64,000 nucleotides of DNA from Candidatus Woesebacteria bacterium (GTDB taxonomy: Bacteria > Patescibacteriota > Microgenomatia > UBA1400 > MFAQ01), in assembly GCA_035389185.1 (NCBI GenBank), contig DAOORK010000001.1, forward strand, positions 510,218-574,217, given 5' to 3'. Position numbers and translations under genes: made by a program. The notes below the pieces were generated by a model. The model was not told where the DNA came from. It did not search any database and worked only from the letters and a program-made list of their open reading frames with translations. Positions 1 through 64,000 of the stretch are shown in pieces. The stretch's first letter is position 1; the number at the start of each line of letters is the position of its first letter.

Positions 1-1
1 T

Positions 2-403
2 TACTTTGATAAGAAGCTCGACGATCTAAACGAAACGATTATCCAAAAGCAAGCACAAATTCAGGCATACGGTGAGGTAGAGTCGAGTATTAGAAAAATA
101 CTGGCAAAACAACAACCTGTCGAAGCATACATGAGTAGCGGACTAAATTTTGGAACCAAGATTGACAATTTAACTAAGGTCGTTCCCTCGGGAACAACTG
201 TTGATTCGCTTAATTTAACCAAAAATGGAATGACAGTAATCGGAAAAGCCCAGTCCGAGTACGGATTTGCCCAGTTGATTAGCGGACTAAAAAGACTTGA
301 GGGGGTAACAAATATTAGTATGAGAGACACGATTTTTGATCAAACGTCCGGTGGAGTGAAGTTTAATGTTCAATTAACTTTTAAAGATGGCCAGTCTAAT
401 TAA
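2..403 (+). CDS. pilN: type IV pilus assembly protein PilN-like (5' partial, continues upstream of window)
   Basis: Open frame runs from window edge (YFDKKLDDLNETIIQKQAQIQAY... coiled-coil) into ORF 131..403; coiled-coil then C-terminal beta-rich domain; immediately followed (17 bp overlap) by PilO-like gene; operon order N then O. Confidence 0.45.
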   Translation, partial: YFDKKLDDLNETIIQKQAQIQAYGEVESSIRKILAKQQPVEAYMSSGLNFGTKIDNLTKVVPSGTTVDSLNLTKNGMTVIGKAQSEYGFAQLISGLKRLEGVTNISMRDTIFDQTSGGVKFNVQLTFKDGQSN

Positions 404-1049
404 CAACGAAAAATACGCCCTTTATTACCAAAAAATTGGGCTACTCTATAAACGCCCTGAGGTTAAAGCATCGATTGAGATCATTTTGTCGATTTTCTCG
501 GTAATAATTTTGATTACGGCGGCAATTAGACCAACTCTAGTTAACGTGGCGACTTTACAAAAGAAGATTGAGGATCAAGAAGCAGTAAGCAGAAAAGCTG
601 ATACCAAGATTACTCAACTACTGAATGCTCAAAAACAACTACAGACACATGCCTCGAATCTTGGCCTTTTTGATGAAGCGGTACCCGACAATTTTTCTTA
701 CACAGGGATGAGTGAAAGATGGGAGTACTTGGCACGAAAAAACAACGTAAATATAGAGTCGATCTCTCTCCCCGGTTATACTTTGTATGGCAAGGGGATC
801 GTAAAAGGAGATTGGAGTAGCAGAATTGTAAAACCATCAGCAAACAACATTATCGTAAGTACGGCTACTTTTTCAGTAACAGGAAAACCTCTAAACGTAG
901 TTGCTTTCCTTAACGATGTTGAAAATATGGACCGTTTGGCCGTGATTGATTCAGTATCATTATCCAAGCAACTGGGTCTTACTAAAGCCGACGATCTACT
1001 GAAAGCATCGGGGCAGATTACCTTTTATTTTTACTCAACAACAAAATGA
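387..1049 (+). CDS. pilO: type IV pilus assembly protein PilO-like
   Basis: 220 aa; short cytoplasmic N-term, single TM (ILSIFSVIILITAAI), coiled-coil (QKKIEDQEAVSRKADTKITQLLNAQKQLQ) then periplasmic domain; ATGA overlap with next gene. Confidence 0.45.
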   Translation: MASLINNEKYALYYQKIGLLYKRPEVKASIEIILSIFSVIILITAAIRPTLVNVATLQKKIEDQEAVSRKADTKITQLLNAQKQLQTHASNLGLFDEAVPDNFSYTGMSERWEYLARKNNVNIESISLPGYTLYGKGIVKGDWSSRIVKPSANNIIVSTATFSVTGKPLNVVAFLNDVENMDRLAVIDSVSLSKQLGLTKADDLLKASGQITFYFYSTTK

Positions 1050-1378
1050 AACCAACCCGAACAATCTCGTCGTACATCCTACTGATTGGACTGTTGGGAC
1101 TGGCTATTGTGGGAGGTATTTTGGCATACCAAATCTATGCGGCCTCGGTGAAAACCCAAACTACTGCCGAACAAAAAGAAGCTATTAAATCAATTGATGG
1201 GATTATCAAACAAACAGTAATTGATGATCTTGCCCGCAGAGAGGTTTACACTGAAAGTGAGATGGATGGATATTTAGTTACCACCAGTGTTCTTGAAACC
1301 GCAGAAGTAACACCTGAGGCAACTTCGGCGGGAACAACAACAGAAACAGAAGAAGCAAGCCCGTCGGCACAACAATAA
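1046..1378 (+). CDS. small membrane-anchored protein, pilus-operon associated (hypothetical)
   Basis: 110 aa; N-terminal TM (ILLIGLLGLAIVGGILA), Thr/Glu-rich C-terminal tail; translationally coupled between pilO-like and FN3 protein. Confidence 0.4.
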   Translation: MKPTRTISSYILLIGLLGLAIVGGILAYQIYAASVKTQTTAEQKEAIKSIDGIIKQTVIDDLARREVYTESEMDGYLVTTSVLETAEVTPEATSAGTTTETEEASPSAQQ

Positions 1379-1380
1379 AT

Positions 1381-2754
1381 ATGGCAAAACAAGGACTAAT
1401 GACTAAAAGAATTCCAACCCTACTTGGGGTGTTGATTCTATTGGGTGGATTAGTCGCCGGTGTGATTTTGGTAAATAGCAGGCAAGGACTGGTGACAAAG
1501 GCAGGCCCGACAGCTTCGCCCAAAAATGTAAAAATATCCAACCGCAGAGCCGATACTTTTACCGTAAGTTGGACAACCGACACTCCGGTAACCGGATATT
1601 TGAAGTACTCGGAAAACCCGGCAAAAATTACAACACCAGCTGGAGATGCACGGGACCAGATCTCCGGGAGTTCGCAGTCTTCGACAAACCACTACGTAAC
1701 CGTCACCGGATTAAATCCAAACAGAACAATCTACTTTGAAATTGGATCGGGGTCGCAGATGTATGACGACAACGGGAAACCCTTCACCGTGCAAACGGGA
1801 AAACAGGTGGTAGCTTCACAGACGGAAGATGTAATCAGCGGGAAAGTGTTGGGGGCAAACGGCAGTCCAATTACAAATGCCATCGTGTATGTCGAAGTTG
1901 AAGGAGGAGAAACACTATCCGCAATGACGAATACCGAAGGATCATGGAAACTAAACTTGCTACTTTCGAGGAACAGTAGCGGAGACCTTTTGAGCTATGA
2001 CGCCTCAACTTCGCTGATCTCGATCTTTGTTCAAGCCGGAATTTCGGGAACGGCCACGGCAATAACCAACACCGGTAATGCAAAACCGGTACCGGATATT
2101 GTTCTAGGAAAAAATCAGAGTTTTGTTGAGACAACCACGGCAACGACATCGGGAACTTTGACGGATACAGCCACAAAAAGCAGCGGTTTCAAAAATATTG
2201 CTGAGGAGGCTACATCGATAGTTTTGTCTCCCGACGCTTCGGAGTCAGCCGGGTCGGTGATTATTTTGAATCCGGCCATTAATGGAGAGATGATTGCAAC
2301 AAGCTCACCGGAGTTTAAAGGAAAAACAAACCCCGGAACAACAATAAAGATTACCGTTCACTCGGCTCTGGAAATGACTCAGGTGATTAAGGCAGACAAG
2401 GATGGTCTTTGGACGTGGACTCCTCCTCAGGATTTGGAACCAGGAGTACACACCCTAACACTGGAGTATACCGATGAAAATAATGTTTTCCAAAAAGTGG
2501 TCCGAAGTTTCACCGTTTTGGCGGCAGAAAGCACTGGCGGACTACCAGCCTTTACGGCTACACCTTCAGCAACAGTAACGACAACCAAAACAGCAACAAT
2601 TTCGGCAACTCCAACCAAAAAAGCAAGTATGCCGGCAACGACATCGGGAACACTGACAGATACCGGAACACTTTCTCTGACCGTGGTTTTGGCAGTTTTG
2701 GGCCTTGGGATGCTGTTATTTGGAAAAATTTCAAGACGATGGTGGATAGATTGA
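1381..2754 (+). CDS. secreted/cell-surface protein with fibronectin type III (purple-acid-phosphatase-N-like) domain and C-terminal hydrophobic anchor
   Basis: 457 aa; N-terminal TM/signal; FN3-like block (TFTVSWTTDTPVTGYLKYSENPA...NHYVTVTGLNPNRTIYFEIGS); internal repeat TSGTLTDT x2; C-terminus LTDTG + hydrophobic stretch + KISRRWWID resembles tripartite sorting signal. Confidence 0.5.
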   Translation: MAKQGLMTKRIPTLLGVLILLGGLVAGVILVNSRQGLVTKAGPTASPKNVKISNRRADTFTVSWTTDTPVTGYLKYSENPAKITTPAGDARDQISGSSQSSTNHYVTVTGLNPNRTIYFEIGSGSQMYDDNGKPFTVQTGKQVVASQTEDVISGKVLGANGSPITNAIVYVEVEGGETLSAMTNTEGSWKLNLLLSRNSSGDLLSYDASTSLISIFVQAGISGTATAITNTGNAKPVPDIVLGKNQSFVETTTATTSGTLTDTATKSSGFKNIAEEATSIVLSPDASESAGSVIILNPAINGEMIATSSPEFKGKTNPGTTIKITVHSALEMTQVIKADKDGLWTWTPPQDLEPGVHTLTLEYTDENNVFQKVVRSFTVLAAESTGGLPAFTATPSATVTTTKTATISATPTKKASMPATTSGTLTDTGTLSLTVVLAVLGLGMLLFGKISRRWWID

Positions 2755-2817
2755 CGGGAAAGTATATTTTATCTATAGTGTAGATAGGTCCGTTTTATTG
2801 GACCGCTAATTAAGCGC

Positions 2818-4485
2818 ATGGATGATCAAAATCAAAATACTCAGCCTTTAGTTTCCGGTACTCCTCCAAACGTTCCCGCCATGCCTGAGGATATAACTCC
2901 GCAGACACCTCCACAGACCGCTATTCCTCCAGTAGAAACTCCTGAACCGGAAACACCTTTTGTCCCTTCTCAGCCAGGACCAATGACAACAACCACAACA
3001 GTAACCTCGACAGAGCCAGTTGAAGTTCCTCCGATGACAACTCCCATTGATACTCCTACTGAGGAGTCTCCTGTTCCGATACCCGCACCGATGACAACAG
3101 AAACAACGACTACAACTACGACAGAAACGCCAGTGCCAACTGAAGTACAAATGCCAGCGGCGAAGAAGAAGGTCTCACCGGTAATTTTGGGGGCTTTAGC
3201 CTTGCTTTTGGTGGTCGGTGTGGCTGGGGCAGCCTACTATGTATCAAATCAGTTATCTACTAGACAAGCAGTAGCACCAACAGCGCCGGAAAGTAAACCA
3301 CAGGCGGCGGCACTGTGCCGTTTACTTTATGAAACTCAATGCATTCAAAGAAGTGACTGTGAATGGGATTATGATCATTGTATTTCAAAGATCGTAACAA
3401 CACCAACACCGCCGCCAGCAACAAATAATAGTACTGGTGGTGGTGATAATAATACTAAAACCACAACAACGAGTGGTGAGAGCAGTTCTTCTTTGTATGT
3501 AAGTAAACCAACAGATGGATGCGGCTCAACAGCGTACCACAAATATGACTGCGGAACTCAGTGCTGTCGTACTACATCCACTTATGCCAAAGATGCCAAC
3601 TGCTGTACTACAGGCTGTAAGGAGCCAGACTCAAGCGGGATATTAAATGGAGCAGAAGAAAAACTGTGGTGTGAAAGTGATACGATCGATCAGTTCCAAG
3701 AGGCAAATCAGATTACTTTTAAAAGAACCGGAACGGCGGCTATTTATTTGAGTGGTACTTTTCATTACAAAGTGAGTCTAACCAAAAAGAGTGGAGATGG
3801 AGCGGCGAGTTTTTCTATCCCCTCTTCGGGTGACTATGTCGTTGGTGGAACTTCTTATACTATCGGCACGGTAAGTGCGGGGTCTGTGTACACGATGAGT
3901 ATTACTTTGAAAGAGGATGTCGATGTGAGTCGTGGTGCGTCTTTGGGTTGGAGAAAACCAAAGTCTGTGCAGACAGCACACCCTTCGTGTGACGCGTCGG
4001 GTACAGTGACAAAGGCGAGTGCTTTGTTTGATCTTAAAACCGAAACAACAGATGTTGATTATCCGGTGATGTGCTGGGCTGACTCGATCATTACTGGCGG
4101 ACCCGATCAGAGCATGGCGGAAAAATATGACTTTGATGACTTCACTGTTGCTGTTGGTTACTCATCTTCGACAACAGTTGGAATGTGTTCGAAGATCAAT
4201 ATCTACAAATACGACACAGCAACAAGTGCATATAGCTCCACAGCACTGACAGCCACCGAACTACAGAATCTTCATATTGGTGATGTTTTGCAATTCGAAA
4301 TGGAAGCAAGTATGGAGAACTTAAGCGGAAAATTTAGAGTGACCACCAACGGATCTGCCGGAGACTGGCTGACAGCAAGAGAAAAAACGACGTCAAATTG
4401 GACTAAGTTGGTTTATTATCCATACACCATATCAGCTTTGGGCGCGTATTCTTTTGAAGGTCAAGTTACTACCACTGCACAATAA
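2818..4485 (+). CDS. Pro/Thr-rich membrane-anchored, Cys-rich extracellular protein (hypothetical)
   Basis: 555 aa; N-terminal P/T/E low-complexity, TM (VILGALALLLVVGVAGAAYYV), then motif QLSTRQAVAPTAPESKP shared with next gene; many Cys clusters (CRLLYETQCIQRSDCEWDYDHC; DGCGSTAYHKYDCGTQCCR...CCTTGC). Confidence 0.5.
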   Translation: MDDQNQNTQPLVSGTPPNVPAMPEDITPQTPPQTAIPPVETPEPETPFVPSQPGPMTTTTTVTSTEPVEVPPMTTPIDTPTEESPVPIPAPMTTETTTTTTTETPVPTEVQMPAAKKKVSPVILGALALLLVVGVAGAAYYVSNQLSTRQAVAPTAPESKPQAAALCRLLYETQCIQRSDCEWDYDHCISKIVTTPTPPPATNNSTGGGDNNTKTTTTSGESSSSLYVSKPTDGCGSTAYHKYDCGTQCCRTTSTYAKDANCCTTGCKEPDSSGILNGAEEKLWCESDTIDQFQEANQITFKRTGTAAIYLSGTFHYKVSLTKKSGDGAASFSIPSSGDYVVGGTSYTIGTVSAGSVYTMSITLKEDVDVSRGASLGWRKPKSVQTAHPSCDASGTVTKASALFDLKTETTDVDYPVMCWADSIITGGPDQSMAEKYDFDDFTVAVGYSSSTTVGMCSKINIYKYDTATSAYSSTALTATELQNLHIGDVLQFEMEASMENLSGKFRVTTNGSAGDWLTAREKTTSNWTKLVYYPYTISALGAYSFEGQVTTTAQ

Positions 4486-4490
4486 GAAAA

Positions 4491-5414
4491 ATGAATAACA
4501 AGAAAAAAATACTGGCGATTGTCTTGGTAGCTTTGGTACTAATACTGGGAGGAGCATCAATTTATGTGGCCACACAACTGTCGACAAGACAAGCTGTAGC
4601 CCCTACAGCTCCCGAAAGTAAACCGGCGGCGAGTGAGTCGGCAACAATTGTATGGTCTGATTCATGTGTAGCTACGGCGTCTGCAGTGGCAGTTGCTGAA
4701 AAAACAACTACCATTGAAGGAGTAAAAACAGCATATGAGAACGAAACGACAAATACTGCCGGTAGTTACTCACTAAAGACGGCTATGGATACAGTGGCGA
4801 AGAGCCAAACATATGTTTACGCTATTTCCTTGAAAAATACCGGTGAGGCAACGGCAACCGGAGTAACAATAAAAGATTCTTTAGCTGAAATTACCGAGCT
4901 AACATATGTTGACAAAGTGAGTGGGTGTTCATGGAGTGTTGCCGAAAAGCTTGTAACTTGCAGTACGACAATCAACCCCGATGAGACAAAGACTTTCTCA
5001 TTTAGAGTGAAGACGTCGAGCGATGTAGTTAACGGTGCGGTAATTACCAATACGGCAGCCGTGACTTCGGACAATGCCGGTTCGCTAACCTTAACCAAAG
5101 ATTTACCGGTGAGCACGGTTGTGGGCTGTAATCACACGTGTACCACTGATGAAGAGTGCGGTTCTGGACTTACCTGTGACACAACAACAAACAAGTGTAG
5201 ACTGGCGGCATGTCTTACCGAGTCAGACTGTGTTTGTGCGACTGTTACAACGACTACAACTACAACTGTTGTTACTGCTAGCCCAACAAAAATCGCCACA
5301 ACGGCGGCTACCCCAACTATCTTGCCGGAGACAGGTATCCTTGATCTGCCAGGAATTGCGGCCTTTGGCGGTGGATTGCTTTTGGCAGTAGTAGGAATAC
5401 TCTTAGCGCTGTAA
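4491..5414 (+). CDS. LPXTG(LPETG)-motif cell-wall-anchored surface protein
   Basis: 307 aa; N-terminal TM/signal followed by same QLSTRQAVAPTAPESKP motif as upstream paralog; C-terminal ILPETG (nt 5322-5336) followed by hydrophobic segment GIAAFGGGLLLAVVGILLAL; Cys-rich stalk (CNHTCTTDEECGSGLTCD...). Confidence 0.6.
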   Translation: MNNKKKILAIVLVALVLILGGASIYVATQLSTRQAVAPTAPESKPAASESATIVWSDSCVATASAVAVAEKTTTIEGVKTAYENETTNTAGSYSLKTAMDTVAKSQTYVYAISLKNTGEATATGVTIKDSLAEITELTYVDKVSGCSWSVAEKLVTCSTTINPDETKTFSFRVKTSSDVVNGAVITNTAAVTSDNAGSLTLTKDLPVSTVVGCNHTCTTDEECGSGLTCDTTTNKCRLAACLTESDCVCATVTTTTTTTVVTASPTKIATTAATPTILPETGILDLPGIAAFGGGLLLAVVGILLAL

Positions 5415-5418
5415 AGAC

Positions 5419-6663
5419 ATGAAGATCGCAGTTGTCGGGGGAGGTTTTACCGGAGTTGCCTGTGCTTTGTCTTTGCTGGAAAAAGGAGTTGAGGTGGTTC
5501 TTTTTGAGGAAGGAGAAAAACTGGGAGGTTTGGCGGGTGGTTTTAATCAGGGAACATGGAAATGGGATTTGGAGTTTTTTTATCATCATGTTTTTACAAA
5601 TGACAAAGAGATTGCGGAGCTGGCACGAAAAGTAGATTGGCCAGTAGAGATCAAATCGCCCCTAACCACAAGTTATTTGAAAGGGAAGGAAATCCAACTG
5701 GACACCCCATTGTCTGTTTTGAGATTTTCTCAAATGAGTCTTTGGGGAAGAGTTCGGATGGGACTGGGGCTTTTGATCTTAAAAATGATCCCTAACGGAC
5801 TATTTTTGGAAAAGTATAAGGTGACAGAGACGCTCCCCGGATTGATAGGCAAAGAGGGGTATCGAGTCATCTGGGGAAAACTGATTAAGGCAAAATTCGG
5901 ACCATATACAGAAAAGGTTAACATGGCTTGGTTTTGGGCTAGGGTTGCCAAACGAAGCAGTCGTTTGGGATATTTTGAAGGAGGGTTCCAAAAATTGGCC
6001 GACAAATCCTGGGAAAAAATCACGAATCTGGGAGGAAAAATAAAATTAAAAGAAAAAGTGGCGGAGATAAAACCATCAGAGGGAAAGTGGCTAGTAAACA
6101 AAGAAAAATTTGATGGAGTGGTAGTAACGACGCAGATGCCTATTGCAAAAGACCTATTGGAAGGAGTGGAGGTTCCAAAAATTGACTATCTCTGGGGACA
6201 AACATTGGTTTTGGAAACAAGCAACAAACTAATAAACGGTTATTGGATGAATATTCTGGAAGATAAATGGCCGTTTTTGGTAGCGGTGGAACACACCAAC
6301 ATGATTGACAAAAAAAACTACGATGATAACCGGATTGTGTACTTGGGAAATTATTTGCCAGAAGACAGCAAACAGTTAAAGATGAGCAAAGAAGAACTAC
6401 TGGAAATGTATCTGCCTTTCCTGCGAAAAATAAATAAGAACTTTCATAAAAAGTGGATTAAAAATGTTTTTCTTTTTCGAAAACCATATTCTCAACCAGT
6501 CTTCCCAGTAAATTATTCCCGACAAAAACCGACGACAAAAACAAAGTATCCGGGACTTTATATTGCCAATATGAGTATGGTTTATCCTTTTGATCGAGGA
6601 ACAAATTATGCAGTAAAAATGGGCAATGAGGTAGCCAAACAGGTGTTAACCGATTTAAGATAA
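5419..6663 (+). CDS. FAD/NAD(P)-binding oxidoreductase (amine oxidase / phytoene desaturase-like family)
   Basis: 414 aa; N-terminal Rossmann dinucleotide-binding motif KIAVVGGGFTGVACALSLLEKGVEVVLFEEGEKLGGLAGG. Confidence 0.65.
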   Translation: MKIAVVGGGFTGVACALSLLEKGVEVVLFEEGEKLGGLAGGFNQGTWKWDLEFFYHHVFTNDKEIAELARKVDWPVEIKSPLTTSYLKGKEIQLDTPLSVLRFSQMSLWGRVRMGLGLLILKMIPNGLFLEKYKVTETLPGLIGKEGYRVIWGKLIKAKFGPYTEKVNMAWFWARVAKRSSRLGYFEGGFQKLADKSWEKITNLGGKIKLKEKVAEIKPSEGKWLVNKEKFDGVVVTTQMPIAKDLLEGVEVPKIDYLWGQTLVLETSNKLINGYWMNILEDKWPFLVAVEHTNMIDKKNYDDNRIVYLGNYLPEDSKQLKMSKEELLEMYLPFLRKINKNFHKKWIKNVFLFRKPYSQPVFPVNYSRQKPTTKTKYPGLYIANMSMVYPFDRGTNYAVKMGNEVAKQVLTDLR

Positions 6664-6666
6664 AGA

Positions 6667-8628
6667 ATGGCCAACGGTGATTTTTTGATTATTTTGCAAA
6701 CATATGCCATAAGTTTGGGATTACAGTTTTTGGGATGGCCGTGGGTGAAAAAGTTTTTTGGAAAAATGCCGGACAAGGGGTGGTGCTTGAGCCGAGTATT
6801 CGTTTCTTTGGTAAGTGCCCTGCTTATCTGGCAGTTGTCCTACCTAGGATTACCATCAAATACTCAGGCCGGAGTTTGGGCATTTTTAGTTTTCATCGGC
6901 TTGGCCGATCTATTTCTGATTATTAAAGAGGGTCTGGGAGCAGTCACAATTCCAAGAGGGATTGCGAAACTTGTGTCGATTGAAGAGTATTTGTTTATCA
7001 TTGGATTTGGCGGAATTGCTCTTTTAAGAGCATATGACCCCAGTTTGGACAGCCTTGAGAAATACATGGATTTTGGTTTTGTGAATCAGTACTTGAACTC
7101 ACTTACCTTACCCGCTCTTGATATGTGGCAGGCGGGTCAATCCATAAATTACTACTCTTTTGGACATTTTTGGGCGAGCATTCTGATAAAAATTTGGGGG
7201 GTAAAAGCGGCAGTTGGTTATAACTTAATGTTGGCATTTATTTTTGGGGTTTGTGTCGACCTGGTTTTTATGGCCAGTTATATGTTGACAGGAAAACACA
7301 ACGCCAGGGCGTCTTTGGTAGGAGGCCTGGTAGGAGCTCTATCTGTACTTCTGGCAGGCAACAGTCAAGTAATTTGGTATCTGATTGAAAATCAGAGTTT
7401 AAGTAATTACTGGTATGCCGATGCTACGAGGTTTATTTACAACACAATTCACGAATTTCCCAGCTACAGTTTTGTGGTTTCTGATCTTCATGGACATGTT
7501 TTGGATCTGCCGGTGATTTTGGCGTTTTTGATTGTCCTTTTTGTGTGGATTAAAGACCGAAAAAGAGTTTACGAAATAATCATGGGGTGTTTATTTGGGG
7601 TGATGATGATGACAAACACATGGGATGTGGCTGTCTACGGATTACTTTTGATAGTGTTAAGCGCTCAGATGGCTCTGTCGAACAAAAATAACATTAAGGA
7701 TATTTTGCGAGTAGCAATGATAATGTTTGTGACGATGTTTGCGGTGGCAATACCGTGGGGGTTGAAGTTTATTCCGATTTCAAACGGAATAGGAATAGTA
7801 AGTGCGAGGTCTCCTCTTTGGCAGTTGGCTGCTCTGTGGACAGGAGGAATAATCGTCAGTTTCGTGGCGGTAATTACTGAAGGAAAGGGTGAAAATCGTC
7901 ATTTGGTGAGAACCTTAATGATTACGGCGCTACTATTGATTGCCATTCCGGAGTTTGTTTTTGCCAGAGACATTTATGCTACTTATCCTAGGGCGAACAC
8001 GATGTTTAAACTAACTTATCAGGCCTTTATCATGATGGGAATACTGGCTGGATATTGTTGGGGGAAACTGCTAGATCGGGAAGTAAAAATGCCCATTGTT
8101 TGGAGGTTTGGAGCATTCTTTGCCGTGTTTTGGATATTTGTAGGAACAATGGTTTTCCCATTTGAAGCGTTTCCAACTTACTATGGCGGATTTAAAAATT
8201 ATCAAGGCTTGGATGGGGAAAAATGGATGGAGACAAAGATGCCGGAAAATTATGGAGCAATTAAATATCTCCAAGAAAACAGGAACGGCAAAAATATGGT
8301 TGAAGCTGTAGGTGAAAGCTATACCCTGCAAAATGCGGTATCGGTATTTTCGGGAGTACCAACCATCCAGGGTTGGAGAGTTCATGAATGGCTGTGGAGA
8401 GGAGGTTTTGGGGTGGTAGCCGAAAGACAGGACGAGGTGACTGAGATATATCAGGGCGAAGATCTTGGAGACACCGCGGAGATATTAAAGAAATACAATG
8501 TTGGCTGGATTTTGGTTGGACAAGACGAAAAGATATCGTATCGGATAAACGAAGAAAAACTATGGCAGTTCGGGGAAGTAGTTTGGAGTACCGGTGAGAC
8601 TTATCTAATCAAGATAACCCACTATTGA
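6667..8628 (+). CDS. large polytopic membrane protein (DUF2298 / GT-C-like putative glycosyltransferase)
   Basis: 653 aa; >10 predicted TM helices over first ~500 aa followed by soluble C-terminal domain; architecture typical of GT-C fold/DUF2298 proteins; 3-bp gap after FAD oxidoreductase. Confidence 0.45.
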   Translation: MANGDFLIILQTYAISLGLQFLGWPWVKKFFGKMPDKGWCLSRVFVSLVSALLIWQLSYLGLPSNTQAGVWAFLVFIGLADLFLIIKEGLGAVTIPRGIAKLVSIEEYLFIIGFGGIALLRAYDPSLDSLEKYMDFGFVNQYLNSLTLPALDMWQAGQSINYYSFGHFWASILIKIWGVKAAVGYNLMLAFIFGVCVDLVFMASYMLTGKHNARASLVGGLVGALSVLLAGNSQVIWYLIENQSLSNYWYADATRFIYNTIHEFPSYSFVVSDLHGHVLDLPVILAFLIVLFVWIKDRKRVYEIIMGCLFGVMMMTNTWDVAVYGLLLIVLSAQMALSNKNNIKDILRVAMIMFVTMFAVAIPWGLKFIPISNGIGIVSARSPLWQLAALWTGGIIVSFVAVITEGKGENRHLVRTLMITALLLIAIPEFVFARDIYATYPRANTMFKLTYQAFIMMGILAGYCWGKLLDREVKMPIVWRFGAFFAVFWIFVGTMVFPFEAFPTYYGGFKNYQGLDGEKWMETKMPENYGAIKYLQENRNGKNMVEAVGESYTLQNAVSVFSGVPTIQGWRVHEWLWRGGFGVVAERQDEVTEIYQGEDLGDTAEILKKYNVGWILVGQDEKISYRINEEKLWQFGEVVWSTGETYLIKITHY

Positions 8629-9692
8629 GTACCGTTGAGACGATTGGCGGTGTATTGCTTAAGGGCCGACCAGTTGTTATCTTTGGGTATGAGGACCCAA
8701 GCCCCTTTGTAAGCCGCGGTAGGTGGATTGTAGAGGATGGTAACACCGTTCTCATCGGGAAGGTCGGAGATACCAAAAGACTTTAAGGGATTATCTTTTG
8801 TTTCTAGAGCGACCTTGGCCAAGGTGGGGTAGAGAGAGTGATCAATATTTGTTTTGAGATTTGAGTCGAGAATGGAGAAAAATTGATCGACTTTGTTTTG
8901 GTCTAGAAGGAAGCTGGGGGTAAGCATTTTTTGTTTGAGAGCAGTGATCACCTGCTGTTGTCTATGAGAGCGGGCGAAGTCTGTACCCTCGTCCCCTTCC
9001 GAGTGGCGGGAACGAACAAATTTGAGAGCAGTTTCGCCATCGAGGTGGGCTGAGCCTGTGGCAAAAGTGATGGTTTCAAAGCGACTGGAAATAGGGAGAG
9101 AGTCTTCTTTGCCGGGGATAGGAAACTCGGTGTCGGTAAAACCGGGATCGATGTTGATATCGATACCACCGAGAAGGTCGATAGTTTCTTTGAAAATAGT
9201 GAAGTTGATAACGGCAGTGTAGTGAATGGGCAAACCAAGATCTTCAAGAATGGCTGCCTGAGACATTTTGATTCCCGCTCCGGGACTTGCTTCCTCTCCA
9301 TAGTAATAAGCAGTATTAATTTTTGCCTGGAGTGAAGGAACCCAGAGATCCCGAGGAATACTGATAAGGGTGCCTGTTTTTGATTGATGATTGTAAGACA
9401 AGACAATAATAGTGTCGGCAAGATTGGGAGAGTCGGTGCCCTCACCTCGAATGCCAAGAATAAGAAAGTTGGTGACACCGTTGGTGTTGTCTAGATTTCC
9501 GGCTGGTGTGCCAAAGAAACTTAGTAGATCTTGAGGTTTGAGGTGAAGACCGGCAAGATATCCCATCCCCTTCCAACCAAAGAACCCGAGTATAGCGACG
9601 AGGAGGGCAAGAAAGAGAAAAAGAAGATGACGTCTAATAAAGGAAGCAAAGCGAATAAAAAGCCGGCCTGATCTGAGATGGCTGAGTTTCAT
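8622..9692 (-). CDS. LytR-CpsA-Psr (LCP) family cell-envelope polymer transferase
   Basis: 356 aa; N-terminal TM then LCP core (FLILGIRGEGTDSPNLADTIIVLSYNHQSKTGTLISIPRDLWVP...INTAYYYGE...YTAVINFTIFKETIDLLGGIDINID); start ATG overlaps tpiA stop (TAATG). Confidence 0.8.
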   Translation of the reverse strand: MKLSHLRSGRLFIRFASFIRRHLLFLFLALLVAILGFFGWKGMGYLAGLHLKPQDLLSFFGTPAGNLDNTNGVTNFLILGIRGEGTDSPNLADTIIVLSYNHQSKTGTLISIPRDLWVPSLQAKINTAYYYGEEASPGAGIKMSQAAILEDLGLPIHYTAVINFTIFKETIDLLGGIDINIDPGFTDTEFPIPGKEDSLPISSRFETITFATGSAHLDGETALKFVRSRHSEGDEGTDFARSHRQQQVITALKQKMLTPSFLLDQNKVDQFFSILDSNLKTNIDHSLYPTLAKVALETKDNPLKSFGISDLPDENGVTILYNPPTAAYKGAWVLIPKDNNWSALKQYTANRLNGTQ

Positions 9693-10396
9693 TAGGCTAG
9701 GCTATTGATGATTCCGGCAAATAAAGTTGGTTCTAGGCTGTCAGCACCAACGAGAACACCATCAATGCGACTTTGATCGACAAAAGACTTCACATTTTCC
9801 GAGGTGACTGAGCCGCCATAAAGAATGTGGGCTTGATTGTCGATAAGAAAACTAATTTGGTGAACAACATGATTGGCATCGACCGGATCAATAGGATTCC
9901 CTGTCCCAACTGCGGCGAGGGGTTCGTAGACAAAGAAACAACGAGAGACATCGATATTATTTTGGAAAAGCGCTTTGATTTGTTCGTCGAGGTAAGGTGT
10001 GTCGAGACAAACAATCGGAGTAATCGAGTTTTCGAGCAGATACTTAGTCTTTTCGGCAACCATGTCACTGGTTTCGGCAAATTCCCGACGACGCTCGGAG
10101 TGACCAACAATACAGTAACTTACCAACTCGGACAGCATGTTGGCCGTGATCTCCCCAGTGTGCTTGCCGGGTGGCAAATGAGAAACGTTTTGGGCTCCGG
10201 TGATAATGGGGATTTTCATATCAGCGAGTTTGTGATTGAAAGCGGCAATGTCGGTGAAGGGAAGACAGAGAATAGTGATCACGTCAGAAGAAAAACGAGG
10301 GTTGATGGCCTGGATGCCATCAATCCAGATAAGGGACTCGGTGAGATTTTGGTTACTTTTCCAATTACCGATTACGTATTTCATAATCTGAACCAA
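9692..10396 (-). CDS. tpiA: triosephosphate isomerase
   Basis: 234 aa; VIGNWKSN, CIVGHSERR, YEPLAAVGTGNPIDP, ILYGGSV catalytic/loop motifs. Confidence 0.9.
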   Translation of the reverse strand: MVQIMKYVIGNWKSNQNLTESLIWIDGIQAINPRFSSDVITILCLPFTDIAAFNHKLADMKIPIITGAQNVSHLPPGKHTGEITANMLSELVSYCIVGHSERRREFAETSDMVAEKTKYLLENSITPIVCLDTPYLDEQIKALFQNNIDVSRCFFVYEPLAAVGTGNPIDPVDANHVVHQISFLIDNQAHILYGGSVTSENVKSFVDQSRIDGVLVGADSLEPTLFAGIINSLA

Positions 10397-10429
10397 TTAT
10401 ATGCCAGATTGTCCTACAATATACTGGTT

Positions 10430-12346
10430 ATGGACGATTTTTTCAAAGGGCTTAATAAGGAACAGAAAGAAGCAGTGGTTTTTGGAAAAGGTCCTTTGTT
10501 GATTTTGGCAGGAGCAGGTTCGGGAAAAACGAGAGTCCTAACCTACAGAACAGCGTATTTGATTCGAGAAAAGAAAGTTAAACCCGAGCAAGTTGCCTTA
10601 CTGACTTTCACCAATAAAGCCGCCGAGGAGATGAAGGAAAGAGTAAAAAAACTCCAAGGGAAAAGTGTGTCACTGGGTTTTGCAGGAACATTTCACACTT
10701 TTTGCGCGAAATTACTTAGAGAGTATGGTACGAACGCCGATATTAATCCAAACTATGTGATCTTCGATAGCGACGACTCAGAAGCGGCCATGAAAAAGGT
10801 TCTAAAGGAGATGGATATTGACCCCAAAGAGTCTAAACCATCAATGTTTTTGGCCGTGATTGGTAAGATGAAAAATGATTTGGTAAGCCTGTCTGAAGCA
10901 GAAACTTCGGCCAACGATTACTTCCGCCGTATGGTAGTGAAAGTGTGGAAGGCATATCAAGACAAACTCAAAAACAATAATGCGGTGGATTTTGACGACC
11001 TTTTAGTAAAGGCAGTCGCCTTGTTGAGAATTGAAAGAATCCGAAAAGAAATCAATGAAAGATTGCAGTGGATATTGGTTGATGAGTACCAAGACACAAA
11101 TAAAGCTCAGTTTGAGCTGACAAAATTGTTGGCTGGGGAAAGACAAAATATTACAGCGGTTGGAGATGCCGCTCAGGCAATCTATTCTTTCCGAGGAGCA
11201 GACTACCGTAATCTTGTCTTGTTCAAGAACGAGTACCCCAAGGCTTCGATGGTGAGTCTGCCAATGAATTATCGATCCACACAAAATATCTTAGACACAG
11301 CGTATGGAGTAATTAGCCACAACACGTCTCACCCAACATTACACCTGGAAACAACGGCCGGAGTCGGAGAAATGGTTGATTTTTTTGAGGCTAGTGATGA
11401 AAGAGATGAAGCCAAATACGTGATAGAACAAGCAAGGAAAAGTTCTGCCGAAGACGGGCAATCGGCGATTCTTTACCGAACCAATGCTCAGTCTCGGGCT
11501 TTTGAAGATGAACTTATGCGCCGAGATATCCCTTACAAATTGGTGGGTGGTTTGCGCTTCTATAACAGAGCCGAAATTAAAGATCTGATTGCCTATCTTC
11601 GAGTGGTAAACAATCCAAAGGAAGAAATTAGCCGAGCAAGAATTGAAAAACTGGGGAAAAGAAGGGCGGCTATCTTTGATAAATGGCTGGAAACTCAGTC
11701 CACTAAAAAAAGGTCTGGAAATCCCGGAAAATTACTGGAGGAAATAATTAATGTAGTTGGGTTTTTGGAAAGATTTGATGAACGTGATGAAGATGACGTG
11801 GCCCGAATCGAAAATATCAACGAACTTTTAGCAGTGGCTTCGGATTATGAAAATGTGGAGAAATTTTTGGAAAGTGCGGCTCTGTCGGAGTCGGATATCA
11901 AACAGCACAGATCAAACGCCAAAATAACTTTGATGACAATACACGCCGCTAAGGGGCTGGAGTTTGAGACGGTATTTGTGGTAGGTTTGGAAGAAGGCTT
12001 GTTCCCCCACTCACGATCAATGCTTTCGGGAGAAAAAGAAGAGATCGAAGAAGAGAGGCGCTTGATGTATGTGGCGATGACTAGAGCCAAAATAAAATTG
12101 ACCCTTTCATGGGCACGAAGTCGACTTGTGTTTGGCGGTCGACACTCTTCAATCCCGTCAAGATTCTTGTCTGAGATACCTGAAAAACATTTGAAGAAAA
12201 TTGGTGAAGTGCGAGATGTCGAAAGAAAAATGTCCCCAAAAACTTCGGATCTAGATGAATTTGGAGAAAAGAAGAGAATTATTGTCCAAGATTGGGAGAT
12301 TGCCGAAGCGACAAAAGACGATTTTGCCGAGATAGATAATTGGTAA
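10430..12346 (+). CDS. uvrD: ATP-dependent DNA helicase UvrD/PcrA family
   Basis: Conserved N-terminus MDDFFKGLNKEQKEAV then Walker A AGAGSGKT; motifs VDEYQDTN, YRST, VGD..QAIYSFRGA; track ORF 9827.. is an N-terminal extension antisense to tpiA, start set to in-frame ATG at 10430. Confidence 0.85.
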   Translation: MDDFFKGLNKEQKEAVVFGKGPLLILAGAGSGKTRVLTYRTAYLIREKKVKPEQVALLTFTNKAAEEMKERVKKLQGKSVSLGFAGTFHTFCAKLLREYGTNADINPNYVIFDSDDSEAAMKKVLKEMDIDPKESKPSMFLAVIGKMKNDLVSLSEAETSANDYFRRMVVKVWKAYQDKLKNNNAVDFDDLLVKAVALLRIERIRKEINERLQWILVDEYQDTNKAQFELTKLLAGERQNITAVGDAAQAIYSFRGADYRNLVLFKNEYPKASMVSLPMNYRSTQNILDTAYGVISHNTSHPTLHLETTAGVGEMVDFFEASDERDEAKYVIEQARKSSAEDGQSAILYRTNAQSRAFEDELMRRDIPYKLVGGLRFYNRAEIKDLIAYLRVVNNPKEEISRARIEKLGKRRAAIFDKWLETQSTKKRSGNPGKLLEEIINVVGFLERFDERDEDDVARIENINELLAVASDYENVEKFLESAALSESDIKQHRSNAKITLMTIHAAKGLEFETVFVVGLEEGLFPHSRSMLSGEKEEIEEERRLMYVAMTRAKIKLTLSWARSRLVFGGRHSSIPSRFLSEIPEKHLKKIGEVRDVERKMSPKTSDLDEFGEKKRIIVQDWEIAEATKDDFAEIDNW

Positions 12347-12408
12347 TAATGAAATTAATAGTAGTTGGATGGTAGATAGATTGCCTATTTGAGGTTAGAA
12401 TAAGATTT

Positions 12409-13425
12409 GTGATAGAGGAAGTTTCAGAAAAAAATAAAAAACAGTTCAACGACATCGCCCGACACCCCCTGCAGTCTTGGGAATGGGGTGAGTTTCGCCG
12501 AGAAACTGGGGTTGGCCTGTCTCGATTGCTGGAGAAAAAAGGAAAAACAAAAGAAGTGTTTCAAATAACCTGGCACACAATTCCGTACACCAAGTGGTGT
12601 GTTGGATACTGCCCGAAGTCAGCTATTCCCGATAATGAAGCAATAAATAAAATAAAACAGTTGGCAGCAAAAAAGGGAGCCATTTTTGTCAAATTTGAAC
12701 CGAATGAAAAAATTTCACCAGAAACAAAAATGAAGATTGCCTTACTTTCCAAACACTTTAATTGGGTAAAGGGGAAATCACTTTTTACAAAGTATACTTT
12801 TCAACTGGATATTGCAAAGAGTGAGGAAGCTCTGTTGGCCGGTATGCACCAAAAAACTCGATATAATTTGAGACTGGCCGAGAAGAAAGGGGTAAAGATC
12901 GTGGAAGATAGTAGCGAACAAGGTTTTGAAGAGTACTGGAAATTAATGGAGGATACGACAAAAAGACAGGGTTTTTATGCGCACTCTAAAGGTTATCACC
13001 GGAAAATGTGGAAGAATATGACTGAGTCGGGTATGGGCCATCTGTTTAAGGCTGTGTGGCAAGGTCAGACTTTAACTACGTGGATGGTTTTTATTCTGAA
13101 TGGAGTGCTTTACTATCCTTACGGGGCTTCGAGCAACGAACACCGAGAGGTGATGGCCAGTAACCTAATGATGTGGGAAGTAATTCGCTATGGTAAAAAA
13201 CTGGGGTGCAGTCTGTTTGATATGTGGGGCAGTTTGGGACCAGTTCCTGATGTCCGCGACCCATGGTATGGATTTCATCGTTTCAAACAGGGGTATGGGG
13301 CGGAGTTGATTGAGTTTGTGGGAAGTTATGATTTGGTAGTGAGACCAGGGCTTTATCAAGTCTACGGACTGACAGATAAGGTGAGATGGCTTGGACTGAA
13401 ATTATTGGCCGGTGTCCGAAAGTAG
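12409..13425 (+). CDS. FemAB-family peptidoglycan interpeptide-bridge aminoacyltransferase
   Basis: 338 aa, GTG start; FemABX-like N-terminal (QSWEWGEF), central KTRYNLRLAEKKGVKI and acceptor-site region typical of Fem/MurM family. Confidence 0.55.
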   Translation: MIEEVSEKNKKQFNDIARHPLQSWEWGEFRRETGVGLSRLLEKKGKTKEVFQITWHTIPYTKWCVGYCPKSAIPDNEAINKIKQLAAKKGAIFVKFEPNEKISPETKMKIALLSKHFNWVKGKSLFTKYTFQLDIAKSEEALLAGMHQKTRYNLRLAEKKGVKIVEDSSEQGFEEYWKLMEDTTKRQGFYAHSKGYHRKMWKNMTESGMGHLFKAVWQGQTLTTWMVFILNGVLYYPYGASSNEHREVMASNLMMWEVIRYGKKLGCSLFDMWGSLGPVPDVRDPWYGFHRFKQGYGAELIEFVGSYDLVVRPGLYQVYGLTDKVRWLGLKLLAGVRK

Positions 13426-14247
13426 ATGGAGGATATCCGACAAACAAAAGGGTGGAGAGGACACCTTAAACATAGGGGGTGGAAGACAATAAATATAAAG
13501 GCAGCAGACGACAAACACACAATACAGGTATTTGTTTTTCGTCTTAAACCTTGGCCATTTTCGATGATGAAAGTTCAGAGAGCAAATTTCGACCCTGATT
13601 TTGAGGAGTTAAAAAAAATTAAGAGAAAATATTGGGTGGCAAACTCGGTAATTGAACCGGTAAGGGTGGAAAATCCAAAGAGATACAAAATAGCGGGATA
13701 CCACATAACAAGATTCCCCTTTTTGGCAATGAGTACCTATATTAACGATCTGCAAATGACAGAAAAGGAACTCTGGAATGGTTTGTCGAAAAACGCACAA
13801 CGGTTAATAAAAAAGAATCAGAAAGTAGAAATAGAGGAGGCTGACCCAAAACTATTTTGCCAATTGTGGAAAGCATGCTCAAAAATATGGATTATGCCGT
13901 TTAAAGAAACAGAAAACTTACTAAATAGTTTTAAAGGGAGAGCAAGACTGGTAGTCAGCAGAAAAGGAGATGAGTACCATTCGGGCCTAATGGTAATTTA
14001 TTCAAAAGATACAGCCAATTATTACCAGACATGGACCAATGAGAAAGGCAGAAAAAGCGGAGCTCATTACAAGCTGGTCTGGGAAGAGATGTTACGGGCT
14101 AAAAGGAACGGTTTGAAGTACTTTGATTTTGAGGGCACTTTTGACGAACGCTGGCCACAAAAAAGATGGGTGGGTTTTACAGACTTTAAGAGGAGGTTTG
14201 GAGGTAAGTTGGTACAGTTCCCGGGAAGCTTTTTTCGGTGGTTTTGA
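13426..14247 (+). CDS. FemAB-family paralog (second tandem copy)
   Basis: 273 aa; stop of upstream gene directly abuts ATG (TAGATG); LSKNAQRLIKKNQKVEIEE and C-terminal FDFEGTF..F.RRFGG motifs as in FemAB family. Confidence 0.5.
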   Translation: MEDIRQTKGWRGHLKHRGWKTINIKAADDKHTIQVFVFRLKPWPFSMMKVQRANFDPDFEELKKIKRKYWVANSVIEPVRVENPKRYKIAGYHITRFPFLAMSTYINDLQMTEKELWNGLSKNAQRLIKKNQKVEIEEADPKLFCQLWKACSKIWIMPFKETENLLNSFKGRARLVVSRKGDEYHSGLMVIYSKDTANYYQTWTNEKGRKSGAHYKLVWEEMLRAKRNGLKYFDFEGTFDERWPQKRWVGFTDFKRRFGGKLVQFPGSFFRWF

Positions 14248-14250
14248 CAT

Positions 14251-14277
14251 AAAAAACCCACTCGAGTGAGTGGGTTT
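14251..14277. terminator. bidirectional rho-independent terminator
   Basis: aaaaaa-CCCACTC-gagt-GAGTGGG-ttt hairpin between convergent genes; strong U-tract on minus strand. Confidence 0.6.
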
Positions 14278-14283
14278 GACGAT

Positions 14284-14910
14284 TTAGGAGGCTAGATATG
14301 CTTCCGGACTAATCATCTCTTTGCGGAGGAGCTTAAAAAGCTCAACCAGAGATTTTTGCGGATAAGGAAGATATTTGCCACTTCCCCCAAACATGACACC
14401 TGAGCGATGAAGACGAGCATAAACCGAAATACCATCGCGAATAATCATGCGGGTACGGCCTTTGGCACAAGCCTCGCCCAGTACCAGGTTGAGTGCATTG
14501 ATCGCCTCAGAGACAATTGTGTGTGAGTGACTTTCTTCACTGACAACCTTGACCGTAGCCAGGATACGAATCAGCAATTCAGCAGACACGACATCTTCGA
14601 TTTTGTCTTTTCCTTCGACTTCAGTACTACCACTGATTTGACGAGCTTCCTTGAGCCAGTCGTTTTCTTGGTCTAACCATTCTTTTGGTGATAAGCCCCA
14701 GAGATTCTCGGCAATGGTAAAGATGGCATTTCTTCTCTCGGACTTTTTACTAAGAACGGTTTGGCCATCAGGCAAAAGGGCTGGATTGATGTGGGCGAGG
14801 TCAAGATTATCGTAGATAGCCTTGAGGTGGCTGATGTTTAACTGACCTCCTGTGGCCGCCTCGCGGCCAATTTCCGTCCATTCGGCTTCAAAATCTAAAG
14901 GCTTAAGCAT
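14284..14910 (-). CDS. hypothetical protein (no recognisable domain)
   Basis: 208 aa soluble ORF with clean terminator downstream and intergenic promoter region upstream. Confidence 0.4.
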   Translation of the reverse strand: MLKPLDFEAEWTEIGREAATGGQLNISHLKAIYDNLDLAHINPALLPDGQTVLSKKSERRNAIFTIAENLWGLSPKEWLDQENDWLKEARQISGSTEVEGKDKIEDVVSAELLIRILATVKVVSEESHSHTIVSEAINALNLVLGEACAKGRTRMIIRDGISVYARLHRSGVMFGGSGKYLPYPQKSLVELFKLLRKEMISPEAYLAS

Positions 14911-14992
14911 TATTCCTCCTTAAGGTGCATTTTATGGCTAGATTATATCATATAGGATATAAAATAACAAGCCGAGTAAGATAGAATGAGTT

Positions 14993-15529
14993 ATGTACCA
15001 GGTTCTGATAATAATGTTATTGATGGGTTTTGTGGGAATGGTGATCGAGTCGGCTCAGGCATCGATAACAGCTAAAAAACTGATTTATAAAGGGGATCGA
15101 TTTTTTTACAATTTTCCGATTGTTTTTATTTATGCTGTTGGGGGAACCTTTTTTTATTACACAACAAAAACTTTAGTGTGGATGCCTTGGTATAAAGTGA
15201 TTTTATCTTTGGCCTTAATCGCCTCAGTTTGGGAGTATGTGGCAGGATATTTTTGCGAACATATCGCCAAGAAAAAATTTTGGGATTATTCTAGCCGTAG
15301 ATTTAATATTTTTGGCTACATATCATTATGGAGCATGATGTGGTGGCTAGTTTTTGCCGCAATATTTTATTTTTTTGTGTTTGAAAAATTGTTGAGTATG
15401 GAGGTTAATCTATCTCAAAATATTTGGCTGTCTCAAGAACAGGGTAGAACGATTTTTGGAGGAATGACATTGACTGTGTTGCTTTTAGCGATAAAAAGAA
15501 TAAAGGAGTACTCAGCTACCAGTCGATAG
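14993..15529 (+). CDS. small polytopic membrane protein (hypothetical)
   Basis: 178 aa, 4-5 predicted TM helices; 14-bp convergent overlap with ung. Confidence 0.45.
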   Translation: MYQVLIIMLLMGFVGMVIESAQASITAKKLIYKGDRFFYNFPIVFIYAVGGTFFYYTTKTLVWMPWYKVILSLALIASVWEYVAGYFCEHIAKKKFWDYSSRRFNIFGYISLWSMMWWLVFAAIFYFFVFEKLLSMEVNLSQNIWLSQEQGRTIFGGMTLTVLLLAIKRIKEYSATSR

Positions 15530-16178
15530 GTGTATTGCCATGTGCTTCGAGATAGGTGTTTGCCTGACTAAACGGACGGCTCCCAAAAAATCCGTTATAG
15601 GCAGAGAAAGGTGAAGGATGAGGTGATTTGATGACCAAGTGTTTTGAGGTATTGATAGAAGCCCCTTTTCTTTGAGCGTATGAACCCCAAAGAATAAAAA
15701 CAAGATGATCTTTTTGTTCGGCAAGGCGATGAATAATGGCGTCGGTGAACTGCTCCCAACCGCGATTTTGATGTGAGCCAGCTTGATGAGCCCTAACGGT
15801 TAGAGTGGCATTGAGAAGCAGAACCCCTTGTTTGACCCAACGATCGAGATTGCCTGAGTGAGGAGAAGTCTTGCCTAGATCGGATTGAATTTCTTGATAG
15901 ATATTTTTTAGAGAAGGGGGCAGAGCAATACCTTCGGGGACCGAAAAAGAAAGCCCGTGGGCTTGTCCCGGGCCATGATAAGGATCTTGGCCAAGGATGA
16001 CCACCTTCACTTTGCCGACCGGCAGACTGTCGAGAGCATTGAAGATAAATTTGGGAGGTGGGTAAATAGTGTTTGTCTGATATTCACGATGAACGAATTC
16101 GGAAAGCTCCCGAAAATAGGGTTTGTCATACTCATCTTTGAGAAGATCTTTCCAGGATTTTTCGAGACGGACTTCCAT
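15516..16178 (-). CDS. ung: uracil-DNA glycosylase (family 1)
   Basis: 220 aa; water-activating loop GQDPYHGPGQAHGLSFSV, LLLNATLTV, HPSPFS motifs. Confidence 0.9.
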   Translation of the reverse strand: MEVRLEKSWKDLLKDEYDKPYFRELSEFVHREYQTNTIYPPPKFIFNALDSLPVGKVKVVILGQDPYHGPGQAHGLSFSVPEGIALPPSLKNIYQEIQSDLGKTSPHSGNLDRWVKQGVLLLNATLTVRAHQAGSHQNRGWEQFTDAIIHRLAEQKDHLVFILWGSYAQRKGASINTSKHLVIKSPHPSPFSAYNGFFGSRPFSQANTYLEAHGNTPIDW

Positions 16179-16193
16179 GTGACTATTGTAGCT

Positions 16194-16460
16194 TTAGAGG
16201 AGAGACTTTTGTTTGGGAAGAACTTCAAAATCTCTGAGAGATTCGGGAACTTCAAAAATCTTTATTTTGGCAGTGTGACCGGAGATAAGAGTGATACTTG
16301 ACCGGGGTATTGAGAAATACTCAGCCAATGCTTTGATAATCGCCTCGTTGGCACGGCCGTCAACAGGAGGCTCTTTTACGGAAACAACATACTGACTGGC
16401 AGAAAGTTGCTCAACATAAGCCCGTTTCTTTTTGGGTTTGGCGACAACGGTAATCCTCAT
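16194..16460 (-). CDS. DUF167/YggU-family protein
   Basis: 88 aa; VKPKAK...VVSVKEPPVDGRANEAIIKALAEYF...ISGHTAKIK pattern characteristic of UPF0235/DUF167. Confidence 0.55.
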   Translation of the reverse strand: MRITVVAKPKKKRAYVEQLSASQYVVSVKEPPVDGRANEAIIKALAEYFSIPRSSITLISGHTAKIKIFEVPESLRDFEVLPKQKSLL

Positions 16461-16469
16461 GAATAAGGC

Positions 16470-17069
16470 TTATTTCCCTACAGAGGGGATGTTGGCAGGC
16501 ATGGTGGGAATGTTTTTCATCATCTCGGAGAGATCGGTGAATTTAACATCTGCAGGAATAGTAAACTTACTATTGTCCACGATCCAAGGAGTGCATTTCA
16601 TGTCGTACTTCTCGTTCATATCAACTCCTCCTGTTTGGACGTTGGCGCTGTCGGGGGTATCGGCGTCGTTGGCCTCGGTTTCCGAGATGGCCATTTTTAG
16701 CCCTTGATCTTTGGTGTCAATGTTCCAGGTATACATGAAGGAGCCATCAGAGATCATGTGCATATTTGTTTTGGGCATGTTTTTATCGGTGCTGGAGACA
16801 GATATTTCTTCGGCCATTTTTTTGCCGGAAACATAGAGGGTGGCGTTGGTTTCTGTTTTTATGCCCTCTTCATCAGTGCTGGAGACAGAGATAATACATT
16901 TTTGATTTTTACCTGATGCCAGAAGATCGCGCATGGTCATTGATTGGTTCTGTTCGGTATCGGAACCGTTACCAGCCTGATTTGAAGTTCCAATTGGGTT
17001 TTTGGCTGTACAAGCGGCAAGAAGAAGAGAAGAAAAAATAACAAAGGAAATACTGGCTTTGTTGATCAT
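16470..17069 (-). CDS. lipoprotein (hypothetical)
   Basis: Start set at MINKASISFVIFSSLLLAAC (classic lipobox LAAC); longer track ORF to 17141 lacks signal-peptide logic. Confidence 0.45.
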   Translation of the reverse strand: MINKASISFVIFSSLLLAACTAKNPIGTSNQAGNGSDTEQNQSMTMRDLLASGKNQKCIISVSSTDEEGIKTETNATLYVSGKKMAEEISVSSTDKNMPKTNMHMISDGSFMYTWNIDTKDQGLKMAISETEANDADTPDSANVQTGGVDMNEKYDMKCTPWIVDNSKFTIPADVKFTDLSEMMKNIPTMPANIPSVGK

Positions 17070-17148
17070 ATATTTTTGAGTATACACGGGAGATGACAAA
17101 ATTACAGAATTCTGCCTCGAAATATAGTAACATATAATCAAGCTAAGA

Positions 17149-20100
17149 ATGAATAAATCGCCGATGGTTCAACGTGCACAAACGAAGATAATTAAGAGTA
17201 TTTTTGTTGTTTTATTGGGAGTGCTTCTGACAACTTCTTTGTTTTTCTATAAAGTTTGGTTTAGTGCAGTTAGTGTTTGGGCAGATAGCTTAACTTGGAA
17301 TTTCTCAACAACCACTGATTACACATATAACTCAGCAAAAATTAGTGTGGTTAATGGAGGTGCTTATCTGGCTTCACCGTCTGGGTGGTATGACTCAAAA
17401 TGGCTGTATCGGAAAGCAATAACAATCGACAATACGGCTTTGGGCACAGTATTGAGTAATTATCAGATCGATGTGGATCTTGACTCTTCGAACTTTGACT
17501 TTAGTAAAGCAATGGCCAATGGAGAAGATATTAGAATTACCGACGCCGATGGAGTAACTGTCATTCCGTATTACCTCGAACATTTCAACAATTTAAATAT
17601 GATCACGCAAGGTGTTGAAAATTATGCCGTCGTAAGTGGGGCGGCGGCCTGGTGGCAATTGAGTGCCAACGCAAATGATTCCGGAGAAAATGCCAACAAT
17701 GGTACTCTGGCAGGTAATGCCGCTTTTTTAGGCTCATCACTCAAACTTGACGGAAATGGAGATTACGTAAGCGTTGCGGATAGTGCGAGTCTGGATTTTA
17801 ATTCTTCTTTCACCATCGAACTTTGGGCAAGGCCGGACACTTTACCGGCAAGCGAAACAACTAGACAGTTTATCGCTAAGGGCGGAACAGGTGACGGAAC
17901 GGGAAATGACCATAACTATTACTTTGGTATGGGAAATGCCGACACCGGTTATGGCCTGACCAAGGGTCCGGGGGTGGTTTTTGGTTTTGAAGACTCGGCC
18001 GGAAATAACTATCAAGTAGTTGAGTATATCCAGTTAAATACTGGTCAGTGGTATCACCTGACAGGTGTATTTGACGACACGGCGAATACTTTGAGTATTT
18101 ATATCAATGGAACACTGCTAAAAACTTTATCCAGCGTAACTGCGACACCTTTTACCCAAAATAGCAGCTTGTTAATTGGAGCAAAGCTAACTAGTGCCGA
18201 GTTCTTTGATGGAAGAATAAGAGAGGTAAGAATGTTTAACTCGGCCATATCGGCGAGTCAGATTTTGGCTGATTATCAAACCACCTCACAAAAAGCAAAG
18301 ATTTGGGTCAAAGTGCCATCGATTCCGGCAAGCTCAACAAAAACTATTTATCTATATTACGGATTAAATTCAACAACTAATCTTAAGGCAGGGTTGATTT
18401 CGGACGTACACGGTTTTTCGGATAATGGAGATAAAAAAGGAGTTCAGGCAACAGACTATTTGACTGACTATATAAACAGAATGAACAATTCATTTGTCCC
18501 GGATGTTTCTGTTGATCTGGGCGACAAGATTACCACAGTTGATCAAGCCACAGATATCACTGATTTGACAACCGTCTCGGGAATATTTGGCAATCTGACC
18601 AGTCCGCATTACTATACTTTGGGAAATCATGAAGTAGCCAATTTAACTAAGACACAGGTAAAGACTGCTCTGGGAATAGACTACACTCGAAAGTCGGTGG
18701 ATGTTGGCAATTACCACATCATTGTCCTTGACTCACAAGATACCGAACAAGCAGACCCTTGGGGTGGAGCTCTGACCGAGGCTGACAAAACTTGGCTAAC
18801 CACGGAATTGGCGGCCACCAGTAAAAAAACACTGGTGTTTTCGCATCAACCTCTCGACACCCAAAATATGGCTTTGAATCAGTATTTTGCGACTAGTGAC
18901 GATGTGTTTCTGGCCAATGCCGCCGACGTCAGAGCCATATTGGAAAACGATGGTGACGTGATCGGAGTTTTTAGCGGGCATCTCCACTGGATCAACAAGT
19001 CGATAATTAACGATATCCCTTATTTTTCTTTAGGGTCGCTGGTTGAGGACTACGGTAAAAACTGGGTAGAAGCTTCAATTGTCGGTAATCAATTTTTGAA
19101 TATTGTCTTTAAACAAAATGGAGAAACGGAGAGATTGATGATCTGGGATTTTGTTAATCACATAGAATTAAACAAGCCATCGACAGCTTTTGATTTTTAT
19201 GACAGTTTTGAGGGAGACAGCGGTCAATGGGCGGAGTTGACCGGACTTACGGGAGGAAACTGGTCAATCTCGGGCAAGGGCTATTTGCAAGAAACAGGTA
19301 CAGCTACAGGACAACACAAAATCCTTAATTCGAGCTACTCGGAACCTGCCAACTATATTATCGAGGCTAATATTGGTCTTTATGGAACAACTGTTGGCCG
19401 AACCCAGTTGGGAGGTTTTGCCTCAAGAATAACAAATAGTACAAACTTTGATGCTATCTACATGGCTAACGATGCCGATGATGATATCCGCTGGAAACAG
19501 ATGGATAACACTACATGGGAGTTGATTGGTCAACAAGCAACTTTTACACCGGATACGTATTGGCATCAGTTAAAGATGGTGAAGCTGGGTAATCAAAGAA
19601 TAGTTTATCTAGATGGAGCACAACAGTTTGATTTAACCAACGCTGATTTAGCTGATGGCACTTTTGGTTTGTGGACATATTTTGACAGTATTCAGTACGA
19701 CAATTTGAAAATTCTTCCCTATGTCGCAACCGAACCAACAACCAGTGTTGGCTCTGAAGTTTTGATTTACCCAAACGACGACCCAACCATTGTTCCGGTA
19801 ACTCCGATAACATTTAACTCAATCTCCAGTTTTACGGAAACAGCAACTAAAAATGATGGCGAGATTAAATACCAAATTTCAAACGATGGCGGAACAACTT
19901 GGTATTGGTATAACTCCGGATGGACAACAACAGTAACAGGCTATGCCGAAGCAAACACAGCTACTGTAATAAACTCAAACATCGGTTCTTTCCCGGAAGG
20001 TGATGGTTCTTTCCTTTTTAGGGCATACCTTCACTCAGATGGAACAGATTTAGTAACGCTGGACGCTGTGGACTTAACTTATGTATTGGACGTGACTGCT

Positions 20101-26257: not shown

Positions 26258-29221
26258 CTATCTCTGGCAGTGAGATTTGAAGGGGCAGGTGGCACATTTG
26301 GTGAGATCTTCAGTGCGGGTGAAATCGAGATCGCGGATTTGGGAGACGGAGGCTTTGATGACCTTTTTTAATTCGGTGACGTCTTCTGGCGAAATAATAA
26401 AGTTTTCCCGGTGGAAATTATTTTGGGCATCGGGCTCGATGAAGTCTATCTGCGTTTGCCGGACTTCGTACTGGAAAGATTTATCTAATTCGGCGAGGAG
26501 CTGGTAGAAAGTGAGCTGACGTTTGTAATCACCGTCGGAGTTCTTGGTGTTGCCTTCGATTTCGTTTCTGGTTTTGGATTTACCTGTCTTGTAATCAATG
26601 ACGCGGACGTGCTTTTCTTTTTCGTTGGTTACTTCTATACGATCAACCTTGCCGGTAAGAGCAATATCGTCTAGATGGATTTGGGAGGTGAGAGAAGTAC
26701 CGAAATTCTTTTCGGTAAAGAGACAAGCGGTAAATTCTTTTTCGTATTTATCGTAGTAAGCGGTCAGAACTTTTTTGCCATGGGCGAGGCGATCTTTGAA
26801 ATCGGTTTCGGTCATGATTTCTCTTTGGAGTGCCGCTTCGAAATCTTTAAGGAAAAGCTCACAGGACTCGAGTTTGCCGTTATTTAATTCTCTGAACAAT
26901 TGTTCAAGGGCGTAGTGCACTGCAGTACCAAAACACATGGCAGGAGCCTTGGCTCTAGGAATTCTGTAGAGATTATCGAGCTTGAATTTGTAGTGACAGC
27001 GGAGATAGGTATTGAGGGCCGTGGGGGAAAGCTTGAGGTCTTTGATGATTTCCCGCAGATACTCGGCTTCGCCATCGTGAAGAGTGACTTCGGCTGCTGG
27101 GGACATAAGAACGGCGAGAATTTGGACAGAATTTTTTTCTATTTTTTTGGTGTCGACTTTCTCTATATTTTCTTTGGGTAAATCTTCGAGGAACATAGCG
27201 GGAAAAATCATTTTGGCGGAGTTTGGGTACTCGGTAGAACCAGTGAGGAATAGACTCTGTTTGGCTCTTGTTAGCGCCACATAAAAGAGACGGCGTTCCT
27301 CGGCGTTTTTATCTTCCTTATCCGTATCTTCGTAACGAAGTATGCCTACGGGGAGTTTGATCATTTCCCTTTTGGCTTTGTTGCCCCAGTGAGTATCGGC
27401 GAAACGATAGATGTAAACAGTTTGCCACTCCAGACCCTTGGCTTTGTGAGCCGTGGTGAGCGTCACGGCGTCGTCGTTGCCAATGAGGACTTGCTCTTCT
27501 AACTTGAGATTGTTTTCCTCCATGATCCGTAGATTCCCGACATAACCAAAAAGATCGAGATCTGGGAAAGAGCTGCTTTGTGACTTAACATCGTCGAAGA
27601 GTGTGCCAAATCGATTCAGCTCAATGATGGGCTGCGGAAGTGCCAAAATATATTCCAGAATCCCCGATTCTTGAAGAATCATCTGGAACATTTCGGGGAG
27701 AGTGTGAGTGGCGGACATAGAGTTCCAAGAAACAAATTTGAGATAGGCTGAGACAACATCATCATCTAACTCGGGGTGATCGGACTGGAGAGAGTCGACT
27801 AGAGTTTTTCTTTCTTGATGAGCGGCTCGGCTAATCTTCAAAATAGAAAGTGGATTGAGATGAAAATAGGGAAAGTTTAATACGGTAAAGAGGTCGAGAT
27901 CGTCGACGGTGTTGTGGAGAGTAGTAGTGACTCTTAATATTTTGAGGAACTGACTAACAAGAGGAGTGGCCAAGATATTGGTGCCGCCCTCGAGGCGATA
28001 AGGAATATTTTTTTGTTTGAACAGATTGACGAGGATGTCGACGTCTTTGTTTTCTTTGACAATGACGGCGAAATCTTTGGGGCTTGAGCCTTTTTTTATT
28101 TTTTCCAGGATGTCACTCGTGATAAATTCGTCTTCGAGAATGGTGGAGCTAAATTCGACGGTTTTTATTTTTTCGTCTTTTAAATCGGTGTTGGCGTGGA
28201 GAGGAGTTTCGCCCAGAAGCGCGGCGGCGGAGTCGAGAATCGTCTGGGTAGAACGGTAACTTTGATCGAGAACAATTTTGGTGTGGAAGGGAAAAGCTTT
28301 TTCAAATTCACGGACGTTTTCTTTACTGGCTCCTTGGAAACGGAAAATGCTTTGGTTCGGGTCGCCGACGGCAAAAATATTGGCGTTCTCACCCCAGAAA
28401 CTGGCAAGAGCGAAAATAAGCCTGTTCTGGGCGGAATTGGTATCCTGATATTCATCAACCAAAAGATACTGGAACTTTTCTTGGTAACCTAAGAGGAAAT
28501 CTTGATCTTTTTCAAAGGCTTCGACGACCCAGTTGATCATGTCGTTGAAATCAAATCTACCAAGTGAGGTTAGTTTGGTTTGATATTTTTCGTAGATATC
28601 TAAAAGATCAATATTTTTATTGACTAGTTTTTCTTTTTCTAGTCTGGCTGTTTTACTAAGATCGTCTTTTTCTGGTTCGTATTCATCTTTTAAAAGAGAG
28701 ACTGATTGAGAATATTTGGCGATGGTGAAGCCCTCGCGCTTTAAATCAGAGATACTACTTAAAATGTAGGGGAGATAGAAGAGGGTGTCGCCTATTGGCT
28801 TTAGAAGAGCGAAGCTTCCCTGCTGCAAAATCTCTTGGATAATCTGAATCTTTTCCAGATCGGTGACATTTTGCATGCCGGCGGGTTTGCTGAATCTTTC
28901 GGGATTTTGGGCGATGACATCGGCACAGAAAGAGTGAAAGGTAGTGACTTGGACGAGGTAGCCGTCTTTGCCGATGAGATCAATAAGGCGTGTGCGCATT
29001 TCTTTGGTGGCCGCCTCGGTAAAAGTGAGGGCGAGAATGGAGCTCGGGTCTGTGTCCGTCTCTTTGAGGATGTTGGCAATACGGGTGGTGAGAACTTGGG
29101 TTTTGCCAGTGCCAGGACCAGCGAGAACCAGCACGGGGCCCTCGATGGTATCGACAGCTTTTCTTTGGGCATCGTTTAACTTTTGGTAGGCTTGGTCAAA
29201 GTTTGGAGTGGTAACTGGCAT
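26258..29221 (-). CDS. UvrD-family helicase fused to C-terminal PD-(D/E)xK Cas4/AddB-like nuclease with Fe-S cysteine cluster (AddA/AdnB-like)
   Basis: 987 aa; Walker A AGPGTGKT, VDEYQDTN, YRSTQ helicase motifs; C-terminal RCHYKF..., VIDYKTGK and KCATCPFKSHC (C-x2-C-x5-C). Confidence 0.8.
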   Translation of the reverse strand: MPVTTPNFDQAYQKLNDAQRKAVDTIEGPVLVLAGPGTGKTQVLTTRIANILKETDTDPSSILALTFTEAATKEMRTRLIDLIGKDGYLVQVTTFHSFCADVIAQNPERFSKPAGMQNVTDLEKIQIIQEILQQGSFALLKPIGDTLFYLPYILSSISDLKREGFTIAKYSQSVSLLKDEYEPEKDDLSKTARLEKEKLVNKNIDLLDIYEKYQTKLTSLGRFDFNDMINWVVEAFEKDQDFLLGYQEKFQYLLVDEYQDTNSAQNRLIFALASFWGENANIFAVGDPNQSIFRFQGASKENVREFEKAFPFHTKIVLDQSYRSTQTILDSAAALLGETPLHANTDLKDEKIKTVEFSSTILEDEFITSDILEKIKKGSSPKDFAVIVKENKDVDILVNLFKQKNIPYRLEGGTNILATPLVSQFLKILRVTTTLHNTVDDLDLFTVLNFPYFHLNPLSILKISRAAHQERKTLVDSLQSDHPELDDDVVSAYLKFVSWNSMSATHTLPEMFQMILQESGILEYILALPQPIIELNRFGTLFDDVKSQSSSFPDLDLFGYVGNLRIMEENNLKLEEQVLIGNDDAVTLTTAHKAKGLEWQTVYIYRFADTHWGNKAKREMIKLPVGILRYEDTDKEDKNAEERRLFYVALTRAKQSLFLTGSTEYPNSAKMIFPAMFLEDLPKENIEKVDTKKIEKNSVQILAVLMSPAAEVTLHDGEAEYLREIIKDLKLSPTALNTYLRCHYKFKLDNLYRIPRAKAPAMCFGTAVHYALEQLFRELNNGKLESCELFLKDFEAALQREIMTETDFKDRLAHGKKVLTAYYDKYEKEFTACLFTEKNFGTSLTSQIHLDDIALTGKVDRIEVTNEKEKHVRVIDYKTGKSKTRNEIEGNTKNSDGDYKRQLTFYQLLAELDKSFQYEVRQTQIDFIEPDAQNNFHRENFIISPEDVTELKKVIKASVSQIRDLDFTRTEDLTKCATCPFKSHCQR

Positions 29222-29305
29222 CTGTGGATATTGTAGCGCCTAGGAAGGGGCAAGAGTGGTAGAATAGCGACAACAGTAATTTAAAAAGTGAAGGGAGGGT
29301 TGACG

Positions 29306-29551
29306 ATGGAAGAAGATAAAGGTTCTGAAATTCCAGAGATAATTAAAATCTCAATGAGTTTTTTTGATTTGTTCCCTGTGGCATTTGGTTTGACTATATT
29401 GTTGGGTGCGGCTGGTTTTGTAGCTGCTTTTTTAATCTTGGTTGCATTGGGAATAGTCGAAGGGTTAGCCTGCGCCTTGGGCGGGTTTTTTGGATTGGTG
29501 ATTGGTTTTTTCTTGGCTCCAAAGATTGCATCTTGGATTCTGGAAAAGTAG
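29306..29551 (+). CDS. small two-TM membrane protein (hypothetical)
   Basis: ATG at 29306 preceded by AGGGAGGG RBS; hydrophobic helices; followed directly by terminator; overlapping minus ORF 29281..29682 judged spurious. Confidence 0.45.
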   Translation: MEEDKGSEIPEIIKISMSFFDLFPVAFGLTILLGAAGFVAAFLILVALGIVEGLACALGGFFGLVIGFFLAPKIASWILEK

Positions 29552-29575
29552 AGGGGTAACCACCCCTCTTTTTTT
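29551..29575 (+). terminator. rho-independent terminator
   Basis: GAGGGGT-aacc-ACCCCTC-TTTTTTT. Confidence 0.7.
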
Positions 29576-29580
29576 GGCCA

Positions 29581-29607
29581 AAAAAAATCCCCGGGGTAAC
29601 CGGGGAT
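29581..29607 (-). terminator. rho-independent terminator
   Basis: on minus strand TCCCCGG-ttacc-CCGGGGA followed by U7; 5 bp after stop of 29612..29962. Confidence 0.7.
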
Positions 29608-29611
29608 TGTT

Positions 29612-29962
29612 TTACTTGCAGGGATTACAGGCGTTGTCAACAAGATCGATAAACCAGAGAATGACGACCAGGACGCCAACAATACTGCCTGCGACAGTGT
29701 CGGGTGTGCTTAAAGCCTGCGGTACTGCGAGAAGATAGATCACACCGGGCACTGAAATAAAAACGGAGGCCCAGAAGCCAAGCTTGCTGGTCTTCCCTGC
29801 AGACATAACCAACAGTTTGTAGGTCATGGAGAGGAGGAACCAGAGGATGCCGGTAATGAAGAAGAGGATCATCCATACCGATGGCTGGAACGGCATGCTG
29901 AGGAAGATGATAGAAGCAATCAGTTCCACCAGGAACGATACAAAGCCAATATGCCTTCTCAT
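29612..29962 (-). CDS. small polytopic membrane protein (DoxX-like?)
   Basis: 116 aa, 4 predicted TM helices. Confidence 0.4.
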   Translation of the reverse strand: MRRHIGFVSFLVELIASIIFLSMPFQPSVWMILFFITGILWFLLSMTYKLLVMSAGKTSKLGFWASVFISVPGVIYLLAVPQALSTPDTVAGSIVGVLVVILWFIDLVDNACNPCK

Positions 29963-30046
29963 TATTTCTCCTTGTGAATGAACTTAGGATATGGCGGTAG
30001 TATAGCAGAAAAAGGGCAAAAAGTCAAGTTATAGGATGAAAAATGA

Positions 30047-31024
30047 TTACTTTTCTGCTTCCAGTCCAGATTTGAGGGATTTAGCAGAGTCGAGTTTGGA
30101 GCCGATCTGGTTCATGGTGTGGCTAGTGTCGTTTAGGGTGTTGTAGGCATTGGTGAGGTGTTTGCCCAGAAGAGCAAAATTTTCATCGAGTTTTTCGTAG
30201 TCTTTTTGGACAGCACGTAAAAGAGTAAATACTTCGGAGGTTTTACCGGCGATTTTTTGACCTTCGAGAGAAAGAAGAATGGTTTGAAGATGAGCGTAGA
30301 GAGTGGTAGGAGAAACGGGGTAAACACGAAGGTCACGGGCAAGACTTAGGATATCCTCTTCGTTGACTATTTCGTAGTAGATGGACTCGGAAGGGATATA
30401 CATGAGGGCAAAGTCGAGAGTGCCTTCCTCGGGAAGAATATATTTGTCGGAGATATCTTTGAGATGCCTTTTGACATCACGAATAAAGGCGGACTTGGAG
30501 GAAACTTTTTCGGTTTGAGTAGTGGCTTGGTAGATTTTTTGAAAGTTTTCCATGGGAAACTTGGAGTCGATGGGGAGTAAACCGGCTTGGGTTTTGATGG
30601 CGGCATCGACGATTTGACCTGATTTGAAATGGTGCTGGAGAAGATAGCCTGTTTTGGGAAACATCTGCCCCAAAAGATCTTTGAGAACTTGCTCGCCGAT
30701 GTTACCCCTGAGTTTGGGTGACTTGAGGTAATCCTGGAGGTCTTTCATAGAACGGCTGACTTCGCTAAAGGCACCGGCCTCTTTTTTGAGATCGCCGATA
30801 ATGGAAGTGGCTTGATCGAGGCGAGAAAATAGTTCACGATAATTTTGCTGAAGAGAAAGAGTGGTATTTTTGTTGGTGGTATCGAAAGATTGCTGAAGTG
30901 ACTTGAGCCAGGCAGTGAGGGTTGGATCGGTTTGGGGTTTTTGGAGTTGGGACTTAAGAAGAAAATAAAGAACCAGTAGACCAAAAAACAAAAAGGCAAT
31001 TACAATGATAGTGTCAGCGGACAT
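30047..31024 (-). CDS. rmuC: DNA recombination protein RmuC
   Basis: 325 aa; N-terminal TM, coiled-coil, RmuC core motifs (RGNIGEQVLKDLL..., LPIDSKFPMENF, YPVSPTTLYAHLQTI). Confidence 0.75.
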   Translation of the reverse strand: MSADTIIVIAFLFFGLLVLYFLLKSQLQKPQTDPTLTAWLKSLQQSFDTTNKNTTLSLQQNYRELFSRLDQATSIIGDLKKEAGAFSEVSRSMKDLQDYLKSPKLRGNIGEQVLKDLLGQMFPKTGYLLQHHFKSGQIVDAAIKTQAGLLPIDSKFPMENFQKIYQATTQTEKVSSKSAFIRDVKRHLKDISDKYILPEEGTLDFALMYIPSESIYYEIVNEEDILSLARDLRVYPVSPTTLYAHLQTILLSLEGQKIAGKTSEVFTLLRAVQKDYEKLDENFALLGKHLTNAYNTLNDTSHTMNQIGSKLDSAKSLKSGLEAEK

Positions 31025-31041
31025 AAAATCATTTTACTCTA

Positions 31042-31413
31042 ATGGAGCGAAACAAACACGAAAGGAATAAACGTTACGGATGGTTAATATTTTTTACTGT
31101 TTTGAATTGGCTGAGTATTGCTTTGGTAGTTTGGCTAGTGGATCCGGAAAATTTGGCTAACTTTATTATTCAAGGAAGTTACCTGCCGATGGGCCTTTTG
31201 CTATTTGGAGGTTTTTTCTGGATTTTGACGATTTTGACACTGTCGACAGTTAGGGCGTTACGTTGGGATTTGGGAATAATCATTTTTATTTATCTAAGAC
31301 TTTTTGGTTTGGGCACTATTTTGAATGGCATTTTGATCTTGGGTTTGTTGGCAATTTGGGAGGTATATACCTACAAGAAAAAACCGAAAGAGAATGTGCT
31401 ACACTCTGATTAA
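31042..31413 (+). CDS. small membrane protein (hypothetical)
   Basis: 123 aa; 3-4 TM helices. Confidence 0.4.
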   Translation: MERNKHERNKRYGWLIFFTVLNWLSIALVVWLVDPENLANFIIQGSYLPMGLLLFGGFFWILTILTLSTVRALRWDLGIIIFIYLRLFGLGTILNGILILGLLAIWEVYTYKKKPKENVLHSD

Positions 31414-31438
31414 TTAAAGTTAATAATTAGGACAGAAA

Positions 31439-31804
31439 ATGCAACTTTCAAGTAATCCGTTAAATAAAACAATCGAAAAACAGCTCTCGGGAATGTTTTA
31501 TGGAATATTAGCTGAGCTTTCAAGCCCTGAGGAAATAAAGACTATCTTGAAAGATATTTTAACGGAAGGTGAAAGGGTGGCAATTTTGAAACGCCTTGGA
31601 ATTGCGGTGTATTTGGACAAGGGCAGAAATTACGAAGACATCAAAAACAATATTAAGGTAAGTTCGGCCACAATTGCTTCAGTAGCTGAAAATACCGGTA
31701 ACCCCGGATGGCAAGAAGTGATCAGAAGAATCAAGGCCGATGAGTGGGCATCTGAGTGGACAAATAAAATCTCTAAAGGAATCCGAAGGATTTTGCCACG
31801 TTGA
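31439..31804 (+). CDS. TrpR/YerC-like helix-turn-helix protein
   Basis: 121 aa; pattern LTEGERVAILKRLGIAVYLDKGRNYEDIKNNIKVSSATIASV matches YerC/YecD TrpR-like family. Confidence 0.5.
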   Translation: MQLSSNPLNKTIEKQLSGMFYGILAELSSPEEIKTILKDILTEGERVAILKRLGIAVYLDKGRNYEDIKNNIKVSSATIASVAENTGNPGWQEVIRRIKADEWASEWTNKISKGIRRILPR

Positions 31805-31818
31805 GGTACAATTGAGGC

Positions 31819-33231
31819 ATGGGAAAGTATTACATCACAACAACCTTACCGTACGTTAATGCTGAACCACATATCGGCTTTGCGATGGAGATTGTGCGCG
31901 CGGATGTGATGGCGAGACTACACCGAGCTTTGGGAGACGAGGTGTTTTTTAATACAGGGACAGATGAACACGGCCAAAAAATATATCAGAAGGCAATTGA
32001 TCTGGGAATCGATCCACAAAAATATTGTGATGAATATGCAGCTAAGTTTTCGATTTTGAAAGACTCCTTAAATCTGTCGTTTAATAGCTTTGTCCGAACC
32101 ACGGATGAACACCATATTAAAGCGGCACAGGAATTTTGGAAATTGTGTGATGCCAGCGGAGATATTTATAAAAAGAGTTATAAAACAAAGTATTGTGTAG
32201 GATGCGAGCTGGAAAAAACTGATTCGGAACTAGTGGACGGCAAGTGCTCGATACATCCTCAGATGGAGTTGGAGATTCATGAGGAAGAAAATTATTTCTT
32301 TAGGTTTTCTAAGTATCAGGGGAAACTGCTTGAGCTTTACAAAAATAATCCCGATTTTATCCAGCCTGATTTTCGCCAGAACGAGATGAAGATTTTTGTT
32401 GAAGGTGGTTTGCAAGACTTTAGTATTTCCCGACTCAAAGAAAAAATGTCTTGGGGAGTCCCCGTACCTGATGATGAAACACAGGTAATGTACGTCTGGT
32501 TTGACGCTTTAACAAATTATGTTTCTTGTTTGGGTTGGCCTGAGAACGAAACAAAGTTTAAAGAGTTTTGGCCCGGAGTGCAGGTGTGTGGAAAGGATAA
32601 TTTGCGTCAGCAAACAGCTATGTGGCAGGCGATGTTGATGTCGGCTGGACTACCAACTTCCAAACAGGTGATGGTTGAAGGATTTATCACTTCTGGTGGA
32701 GCCAAGATGAGCAAAAGTGCCGGGAACGTGATTGATCCTTTGGAGTATGTGGAAAAATATGGAACTGATGCGGTGCGCTATTTCCTAACAGCAGAGTTGT
32801 CTGTTTTTGAAGATTCGGATATGACACGAGAGAGATTTGAAGAAGCATACCAAGCAAATCTGGCAAACGGTATTGGGAACCTTTGTGCTCGCGTTGCGGC
32901 CATGTCGGAGAAAGAAGGCTTGAAAGTAACCCCGAGTGAATTGAGTATCCGAAAAGAAATTGTGGAGAAATTGGATGGGTATAAATTTGATGAGGCTATG
33001 GCTCTAATATGGGAAGAAATAAGAAAAGCGGATGCTTTGATTAATCAAAGAGAGGTTTGGAAATTGGAAGGCGAAGAAAAAATCGCCTCACTATCTGAAC
33101 TGGTGAAGATGATCCGCCAGATCGGAATTGACCTTGTGCCTTTTATGCCAGCAACAGCTGAAAAAATCATGGCGCAGTATGGAGTGGAAGAAATAAAGAA
33201 GACCGAAAACTTGTTCCAAAGATTAGCTTGA
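31819..33231 (+). CDS. metG: methionyl-tRNA synthetase (short form)
   Basis: 470 aa; HIGH-class motif PHIGFA, KMSKS motif KMSKSAGN, Zn-knuckle CVGCELEK...C. Confidence 0.9.
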   Translation: MGKYYITTTLPYVNAEPHIGFAMEIVRADVMARLHRALGDEVFFNTGTDEHGQKIYQKAIDLGIDPQKYCDEYAAKFSILKDSLNLSFNSFVRTTDEHHIKAAQEFWKLCDASGDIYKKSYKTKYCVGCELEKTDSELVDGKCSIHPQMELEIHEEENYFFRFSKYQGKLLELYKNNPDFIQPDFRQNEMKIFVEGGLQDFSISRLKEKMSWGVPVPDDETQVMYVWFDALTNYVSCLGWPENETKFKEFWPGVQVCGKDNLRQQTAMWQAMLMSAGLPTSKQVMVEGFITSGGAKMSKSAGNVIDPLEYVEKYGTDAVRYFLTAELSVFEDSDMTRERFEEAYQANLANGIGNLCARVAAMSEKEGLKVTPSELSIRKEIVEKLDGYKFDEAMALIWEEIRKADALINQREVWKLEGEEKIASLSELVKMIRQIGIDLVPFMPATAEKIMAQYGVEEIKKTENLFQRLA

Positions 33232-33299
33232 GGTTTGACTATTGAAGATTTTCTTGATAATATAGGCCATTCTGAACTTTTATTTTCAAGGAGGCAAAG

Positions 33300-33659
33300 G
33301 TGAGTAGTATCTTGATTGGCTTGAAGTGGATGGACTTCAAGAGGAAGTATCTGACCAAATATCCCGACGATATTCTGGAAAAGTTCTGGTCGGCAGTTGA
33401 AAAACTGATCCCCAAGTTGCAGGATGACGAGATCATTACCGACGATTCAGTTATTGTTATCGACAATGAGTTGTTTGTGTATCGAGGCGAGAGCAAGTGG
33501 TATATGATCCGCCCGGCCACAAAAAATGTTTGGCAAGGAACAAATGGTGACAAAAACCATTTGGGGGAAATTATTCAACTCCCGAGATGGGAAATGGCCG
33601 AACTTCTGGACGTATTCACCTGGATGCTTGGTCAGCCAGATAGAATGAAACAGGCATAG
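33300..33659 (+). CDS. hypothetical protein
   Basis: 119 aa; GTG start preceded by AAGGAGG; followed by terminator. Confidence 0.4.
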   Translation: MSSILIGLKWMDFKRKYLTKYPDDILEKFWSAVEKLIPKLQDDEIITDDSVIVIDNELFVYRGESKWYMIRPATKNVWQGTNGDKNHLGEIIQLPRWEMAELLDVFTWMLGQPDRMKQA

Positions 33660-33667
33660 TAATATTA

Positions 33668-33691
33668 CCGCTCCTTTGGGGGCGGTTTTTT
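33668..33691 (+). terminator. rho-independent terminator
   Basis: CCGCTCC-ttt-GGGGGCGG (one G-U) followed by TTTTTT. Confidence 0.55.
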
Positions 33692-33707
33692 GTGGGAAAA
33701 TCTAGTT

Positions 33708-34484
33708 ATGCTAATTGATACACATTGTCATCTGACTGACGAGAGATTTACGGATGTGAGGGAAGTAATAAGAGAGGCTAAGAAAAATGGAGTGGGAAAA
33801 ATCTTTATTCCTGCCACTAGTGTGGAAGACGCTAAAAGAGCTGTGGTAATTGCGGAACAAGAAAATTTGTACGCTATGGTTGGAGTACACCCAGAGGAGA
33901 TTGATTCTGTGGACGATGTTGAGGGGATGATATATGAGTTGGAAGAGTTGGTCGGAAAGTCAGAGAGAATAATTGGAATCGGCGAAATCGGTTTGGATTT
34001 TTTCTGGGATAAAGAAAAGAAGACAAAAGAAAAACAAATGAAAGTTTTTGCGGCACAGATGGAGTTGGCAGTTCGTTTGAAATTGCCTGTAGTGATCCAC
34101 ATGAGAGAAGCAGAAGAGGAAATGCGAATGATTTTGGACAAAATGGAGAAGCTGCCGAGAGGAGAGTTCCATTGCTTCGCCGGAGGAGAAGAGTTTTTGG
34201 AGTATATCTTGGAAAAAGGTTTTTATGCGGGGTTTGACGGGAATATTACTTATAAAGGTGCACAGAGTTTACGCAATCTGATACACAAAGTGCCTCTGAC
34301 TCGCCTGCTTTTGGAGACTGATAGTCCCTATTTAACGCCAGAACCATTACGAGGAACGGTTAATAAGCCTAGTAATGTTAAAATAGTAGCTACAGCCATA
34401 GCCTGCCAGCTGAACATAGATACCGAAAAATTAATTCAACAAACCGGAAATAACGCAATATGTTTGTACTCCTTAGATATCTAA
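33708..34484 (+). CDS. tatD: TatD-family metal-dependent DNase/hydrolase
   Basis: MLIDTHCHL start motif, GEIGLD, HCF.G; start moved from 33690 (inside terminator T-tract) to ATG 33708. Confidence 0.85.
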   Translation: MLIDTHCHLTDERFTDVREVIREAKKNGVGKIFIPATSVEDAKRAVVIAEQENLYAMVGVHPEEIDSVDDVEGMIYELEELVGKSERIIGIGEIGLDFFWDKEKKTKEKQMKVFAAQMELAVRLKLPVVIHMREAEEEMRMILDKMEKLPRGEFHCFAGGEEFLEYILEKGFYAGFDGNITYKGAQSLRNLIHKVPLTRLLLETDSPYLTPEPLRGTVNKPSNVKIVATAIACQLNIDTEKLIQQTGNNAICLYSLDI

Positions 34485-35965
34485 TAAAGAAGTATCCCCA
34501 TGGTAGTCAAAGAATTTTAGAAATATTGCCAGGCTTTGTAAGCTGGATGTTTATCCTTTTCCCTATTTGGGGTTCAATATTTTGGCCTGTTGGAGTAGCT
34601 TACTTCATCATTAGTTTTAACGTTTATTGGCTTTATCGATCTTTGACGCTGTCAATTGCTTCGGTGATGTCATATTACCGAATCAAGGCCGCAGAGAAAT
34701 ATGATTGGATGGGAGATGTTGCCGGATTTGCAGACTGGAAAGAAGTAAAGCACGTGATCGTCTTACCAACATACAAAGAACCCGGTGACATCTTGGTACG
34801 TACCTTGGATGCCTTGGAAAAACAAACCATTGGCGCGAAACAGATAATCCCCTTAATCGCAATGGAAGTGAGAGCCGGTGAAGAAATGAATGCGAGTAGG
34901 GTAAAACAGTTGCGAGATAAATTTGAAGGAAAATTTGCCGACTTGATGTTTACATACCACCCTGCGAATTTAACCGGTGAGGTGGTTGGGAAATCTTCGA
35001 ATGCTGCCTGGGCGGGGATGGAACTTCGAAAGGAACTTAAGAAACATGCGGACTGGGATATAAACAAAATGACGATTTCTTCTGTGGACTGTGACGTGGC
35101 ACTTCACCCGAATCATTTGGCGGCTTTGACATATATGTTTTTGGATGACCCGAATCGATATCACAAGATCTGGCAAGGAGCGATCGTCTTTTACAACAAT
35201 ATTGAGCGTATTCCGTGGCCCATGAGAGTGTTTAACCGCATCGCCTCGGTAAACAATATGGCCCAGCTTTCACGACCAGATCGCTTAATTAATTTTTCTA
35301 CTTATTCATTGAGTTTGAAGTTGATGGATGACATTGATTACTGGGATACCGATGTTATTCCAGAAGACTATCGTATTTTCTTTAAAACTTACTTTGCTAC
35401 CGAAGGGAAGATTGAGGTAGAACCTTTGTATATTTCTGTTTCTGCCGATGCAGCTGAAGCAGAAGGTTTCCGAAACACTTTTACCAACACATACGAACAG
35501 GTAAAGCGTTGGGCTTGGGGAGCAAGTGATGACTCTTACATAATTAAGCGATACATCATGGATGACAAAGCTCCTTTTTGGGACAAAACAATTAGAGTTT
35601 TCAAGGTAATTGAAGATCACTTTATGTGGCCGGTAAATTGGTTCATTATTACTGTTGCCGCAAATCTACCGCCGCTTCTAAACCAGACGTTTTCGAGAAC
35701 AGTGATGGGCAAAACATTACCTCAGGTATCATCGGCAATTTTGACGCTGTCGCTGGTTAGTTTGGTGGCCATGATCTTTATCGATATGAAAGCAAGACCA
35801 AAAGTCGAAGGATTGCCATTATGGAGAAAGATATTCTCGCCTTTTGAGTTTGTACTTTTACCGGTAGTAGGTTTCTTTTTCTCAGCTCTACCTGGACTTG
35901 ATGCCCATACCAGACTGATGATGGGAAGATATCTGGAGTACCGGGTTACCGAGAAAAAAGCATAA
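34460..35965 (+). CDS. membrane-embedded processive family-2 glycosyltransferase (cellulose/chitin-synthase-like)
   Basis: 501 aa; N-terminal TMs, GT-A core (VLPTYKEP, DCD as DXD, EDY), signature QVKRWAWG (Q-x-x-R-W), C-terminal TMs; 25-bp overlap with tatD. Confidence 0.6.
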   Translation: MFVLLRYLIKKYPHGSQRILEILPGFVSWMFILFPIWGSIFWPVGVAYFIISFNVYWLYRSLTLSIASVMSYYRIKAAEKYDWMGDVAGFADWKEVKHVIVLPTYKEPGDILVRTLDALEKQTIGAKQIIPLIAMEVRAGEEMNASRVKQLRDKFEGKFADLMFTYHPANLTGEVVGKSSNAAWAGMELRKELKKHADWDINKMTISSVDCDVALHPNHLAALTYMFLDDPNRYHKIWQGAIVFYNNIERIPWPMRVFNRIASVNNMAQLSRPDRLINFSTYSLSLKLMDDIDYWDTDVIPEDYRIFFKTYFATEGKIEVEPLYISVSADAAEAEGFRNTFTNTYEQVKRWAWGASDDSYIIKRYIMDDKAPFWDKTIRVFKVIEDHFMWPVNWFIITVAANLPPLLNQTFSRTVMGKTLPQVSSAILTLSLVSLVAMIFIDMKARPKVEGLPLWRKIFSPFEFVLLPVVGFFFSALPGLDAHTRLMMGRYLEYRVTEKKA

Positions 35966-35979
35966 CAATTAATGGAAAT

Positions 35980-36303
35980 ATGTTTGTAAGTATATTTTGG
36001 ATTGGAATGGCACTCATTGGAATGATGGGCGGAGTGTTGGCTATTTTCTGGAAAAGCTTGCCTCCACAACTCCCCTGGTTTTATTCTCTGCCTTGGGGAG
36101 AACAACAACTGGTAAACAAGATGTGGTTTGTGTGGATCTTGGCGGGAATGGCAGTTTTGCTTTTTTTGACTCGGATAATAGCCAGATGGGCAGGCAAAGA
36201 TGACACTACCGTAAAAACACTCATCATGAGTGGTGGATTATTGGCCGTACTGTTGATGACCGCCAGTTTTGTCAGAATTATGATGATCTTTTTGAACCTA
36301 TGA
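35980..36303 (+). CDS. small membrane protein (hypothetical)
   Basis: 107 aa, 3 TM; 4-bp overlap with next gene. Confidence 0.4.
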   Translation: MFVSIFWIGMALIGMMGGVLAIFWKSLPPQLPWFYSLPWGEQQLVNKMWFVWILAGMAVLLFLTRIIARWAGKDDTTVKTLIMSGGLLAVLLMTASFVRIMMIFLNL

Positions 36304-37373
36304 ATCCGGTAATGATGATTACCGTGGCTCCATTTGTATTGTCACTTGTTATCAGTTTGATGATGACCCCCCTAACAATTGCTTGGTTTAAGAAAAAGGG
36401 ATGGATGATTGACCCGAAGAAAACTCCCCATCCGGCACATATTCATAAGGAGCCGGTTCCCAAAGGCGGAGGTATTCCCATTTTTTTGGCAGTGACGATC
36501 ACAATGCTGCTTCTTTTGAGGCCAGATCGACATCTGATTGCTATCTGTTTGGCAGGACTGGTGGCTTTGATTGTGGGTGTGATTGACGACATCAAGAGTT
36601 CAAGTCCTTACTTACGTTTGCTGATGAACTTTGTGGTGACCTTGATTATTGTGGCCTCGGGTATTGGAATTGCTTACATTACAAATCCTTTGGGGGGAGT
36701 GATTGATCTCTCTTGGCCAAGACTGGGTCTTGACCTGCTCGGCAAACACCATGAGATATGGATTTTGGCTGATCTGTTTGCTTTGCTGTGGATTCCGTCA
36801 TTGATGAACGCAATTAACTGGTCTTCGGGAGTTGATGGTCAAATTAGCGGGGTAGTGACCGTGGCCGCCATTACCTTGGGTTTGATTTCTTTAAACTTTA
36901 GCGCGGATATTACGCAGTGGCCGGTAGCAACACTGGCTTTTGCGACGGCTGGGGCTTTTGCCGGATTAACGGTATTCCATTTTTATCCTCAAAAGATAAT
37001 GCCCGGCTACTCGGCGACCTCACTGGCAGGTTTGTATCTTGGGGTGGTGTCTATCTTGGCAACAGCAAAAGTGGGGGCATTGATCATTGTTTTGGGAATA
37101 CCCCTCATTGATTTTGCTTATTTGACAGTTAAGAGGATCGTGTCCGGAAAAGCTCCGGTATGGGGAGACAAAAGTCATCTGCACCACAAATTATTGGCCA
37201 TGGGGTGGGGAAAACGAAGAATTTCGTTGTTTTATTGGATGGCAGCAGTAGTCCTCGGGGTGGCTGCTTTGAGCTTTGAAGCTAGAACAAAGCTTATAAT
37301 CATGATAGGATTGGTAGTATTAATGATGGTTTTCTGGATATGGCAATACTTCTCGCATTATTCAAAACAGTAA
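36300..37373 (+). CDS. MraY/WecA-family polyprenyl-phosphate N-acetylhexosamine-1-phosphate transferase (GT4)
   Basis: 357 aa; 10-11 TM; motifs DDIKSSSPYLRLL (DDxxD), NAINWSSGVDGQISG (NxxNxxDGxDG), HKEPVPKGGG cytoplasmic loop. Confidence 0.6.
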   Translation: MNPVMMITVAPFVLSLVISLMMTPLTIAWFKKKGWMIDPKKTPHPAHIHKEPVPKGGGIPIFLAVTITMLLLLRPDRHLIAICLAGLVALIVGVIDDIKSSSPYLRLLMNFVVTLIIVASGIGIAYITNPLGGVIDLSWPRLGLDLLGKHHEIWILADLFALLWIPSLMNAINWSSGVDGQISGVVTVAAITLGLISLNFSADITQWPVATLAFATAGAFAGLTVFHFYPQKIMPGYSATSLAGLYLGVVSILATAKVGALIIVLGIPLIDFAYLTVKRIVSGKAPVWGDKSHLHHKLLAMGWGKRRISLFYWMAAVVLGVAALSFEARTKLIIMIGLVVLMMVFWIWQYFSHYSKQ

Positions 37374-38272
37374 GACCGAGACAGTGGCTAAAAAACTTAG
37401 CTCTGTATGCGGCTCTGGTTTTTACGGGAATGCTGTTTACAGAAGGAGCTTTTGGTTTGGTTACTCAGGCAGTATTGGTGTTTATTGTTTTGTCTAGCAG
37501 TACCTATATCTTCAACGATTTGGTGGATGTGAGGGCCGATAGATTGCATCCATATAAAAAAAGAAGACCGATCGCATCCGGGGCATTACCCGTTCCGGTG
37601 GCTGTGTTGGTGCTGGTTTTGGGAGTAGTACTCGGTTTGACTTGGGCTTATGGTCTGAATAGTTATTTTTTCATTTGCTGTTTAGTTTATTTGGGCGTGC
37701 AGGTACTTTATTCGGGATATCTAAAGAAAGTAGCTATTATGGACGTGATTGTGATTGCCTTTGGGTATCTGATACGGGCATATGCGGGAGCATTTGTAAT
37801 ATCTGCCCATATGGATGTGTGGTTTTTGTTAACGATGATTTCGGTGTCTTTGTTTTTGGCTGTAGGAAAGAGAAGAGGAGAGATGACTTTACTGATGTCT
37901 CGAGGAGAAGGGGTGGCTACCAGAGAAGCCTTGAAGCGATATACCGAGAAATTGTTGGACATTTATACGGCCATGTTTGCTACAGCAACATGGATAACTT
38001 ATGCACTGTTTACCTTCAACCACCCAAAGATTGTGCCCGACGGCAGAGCTTTATCGATGATTTCCTTACTGCCAAAAACGCTAATATCCGAAAAATGGAT
38101 GATGGCTACGATTCCTTTTGTGGTCTACGGAATCATGAGGTATTTACAGTTGATTTACGAGAAAAACGAGGGGGAAAGTCCGGAGAGAGTGCTTTTGTCC
38201 GACAAACCCTTGATTATTACCGTCCTTTTGTGGGGGATAGTAACAATCGGAGTGCTTTACTATATTGCCTGA
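37340..38272 (+). CDS. UbiA-family prenyltransferase, decaprenyl-phosphate 5-phosphoribosyltransferase-like
   Basis: 310 aa; N-terminal KTVRPRQWLKNLALY and NDLVDVRADRLHPYKKRRPIASG (NDxxDxxxDRxHPxKxxRP) closely resemble Rv3806c-type DPPR synthases; 34-bp overlap with upstream gene. Confidence 0.6.
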   Translation: MAILLALFKTVRPRQWLKNLALYAALVFTGMLFTEGAFGLVTQAVLVFIVLSSSTYIFNDLVDVRADRLHPYKKRRPIASGALPVPVAVLVLVLGVVLGLTWAYGLNSYFFICCLVYLGVQVLYSGYLKKVAIMDVIVIAFGYLIRAYAGAFVISAHMDVWFLLTMISVSLFLAVGKRRGEMTLLMSRGEGVATREALKRYTEKLLDIYTAMFATATWITYALFTFNHPKIVPDGRALSMISLLPKTLISEKWMMATIPFVVYGIMRYLQLIYEKNEGESPERVLLSDKPLIITVLLWGIVTIGVLYYIA

Positions 38273-38274
38273 GT

Positions 38275-39153
38275 TTATTTCACTAGTTTGGCGTAGGTGG
38301 TAGAGACGTATCCCCATTCACCGTCGGTGTATTCGATGTAGTACCAGCCAGTAGTGTCAGATTCTTTGTAGGGGAATTTGTCACCGGGATTGACCTTAGC
38401 AAGCTCATTGGCAGATGTGGAAGCGGATTCACGGACTTTGAGCCAACCGGTTGGAGTAGTAAGAATCTCGACATAAGGTTTGGCAACAACGGCCGAAGAG
38501 GTGGCTTGTTTGGGAAGAGGAGTGACTGTGGTATTTTTGCTCAAAGTTGGCGTGGCTGAAGGAGTGGCAATGGTGGGTGTGGGGGTAGGGGTGATGTCCA
38601 GAGCCGCCATAGTGAAGTTTAGGAGCAAACGATAACCAGGCTGAACATTGGCATTGATGATTTTGTCTTGGTAACCTGGAGCAGTAAAGGTAAAGACGTG
38701 GGGACCAGAGTCAATATCAATATTTAGAGGAGTAAAGTCGTTTGGCTGACCATCAATACTGGTCGTGGCATTTGAAGGTAGACTAACAACACTTACGGCC
38801 GAAGCCTTGCTACTACTGAGCTTTTCAAAAGAGAGTGAGTAACTATGTGATTTATCTTGGGTTTCACCAAACTCACGATGAACTGTGGACAGAGTGCCAC
38901 CTAAGAGATTTATCTTGGTTTCCCATGTCTGGCCGCTATCAATGGCTGTCATTTGAATCGTGTAGCTACCGGCGTTTTTGTTAGCAGCGTAGTAAGGGGT
39001 TTTGCCGACGGACTCACCGTTTATCACGACATTAGCGTCGGGATGGGCAGTGACTTGAATACCGGCTTTTTTGGCGAAGGGATTGAGATTGCACCCAGCG
39101 AGAAGAAGAGAGAATACGGAGACGGCTACGAGCCTAAAATAGTTAGTCTTCAT
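38275..39153 (-). CDS. lipoprotein with PEGA domains and C-terminal SH3b domain
   Basis: 292 aa; signal + LLAGC lipobox; PEGA-like (VVINGESVGKTPYY...; FTFTAPGYQDKIINANVQPGY); C-terminal SH3b (GWLKVRESAS...GWYYIEYTDGEWGYVS). Confidence 0.55.
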   Translation of the reverse strand: MKTNYFRLVAVSVFSLLLAGCNLNPFAKKAGIQVTAHPDANVVINGESVGKTPYYAANKNAGSYTIQMTAIDSGQTWETKINLLGGTLSTVHREFGETQDKSHSYSLSFEKLSSSKASAVSVVSLPSNATTSIDGQPNDFTPLNIDIDSGPHVFTFTAPGYQDKIINANVQPGYRLLLNFTMAALDITPTPTPTIATPSATPTLSKNTTVTPLPKQATSSAVVAKPYVEILTTPTGWLKVRESASTSANELAKVNPGDKFPYKESDTTGWYYIEYTDGEWGYVSTTYAKLVK

Positions 39154-39202
39154 TTGTGTTTATGATAGCAGATTGTGTCAAGAAGGTGAGTAGAAGATTA
39201 TA

Positions 39203-39274
39203 TTGAGGCCGGAGAGGGAATCGAACCCTCGCATGGAGGTTTTGCAGACCTCAGCGTTACCACTTCGCCATCCG
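39203..39274 (-). tRNA. tRNA-Cys (GCA)
   Basis: Minus-strand GGCCGGATGGCGAAGTGGTAACGCTGAGGTCTGCAAAACCTCCATGCGAGGGTTCGATTCCCTCTCCGGCCT; 7-bp acceptor stem, D-arm, anticodon loop CT-GCA-AA, T-arm GGTTCGATTCC, discriminator U73 typical of tRNA-Cys; CCA not encoded. Confidence 0.85.
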
Positions 39275-39349
39275 GCCACTTCAGGCACTATTTTATCATT
39301 TATGAATGATATTGATAGAGAAAGCTGGCTTTTGGGTAAAAAATGGGTG

Positions 39350-40435
39350 TTAGTAGAGCTCTCCGGCTTTGATGGTTTCCTCAATGAGGCGGTTGGCATA
39401 GCCCCATTCATTGTCGTACCAAGCCAGAACTTTGACGAGGGTGCCATCAACAACACGAGTCATGTCGAGGTCGACAATGCTGGATTCCGGACGGCCAACA
39501 ATATCGGAGGAGACAAGGGGTTCATCGGTGACGGCTAAGATACCGCGGTAGCGAGGGTCGCTTGCAGCGTCGATAAAGATATCGTTTATTTCTTCAACAG
39601 AAGTGGAGCGACGAGTAACGAAGGTAAAGTCGGTGATAGAACCGGTGATGACGGGTACACGAAGAGAGATACCATCAAAAAGACCCTGGAGCTCGGGAAT
39701 TGCTTGAGTAGCAGCTATGGCGGCACCGGTAGATGTAGGAACGATGTTTTGGGCGGCTGCACGGGCCCTTCTGAGATCTTTGTGCGAATTATCTTGGAGA
39801 TTTTGGTCATCGGTGTAACCGTGAACCGTGGTGAGCATGGCTTGGAGAATGCCAATTTTGGAGTGAAGAATATCGGCGACCGGGGCAACACTATTGGTGG
39901 TACAGGAAGCGTTACTGATTACCGAAATTGTGCTTGTACGATCTTTGGTGAGTACTTCATTTTCGTTGACCCCGAGAACAGCCGTGGGGACACCTTTGCC
40001 CTTGGCTGGGGCGGAGAGGATAACGACACGTGCACCACCTTGGAGGTGAAGAACTGCCTTATCGAGGCTGGTGAAAGCCCCTGTGGACTCGATAACTACC
40101 TCGGTACCGTATTCAACCCAAGGAATCTTGGCTGGGTCACGCTGGGCGAGAACAGAAATCTTGAAAGTCTTCGAGGGTAGCTCCACTGTGAGATAGCCAA
40201 TGAGGGGTTTGGCCTCGGTTGCTTCTTTGGGATCTTGAACTTCTTCGGTAGAGATAGTGTAGGGGAGAATACCGTAAGCAGTGTCGTAGCGCAAAAGGTG
40301 AGCCCAGCCAGCCACGTTAAGGGATCCTGAAGTATTGATGGCGACAAGATTGGCTTCGTGAGTATGGCTTTGAAGCCAGACTCTTGCGGCTGAACGACCA
40401 ATCCTTCCAAAACCGTTAATCGAAAAATTAACCAT
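39350..40435 (-). CDS. gap: glyceraldehyde-3-phosphate dehydrogenase
   Basis: 361 aa; NGFGRIGR NAD-binding, active-site SNASCTTNSVAP. Confidence 0.9.
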   Translation of the reverse strand: MVNFSINGFGRIGRSAARVWLQSHTHEANLVAINTSGSLNVAGWAHLLRYDTAYGILPYTISTEEVQDPKEATEAKPLIGYLTVELPSKTFKISVLAQRDPAKIPWVEYGTEVVIESTGAFTSLDKAVLHLQGGARVVILSAPAKGKGVPTAVLGVNENEVLTKDRTSTISVISNASCTTNSVAPVADILHSKIGILQAMLTTVHGYTDDQNLQDNSHKDLRRARAAAQNIVPTSTGAAIAATQAIPELQGLFDGISLRVPVITGSITDFTFVTRRSTSVEEINDIFIDAASDPRYRGILAVTDEPLVSSDIVGRPESSIVDLDMTRVVDGTLVKVLAWYDNEWGYANRLIEETIKAGELY

Positions 40436-40453
40436 AGGGCAAGCAAAATATAA

Positions 40454-41431
40454 CTAATTCAGTTTAACATTTTTGAGGACTTCCAGAAGGGGATGAGTGC
40501 CTTGAGCCAGGAAATCGAGCATAGCACCTCCTCCGGTACTGACAAAGCTAAAGGAGGCATATGAGAAGCCTAGGAAGGGTATCGCCGCAAGAGTGTCACC
40601 CCCGCCAATCACCGAGAACGCACCAGAGTCAATTATGGCCTGGAGAATGACTTTGGTTGACTGAGAGTGAGTCCCATCTTCATAGGCTCCTAAGGGACCA
40701 TTGAGAACGATGGTTTTGGCTTTGGCAATCTCACCAACAAAGCGGGAGGTGGTTTCCGGAGTAAGATCGAGACCATCTGGGGTACGATCTGTGCGTGGAG
40801 CAAGAACACCACCAAGAAGAGTCTGATCAAACTGGGGAGTGATTTTGTTGATGATTTCGAGCTTGTCTTGCTTGGCACCTGAGGCTATTAAAAGAGTGGG
40901 GTGAAGGGGATTACTCAGAACATTCTTGAGCGTGGCCACCTCCTGATCGAACCTAAATCCGGTGAAGGTTGGTAAAACTTCGGGTATTAGGGTCAAACTG
41001 GTCGAATTTCGGTAATTTGCGAATGATTCATAAATATAAATGTCAGCCCCTTCGGCCAGTTCTTGTGCAAATCCCCTATCAATTTTTTCTTCACGAAAAT
41101 CAAAGCGCAAATTTTCTTGGAGGACCAGGGGGGATTCCCCTCCCCACCTCTCCCCTGGAGAAATACCCGAAACTAATAATGGAATATCTTGATTCAGCAA
41201 TCTTTTTAGACTTTCTGCTACCGGGGCGAGGCTAAAATGAGGATCCTCTCCTGCCGGCCTGCCTAGATGGCCAATAATAATGGTTTTACGAGCGTGTTGA
41301 AGGCAGAACTTGAGGGTTGGAAGAAGCGAACGAAGACGATAATCGTTGTCTACCTTCCCCTCTTTGAGAGGTAGATCGAGATCGGCACGAAGTAAAACAT
41401 TTTTATTTTGGATGTTTTCTATAGTCAGCAT
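40454..41431 (-). CDS. pgk: phosphoglycerate kinase (unusually short)
   Basis: 325 aa; N-terminal VLLRADLDLP, IIGHLGRP, C-terminal ATP-binding GGGA.LDFL-like region. Confidence 0.8.
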   Translation of the reverse strand: MLTIENIQNKNVLLRADLDLPLKEGKVDNDYRLRSLLPTLKFCLQHARKTIIIGHLGRPAGEDPHFSLAPVAESLKRLLNQDIPLLVSGISPGERWGGESPLVLQENLRFDFREEKIDRGFAQELAEGADIYIYESFANYRNSTSLTLIPEVLPTFTGFRFDQEVATLKNVLSNPLHPTLLIASGAKQDKLEIINKITPQFDQTLLGGVLAPRTDRTPDGLDLTPETTSRFVGEIAKAKTIVLNGPLGAYEDGTHSQSTKVILQAIIDSGAFSVIGGGDTLAAIPFLGFSYASFSFVSTGGGAMLDFLAQGTHPLLEVLKNVKLN

Positions 41432-41457
41432 AACTAAGATAAGGATATACTAATCTT

Positions 41458-42090
41458 ATGGAAAATAGTGGTATTGAATTACAGGCTAAGGTTGAAGGCA
41501 AATTGAGCGAGAACGATAAAAGGCAGATCATGGATGAAATGCTGCTTACCCTGAGAAGATCAAAAGACAACCTGACAAGTTACTGTGAGGAACACCGAAA
41601 AGAAAAGACCTGGCTGACTCAGGAACTTGATGACAGGGCAAGAGAAGAGTCAACGAAGAGATTGGCTGATTTTGTGAAGGAAAAGATTGCCGACAAGAGT
41701 GAGTTGGGGGAATTGGTAACTGAAGTGAAAGAAGCGGCAGAAAAAGATGAGATAGCTAAATTGAGATACGTTTTGGAAGACCCTGGTAAAAAAGAGACGG
41801 AAAAAATCTCAGCCTTAAGACAGGCTGGCGAGTGGTTTATTTTACCGGCAGACGTTCTTGAAAAGATTAATTTTTTGATCCCAGATATAAAGGGTAGAAT
41901 AAGCACCATGATGGAAGAGTCTCTGGCTGGAAGCACTCCTCGTGAGGACTATATGAAGATAAGCGGGATTGAGGAATCAACAAGAGTGTTCCTGGATCGA
42001 ATGAAAACTAATACGGAAAAGGAATGGAGTACACAAGGTTTTGATAGAAGACAATGGAACAGTAACCTGGATTTGTTGGCGTCTTCTTAG
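41458..42090 (+). CDS. hypothetical charged coiled-coil protein
   Basis: 210 aa, K/E-rich, no TM. Confidence 0.4.
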   Translation: MENSGIELQAKVEGKLSENDKRQIMDEMLLTLRRSKDNLTSYCEEHRKEKTWLTQELDDRAREESTKRLADFVKEKIADKSELGELVTEVKEAAEKDEIAKLRYVLEDPGKKETEKISALRQAGEWFILPADVLEKINFLIPDIKGRISTMMEESLAGSTPREDYMKISGIEESTRVFLDRMKTNTEKEWSTQGFDRRQWNSNLDLLASS

Positions 42091-42098
42091 CCCTATAG

Positions 42099-42128
42099 GT
42101 TTGACTTTTAACGATTGATATGGTATGA
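42099..42128 (+). promoter_or_regulatory. sigma70-like promoter (TTGACT-17-TATGAT)
   Basis: Consensus -35 TTGACT, 17-bp spacer, -10 TATGAT in 160-bp intergenic region upstream of M23 peptidase. Confidence 0.35.
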
Positions 42129-42136
42129 TCTAGTCC

Positions 42137-42160
42137 GCTTGAGAAATTCAAGCTTTTTTT
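42137..42160 (+). terminator. rho-independent terminator / leader hairpin
   Basis: GCTTGA-gaaat-TCAAGC-TTTTTTT. Confidence 0.5.
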
Positions 42161-42252
42161 GTACCTAAGGCGGGATATTACCCGCGTTTATGATACGAAA
42201 CATACTACCAAAAACCAGAACATCTAGTCGCATCTCTAAACTTTTTAGACCG

Positions 42253-42786
42253 ATGTTCGAGAAAAAAAGAATCAAATCCGCTTTGGGCGGAGTGATTTCC
42301 GTGACTTCTTTGGCCTCAGGCTTAATATTTTTACCTATGGACCAAGCTGTAACCGCGGCTAATGTTCAGATCCCCAGTTCAGAACTATCAATGGAAACAA
42401 GCAAGAGTTTTGCTAATGTTTTGCCGGAGTATACAGGTGTATCTCAAAGATTTCACTCTGGACATCCCGGAATTGATCTTACAGCTCCTTTGGGTGCCAA
42501 GATTTTCCCGATTAAGAGCGGTGTGGTCGTTAAGGTTCAGTATTTAAAATACGACTACGGACGTGCTGTGTGGATTGATAGTGGAAATGACATTATTTCT
42601 GTCTATGGACACATGGGTAAGATCTTCGTGGAAGAAGGAGATATTGTAACCACTGATAAGGCTATCGGTGAGGTTGGCTTGACCGGTAAAACAACCGGAC
42701 CACATTTGCATTTGGAGATCCTTAGAGATGGGGTGGCTATTAATCCTTTGCCTTACTTGGCTTTGGGCCCGGTAAACAAGAGATAA
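42253..42786 (+). CDS. M23-family (LytM) peptidoglycan endopeptidase
   Basis: HSGHPGIDLTAPLGAKI..., GHMGKIFVEEGD, GKTTGPHLHLEI M23 motifs (HxxxD, HxH); start placed at ATG 42253 giving signal/TM MFEKKRIKSALGGVISVTSLASGLIFL (track ORF from 42190 in same frame). Confidence 0.75.
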   Translation: MFEKKRIKSALGGVISVTSLASGLIFLPMDQAVTAANVQIPSSELSMETSKSFANVLPEYTGVSQRFHSGHPGIDLTAPLGAKIFPIKSGVVVKVQYLKYDYGRAVWIDSGNDIISVYGHMGKIFVEEGDIVTTDKAIGEVGLTGKTTGPHLHLEILRDGVAINPLPYLALGPVNKR

Positions 42787-42892
42787 ATATTTTCAACAGT
42801 TTTGCACATCGTTTAGATTGATTTATCAGTCAATTCTCTTGTGTGGAAAACTCGTCTTTTTTGTGGAAAAATAGATAAACTATAATAGAGAG

Positions 42893-43993
42893 GTGCGAAA
42901 ACAATTCTTTAAATCCGAAGGGAAGCAAATTCCCCTACCAGTCTTTTTCCCTGATGCAACTCGGGCTGTTTTGCGGACCTTGGATTCGGTGGACATCGAA
43001 AACACCAAAACTCCCGGTATTTTGGTAAATACCTATCACCTCTATTTGGGGCTTGGAAAAGAGATACTTAAAATGCATGGCGGAGTGAGACCTTTTATGA
43101 ACTGGCATGGCGGAGTGATTTCTGATTCCGGTGGGTTTCAGTTGATGTCTTTGGTTAAGGCAAACGGTAATGGCAAGGTTACAGATGAAGGAATCGTTTT
43201 TAGACCGAGCAGAAATAAGAAAATATTGTTTACACCGGAAAAGTCGATAGATTTTCAGATGGCGATAAAACCAGATATGGTAGTGGTACTAGATGACTTT
43301 ACTGATCCAAGAGCAACCTATGAAGAAGCAAAGGAGTCGGTGGAAAGAACTATTGAGTGGGCAAAGAGATCTAAAGCTGAGTTTGAAAAAATCTGTAAGG
43401 ATCGGAAACTAGCTAAAGAAGATAGGCCATATTTGCTGGGAGTGGTCCAGGGCGGAGAGTTTTTGGATCTTAGAGCAGAGTGTACCAAACGACTGGTGGA
43501 GATAGGTTTTGATGGTTTGGGTTATGGAGGCTGGCCGATGAGAGCTGATGGGACTTTTAATTTTGACGTTCCGGCTGTAATGGCTGAAAACTCTCCAGAG
43601 GAGTATATGCTTTATGGCTTGGGTGTCGGGAAACCAGATGAGGTAGCAAAGTGCGCTGCTCTTGGTTTTAATATCTTTGATTGCGTACTCCCTACTCGGG
43701 ATGCAAGGCACGGAAGACTTTATGTGTTTGATGCCGAGTCGATGGACACAATTGATGTTACCAAGGAGAAGTTTTTTCGTTACTATGAACCGGACAAAGA
43801 AAGACATGTGAGGGATATCTCCCCCGTTAGTATGGCTTGCGACTGCTTGCTGTGCAAAAACTACACACGGAGTTATTTAGCACATTTGTTTAAGATCGAA
43901 GACACAACAGCACTGAGGTTGGCAACAATTCACAACTTGCGCTTCTACTCTCTCTTGATGGAAAAAATTAGAGAACAGATCTGGAAGAAATAA
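42893..43993 (+). CDS. tgt: queuine/preQ1 tRNA-guanine transglycosylase
   Basis: 366 aa, GTG start; DSGGFQ, LGVGKPDE, zinc site CDCLLCKNYTRSYLAHL. Confidence 0.85.
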   Translation: MRKQFFKSEGKQIPLPVFFPDATRAVLRTLDSVDIENTKTPGILVNTYHLYLGLGKEILKMHGGVRPFMNWHGGVISDSGGFQLMSLVKANGNGKVTDEGIVFRPSRNKKILFTPEKSIDFQMAIKPDMVVVLDDFTDPRATYEEAKESVERTIEWAKRSKAEFEKICKDRKLAKEDRPYLLGVVQGGEFLDLRAECTKRLVEIGFDGLGYGGWPMRADGTFNFDVPAVMAENSPEEYMLYGLGVGKPDEVAKCAALGFNIFDCVLPTRDARHGRLYVFDAESMDTIDVTKEKFFRYYEPDKERHVRDISPVSMACDCLLCKNYTRSYLAHLFKIEDTTALRLATIHNLRFYSLLMEKIREQIWKK

Positions 43994-44019
43994 AAAAGGC
44001 CCCATTGAGGGGCCATTTT
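43992..44019. terminator. bidirectional rho-independent terminator
   Basis: AAAAAA-GGCCCC-attga-GGGGCC-ATTTT between convergent tgt and 44021..44341. Confidence 0.65.
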
Positions 44020-44020
44020 G

Positions 44021-44341
44021 TTAATGAACGTGATAGAACTTATTAAGGAGACTGACTAAACTTACGTCTTTTTCACCATATTTTTCGTAACCGCGGATAA
44101 AGCAATGCCATTGGCCATCATGATACTGGATAGTGACGAGATCCTTGGAATCTGCAAAACCAATGCGAAATCGCTGAGAGAAACTACGACCAGGGTGCTT
44201 TTTTTCAAACTTCTGTCTGGCTTCGGCGATGCGGAGAGCAGTTTGGTAGATATAACCGTCAAAGTAATTAGGTGCTGATTGCAGCTGCATTGTTTCAATA
44301 TCGGCAATTTCCTTGTCGAGTGGGCTAGTCAGTTCGGACAT
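44021..44341 (-). CDS. hypothetical protein
   Basis: 106 aa; strong RBS AAGGAGG 4 nt upstream of ATG. Confidence 0.45.
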   Translation of the reverse strand: MSELTSPLDKEIADIETMQLQSAPNYFDGYIYQTALRIAEARQKFEKKHPGRSFSQRFRIGFADSKDLVTIQYHDGQWHCFIRGYEKYGEKDVSLVSLLNKFYHVH

Positions 44342-44379
44342 TCGTCCTCCTTGTTAGAGTGCTTTTGGGGTGATTATAA

Positions 44380-44403
44380 CAAAAGAGCCCCAGAAGAGGC
44401 TCT
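44380..44403 (-). terminator. rho-independent terminator downstream of groEL
   Basis: minus strand AGAGCC-tcttctgg-GGCTCT-TTTGTT. Confidence 0.55.
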
Positions 44404-44421
44404 TTGCGGATGATGGGTACA

Positions 44422-46358
<1,937 letters not shown>

Positions 46359-46405
46359 AGATAAATTGAATTAATTGTTAAGACTTAAGAGTTGAGTATA
46401 CACTT

Positions 46406-46434
46406 AATAGCACTCTAACTCTATGAGTGCTATT
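46406..46434 (-). promoter_or_regulatory. CIRCE operator (HrcA binding site) upstream of groES
   Basis: tAGCACTC-N9-GAGTGCTa inverted repeat (consensus TTAGCACTC-N9-GAGTGCTAA) 48 bp upstream of groES start. Confidence 0.6.
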
Positions 46435-46464
46435 TTTACCAATATTTTTGGCGTTGTCAAGGGG

Positions 46465-47499
46465 TTAGAGAGCAGCTCCTTGGAAATTAGGACAGTTGGT
46501 TTTATACCAAGCCATGGCTTCGGTTGAACAAGCAATGGTTTTGGCGGCATCGAGAACGGGCATACAATCAACCCAACCGTTTGTAGGACAGGTGTATTTG
46601 GCATTGTTTGTTCCTGTAAATTTGAATGTGGAGAGAATTTTGACAGTTTGATCTTGATAGTTTTTTTGTTGATCTGGATTAGAAGCAGGATACATGGAAG
46701 TGATTTCATACAGCTTGTCTCCTTTGATGACCATAACAGTTGTCGAGTCGGTAAAACAGTTTTTTGTGGAAAATTGCATTGCCGGTTCATCTGAAATTGT
46801 GGTCTGAATGAGTGGGGAAATAACGGCTTTCCCCGGTTCGGGGCAATTATCGGCATTGTGTTGATGAACATAGTTAGCGGCAGAGGCAAGTGTTTGAGTG
46901 GGCGCTGTATATTCAAAGTTGATGGATATTTTGTAGCCATCCGAAAGTTCTGATTGGGTTCGTCCGGAATCAATTTGGGCCTGACCAATGTAGACAATAT
47001 CGACAATCGGTTTAGAGTTGGTAGACAAGGTTGCATTCGTGGGGTATTTGATCTCGTACTTTCCTACAGAATCGACGTAAGTTTGCCAGTTGGCTGTTGG
47101 GTCAATTGTGGGTGTGGGTGTTTCCGATGGGACAACAATAGTTGGAGTAGGTGTTGGGGTTGGAATAACCGAGGTCCCAGACATCGGAAGGTAGCGGGCG
47201 GCGAGGACACCAATAAGAACTCCAAAAAGAATAAGAGCAATGACAATAAAGAACGTTTTTAGAAAACCGGATTTCTTAGGTGGTTGGGCTGAGAAGGTCG
47301 GTTCCTGGCTCAGAGACTGTGGCTGGGAGATTGTCTCCGATGACGAGGGGTTGGGAGTTGGGGTGCTCTGCCAATTTTGGGGCGGGTTGAATGTTGGGGT
47401 GATTGGCTGGTTCGACTGCTCTGGGTTTGGGAGTTGGTCTTGGAGGTCGGATGACGGGACCGGATTCTGATCGGGGGTGGTGTTGGGGTCTGGATTCAT
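46465..47499 (-). CDS. Pro/Gln-rich N-terminal, single-TM, Cys-containing extracellular-domain protein (hypothetical)
   Basis: 344 aa; cytoplasmic P/Q/T-rich region, TM (FFIVIALILFGVLIGVLAA), PTPTPT linker, globular domain with 8 Cys; first 224 bp overlap upstream gene in another frame. Confidence 0.4.
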   Translation of the reverse strand: MNPDPNTTPDQNPVPSSDLQDQLPNPEQSNQPITPTFNPPQNWQSTPTPNPSSSETISQPQSLSQEPTFSAQPPKKSGFLKTFFIVIALILFGVLIGVLAARYLPMSGTSVIPTPTPTPTIVVPSETPTPTIDPTANWQTYVDSVGKYEIKYPTNATLSTNSKPIVDIVYIGQAQIDSGRTQSELSDGYKISINFEYTAPTQTLASAANYVHQHNADNCPEPGKAVISPLIQTTISDEPAMQFSTKNCFTDSTTVMVIKGDKLYEITSMYPASNPDQQKNYQDQTVKILSTFKFTGTNNAKYTCPTNGWVDCMPVLDAAKTIACSTEAMAWYKTNCPNFQGAAL

Positions 47500-50449
47500 G
47501 GGCTTTTTCTTTTTGATTGTTAATAGATGGTTCAGACGAAAGGAACCCTTTGGTTTTTAGGACTTCGAGAACTGAAGTGGTTATTCTTAGTTTACCGCCT
47601 TGGGCAGAAGTTTTGGCTAGTTCGATGGCTTCTGGAAAATTAAGCCAGCGAAAATCAGAGTACTCTTCATCCGAAGGGAACTTAAGACTAGAGGAGGCGG
47701 ATGTAGCATAGAGAAAGTAGTATTTTTTGCCCTTCATAGTGACCGACTCACCGGAGTCGAGATTAAGTTCACGCAACCCTTGTTTGTCCGGAGGAAATTC
47801 GATTTTATCGACTGCTACCAGTGTGGGTTTGAAGCTTGTTTGCTTAACGAAGTCCTCGCCAAGTTCTTCGGTCATTTCACGTTTGAAGGCTTTGACAAGA
47901 TCCTCACCATTGTCTACTCCTCCTTGGGGCAGTTGCCAAAGTTGGTGGACTTTTTGAAAGGTAAAAAGGATCTTACCGGAGTTGATGAAACATCCAACAA
48001 CACTGGGACGGAGCCCTTCGGCTCTGTCCTTGTCGAGATCTTCGAGACTTGGTTCTATTGAACTATTTGTCTGGGGTCGCTTCGTCATTTCATTCCTCGC
48101 AACAACAGGAGAGGGTGAAGAGAAAGGTTTGGGAGACTGCTGTTGGGGACGATATGGAGTTGACTGGGAGTATGAGCGATCCTCTCCACGAGGCCCTGAC
48201 TGATTTGGGTAAGCAGGTCGGTACTCTCTTTTGGGAGCTGGAGCACTGGGAGTGTATATAGTTGCTTGAGACATGTCTAAGGCTTCGGTTTTGCGATAGA
48301 ACTGTTCTTCGCTCATCTCGATAATTCTTTGACGATTATTATCTTTGGTTTCCGGTAACGGCAAGGTAGTTGCGGAAAAGGGGTTGGAGATAGAAGCGTT
48401 AACAGAAATCTTGACGATGATTTGGTAACGAGCCAGACCGACAAGATCGTCCTGAGTATAAAAGTTTCCGAGCTCGTTCATGAGTCGATTGGCATCGGCG
48501 GCACCAACAACGAAACTGATGAGTGTACCGGCGTTGCCAAAAATGGCGTCTTGAATTTCGATTGGAAGCTGGGCCGTGTACTGATTGGCCAGAATAAGAT
48601 TGAGGCGGTATTTCCGAGCCTCAGAGAGAATTTTAATGAAGGAAGTCGTGGCAAAGTTTTGAAACTCATCGACATAGAGGAAAAAGTCTTTACGTTCTTT
48701 TTCGGCCATGTTGGCACGGTTCATAGCCGCGATTTGAATTTGAGAGATAAACATGGCACCTAAGAGGGCTGCATTATCTTCACCGATCTTACCTTGAGGA
48801 AGATTTAAGATAATAATCTTGCCGTTGTTCATCAGGTCTTCAAAATCAACCGTGGAGTCTGGATGACTAATAATGTCTCTAATTGTGGGTGAAGTAATGA
48901 ATTGTCCGACTTTATTGAGAATTGGAGAGATGGCTTCTGATTGGAATTTTTCGGAGTATTTATCGTACTCATCGTGCCAAAAATTGTGCAGAACCGGATC
49001 TTGGACGGCGGCCAGGTATTCTTCACGATAGACTTTGTTGGTAAGAATGCGCGGAACATCGAGAAGGGTGGCTCCGGGTTTGGCGACTAAGGTGAGAAGG
49101 GTGTTTCTTAAAATATATTCAAGACGAGGACCCCAAGAGTTGCCGTAGAGTTTACTAAAAATGGAAACAATACCAGAAGCAACTAACTCGGCGTAGGCCT
49201 GGTTTTTGACAAAAAGCGGATTAAGGTGAAATGATTTGCCAACAACCGAAGGGTCGAGATAAGCAACATCTTGGATTCTATTGCTCGGAATGTAGTCCAG
49301 CAAGTGTTCGGCGGTATCACCATGAGGATCGACAAGGGCCATGCCTTCACCATGACGAATATCATTGATGGCCATGTTGGCTAGCAGAGTTGATTTACCG
49401 GTACCGGACTTTCCCAAAACGTAAACGTGACGACGACGATCCTCACCTTTTTTCATACCAAAGGAGACTAAACGATTCTTGTATTCTGTCTTGGCGAAAA
49501 AATTAACTTCTTGTTTTTCTTCCTCGGACATGTCTTCGGAAATTGGAAGGTTAGCTGGCGGTTCTCCCCTTAGAGTCTTGCCCCAGGCAATACCTTTGAT
49601 GTTGGCAAGGCTAGCTCCAGGTAAGTGGTAGATGGCGGCAATTTCGGCGTAGTTTAAAAACTGATACTGATTTGAGTATTGGGTGGAGCGATCGATGATT
49701 ACATTCCTAAGTTTTTCGTAAGAGGCGGGTTTGATGGACTTTAATTTAAAGCTATTACCTTCTGAAAGAGAGTATGTTCCGAAGGCAGCGGCTAACTGCG
49801 AAAGAAGCTGGTTTGAGGTGGATTCATTTTGAGAAATAGCAACCAAACGAATATCACAACCATAGGCCTGATGAGCAAGTTTTTTCTCGATGAAGGTCTT
49901 GGCTGGGTTGGGAGATGCCTTACCTCCTTCAGGGACAGGTTTGGGTTCAAGAGATTTCCTGAGCGACTTTTGCCAGTTGCCGGGAGCGGCAAAAAGAGCA
50001 ATTTGAATCACAGCGGCCTGGCCTGTGGAGACGCGAGAAAGACTACCAAGAATGGCAGTCATCTGATCAACTTTTTCGTCTTCGGTAACATTTAACGGAA
50101 GCTCAGAGGGTGCGGTGAGAACAAGTTGTCCAAACTGAGGCTGGCCGTGGTTAACCCAGTCTGAGAGATAGTCCTTCATGGGGTTTATTAGAGCTGTAGG
50201 GTATTGGGCAGCAATTTGAGAGCGAACAAGGTGTTCCAGACGCTCGGGACAAGCAATAACAAAGTAGGTTGTCTGATTGAGGTTGGCTATTTCAAGAGTA
50301 ATGGTCTCAAAATTGTTGAGAAGGCGATCCATAAAACTGGATTTCAACGATGATTTTATGGAGGCTAAGAATTCGATGAATGCAGCCTGGCCAGTAAGAG
50401 AGTCTTTGGCAGGACGAATCTGCAGTACCGAATATTTGGGCAGGGCCAT
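47276..50449 (-). CDS. VirD4/TraD(T4CP)-like AAA ATPase fused to NUDIX hydrolase domain, Pro-rich C-terminal tail
   Basis: 1057 aa; Walker A VLGKSGTGKST, Walker B FLYVDEFQNF, TraD/TrwB-like region LNLILANQY...; C-terminal Nudix box GGVDNGEDLVKAFKREMTEELGE (G-x5-E-x7-REUxEExGU). Confidence 0.6.
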   Translation of the reverse strand: MALPKYSVLQIRPAKDSLTGQAAFIEFLASIKSSLKSSFMDRLLNNFETITLEIANLNQTTYFVIACPERLEHLVRSQIAAQYPTALINPMKDYLSDWVNHGQPQFGQLVLTAPSELPLNVTEDEKVDQMTAILGSLSRVSTGQAAVIQIALFAAPGNWQKSLRKSLEPKPVPEGGKASPNPAKTFIEKKLAHQAYGCDIRLVAISQNESTSNQLLSQLAAAFGTYSLSEGNSFKLKSIKPASYEKLRNVIIDRSTQYSNQYQFLNYAEIAAIYHLPGASLANIKGIAWGKTLRGEPPANLPISEDMSEEEKQEVNFFAKTEYKNRLVSFGMKKGEDRRRHVYVLGKSGTGKSTLLANMAINDIRHGEGMALVDPHGDTAEHLLDYIPSNRIQDVAYLDPSVVGKSFHLNPLFVKNQAYAELVASGIVSIFSKLYGNSWGPRLEYILRNTLLTLVAKPGATLLDVPRILTNKVYREEYLAAVQDPVLHNFWHDEYDKYSEKFQSEAISPILNKVGQFITSPTIRDIISHPDSTVDFEDLMNNGKIIILNLPQGKIGEDNAALLGAMFISQIQIAAMNRANMAEKERKDFFLYVDEFQNFATTSFIKILSEARKYRLNLILANQYTAQLPIEIQDAIFGNAGTLISFVVGAADANRLMNELGNFYTQDDLVGLARYQIIVKISVNASISNPFSATTLPLPETKDNNRQRIIEMSEEQFYRKTEALDMSQATIYTPSAPAPKREYRPAYPNQSGPRGEDRSYSQSTPYRPQQQSPKPFSSPSPVVARNEMTKRPQTNSSIEPSLEDLDKDRAEGLRPSVVGCFINSGKILFTFQKVHQLWQLPQGGVDNGEDLVKAFKREMTEELGEDFVKQTSFKPTLVAVDKIEFPPDKQGLRELNLDSGESVTMKGKKYYFLYATSASSSLKFPSDEEYSDFRWLNFPEAIELAKTSAQGGKLRITTSVLEVLKTKGFLSSEPSINNQKEKAHESRPQHHPRSESGPVIRPPRPTPKPRAVEPANHPNIQPAPKLAEHPNSQPLVIGDNLPATVSEPGTDLLSPTT

Positions 50450-50467
50450 GATATTAGTATATACAAT

Positions 50468-51079
50468 CTAGGCGTTATCGGGAGCGGAAACAAGAGTACG
50501 AACTGGATGTTTGGTACCGGAGTCGACTACTTTGATGTCGGAAAGAAGAACATTCTCGACGATAAGGCCTTTGTCTTCAAATAACTTATTGAGCTCCATC
50601 TTGAGGTCGCTTTCTATCTTGGATCTCTCATTCCCTATTTCGGAAGAGTCATACTGACTAAAGCCTGAAGAAATGCGACTTCTGGAGTATGGGCGAACAA
50701 CTTTGGAAATAAAGTTGTCTCCAATATTTTCCCAAAGCTCGGGAGCATTGGCTTTATCGATTTTGAAAAGAATCGAGCCTTCGACTGAGATAATCATACT
50801 GTCTTTAGTAGTTGCGGCAATTGGTTCGTCCCCTAGTGACTCTTTTTGAGAAATATCAAAACCGTGACGAATGGTGTACTCAAGAATCTGAGCGTTGAAT
50901 AGTTTGGCAATCTGCCAGAAAGGAAACTTGAGGTGAAGCCCTGGCCCCCAGACACGTTTGAGGACGCCTAATCCGCGATCATAGACACAGGCGACATGTC
51001 CGGGAGGAACGGAAATAAAGAATCCGCCAACAACTTCGTCAACGAGAAATGAGACTACGAGTTTATCAAAATCAGCCAT
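50468..51079 (-). CDS. SPFH/band-7 domain protein
   Basis: Start set at MADFDKL (ATG comp. 51077-51079); SPFH-like core (VVDEVVGGFFISVPPGHVACVYDRGLGVLKRVWGPGLHLKFPF...); longer track ORF to 51253 overlaps upstream gene. Confidence 0.5.
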   Translation of the reverse strand: MADFDKLVVSFLVDEVVGGFFISVPPGHVACVYDRGLGVLKRVWGPGLHLKFPFWQIAKLFNAQILEYTIRHGFDISQKESLGDEPIAATTKDSMIISVEGSILFKIDKANAPELWENIGDNFISKVVRPYSRSRISSGFSQYDSSEIGNERSKIESDLKMELNKLFEDKGLIVENVLLSDIKVVDSGTKHPVRTLVSAPDNA

Positions 51080-51089
51080 ATTTCCTATA

Positions 51090-51929
51090 TTATAACTTTT
51101 TTTGGCGAAGCGGTGTGTTTTGAATGTTTTGAAGGTGTTGTTTGAGGGAAGGATACAGGTCGTTTTTATGAAAATACGCAGAGTGAAGAGAAATGGTTTC
51201 GGATGTTTTTTTGGGAAGCATATAGAGGTATTGGAGGAAAAAGAAGATGGCATTTAGAGGCGCCAAGAAGAAGTTTCTTGAAACTAGACGGGTTGAGTGT
51301 GAGGGTGTAGTTTTGGCGTAGTAGGCATTTGCCAAGTACTTTGATGTCCAAGCGTTAGCTTTCAGATATTGTTGATATATATCTCCCCTTTCAAACACAG
51401 GCCGGGCCTGAAGTACTTCATGGGCGGTGTAAAGATTTTGTTTTTGGGGGTGAACTGTAAGACTGAGGGTATCGAGCCAGAGGTTAGGACAAAGGGAGTT
51501 AAGGCGTATGGAACGAGGGTTGTCGCCAGGATGGCGACGAGGGAAATGGAGACTGAGAATCAGGAGAAAAAGAGGGCGGATTAGCCAAAGAACGTAAGGC
51601 TTGGTAATGATTAAAAGATCGATGTCATCGCCTTTTTTGGTGTTTCCTACAGCAACCGATCCGGTGATGGCGATCATTTCGATCCCCGGAATGTGACGAG
51701 TATAAGAGATAAGTGACTGAAGATACTTTTCTTTAGCTTGAGTGTTTTTTAGTAGTAAGAGACGCTTTTCTGTATCCTTTTTTGAGAGAGGTGGAGAATA
51801 CCGTTGAACTGTTGGGTATGAGACACGCTTGTCTCCAATGAGCCAAAGGTGGATTTCTTTTGAAGATAGGGGGAACGAAAAGTACTCAGAGTAGGCAATG
51901 GTTTGGATGACCGCGGAACGATGGACCAT
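51090..51929 (-). CDS. nucleotidyltransferase (pol-beta superfamily) domain protein
   Basis: 279 aa; GSVAVGNTKKGDDIDLLII (GS-x9-13-DxD) minimal NTase motif. Confidence 0.5.
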   Translation of the reverse strand: MVHRSAVIQTIAYSEYFSFPLSSKEIHLWLIGDKRVSYPTVQRYSPPLSKKDTEKRLLLLKNTQAKEKYLQSLISYTRHIPGIEMIAITGSVAVGNTKKGDDIDLLIITKPYVLWLIRPLFLLILSLHFPRRHPGDNPRSIRLNSLCPNLWLDTLSLTVHPQKQNLYTAHEVLQARPVFERGDIYQQYLKANAWTSKYLANAYYAKTTPSHSTRLVSRNFFLAPLNAIFFFLQYLYMLPKKTSETISLHSAYFHKNDLYPSLKQHLQNIQNTPLRQKKL

Positions 51930-51930
51930 T

Positions 51931-53421
51931 TTAAGGTGTTGGAGTGGCCACAGCAGTCACAAGTCCATAACTTGAAAGGACCTGATTGAACCCGTTGCTC
52001 AGGGTTTCTGTCGATTGGGTTGTGTTCTGATTTTGGACAAAAGCATTTACAGCATCTTCGAGATACTTGATTAGTCTGGAGTTGAGGGCGGTTTTGGAGT
52101 CGTGAGTGGATCCGGCGGTATAAAAAGTACGGGCTGTATCCATGCTAAGAATGTAGGGGGCAACAATAGAGTTTTTTTGGGCAATAGAGGCTACGGCTTT
52201 GTTGGCTGGCGGTTGAGGAAATTCCCTGTCTGTAGTAGCTGAGTCAAACAAAAGCTGTTGAGCTTTAGCTGAGGCTAAGAAACTTAAGAATTTCCAGGCT
52301 TCTTGTGGATGTTTGCTGTTTTTACTAACACCTTCGAACCAGTATGTAGCCCAGTTGACGGTATCGGAGTCGGGAAGCTGGGGCACGGACACGGTTTGCC
52401 ACGAAAGTGAAGGATTGATAGTTTTGATATCAATCGCGCGATATGAGGGGGCAATAACCATGGCCACTTTTTCGTTGGCAAAGGCTGTAACTGAAGGAGG
52501 AAGGGTGTCGTCCCAGACATGATTTTTGTTAACAAAATCTACATAGTATTGAAGGGTGGAAGTAACTTCTGGCCCTTTGGGGTCTGTTAGCTTGACACCG
52601 GCCTGAAGAAGCATGAGACTGACAATATCGGACCAGTGCTCAACGTTGGCTGTATTACCGAGGGCGATACCTGCGCGAGTAATTTTGCCGGTTTGAGGAT
52701 CAACTTCTTTGAGCATTCTGGCGGCGTTAAGAACATCTGGCCAGGTTTTGGGGAAATCGAGCGACTTTTGCTGAAACATGGAGGTGTTGATGTAAAGAGC
52801 CAAGCCTTCCATGGTCATGGGTACTCCGTAAACTGAGGTGCCGGAAACGAGAGTTTTGGCGACGACGGGATAAAAGTTGGTAGAGATCTCGGTGGCTGAA
52901 ACGGAGTTGGTCGGAGCAGGAAATAAATCTTTGGCTAGTAAGGGAAGCCAGGTAGAGTGCAGACGCACGATATCAGGAGAGTTTTGACTTTCAAGTGCAG
53001 TTTTGACACGATCTTGATAGTCTTGTGAAGATTGGAGTTGGTAGCTAATTTTTATGGTTGGGTTTTCCTTTTCAAATTCGTCAATGACGGGTTTCATAAC
53101 GGCCGACGATTCCCACAGTCCGTAGTATGTAAGAGTCACAGTCTGGGTTGTAGAGGCAGATTTTGTACTCGATTGGCCGCTAAAAATCTTGGAGAGACCA
53201 AAAACAATACCTGCAATAACTAGAGCGCCAATTAAAACCGGAATAATAATCTTAGGAAAAGATGATTTTGTCTTTGGAGCTTTGACGGAAGCCGGAGCTT
53301 GGTAACTGGGAGGGGGCGGGGCGGCTTCTTCCGGAGCAGGAAGTGGAGTATTCCCAGAAGGAATTTCTGTGGTAGAAACTGGTCCGGGTAAGGGAAATAA
53401 ATTATCCATGTATAAATTCAA
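51931..53421 (-). CDS. extracellular solute-binding protein family 1 (ABC-type sugar-binding), TM-anchored
   Basis: 496 aa; cytoplasmic Pro-rich N-term, TM anchor, SBP_bac_1-like body (TLTYYGLWESS...PDIVRLHSTWLP...). Confidence 0.6.
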   Translation of the reverse strand: MNLYMDNLFPLPGPVSTTEIPSGNTPLPAPEEAAPPPPSYQAPASVKAPKTKSSFPKIIIPVLIGALVIAGIVFGLSKIFSGQSSTKSASTTQTVTLTYYGLWESSAVMKPVIDEFEKENPTIKISYQLQSSQDYQDRVKTALESQNSPDIVRLHSTWLPLLAKDLFPAPTNSVSATEISTNFYPVVAKTLVSGTSVYGVPMTMEGLALYINTSMFQQKSLDFPKTWPDVLNAARMLKEVDPQTGKITRAGIALGNTANVEHWSDIVSLMLLQAGVKLTDPKGPEVTSTLQYYVDFVNKNHVWDDTLPPSVTAFANEKVAMVIAPSYRAIDIKTINPSLSWQTVSVPQLPDSDTVNWATYWFEGVSKNSKHPQEAWKFLSFLASAKAQQLLFDSATTDREFPQPPANKAVASIAQKNSIVAPYILSMDTARTFYTAGSTHDSKTALNSRLIKYLEDAVNAFVQNQNTTQSTETLSNGFNQVLSSYGLVTAVATPTP

Positions 53422-53472
53422 CTAAAATAGTCGTGTCATTGGTACAATGACACTAGTTAAAGTATATCAAGA

Positions 53473-55188
53473 ATGAATAGAATAAAAAACCTTGTCTGGA
53501 TCGTTGTGGTGATATTTTTTATCCTGATAGCAGTGTACTCTGGCTATCAACTAGCCTTTAGAGGATTAATTTTTCCGAAGGTGACTATTGCCGGAATAAA
53601 TGTTGGCGGTATGGATAGGATCACAGCGTTAAAACTGGTGGAAAATTCATTTTCTTTGAATCCAACGAAGATAATTCTTAGGGTAGGAGAGAAAGAGGTT
53701 GAAGATATTAACAAGATTAAAGTGGAGAAAGATTTAAATTGGGCAGTAGAACAAACTTTTTTGGTGGGAAGGAACGGAAATATACTGACACAAATTACCG
53801 AGCAAATAAAAACAGTCTTTTTATCTCGAGATATTGCAGTGCCAATTAGCTACAACCAAGATGATTTGCAAGGATACATTGATCAACTGGCATTGGAGAT
53901 TAATCAAGAACCTGTTTGGCCGAAACTGATGCTTATAAACGGAACTTATGGTATTGAGCCTGGAAAAGACGGTTTGGAAATTAAAAAAGAACAGCTTATT
54001 GGTGAGATTGTAAAAAGATGGGGATTTTCTGACAAACAACTGATTGATATTCCCCTGGAAAGAGTAAGCACTGAACAAAATGAGGAGATGGCGAACAGGG
54101 CAGTGGCTGCTTTAAATAAGTGGGGAGAGAAGAATCTAACACTGACTTACCATAATTTTGAGGACAGTTTAGAGAAAAAAGAAATGGCAGATCTGCTCGG
54201 ATTGATGAATGACATTATTGATGAAAATAAATTTGAAACTTTGCTGGTACGAATACAGCAAGAGATTGAGACTGAACCCAAAAATGCCATATTCCAATTT
54301 GAAGATAACGTTGTCAAAGAGTTTCAGCCTGAGGTCATGGGGGTTGAAATTGATATTCCAAGTTTTAAAACAAAGTTAGGTGAGGTATTGTTGACAGCAG
54401 AAACTGAGACCTTGGAAATCCCGGTGATACTGACAAGCCCCAAGATAAAAACAGGCGACATAAATAATTTGGGCATAAAAGAGTTAATAGGAGAAGGAAC
54501 TTCGAAGTTTGCTCATTCAATAGCCGGTAGAGTGTTTAATATCAACCTGGCATCGTCGCGTGTAAACGGAACACTGGTCGCCCCAGGAGAGGAATTTTCT
54601 TTTAATAAGGCTGTTGGTGACATATCGAGAGCAACTGGTTACCAGCCAGCATACGTAATTAGCGGAGGAAAAACGGTATTGGGTGACGGGGGCGGTGTGT
54701 GTCAGGTGTCGACAACAGTTTTTAGAGCGGCATTAAAAGCGGGACTGCCAATAACCGAAAGAAAAGCTCATGCATATAGAGTTGGTTACTACGAACAGGA
54801 TAGCAACCCCGGAATTGATGCCACTGTTTACAACCCAACTGCAGATTTGAAGTTTATAAACAATACTGAGCACCATATTTTGATTCAGATAGAAGTTGAT
54901 ACACCGAATATGGCAATGAGGGTTGGGATATATGGAGCAAATGATGGACGAAAGATAACCATGACTGAACCGAAGATATCAAGACAGGTTGCACCGCCTG
55001 CGACTTTGTATGTTGACGATCCAACTTTGGCAGTAGGTCAAACAAGGCAGATTGATTGGTCTGCTTGGGGGGCAAATGTGTCTTTCGACTACAAGGTAGT
55101 AAAGGGGGAACAAACAATTTTTGAAAAGACTTTTTATAGCAATTATCAGCCTTGGCGAGCAATTTACTTGAGAGGTACAAAGATTTAG
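53473..55188 (+). CDS. VanW-family (YoaR-like) protein with N-terminal TM
   Basis: 571 aa; C-terminal VanW core (GTSKFAHSIAGRVFNINLASSRVNGTLVAPGEEFSFNK...GGGVCQVSTTVFRAALKAGLPITERKAHAYRV). Confidence 0.75.
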   Translation: MNRIKNLVWIVVVIFFILIAVYSGYQLAFRGLIFPKVTIAGINVGGMDRITALKLVENSFSLNPTKIILRVGEKEVEDINKIKVEKDLNWAVEQTFLVGRNGNILTQITEQIKTVFLSRDIAVPISYNQDDLQGYIDQLALEINQEPVWPKLMLINGTYGIEPGKDGLEIKKEQLIGEIVKRWGFSDKQLIDIPLERVSTEQNEEMANRAVAALNKWGEKNLTLTYHNFEDSLEKKEMADLLGLMNDIIDENKFETLLVRIQQEIETEPKNAIFQFEDNVVKEFQPEVMGVEIDIPSFKTKLGEVLLTAETETLEIPVILTSPKIKTGDINNLGIKELIGEGTSKFAHSIAGRVFNINLASSRVNGTLVAPGEEFSFNKAVGDISRATGYQPAYVISGGKTVLGDGGGVCQVSTTVFRAALKAGLPITERKAHAYRVGYYEQDSNPGIDATVYNPTADLKFINNTEHHILIQIEVDTPNMAMRVGIYGANDGRKITMTEPKISRQVAPPATLYVDDPTLAVGQTRQIDWSAWGANVSFDYKVVKGEQTIFEKTFYSNYQPWRAIYLRGTKI

Positions 55189-55197
55189 ACTAAGAAA

Positions 55198-56229
55198 ATG
55201 AAAATATTGGCTATTGAAAGTACTTGTGATGAGACGGCGGCAGCCGTGGTAGAAAATTGTGGGGCTGGAGTAAAAATATTAACCAATATAGTTGCAAGTT
55301 CGGCCGAAATTCACCAAAAGTATGGTGGGATTGTACCTGAAGTTGCCGCACGCGAACAGATTAAAAGTGTTGTTCCGGTGATAAGAGAGGCTATAAACGG
55401 TGACAAGGAGAGTATTAAAGCTGTAGCAGTGAGTTATGGACCAGGTTTGATGGGAAGCCTTTTGATAGGAGTAGAGTCGGCAAAAGCCTTAGCTTGGGCT
55501 TGGCAAAAACCATTACTGCCAGTGAATCATATGGCGGCGCATATTTTTGCGAACTGGATTGTGGAGAATAACGAACAAGAGGTACCGCAGATGCCAGCGA
55601 TTGGCTTGGTGGTAAGCGGCGGTCATACTGATTTGATACTTATGAGAAGCTTAAAGGATTGGCAGTGGATTGGCGGAACGAGAGACGATGCTGTGGGTGA
55701 AGCCTTCGATAAAACTGCTCGTCTTTTGGGGTTTCCCTACCCTGGAGGACCTGAGATACAAAAAGCAACAGAGAGAGTAACTGAAGATATGAAGGAAAAA
55801 TATGGAAAAATTGTTAGGCTACCAAGGCCGATGATCAATGAAGATAATCTGGAGATGAGTTTCTCAGGATTGAAAGCAGCTGTGGCCAAAAAAGTGGAAG
55901 AGATAAAAAATATGGGTGACGAGATAAAAGATGTATTGGCCTGGGAGTTCTCTCAAGCGATAGTAGAAATACTGATTAAAAAGACAATGAAAGCGGTTGA
56001 TAAATATCAACCTAAATGCGTGTTGATGGCTGGCGGCGTGGCGGCCAATAAGCAGTTGCGTGAAGGTTTGAGAGAGACAGTCCAAAACATGGTTGGGGTA
56101 AAGTTTTTTTGTCCTGAGCTTCGATATTGTAGTGATAATGCGGCCATGGTGGGAGCGGCGGCGATACTGGCTCCAGAAGAAGCTAAAATTGAGTCGATAA
56201 AACCAGATCCTAGTTTGGCAACAGTGTAG
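55198..56229 (+). CDS. tsaD: tRNA N6-adenosine threonylcarbamoyltransferase TsaD (Kae1/YgjD)
   Basis: 343 aa; MKILAIESTCDETAAAVV, metal-binding H..H (VNHMAAH), SGGVAAN. Confidence 0.9.
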   Translation: MKILAIESTCDETAAAVVENCGAGVKILTNIVASSAEIHQKYGGIVPEVAAREQIKSVVPVIREAINGDKESIKAVAVSYGPGLMGSLLIGVESAKALAWAWQKPLLPVNHMAAHIFANWIVENNEQEVPQMPAIGLVVSGGHTDLILMRSLKDWQWIGGTRDDAVGEAFDKTARLLGFPYPGGPEIQKATERVTEDMKEKYGKIVRLPRPMINEDNLEMSFSGLKAAVAKKVEEIKNMGDEIKDVLAWEFSQAIVEILIKKTMKAVDKYQPKCVLMAGGVAANKQLREGLRETVQNMVGVKFFCPELRYCSDNAAMVGAAAILAPEEAKIESIKPDPSLATV

Positions 56230-56239
56230 TGATAAAATA

Positions 56240-64000: not shown

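Follow-up and report, generated by a model that had tools for sequence, protein, structure and literature searches.

Background

Systems that produce a pentofuranose donor with a polyprenyl-phosphate 5-phosphoribosyltransferase (PPPRS) are known in Pseudomonas, Citrobacter, Xanthomonas, Bacillus and a phage (PMC11127046). The "three-component" concept, in which a PPPRS is associated with a flippase and a GT-C, was shown experimentally in Citrobacter in 2024, the system of Citrobacter youngae O1/O2 corresponding to ORF15-ORF14-ORF12 (Kelly et al. 2024, PMC11127046), and PPPRS plus GT-C systems have been known outside Actinobacteria since then. In the M. tuberculosis enzyme, Rv3806c, the residues binding PRPP, Mg and phosphoribose are R22, K28, Y70, N73, D77, K87, R90, Q135, Y138, K143 and Y157, among which K28, Y70, Q135 and Y157 bind phosphoribose and are not conserved in other UbiA enzymes (PMC10994848).

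The window studied here spans 64,000 nucleotides of a ~0.9-Mb Candidatus Woesebacteria genome (Microgenomates, CPR) and was inspected with ~20 kb flanks (~84 kb altogether). A sequence-only reading had proposed that it encodes a polyprenyl-phospho-pentose donor pathway unexpected outside Actinobacteria. The surprise is out of date, given the systems above and the thousands of CPR homologues of the UbiA-family gene, some of which PGAP or JGI name decaprenyl-phosphate phosphoribosyltransferase.

Organization of the locus

The five genes described in that reading, from tatD to the UbiA-family gene, were all recovered on the + strand between 33708 and 38272, and their families agree in Pfam and NCBIfam (Table 1). 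The motifs RPRQWLKN, NDLVDVRADRLHPYKKRRPIASG and QVKRW were all found in the translations. Overlaps of 4-34 bp had been described between all five genes; they exist at three of the four junctions (25 nt for tatD/GT2, 4 nt between the small gene and the GT4-type PNPT gene, 34 nt between the latter and the UbiA-family gene), whereas GT2 and the small gene are separated by a 14-nt spacer. The hairpin marks a 5' boundary just upstream of tatD. This is a housekeeping gene travelling with metG, as MetRS-TatD adjacency is kept in related loci, and is probably a passenger in the transcript and not a glycan enzyme.

Table 1. Features of the window, with positions counted from its first letter.
Feature	Position	Strand	Basis
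FAD oxidoreductase, amine-oxidase/protoporphyrinogen-oxidase/phytoene-desaturase superfamily (PRK07233)	5419..6663	+	Pfam Amino_oxidase E 1e-19; NF005560 368 bits (cut-off 252)
DUF2298 / Chlor_Arch_YYY polytopic membrane protein	6667..8628	+	Pfam DUF2298 E 8e-79; TIGR03662 389 bits
LCP (LytR-CpsA-Psr) glycopolymer-to-peptidoglycan ligase	8622..9692	-	Pfam LytR_cpsA_psr E 1.6e-31; convergent with DUF2298
Terminator-like hairpin	33667..33686	+	8-bp stem, 6 GC pairs, T-run; after lineage-specific 119-aa ORF
TatD/YchF-family metal-dependent hydrolase	33708..34484	+	Pfam TatD_DNase E 4e-73; TIGR00010 249 bits (cut-off 206)
Membrane-integrated processive GT2 synthase, hyaluronan/cellulose-synthase type (predicted)	34460..35965	+	Pfam Glyco_trans_2_3 E 1e-8; motifs; AF2 model
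Small membrane protein, 107 aa, predicted 3-TM	35980..36303	+	Loop motif LPPxLPWFYSLPWGEQQL conserved
Polyprenyl-phosphate N-acetylhexosamine-1-phosphate transferase (PNPT superfamily), WecA/TagO-like	36300..37373	+	Pfam Glycos_transf_4 E 2e-19; DKSHLHHKLL motif
Rv3806c-type polyprenyl-phosphate 5-phosphoribosyltransferase (PPPRS/DPPRS-like, UbiA family; predicted)	37340..38272	+	NCBIfam, PDB match, residues
PEGA + SH3_3 lipoprotein-like protein	38275..39153	-	Pfam PEGA and SH3_3; convergent with UbiA-family gene

An Rv3806c-type enzyme in the UbiA family

The UbiA-family product reached 213 bits with the NCBIfam DPPRS model NF008977 and 204 bits with NF008978, just under both equivalog cut-offs (234 and 207, respectively). 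Its best PDB match is Rv3806c itself (8j8j, E 5.7e-36 over ~240 aligned residues), the next one, UbiA 4od4, having an E value of only 5e-3. All 11 substrate residues of Rv3806c are identical here (R12, K18, Y56, N59, D63, K73, R76, Q121, Y124, K129 and Y143), and across 81 CPR sequences they are invariant save Q121 (Q/N/H/S) and Y143 (Y/F). These comparisons make a convincing case for a PPPRS of Rv3806c type, and the resemblance to DPPR synthases that had been suspected from motifs is thus borne out. Like the mycobacterial enzyme, the predicted protein stands alone, without a fused phosphatase. Unlike the Rv3806c gene, its gene is coupled to those of a PNPT and a HAS-like synthase and not to glf/glfT2. 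The host differs too, being a CPR bacterium with a small genome, and the lipid is presumably C55 instead of C50.

Neighbouring glycan genes

The PNPT gene is found directly upstream of the UbiA-family gene in 73 of 74 related CPR loci. Scores of 65.6 bits with the WecA model TIGR02380 (cut-off 326) and 50.2 bits with MraY (cut-off 192) are far under the cut-offs, ruling out that it is an equivalog of either; the PDB matches are MraY (3e-8) and GPT (8e-4).

The GT2 product carries the DxD (D210, D212), PEDY (E302, D303) and QVKRW (Q347, R350, W351) motifs, whose residues are invariant among 24 homologues. Its AF2 model (pLDDT 87.7) gave as best Foldseek matches Chlorella virus HAS (TM 0.55-0.57), BcsA and Xenopus HAS1, so that the protein models as a processive enzyme of the hyaluronan/cellulose-synthase type. 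It shares the fold and the DxD, ED and QxxRW motifs of HAS and BcsA synthases, but only 12-16% identity, and has no PilZ or c-di-GMP module.

Comparison with Pfam and NCBIfam assigned the small membrane protein to no family. In related loci its positional orthologues precede the PNPT gene, and the family, with 428 cluster representatives, is restricted to CPR; among the matches listed, the genuine ones are all of 75-152 aa and without fusions. It may be an accessory or flippase-like subunit.

Conservation across CPR and the GT-C gene

The order MetRS-TatD-GT2-(GT-C)-small-PNPT-PPPRS was found again in 80 GTDB species representatives, with 147 more matched. An arrangement shared by 80 related genomes is far beyond chance. 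The optional gene stands between GT2 and the small gene, and 36 of the 38 more distant CPR loci have it. It encodes a protein of ~505 aa with a GT-C fold, whose best match is ArnT, ahead of STT3/PglB, Pmt, PimE and EmbB. None of the 24 loci from the clade of the window carries it; in this clade the GT-C has been lost from the operon. The operon of the window also contains no recognizable phosphatase (PAP2 or HAD) and no known flippase family.

Alternative explanations

The assignment of the UbiA-family protein could have been misled by motif resemblance, the protein being a conventional aromatic or lipid prenyltransferase of the MenA, UbiA, CyoE or DGGGP-synthase type. Its Pfam match is indeed to the generic UbiA family only (residues 27-172), the NDxxDxxxD motif is common to all UbiA enzymes, and many homologues carry the JGI annotation 4-hydroxybenzoate polyprenyltransferase. 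However, the quinone, haem, chlorophyll and archaeal-lipid UbiA models gave at most 48 bits, against 213 bits for DPPRS, so the comparison with the MenA, UbiA and CyoE subfamilies showed no quinone or haem grouping. Equivalents of the four phosphoribose-specific residues are all present, and in place of the second DxxxD motif of prenyltransferases the protein has GKRRGE (GKRYAE in Rv3806c), which makes such a mis-assignment very improbable. A broader objection is that the genes are neighbours merely through frozen gene order in a reduced genome and would belong to different pathways, with the PNPT priming a wall polymer (teichoic-acid-like or other), the GT2 secreting an exopolysaccharide of its own and the PPPRS supplying some unconnected modification. 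Adjacency alone is weak evidence of shared function because the whole region is syntenic across CPR, including the housekeeping genes MetRS, TatD, GAPDH and PGK, which are equally conserved around the locus. The loss of the GT-C left the other operon genes in place, and the identity of GT2 (~90%), far above that of its neighbours, suggests different constraints. On the other hand, the coding overlaps of 4, 25 and 34 nt survive ~50% sequence divergence, the GT-C is inserted exactly within the operon block in the 36 lineages mentioned above, and four to five consecutive membrane glycan enzymes, all polyprenyl-P-dependent or membrane-acting, are unlikely to have nothing to do with each other. We consider frozen order an unlikely explanation, albeit one to be taken seriously.

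The sequence-only reading had also invoked the actinobacterial arabinose route, in which the PPPRS product would be oxidized and reduced at C2 into polyprenyl-P-arabinofuranose. The FAD oxidoreductase would then take the role of DprE1 without being its homologue, and DUF2298 that of the arabinosyltransferase. The coupling of these two genes is real (same strand, 3-nt spacer) and the pair is found again in CPR, at times separated by PMT_2-type GT-Cs; an LCP ligase, which arabinogalactan needs, lies beside DUF2298, and in the operon of one relative (L155) DUF2298 accompanies PPPRS-like and PAP2 genes, reminiscent of Rv3806c/Rv3807c. Yet this operon, PPPRS-like, GT-C, GT-C, PAP2, DUF2298, has no FAD oxidoreductase. 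The FAD protein belongs to the protoporphyrinogen-oxidase/phytoene-desaturase superfamily, its PDB matches (PPO, FMO and CrtI-type enzymes) covering the N-terminal Rossmann region only; the PRK07233 score and the lack of similarity to VAO-type DprE1 rule it out as a DprE1 homologue, and the DprE1-like oxidation step falls with it. Relatives of this FAD family have isoprenoid chains or amines as substrates and are not known to act on sugar hydroxyls. A search for DprE1, DprE2 or another SDR reductase, epimerase, PAP2 and HAD genes found none in the window or its ~20 kb flanks, and without a DprE2-like gene the arabinose route has no support there. We regard this route as improbable.

A putative lipid-pentofuranose pathway

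A PPPRS-made lipid-pentofuranose donor, within an envelope-glycopolymer cluster common to Patescibacteria, is the best explanation of the locus as a whole, and one that we judge probable. Family assignments, conserved residues, folds and synteny are observed; beyond them we infer a scheme in which the predicted PPPRS would transfer ribose-5-phosphate from PRPP to polyprenyl phosphate; the resulting polyprenyl-phospho-ribofuranose-5-P would be dephosphorylated by a putative phosphatase, then flipped to serve as an extracytoplasmic pentofuranose donor for an acceptor polymer. The translationally coupled WecA/TagO-like enzyme would load HexNAc-1-P on the same lipid carrier, and the processive GT2, the CPR-specific 3-TM protein, the PNPT and the PPPRS would form one cluster. 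Since no epimerase genes were found, ribofuranose is likelier than arabinofuranose as the sugar transferred; as ~84 kb of the ~0.9 Mb were inspected, the rest of the genome may hold epimerases, a PRPP synthetase or a GT-C that has moved.

The scheme has in common with the Citrobacter and P. aeruginosa pilin D-Araf systems a polyprenyl-P-ribofuranose made by a PPPRS and used by a GT-C outside the cytoplasm, a GT-C encoded in the same operon in most CPR relatives, and a sugar that would stay ribofuranose without epimerases. It differs in that the window has neither a HAD-type PRP domain nor a MATE flippase, its operon lacks the GT-C, and a novel 3-TM protein lies between GT-C and PNPT in CPR; the CPR GT-C is ArnT/PMT-like, and the cluster is core and lineage-wide, not a serotype-variable add-on. 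ArnT likewise uses a polyprenyl-monophosphate pentose donor, but this donor (undecaprenyl-phosphate-L-Ara4N) comes from a GT2 (ArnC) and a UDP-sugar, not from a UbiA-type PRPP transferase, and the acceptor is lipid A. With the mycobacterial DPA pathway, the organism or its lineage shares a WecA-type primer enzyme, GT-C transferases and an LCP ligase, whereas the window has no DprE1/DprE2, Rv3807c-type PAP2 or Emb/Aft-family GT-Cs.

In most lineages the ArnT-like GT-C would be the expected user of the donor. A donor feeding a membrane glycosyltransferase, as had been proposed, remains the best reading in view of these relatives and of the L155 operon, but does not apply to the operon of the window; its GT-C being lost, the gene for the donor user must lie outside it. 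Within the window, DUF2298, 29 kb away from the PPPRS operon, is the best candidate. Profile comparison links the C-terminal domain of DUF2298 to the ArnT-like GT-C family found in the CPR operons (hhalign probability 80.5%, E 1.3e-5), and this profile match, with the single L155 locus, suggests a GT-C-type glycosyltransferase that may use the lipid-pentose donor. The adjacency of DUF2298 to the LCP ligase is kept down to ~30% identity. On the other side of the PPPRS gene, the PEGA + SH3_3 gene is a conserved downstream neighbour in most loci, and its product is a possible wall-associated partner.

A putative polyprenyl-phosphate 5-phosphoribosyltransferase

Searches of NCBIfam with the 310-aa UbiA-family protein gave 213.4 bits (NF008977) and 204.1 bits (NF008978) for the models of decaprenyl-phosphate 5-phosphoribosyltransferase (DPPRS), against 47.8 bits for the best of the quinone, haem, chlorophyll and archaeal-lipid UbiA subfamily models. 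The equivalog cut-offs were missed (213.4 against 234, 204.1 against 207 and 152.4 against 474), these near misses being consistent with a divergent orthologue. The best PDB match was 8j8j (E 5.7e-36), the cryo-EM structure of Rv3806c of M. tuberculosis, and the next UbiA enzyme was 4od4 (E 5e-3). The sequence-only reading had likened this gene to Rv3806c. The scores and the structural match bear this out, and compared with the other UbiA subfamilies the protein falls on the DPPRS side, with no grouping with quinone or haem prenyltransferases.

In Rv3806c, the pyrophosphate of PRPP is bound by R22, K87, R90, K143 and Y138, Mg2+ and the ribose by N73, D77 and Q135, and the 5-phosphate by K28, Y70 and Y157; other UbiA enzymes do not share the phosphoribose sites (PMC10994848). 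A HMMER alignment indicated identity at 11 of 11 ligand residues: N73, D77, R22, K87, R90, Y138 and K143 correspond to N59, D63, R12, K73, R76, Y124 and K129 in the window protein, and the phosphoribose contacts K28, Y70, Q135 and Y157 to K18, Y56, Q121 and Y143. Among 81 CPR sequences, the Mg2+ and pyrophosphate ligands were invariant together with K18 and Y56, only Q121 (Q/N/H/S) and Y143 (Y/F) being variable, and a Y-to-F change at the position equivalent to Y143 is also known in mycobacteria (PMC10994848). Taken together, the DPPRS scores, the Rv3806c match and the residue identity argue for a polyprenyl-phosphate 5-phosphoribosyltransferase (PPPRS), an assignment well supported at the sequence level, and we infer that the protein would catalyse PRPP-dependent phosphoribosyl transfer to polyprenyl phosphate.

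Organization of the operon

The PPPRS gene closes a series of five plus-strand ORFs, and the earlier description of the operon was essentially correct, each of the sequence motifs that it quoted being present in the translations. The overlaps of 4 to 34 bp that it ascribed to all neighbours exist at three junctions (25, 4 and 34 nt), while 14 nt lie between the GT2 and small membrane protein genes. Upstream of tatD is a terminator-like hairpin. Matches in a promoter scan were no more numerous than in shuffled sequence. dnaA and dnaN, which mark the replication origin, are located about 8 kb past the right end of the window.

Between metG and tatD, we noticed an ORF of 119 aa belonging to no family and the strong terminator-like hairpin just mentioned. 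Since the spacing of these two genes is a few nucleotides in the closest relatives, this stretch resembles a lineage-specific insertion. On the other side, a lipoprotein-like gene with PEGA and SH3_3 domains is convergent with the PPPRS gene, at a gap of 2 nt, and is kept in most related loci; the cluster may have in its product a partner that binds the wall.

Positions of the features discussed, counted within the window
Feature	Position	Strand	Remark
Run of Big_13, fn3 and DUF11 proteins	1381-5414		Upstream of FADox
FAD oxidoreductase (FADox)	5419-6663	+	Amine-oxidase/NAD_binding_8 type
DUF2298 protein	6667-8628	+	3-nt spacer after FADox
LCP ligase gene	8622-9692	-
FemAB-family genes, tandem pair	12409-14247		Downstream of UvrD/PcrA-like helicase
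Surface protein, 1698 aa	17149-22245		Laminin_G_3, DUF2341, metallophosphoesterase, fn3, CarboxypepD_reg
Low-GC stretch	24001-26151		GC 0.35 vs ~0.43
119-aa ORF and hairpin	33300-33686		Between metG and tatD
Terminator-like hairpin	33667-33686
tatD	33708-34484	+	ORF list
GT2, 501 aa	34460-35965	+	ORF list
Membrane protein, 107 aa	35980-36303	+	ORF list
Glycos_transf_4 protein, 357 aa	36300-37373	+	ORF list
UbiA-family protein (PPPRS), 310 aa	37340-38272	+	ORF list
PEGA + SH3_3 lipoprotein-like gene	38275-39153	-	Convergent with PPPRS gene

Partner proteins of the operon

In the GT2 protein, the motif residues D210/D212 (DxD), E302/D303 (ED) and Q347/R350/W351 (QVKRW) are invariant in homologues. 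Its AlphaFold model (pLDDT 87.7) had as top structural matches the Chlorella virus hyaluronan synthase (CvHAS), BcsA and Xenopus HAS1 (XlHAS1), with E values of about 1e-9 and TM scores of at most 0.57, and the protein is, on this predicted structure, a membrane-integrated processive synthase of the HAS/BcsA/chitin-synthase type. The Glycos_transf_4 protein (E 2e-19 for this Pfam domain) is predicted to be a member of the PNPT superfamily, with scores far under both equivalog cut-offs (65.6 for WecA, cut-off 326; 50.2 for MraY, cut-off 192), and its DKSHLHHKLL motif presumably resembles that of WecA/TagO.

For the 107-aa protein, three TM helices are predicted; it also carries the conserved loop LPPxLPWFYSLPWGEQQL, and it matched no Pfam or NCBIfam model. 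Its family comprises 428 cluster representatives. The genuine members listed are 75-152 aa long and stand alone, with no fusion found among the representatives that would hint at a function. In related loci, the small genes lie directly upstream of the PNPT gene.

Conservation of the operon among CPR genomes

A scan of GTDB species representatives with narrow search patterns led to the recovery of at least 227 genomes with a close relative. Going by the informatively titled records, the best 80 of these 227 apparently all belong to Patescibacteria (Collier-, Woese-, Chisholm- and Pacebacteria and relatives), many other records carrying generic or evident placeholder names. Many TPA assemblies with Patescibacteria-type synteny were titled "uncultured Pseudomonadales bacterium", and some Spirochaetia, Vitreimonas or Limisphaerales; such off-taxon titles probably reflect placeholder naming or mis-binning.

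The gene order kept is MetRS-TatD-GT2-...-small-PNPT-PPPRS-(PEGA/SH3)-GAPDH-PGK, and the end of the PNPT gene is at most 150 nt from where PPPRS begins in all but one of 74 informative loci (73/74). The predicted PRPP-dependent lipid-pentofuranose donor enzyme is thus kept in a large part of CPR, where it comes tied to an enzyme that primes the lipid carrier and to a processive synthase. Literature searches found no papers connecting decaprenyl or PPPRS enzymes with CPR. Some of the CPR homologues are already named decaprenyl-phosphate phosphoribosyltransferase by PGAP and JGI; such calls are biochemically plausible and do not imply arabinan synthesis.

In 36 of the 38 loci from lineages farther off (those with less than 66% PPPRS identity), the GT2 and small genes flank a gene for a protein of about 505 aa that carries the invariant loop EPxWYGDE, against 0 of 24 informative loci in the window's own clade. 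Examples are L047:5115-6632 and L055:5053-6585, from two related CPR loci, together with 39 other related loci. Single-sequence Pfam and NCBIfam searches with this protein were mostly blank and a PDB profile search returned no matches; occasional PMT and PMT_2 Pfam matches were recorded, along with names of the type "phospholipid carrier-dependent glycosyltransferase". The model of the protein (pLDDT 91.6) matched ArnT best, then STT3/AglB/PglB, DPY19, Pmt4, PimE and EmbB. On this confident model, which confirms the GT-C fold, the family is an ArnT-like GT-C glycosyltransferase, identified only via precomputed and partial PMT/PMT_2 matches plus structure prediction. Because ArnT uses a polyprenyl-monophosphate pentose as donor, this operon GT-C would be the natural consumer of the PPPRS product. 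Neither tblastn nor HMM searches detected a homologue in the 64-kb window, whose operon has no GT-C. The operon GT-C has been cleanly lost in the window's clade, and the cognate GT-C is gone from the operon.

The FADox-DUF2298-LCP module

FADox and DUF2298 are adjacent genes, as the sequence-only reading had it in coupling the two. That reading had also seen in FADox a step like that of DprE1, the epimerising oxidase of the decaprenyl-phospho-arabinose (DPA) pathway, and this does not hold. FADox, the one FAD enzyme found near a GT-C, exceeded the cut-off of NCBIfam PRK07233 (368 bits, cut-off 252), and its weaker partial matches were to HpnE, CrtI and protoporphyrinogen oxidase. It is of the amine-oxidase type and DprE1 of the VAO type of flavoenzymes, hence the absence of homology between them. 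This is the outcome that the sequence-only reading had itself named as refuting. As an analogue of DprE1 it was rejected as well, Pfam, NCBIfam and PDB searches all giving an amine-oxidase/PPO/CrtI type. It might possibly oxidise a sugar or modify the polyprenol carrier.

A module FADox-DUF2298-LCP(reverse)-TIM-UvrD is kept in CPR even where identity drops to about 30%, and in distant CPR genomes FADox and DUF2298 are set apart by one or two GT-Cs of the PMT_2 type. Searches of the PDB with DUF2298 by phmmer and by profile returned no meaningful match, and hhalign with its single sequence was not significant. Profile-profile alignment (hhalign) with the operon GT-C family matched the C-terminal domains only, at 80.5% probability and E 1.3e-5. 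At another CPR locus, L155 (1408-7992), on an 845-kb contig, a co-directional overlapping string encodes a PPPRS-like UbiA protein (43% identity), a GT-C-like protein of 461 aa, a PMT_2 GT-C of 565 aa, a PAP2 phosphatase and DUF2298. This gene set resembles Rv3806c/Rv3807c of the mycobacterial DPA pathway and ties DUF2298 to a lipid-pentose route in another CPR lineage. The L155 operon and the C-terminal profile match make DUF2298 a reasonable candidate for the GT-C that would use the lipid-pentose donor in the window organism.

Comparison with known pathways and proposed role

Outside Actinobacteria, where such an enzyme had been thought unexpected, PPPRS is in fact already established: that of P. 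aeruginosa serves pilin D-Araf, and Citrobacter ORF15 was shown biochemically by Kelly et al. 2024 to make polyprenyl-P-ribofuranose, used by a GT-C (GT136) after flipping; epimerases (DprE1/E2 or ORF13) turn the ribofuranose donor into Araf or Xylf (PMC11127046). The window operon differs from this three-component system (PPPRS, flippase and GT-C) in having no GT-C beside PPPRS, and no flippase of the MATE, SMR or GtrA type was found at it. As for a phosphoribose 5-phosphatase, the window PPPRS has no extra domain in its 310 aa, and neither a HAD nor a PAP2 gene is present elsewhere in the window.

Among the genes of the window and about 10 kb of flank on each side, there was no FAD_binding_4 (DprE1-type) protein and no SDR/DprE2, PAP2, HAD or Prs. 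The search suggested earlier for DprE2/epimerase homologues thus came back empty over this range, and the window with its flanks differs from the DPA pathway in lacking DprE1, DprE2 and a Rv3807c-type PAP2.

The lipid-pentose donor proposed from the sequence is judged right, as is the enzyme subfamily. Most likely, PPPRS would supply a lipid donor of ribofuranose, not arabinofuranose, within a Patescibacteria-wide operon for an envelope polymer. Specific to CPR would be that PPPRS is obligately coupled to both a PNPT and a synthase of the HAS type, and the novel small membrane protein, with no recognisable phosphatase or flippase. A broader scheme, which we hold to be improbable, would make of the operon a Patescibacteria-wide core for a possibly essential wall-linked glycopolymer, built by a new hybrid route that unites in one operon a TagO/WecA-like primer, a polymerase resembling hyaluronan synthase, a lipid-pentofuranose donor made from PRPP and a new small 3-TM flippase-like protein. 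FADox-(GT-C)-DUF2298-LCP would then be a non-homologous replacement of DprE1/DprE2 or a carrier-lipid-modifying step, finishing the polymer and attaching it to peptidoglycan.

The CPR/Patescibacteria, whose envelope chemistry is essentially uncharted, combine minimal genomes with a life attached to host cells. The cluster predicts a pentofuranose-decorated surface polymer, through which cells could attach to their hosts or be recognised by phages, and offers assayable targets in PPPRS, the ArnT-like GT-C and the small 3-TM protein.

Other features of the window

The low-GC stretch surrounds a DUF3800 gene and neighbouring ORFs belonging to no family, and may be a small acquired island. The products of the 1698-aa surface protein gene and of the run upstream of FADox are probably adhesin-like envelope proteins. 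The window also carries a tandem pair of genes of the FemAB family, whose members are peptidoglycan interpeptide-bridge transferases.

Follow-up and report, generated by a model that had tools for sequence, protein, structure and literature searches.

Type IV coupling proteins (T4CPs), such as TrwB of R388, VirD4, TraD, DotL, and Cag-beta, typically carry a long disordered C-terminal tail, and they translocate proteins, too. The pSAM2 element and other actinomycete ICEs move DNA via an FtsK-like translocase, and HerA-effector systems (e.g., Sir2-HerA) are known in defense. The literature search found just one Nudix protein with a functional tie to a conjugative system, namely, the "conjugal immunity" protein Pif, encoded by pSAM2 and other actinomycete ICEs (PMC3218068). 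No enzymatic or OB-fold domain on a T4CP tail was described in the literature searched, and no paper on an ATPase-Nudix fusion was found. Passages of a 2025 paper (PMC12102498) count 5,713 VirD4-like genes in Patescibacteria, i.e., ~2 per genome, which are almost never near virB4 (148 genes); exaptation is suggested there for these T4CP homologues, t4cp genes are described as commonly distant from virB4, and a homologue in Southlakia is reported as non-essential, whereas other T4SS genes are essential.

The analyzed window, a 64-kb stretch of DNA from a Woesebacteria-like member of Microgenomatia, contains a gene that is evidently one of the orphan VirD4-like homologues treated in those passages of PMC12102498. 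The gene is real and conserved in Patescibacteria (ultra-small bacteria), and its product contains three folded modules, namely, a DUF8128 domain, a P-loop motor, and a Nudix domain. The architecture and ancestry of the protein, as given here, are in our view nearly certain. The gene, its parts, and its neighbors are arranged as follows.

47276..50449 (stop codon included), minus strand: whole gene, 1057 aa; DUF8128, T4CP-like ATPase, tether, Nudix, and Pro-rich tail
49535..50449, minus strand: DUF8128 domain (PF26449), residues 1-305, soluble alpha/beta fold (Pfam name, model, Foldseek)
48275..49522, minus strand: P-loop motor of T4CP (TrwB/VirD4) type, residues 310-725 (profile, alignment, and structure matches)
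49388..49414, minus strand: Walker A GKSGTGKST, residues 346-354 (motif and alignment)
48827..49201, minus strand: all-alpha stretch inserted between the two Walker motifs, residues 417-541, equivalent to the all-alpha domain of TrwB
48653..48682, minus strand: Walker B FLYVDEFQNF, residues 590-599 (motif and TrwB alignment)
48062..48271, minus strand: disordered Ser/Pro/Gln-rich tether, residues 727-796 (pLDDT <50, composition)
47540..48061, minus strand: Nudix-fold module of RppH/Ap4A-hydrolase (NudH) type, residues 797-970 (Pfam, PDB profiles, model)
47855..47923, minus strand: Nudix box GGVDNGEDLVKAFKREMTEELGE, residues 843-865, with all seven signature residues (motif match)
47279..47527, minus strand: disordered Pro-rich C-terminal tail, residues 975-1057 (model, composition)
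51931..53421, minus strand: SBP_bac_1 protein of solute-binding type, with whose gene the conserved co-directional string begins
51090..51929, minus strand: conserved 279-aa protein of the same string with a marginal NTP_transf_2 (nucleotidyltransferase) match
50468..51079, minus strand: SPFH/Band-7 protein, 203 aa, conserved upstream neighbor in all syntenic loci
46465..47184, minus strand: small gene downstream of the ATPase gene and ahead of groES; its 239-aa product has a conserved C-terminus that contains Cys
44422..46358, minus strand: groES-groEL, conserved downstream neighbors

The gene is an uninterrupted ORF of 1057 codons with an ATG start, and the single polypeptide of this length claimed in the earlier note was found at 47276-50449 with all of the motifs quoted there. 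The strand of the ORF, which that note left unstated, is minus. A protein that is 100% identical is encoded on 8 contigs from separate assemblies (including JGI 3300010355 and Logan SRR4244858), and the suggested search for the fusion in other genomes recovered the same architecture in 100 of the best 120 clusters of homologues, defined at 90% identity; the assembly chimera considered at the outset is therefore excluded. A misjoin or a frameshift joining two genes could hide in the low-complexity linker between the halves, and a few close homologues (P0032 and P0095-97) stop just past the ATPase. Such an artefact is nonetheless practically out of the question: independent assemblers yielded the identical ORF, the 100 clusters sharing the fusion are at 51-82% identity and differ in linker length, and none of the loci examined has an unfused ATPase gene with an adjoining free-standing Nudix gene. 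The fusion had been called a non-standard, undescribed architecture, and it is undescribed as far as the literature search goes; it is, however, not rare, being the standard form of the gene in one Microgenomatia subclade, with fused homologues annotated in databases as "NUDIX domain-containing protein."

The motor shares with T4CPs a nucleotide-binding fold with an all-alpha insertion, both Walker motifs, and a long disordered C-terminal extension beyond it. Among 44 aligned sequences, the Walker A residues G346, K347, S348, G349, T350, G351, K352, and T354 are invariant, as are L591-F599, R612, and Q623, the last two of which follow Walker B and align with the TrwB GRKAG and GLQSTSQL segments. 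The insertion is helical in the model, and its TrwB_AAD_bind score is below the cutoff here and above it in orthologues. The ATPase matches Pfam DUF87 (27.7 bits, cutoff 23.2) and was modeled by AlphaFold2 with pLDDT ~85-90; it superimposes on TrwB with TMt 0.63 and rmsd 4.7 A over ~415 columns (Foldseek), DotL and Cag-beta also being matched. By sequence, the motor matches TrwB, DotL, and VirD4-like NCBIfam models, and orthologues exceed the Pfam cutoffs for TrwB_AAD_bind, TraG-D_C, and T4SS-DNA_transf. The TraD/TrwB-type core and the Walker motifs of the earlier note are thus well founded, whereas its AAA label has to be replaced, the protein being a P-loop motor of the T4CP/VirB4/HerA kind and not AAA+. 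Nor is it a bona fide coupling protein, since it has no N-terminal transmembrane helix or anchor (KD19 maximum 1.37), a search of the 64-kb window and 12 syntenic loci turned up neither T4SS nor relaxase genes, and its own matches to T4CP Pfam families fall below the gathering cutoffs.

In place of the transmembrane anchor of true coupling proteins stands the 300-aa soluble DUF8128 domain, and linkage to relaxase or Mpf genes is likewise missing. The N-terminal ~340 aa had been described as an unknown domain; a separate domain is indeed present, but it is known to Pfam and has a VirB4/TrwK-like model. For this domain modeled alone (AlphaFold2, pLDDT 87.6, pTM 0.88), TrwK/VirB4 chains were the sole PDB matches with E<=4e-4 (Foldseek, TMq 0.44-0.51), the best of them with E 7e-7 and probability 1.0; as modeled, DUF8128 resembles solely the VirB4/TrwK N-terminal domain among known structures. 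VirB4/TrwK has the same plan, in which a large alpha/beta domain at the N-terminus precedes a C-terminal RecA-like motor, and the full-length model aligned with VirB4 over ~850 columns (Foldseek, E 6e-15). In contrast to this similarity, the TM-scores are 0.3-0.5 and the identity is ~8-10%, Pfam CagE_TrbE_VirB does not match the window protein, the motor is closer to T4CPs by sequence, and VirB3, VirB6, and VirB8 are absent from the neighborhood.

The Ser/Pro-rich linker and the proline-rich tail noted earlier are both borne out by composition: the tether of ~70 residues contains 19% Pro and 16% Ser and varies in length among homologues, and the tail contains 20% Pro and a semi-conserved "EPGxDLPAN"-like patch. 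Between them lies a genuine Nudix fold, as had been proposed, recognized by Pfam NUDIX (E=1.3e-11, 45 bits, cutoff 21.1) and modeled with pLDDT ~90-95 (AlphaFold2); its box matches GX5EX7REUXEEXGU except at the last U. The NUDIX and DUF87 matches both lie well outside what chance would give. By sequence, the module as a whole is closest to RppH/NudH and Ap4A hydrolases (PDB profiles of the lupin Ap4A hydrolase, 6e-12, and RppH, 1.6e-11), with which it has G(Y/L)RP(N/S)V(G), WQ(F/L)PQGG, and the canonical box in common. The ADP-ribose, NAD, or alarmone hydrolysis proposed in the earlier note is conjectural for this module. Unlike these enzymes, the module is covalently tethered to a motor, has its own invariant IEFPPxKQG, MKGKxYYF, and GGKLR motifs, and shows a decayed box in many orthologues. 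Its top NCBIfam matches are RppH models, all below their own cutoffs, the fused module and its free-standing relatives scoring 37-58 bits vs. RppH equivalog cutoffs of 116-259. A Tyr located 16-18 residues beyond the box marks many Ap4A hydrolases and RppH; it is not present in the window protein.

The module was recruited from a free-standing Patescibacteria Nudix enzyme of ~172 aa, and such proteins are 40-47% identical to it in alignment (40-51% by BLASTP), carry a canonical box, and are encoded at unrelated loci. All seven signature residues are kept in one-third of the fused modules (33/100, window protein included) and the three metal-binding glutamates in three-fourths (75/100), and the non-catalytic motifs RPSVVGCF, WxLPQGG, IEFPPxKQG, MKGKxYYF, and GGxLR are at least 95% conserved; thus, catalysis is not the most strongly conserved feature. 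In a neighbor-joining tree that gives a rough picture of gains and losses, degraded boxes are dispersed among lineages with canonical ones, a pattern implying repeated relaxation.

Family members differ in the module that occupies the C-terminal position. Same-locus orthologues have an S1 domain or nothing where the window protein has Nudix, and more distant members end in S1, a treble-clef zinc finger (zf_Tbcl_2), or basic RGG-like tails. At least 599 species genomes from across Patescibacteria contain the family core, in keeping with the 5,713 VirD4-like genes, the small fraction near virB4, and the exaptation proposed in the passages of PMC12102498. Those passages describe no N-terminal domain or C-terminal fusions for T4CP homologues, and the paper has 0 mentions each of Nudix and DUF87; it appears not to extend to the VirB4-like N-domain, the modular tail at the C-terminus, or the synteny with SPFH, YidC, and GroESL.

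The gene order SBP, NTase-like, (YidC), SPFH, ATPase, GroES, GroEL is kept in 12 loci with 53-100% identity, independently of which C-terminal module the ATPase carries; YidC is absent from the window's own locus. The SPFH gene, upstream, ends in a stop codon 18 nt ahead of the ATPase start, and the 279-aa NTase-like protein has no PDB relative by sequence. Distant paralogues of the ATPase gene adjoin DprA, TopA, and a Sigma70_r4/HARE-HTH protein. Inspection of the neighborhood for secretion or defense genes, recommended in the earlier note, turned up neither a T4SS (window and 12 syntenic loci) nor other MADS or defense components among the neighbors. There are no integrase or mobile-element signatures, the composition is uniform, and the gene is best read as chromosomal and vertically inherited.

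We consider it probable that the protein is a nucleic-acid-handling motor and not a conjugative coupling protein. The fuller description, an exapted motor of T4CP/VirB4 type with a swappable tail engaging nucleic acid, is put forward tentatively, as a reading that may well be correct. An "orphan" ATPase, a ring motor belonging to the VirB4/VirD4 (T4SS) lineage and exapted away from conjugation, would form a hexamer near the membrane, both properties being assumed from homologues, with the VirB4-like N-domain as a putative dock and the adjacent SPFH protein as a candidate partner. The motor may, like TrwB with DNA, bind or thread nucleic acid in single-stranded form, and the tethered C-terminal module would catch the substrate. 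Acting on the bound polynucleotide, the Nudix module could then strip pyrophosphate or an NpnN-type cap off the 5' end, or alternatively it could cleave a dinucleoside polyphosphate; the result would be 5'-end processing coupled to ATP-driven handling. In lineages with a decayed box, the module may serve as a binding domain only. That the specific chemistry is hydrolysis of RNA 5' ends or of NpnN is possible but rather doubtful. The motor-Nudix fusion hints that widespread "orphan" motors handle nucleic acids instead of driving conjugation.

A genuine T4CP feeding a Patescibacteria T4SS encoded elsewhere in the genome, its Nudix, S1, or zinc-finger modules and disordered tail providing receptor or adaptor surfaces in the way that the C-terminal extensions of TraD and DotL do, is quite unlikely. 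TrwB as the best core superposition, the DotL and Cag-beta matches, the orthologues above T4CP cutoffs, and the tail typical of T4CPs all favor it, but it has to accommodate a VirB4-like soluble domain instead of an anchor, a housekeeping gene context, and syntenic loci devoid of T4SS and relaxase genes. The passages of PMC12102498 cut both ways: distance from virB4 is common for t4cp genes, yet just 148 of the 5,713 T4CP-like genes lie near it, and the Southlakia homologue, unlike other T4SS genes, is dispensable. Relaxation of the catalytic signature in two-thirds of the fused modules, its repeated occurrence over the tree, and the constancy of the surface and core motifs would also suit a Nudix fold that is mainly a non-catalytic or slow-turnover sensor of Ap4A, ADP-ribose, NTP, or a partner protein, gating the ATPase allosterically, with retained hydrolysis merely resetting the switch. 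We regard such a sensor as unlikely, given the intact box in the window protein and its whole subclade, the metal-binding glutamates complete in 75/100 modules, and the free-standing ancestors, which are canonical enzymes; moreover, orthologues with S1 or a zinc finger in the place of Nudix speak for engagement of a substrate and not for small-molecule sensing.

The conserved YidC, SPFH, and GroES/EL neighbors suggest membrane-protein biogenesis over nucleic-acid metabolism. S1 and zinc-finger domains are able to mediate other interactions, and protein translocation is within the abilities of T4CPs. A biogenesis or quality-control module, in which the motor unfolds or translocates proteins and the Nudix domain is a chance-fused "passenger," would explain the strictly conserved, co-directional string and its 18-nt gap. 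We judge it improbable, as nucleic-acid binding or processing is what the recurrent C-terminal modules (S1, zinc finger, RGG tails, RppH-like Nudix) have in common, the distant paralogues adjoin DprA and TopA and not chaperones, YidC is missing here, and groESL synteny may simply be a consequence of gene order being conserved in a reduced genome. An anti-phage or conflict system that pairs a HerA/MADS-like ATPase with a nucleotide-depleting Nudix effector is very improbable. PADLOC mad8 matches the ATPase with E=9.6e-19, and HerA and PDC-S07 match weakly, but the mad8 match is restricted to the generic motor domain; homologues occur in large Bacillus phages, but stable vertical inheritance at one housekeeping locus in a class-level clade, neighbors free of defense genes, and the lack of mobile-element signatures all speak against such a role.

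Pif offers a functional parallel to the fused protein but is a separate protein on a mobile element with a motor of a different family. The DUF8128 + ATPase architecture itself recurs in gp27.4 of Bacillus phage SPO1, gp156 of phage G, and homologues in CP-51, JL, and Slash (phrog_5156, E 1.3e-80), which were matched by tblastn over residues 49-703 (E 1e-41) and whose DUF8128 folds are similar (TMq ~0.7). These proteins differ in being phage-encoded, with only 20-23% identity, and Nudix-specific PHROG matches fall in families separate from phrog_5156.

The gene is a single uninterrupted frame of 1057 codons with an ATG start (window 47276-50449, minus strand). A Walker A motif (GKSGTGKST, residues 346-354), a Walker B motif (FLYVDEFQNF, residues 590-599) and a Nudix box (GGVDNGEDLVKAFKREMTEELGE, residues 843-865) lie in the same polypeptide. 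Pfam assigns NUDIX to residues 815-946 (E 1.3e-11, 45 bits vs. a cutoff of 21.1) and DUF87 to residues 339-552 (27.7 bits vs. a cutoff of 23.2), although the DUF87 model is common to a wide range of this ATPase group. AlphaFold2, run with 44 homologues, gives a model (mean pLDDT 77.7) with three confident folded parts and two disordered parts:

Residues 1 to ~300 (soluble alpha/beta domain 1-305): N-terminal domain
Residues ~310-725: ATPase, in which Walker A and Walker B flank a helical insertion (417-541)
Residues 727-796: disordered linker (pLDDT <50; 19% Pro, 16% Ser)
Residues 797-970: Nudix module (pLDDT ~90-95)
Residues 975-1057: disordered tail (pLDDT <50; 20% Pro)

Within the low-complexity tail, the last ~40 residues (window 47279-47400) form a semi-conserved EPG[ATV][DS]LPAN-like patch. 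Many close homologues terminate in ...SL[IV][IV], an ending that may represent a short linear interaction motif.

The identical protein occurs on 8 contigs from independent assemblies, annotated as 'NUDIX domain-containing protein, Candidatus Woesebacteria', and the same Nudix module stands behind the same ATPase in 100 of the 120 best 90%-identity clusters. One real gene, conserved across its clade, thus combines a VirB4-like soluble N-domain, a motor resembling type IV coupling proteins (T4CPs; VirD4/TraG/TrwB), a tether and a complete RppH/NudH-like Nudix domain; its architecture and ancestry as described here are in our judgment nearly certain. The earlier note was right in calling the architecture unusual and in its fold assignments.

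The N-terminal domain is DUF8128 of Pfam (PF26449), a name taken from precomputed annotation. Modelled alone (pLDDT 87.6, pTM 0.88) and compared with the PDB by Foldseek, it matched at E <= 4e-4 only ten TrwK/VirB4 chains of the R388 type IV secretion system (T4SS), with a best E of 7e-7, probability 1.0 and TMq of 0.44-0.51; further matches begin at E 2e-3 and are mostly of lower probability. TrwK also aligns with the full-length model, across ~850 columns (E 6e-15), so the N-domain and the motor stand in the same order in both proteins. Unlike VirB4 proteins (TrwK/TraC/CagE), the gene lacks both sequence-family membership and VirB3/VirB8 linkage: the 1057-aa protein gave no match to Pfam CagE_TrbE_VirB or AAA_10 (the latter weakly matched in one orthologue), and no VirB3 or VirB8 neighbours were found in the syntenic loci. 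The likeness of DUF8128 to the VirB4 N-domain suggests that the family left a common VirB4/VirD4 stock before the T4CP membrane anchor was acquired, or independently of that step, which bears on the evolution of T4SS ATPases.

The best superposition of the motor is on TrwB (Foldseek TMt 0.61-0.65, rmsd ~4.7-5 A, 16-17% identity, E ~1e-11 to 1e-10), followed by DotL and Cag-beta, whereas HerA fits worse (TMt 0.48 and rmsd ~16 A against the full model). By phmmer, the motor matches TrwB with E 1.3e-5 and DotL with E 2.8e-5. Both Walker motifs, R612 and Q623 are invariant in 44 sequences, the two residues aligning with the TrwB segments GRKAG and QSTSQL. The Walker A/B nucleotide-binding domain of the T4CP/FtsK/HerA lineage is shared with TrwB, and the all-alpha domain that T4CPs insert into it has a counterpart in the helical insertion 417-541. 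Every curated Pfam and NCBIfam T4CP model scores below its threshold in the 1057-aa protein, including TraG-D_C (19.9 bits vs. a cutoff of 22), TrwB_AAD_bind (18.4 vs. 20.5), conju_CD1115 of NCBIfam (39 vs. 250) and the NCBIfam VirD4-like, TraD and CedD models, which match far below their cutoffs. Orthologues and paralogues pass the Pfam cutoffs of TrwB_AAD_bind (36.9-43.6 bits), TraG-D_C and T4SS-DNA_transf.

The Nudix-like motif is surrounded by a Nudix fold: PF00293 matches the module with 45-47 bits against a cutoff of 21.1, and the Nudix strand/helix pattern is modelled with confidence. The box GX5EX7REUXEEXGU fits residues 843-865 (G843, E849, R857, E858, E861, E862 and G864), with a Glu at the final U position as the only deviation. 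In profile searches against the PDB, the closest solved relatives, lupin Ap4A hydrolase (6e-12, positions 15-150) and E. coli-type RppH (1.6e-11, positions 13-168), span the full Nudix domain. The five best NCBIfam models of the fused module are all RppH, though with 37-40 bits they do not reach the equivalog cutoffs of 116-259. RppH models are also the best matches of the free-standing relatives of the module, again below these cutoffs (46-58 bits). These relatives, Patescibacteria proteins of ~172 aa, share 40-47% identity with the module over its entire length in a direct alignment (40-51% by BLASTP), all have a canonical box (GGIDNxE...REMTEELG) and are encoded at unrelated loci, e.g., beside RNase Y and TruB in the compared locus L008. 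The fusion therefore recruited a housekeeping enzyme typical of the lineage.

Conservation of the box is uneven among the 100 fused modules. All seven signature residues are kept in one-third of them (33/100, the window protein included) and the three metal-binding glutamates in three-fourths (75/100), while 52 modules retain R857, 66 E849 and 38 G864, the last position being occupied by Thr in 60. The non-catalytic motifs RPSVVGCF, WxLPQGG, IEFPPxKQG, MKGKxYYF and GGxLR are at least 95% conserved. In a rough neighbour-joining tree of the DUF8128+ATPase core, canonical boxes fall into two separated lineages, the window clade and the cluster representatives P0098-P0102, with decayed boxes between them and one isolated canonical box (P0031) among variants. 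Proteins bearing an S1 domain form one clade, and a few lineages are without a module. Read most simply, this distribution would reflect a single gain of an active enzyme and, later, its repeated relaxation, loss or replacement. Across the DUF8128-ATPase family, the C-terminal position is modular.

The gene lies in a conserved string with the following neighbours:

Upstream, stop codon 18 nt before the ATPase start: SPFH/Band-7 gene (gene calls)
51090-51929, minus: 279-aa protein with a marginal Pfam match to NTP_transf_2/Polbeta (residues 72-112)
Further upstream in the same string: SBP_bac_1 protein (Pfam)
Downstream: gene for a small Cys-containing protein, followed by groES and groEL
46465-47184, minus: 239-aa frame with the C-terminal motif YTCPxNGWVDCMP...NCPxFxGAA, conserved in four related loci (L013, L010, L006 and L004)

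The order SBP, NTase-like, YidC, SPFH, ATPase, zero to three small genes, GroES and GroEL was observed in all 12 related loci examined (53-100% identity). It is the same whether the ATPase ends in a Nudix module (L001-L004, L010-L013), an S1 domain (L005) or nothing (L006), so these genes are orthologues differing only in their C-terminal module. Neither the 12 syntenic loci nor the large window ORFs scanned yielded a VirB4, VirB6, relaxase or pilin gene. ATPase and Nudix queries run by tblastn against the window gave no further copy of either module, a search that a divergent VirB4 could escape. The gene is not in a T4SS context. Counts from a promoter/terminator scan of 45900-53700 were no higher than in shuffled sequence, and the scan thus says nothing on operon structure.

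Several details of the string deserve a record. The longest SPFH frame (50468-51253, minus, 261 aa) runs 164 nt into the upstream gene; on L001, L002 (contigs identical to the window) and orthologous loci, gene calls place the true start at Met 51079, giving 203 aa. YidC (60KD_IMP) lies between the NTase-like and SPFH genes in L003-L006 and L010-L013 and is missing at 51079-51090 of the window and on the identical contigs; a YidC query gave no tblastn match in the whole 64-kb window. By sequence, the 279-aa protein has no relative in the PDB. It is conserved throughout the syntenic string and is a possible nucleotidyltransferase partner; no functional tie between it and the Nudix module was found. 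Two overlapping frames without Pfam matches occupy 46404-47184 (minus) between the ATPase gene and groES, of which the 239-aa frame is probably a real gene and the 210-aa frame (46404-47036) looks spurious.

The wider family is large. An exhaustive representative search with DUF8128 alone (E <= 1e-3) gave 665 representatives of 50%-identity clusters, and among the 150 best of them Nudix is present only in P0031, the representative of the window protein's own cluster; a word-indexed database returned 8 fragments only for the DUF8128 segment. The DUF8128+ATPase core was confirmed in at least 599 loci of species-representative genomes, which among the matches listed belong to Microgenomatia, Saccharibacteria, Dojkabacteria, Berkelbacteria, Peregrinibacteria, Gracilibacteria, Buchananbacteria and Doudnabacteria. 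Only 4 of the best 80 of these loci have matches reaching through the Nudix region. Distant members are located elsewhere, often in tandem duplicates (L041, L042, L046, L047, L052 and L053). In 28 loci (among L014-L089) the ATPase gene is preceded, at ~36 bp, by a co-directional gene for a ~360-aa protein with matches to Sigma70_r4 and HARE-HTH, and topoisomerase I (TopA, 20 loci) and DprA (12 loci) are recurrent neighbours of distant members. The C-terminal extensions of distant members comprise S1 domains (P0165, P0302), the treble-clef zinc finger zf_Tbcl_2, basic low-complexity tails that are RGG-like or Lys/Arg-rich, or nothing. The zinc finger (CxxC...(R)P(V/I)(Y/F)CxxC) occupies the position held elsewhere by Nudix or S1 and was detected with 34-54 bits (cutoff 27) in L043, L086, L087 and L088, and by motif in L070.

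The same DUF8128+ATPase layout is present in uncharacterised proteins of large Bacillus phages (phrog_5156), namely phage G gp156, SPO1 gp27.4 (L090) and proteins of CP-51, JL and Slash. Phage G gp155, adjoining gp156, also matches the DUF8128 fold, and the JL copy carries the mistaken annotation 'lipid A export ATP-binding/permease Msb'. Judged by synteny and 43-80% identity, many TPA metagenome-assembled records (L010, L011, L013, L015, L019-L021 and others) are clearly from Patescibacteria, yet their titles read 'uncultured Pseudomonadales', 'Gammaproteobacteria' or 'Bdellovibrionales', which look like mistaken taxonomic labels.

The literature search found no paper on DUF8128 or PF26449, no described T4CP-Nudix fusion and nothing relevant for Candidate Phyla Radiation combined with RppH. 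Its only link between Nudix and conjugation is Pif of pSAM2, a separate Nudix protein conferring conjugal immunity in actinomycete ICEs by an unknown mechanism (PMC3218068). Within the literature searched, an enzymatic tail on a T4SS-lineage ATPase is unprecedented. A 2025 survey counted 5,713 VirD4-like T4CP homologues across 2,918 Patescibacteria genomes and placed only 148 near virB4 (97% without such linkage); it noted that, in contrast to other T4SS genes, the homologue in Southlakia is non-essential, and held that exaptation 'cannot be ruled out' (PMC12102498). A term search of the survey gave no mention of Nudix or DUF87.

Several explanations compete for these data. An artefact is ruled out in the form of the assembly chimera that the earlier note named as a possible refutation, given the 8 independently assembled contigs and the fusion in 100 of 120 clusters. 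A split-gene origin was rejected as well: free-standing Nudix homologues at three loci have unrelated contexts, no such gene was seen beside an unfused DUF8128-ATPase gene at the loci examined, and in L007 the 1019-aa neighbour of a free-standing homologue is unrelated to the 1057-aa query. A true coupling protein would account for the motor fold. The labels 'AAA' and 'coupling protein' in the earlier note overstate membership. T4CPs have an N-terminal transmembrane anchor, whereas the soluble domain 1-305 stands in its place and no transmembrane segment was found in the whole protein (maximum 19-residue Kyte-Doolittle mean 1.37, inside the ATPase); family scores are below cutoff; and the linkage of T4CPs to relaxase or mating-pair-formation genes was not found in the window or the 12 syntenic loci.

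HerA combines an N-terminal HAS-barrel with a HerA-type motor, usually with NurA or an effector as partner. No NurA or effector neighbour was found, and the DUF8128 model gave no HerA match by Foldseek. A defence system of the MADS or HerA type is suggested by the PADLOC matches to mad8 (E 1e-18, covering the motor only) and HerA, and it was rejected on context: the locus is a housekeeping syntenic one, and PADLOC gave only marginal defence matches among the neighbours. A proteostasis module draws on the neighbours YidC, SPFH and GroES/EL, which suggest membrane-protein biogenesis; against it stand the Nudix fusion and its S1 and zinc-finger sister forms, a Rosetta-stone clue that points to nucleic-acid handling, possibly at RNA 5' ends, and not to conjugation. 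The Nudix domain as a sensor is favoured by the box being dispensable in many orthologues, which would fit a binding or sensor role; the window protein itself keeps the full signature. The dispensable box and the YidC, SPFH and GroES/EL neighbours weigh most against the reading that follows.

We consider a nucleic-acid-handling motor that is not conjugative somewhat more likely than not. Such a motor would act as a hexamer on single-stranded nucleic acid, with the N-domain docking it, possibly on the SPFH protein at the membrane, and the tethered C-terminal module engaging the substrate. The Nudix module of the window protein would then hydrolyse a 5'-terminal pyrophosphate or an NpnN-type linkage, although RNA 5'-end or NpnN chemistry as the specific activity is a tentative prediction, and we would sooner expect it to fail. 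Bolder and distinctly improbable is the proposal that DUF8128 ATPases are unrecognised, Patescibacteria-wide T4SS-derived motors that work at the membrane on single-stranded nucleic acid, which is plausibly RNA, with interchangeable tethered heads (RppH-like Nudix, S1, zinc finger or RGG tail) that capture and process the 5' end of the substrate. Their role might lie in RNA turnover, or in taking up and salvaging nucleic acid from the host in organisms unable to make nucleotides.

If true, the Nudix fusion would be the first RNA-decapping or pyrophosphohydrolase enzyme hard-wired to a translocase. If a housekeeping Nudix enzyme was merely fused to a neighbour, the outcome is still a useful annotation correction: these proteins should be left out of counts of conjugative coupling proteins and should not be labelled simply 'MutT'. 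Neither outcome overturns anything. Thousands of orphan VirD4-like ATPases exist in Patescibacteria, for which the one paper found that counts them goes no further than possible exaptation, and the fusion provides a testable handle on a large unexplained ATPase family of an uncultivated lineage. The read-outs would be hydrolysis of pppRNA, capped RNA or Ap4A by the Nudix module and stimulation of the ATPase by nucleic acid.

The scan of large ORFs in the window also recorded a 1698-aa multidomain protein (Laminin_G_3, DUF2341, Metallophos, purple-acid-phosphatase-N, fn3 and CarboxypepD_reg) and two helicases of the UvrD family, of which one is AddA-like and carries a C-terminal PD-(D/E)XK nuclease. 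The three are listed jointly at:

17149-22245, plus
9827-12346, plus
26258-29221, minus
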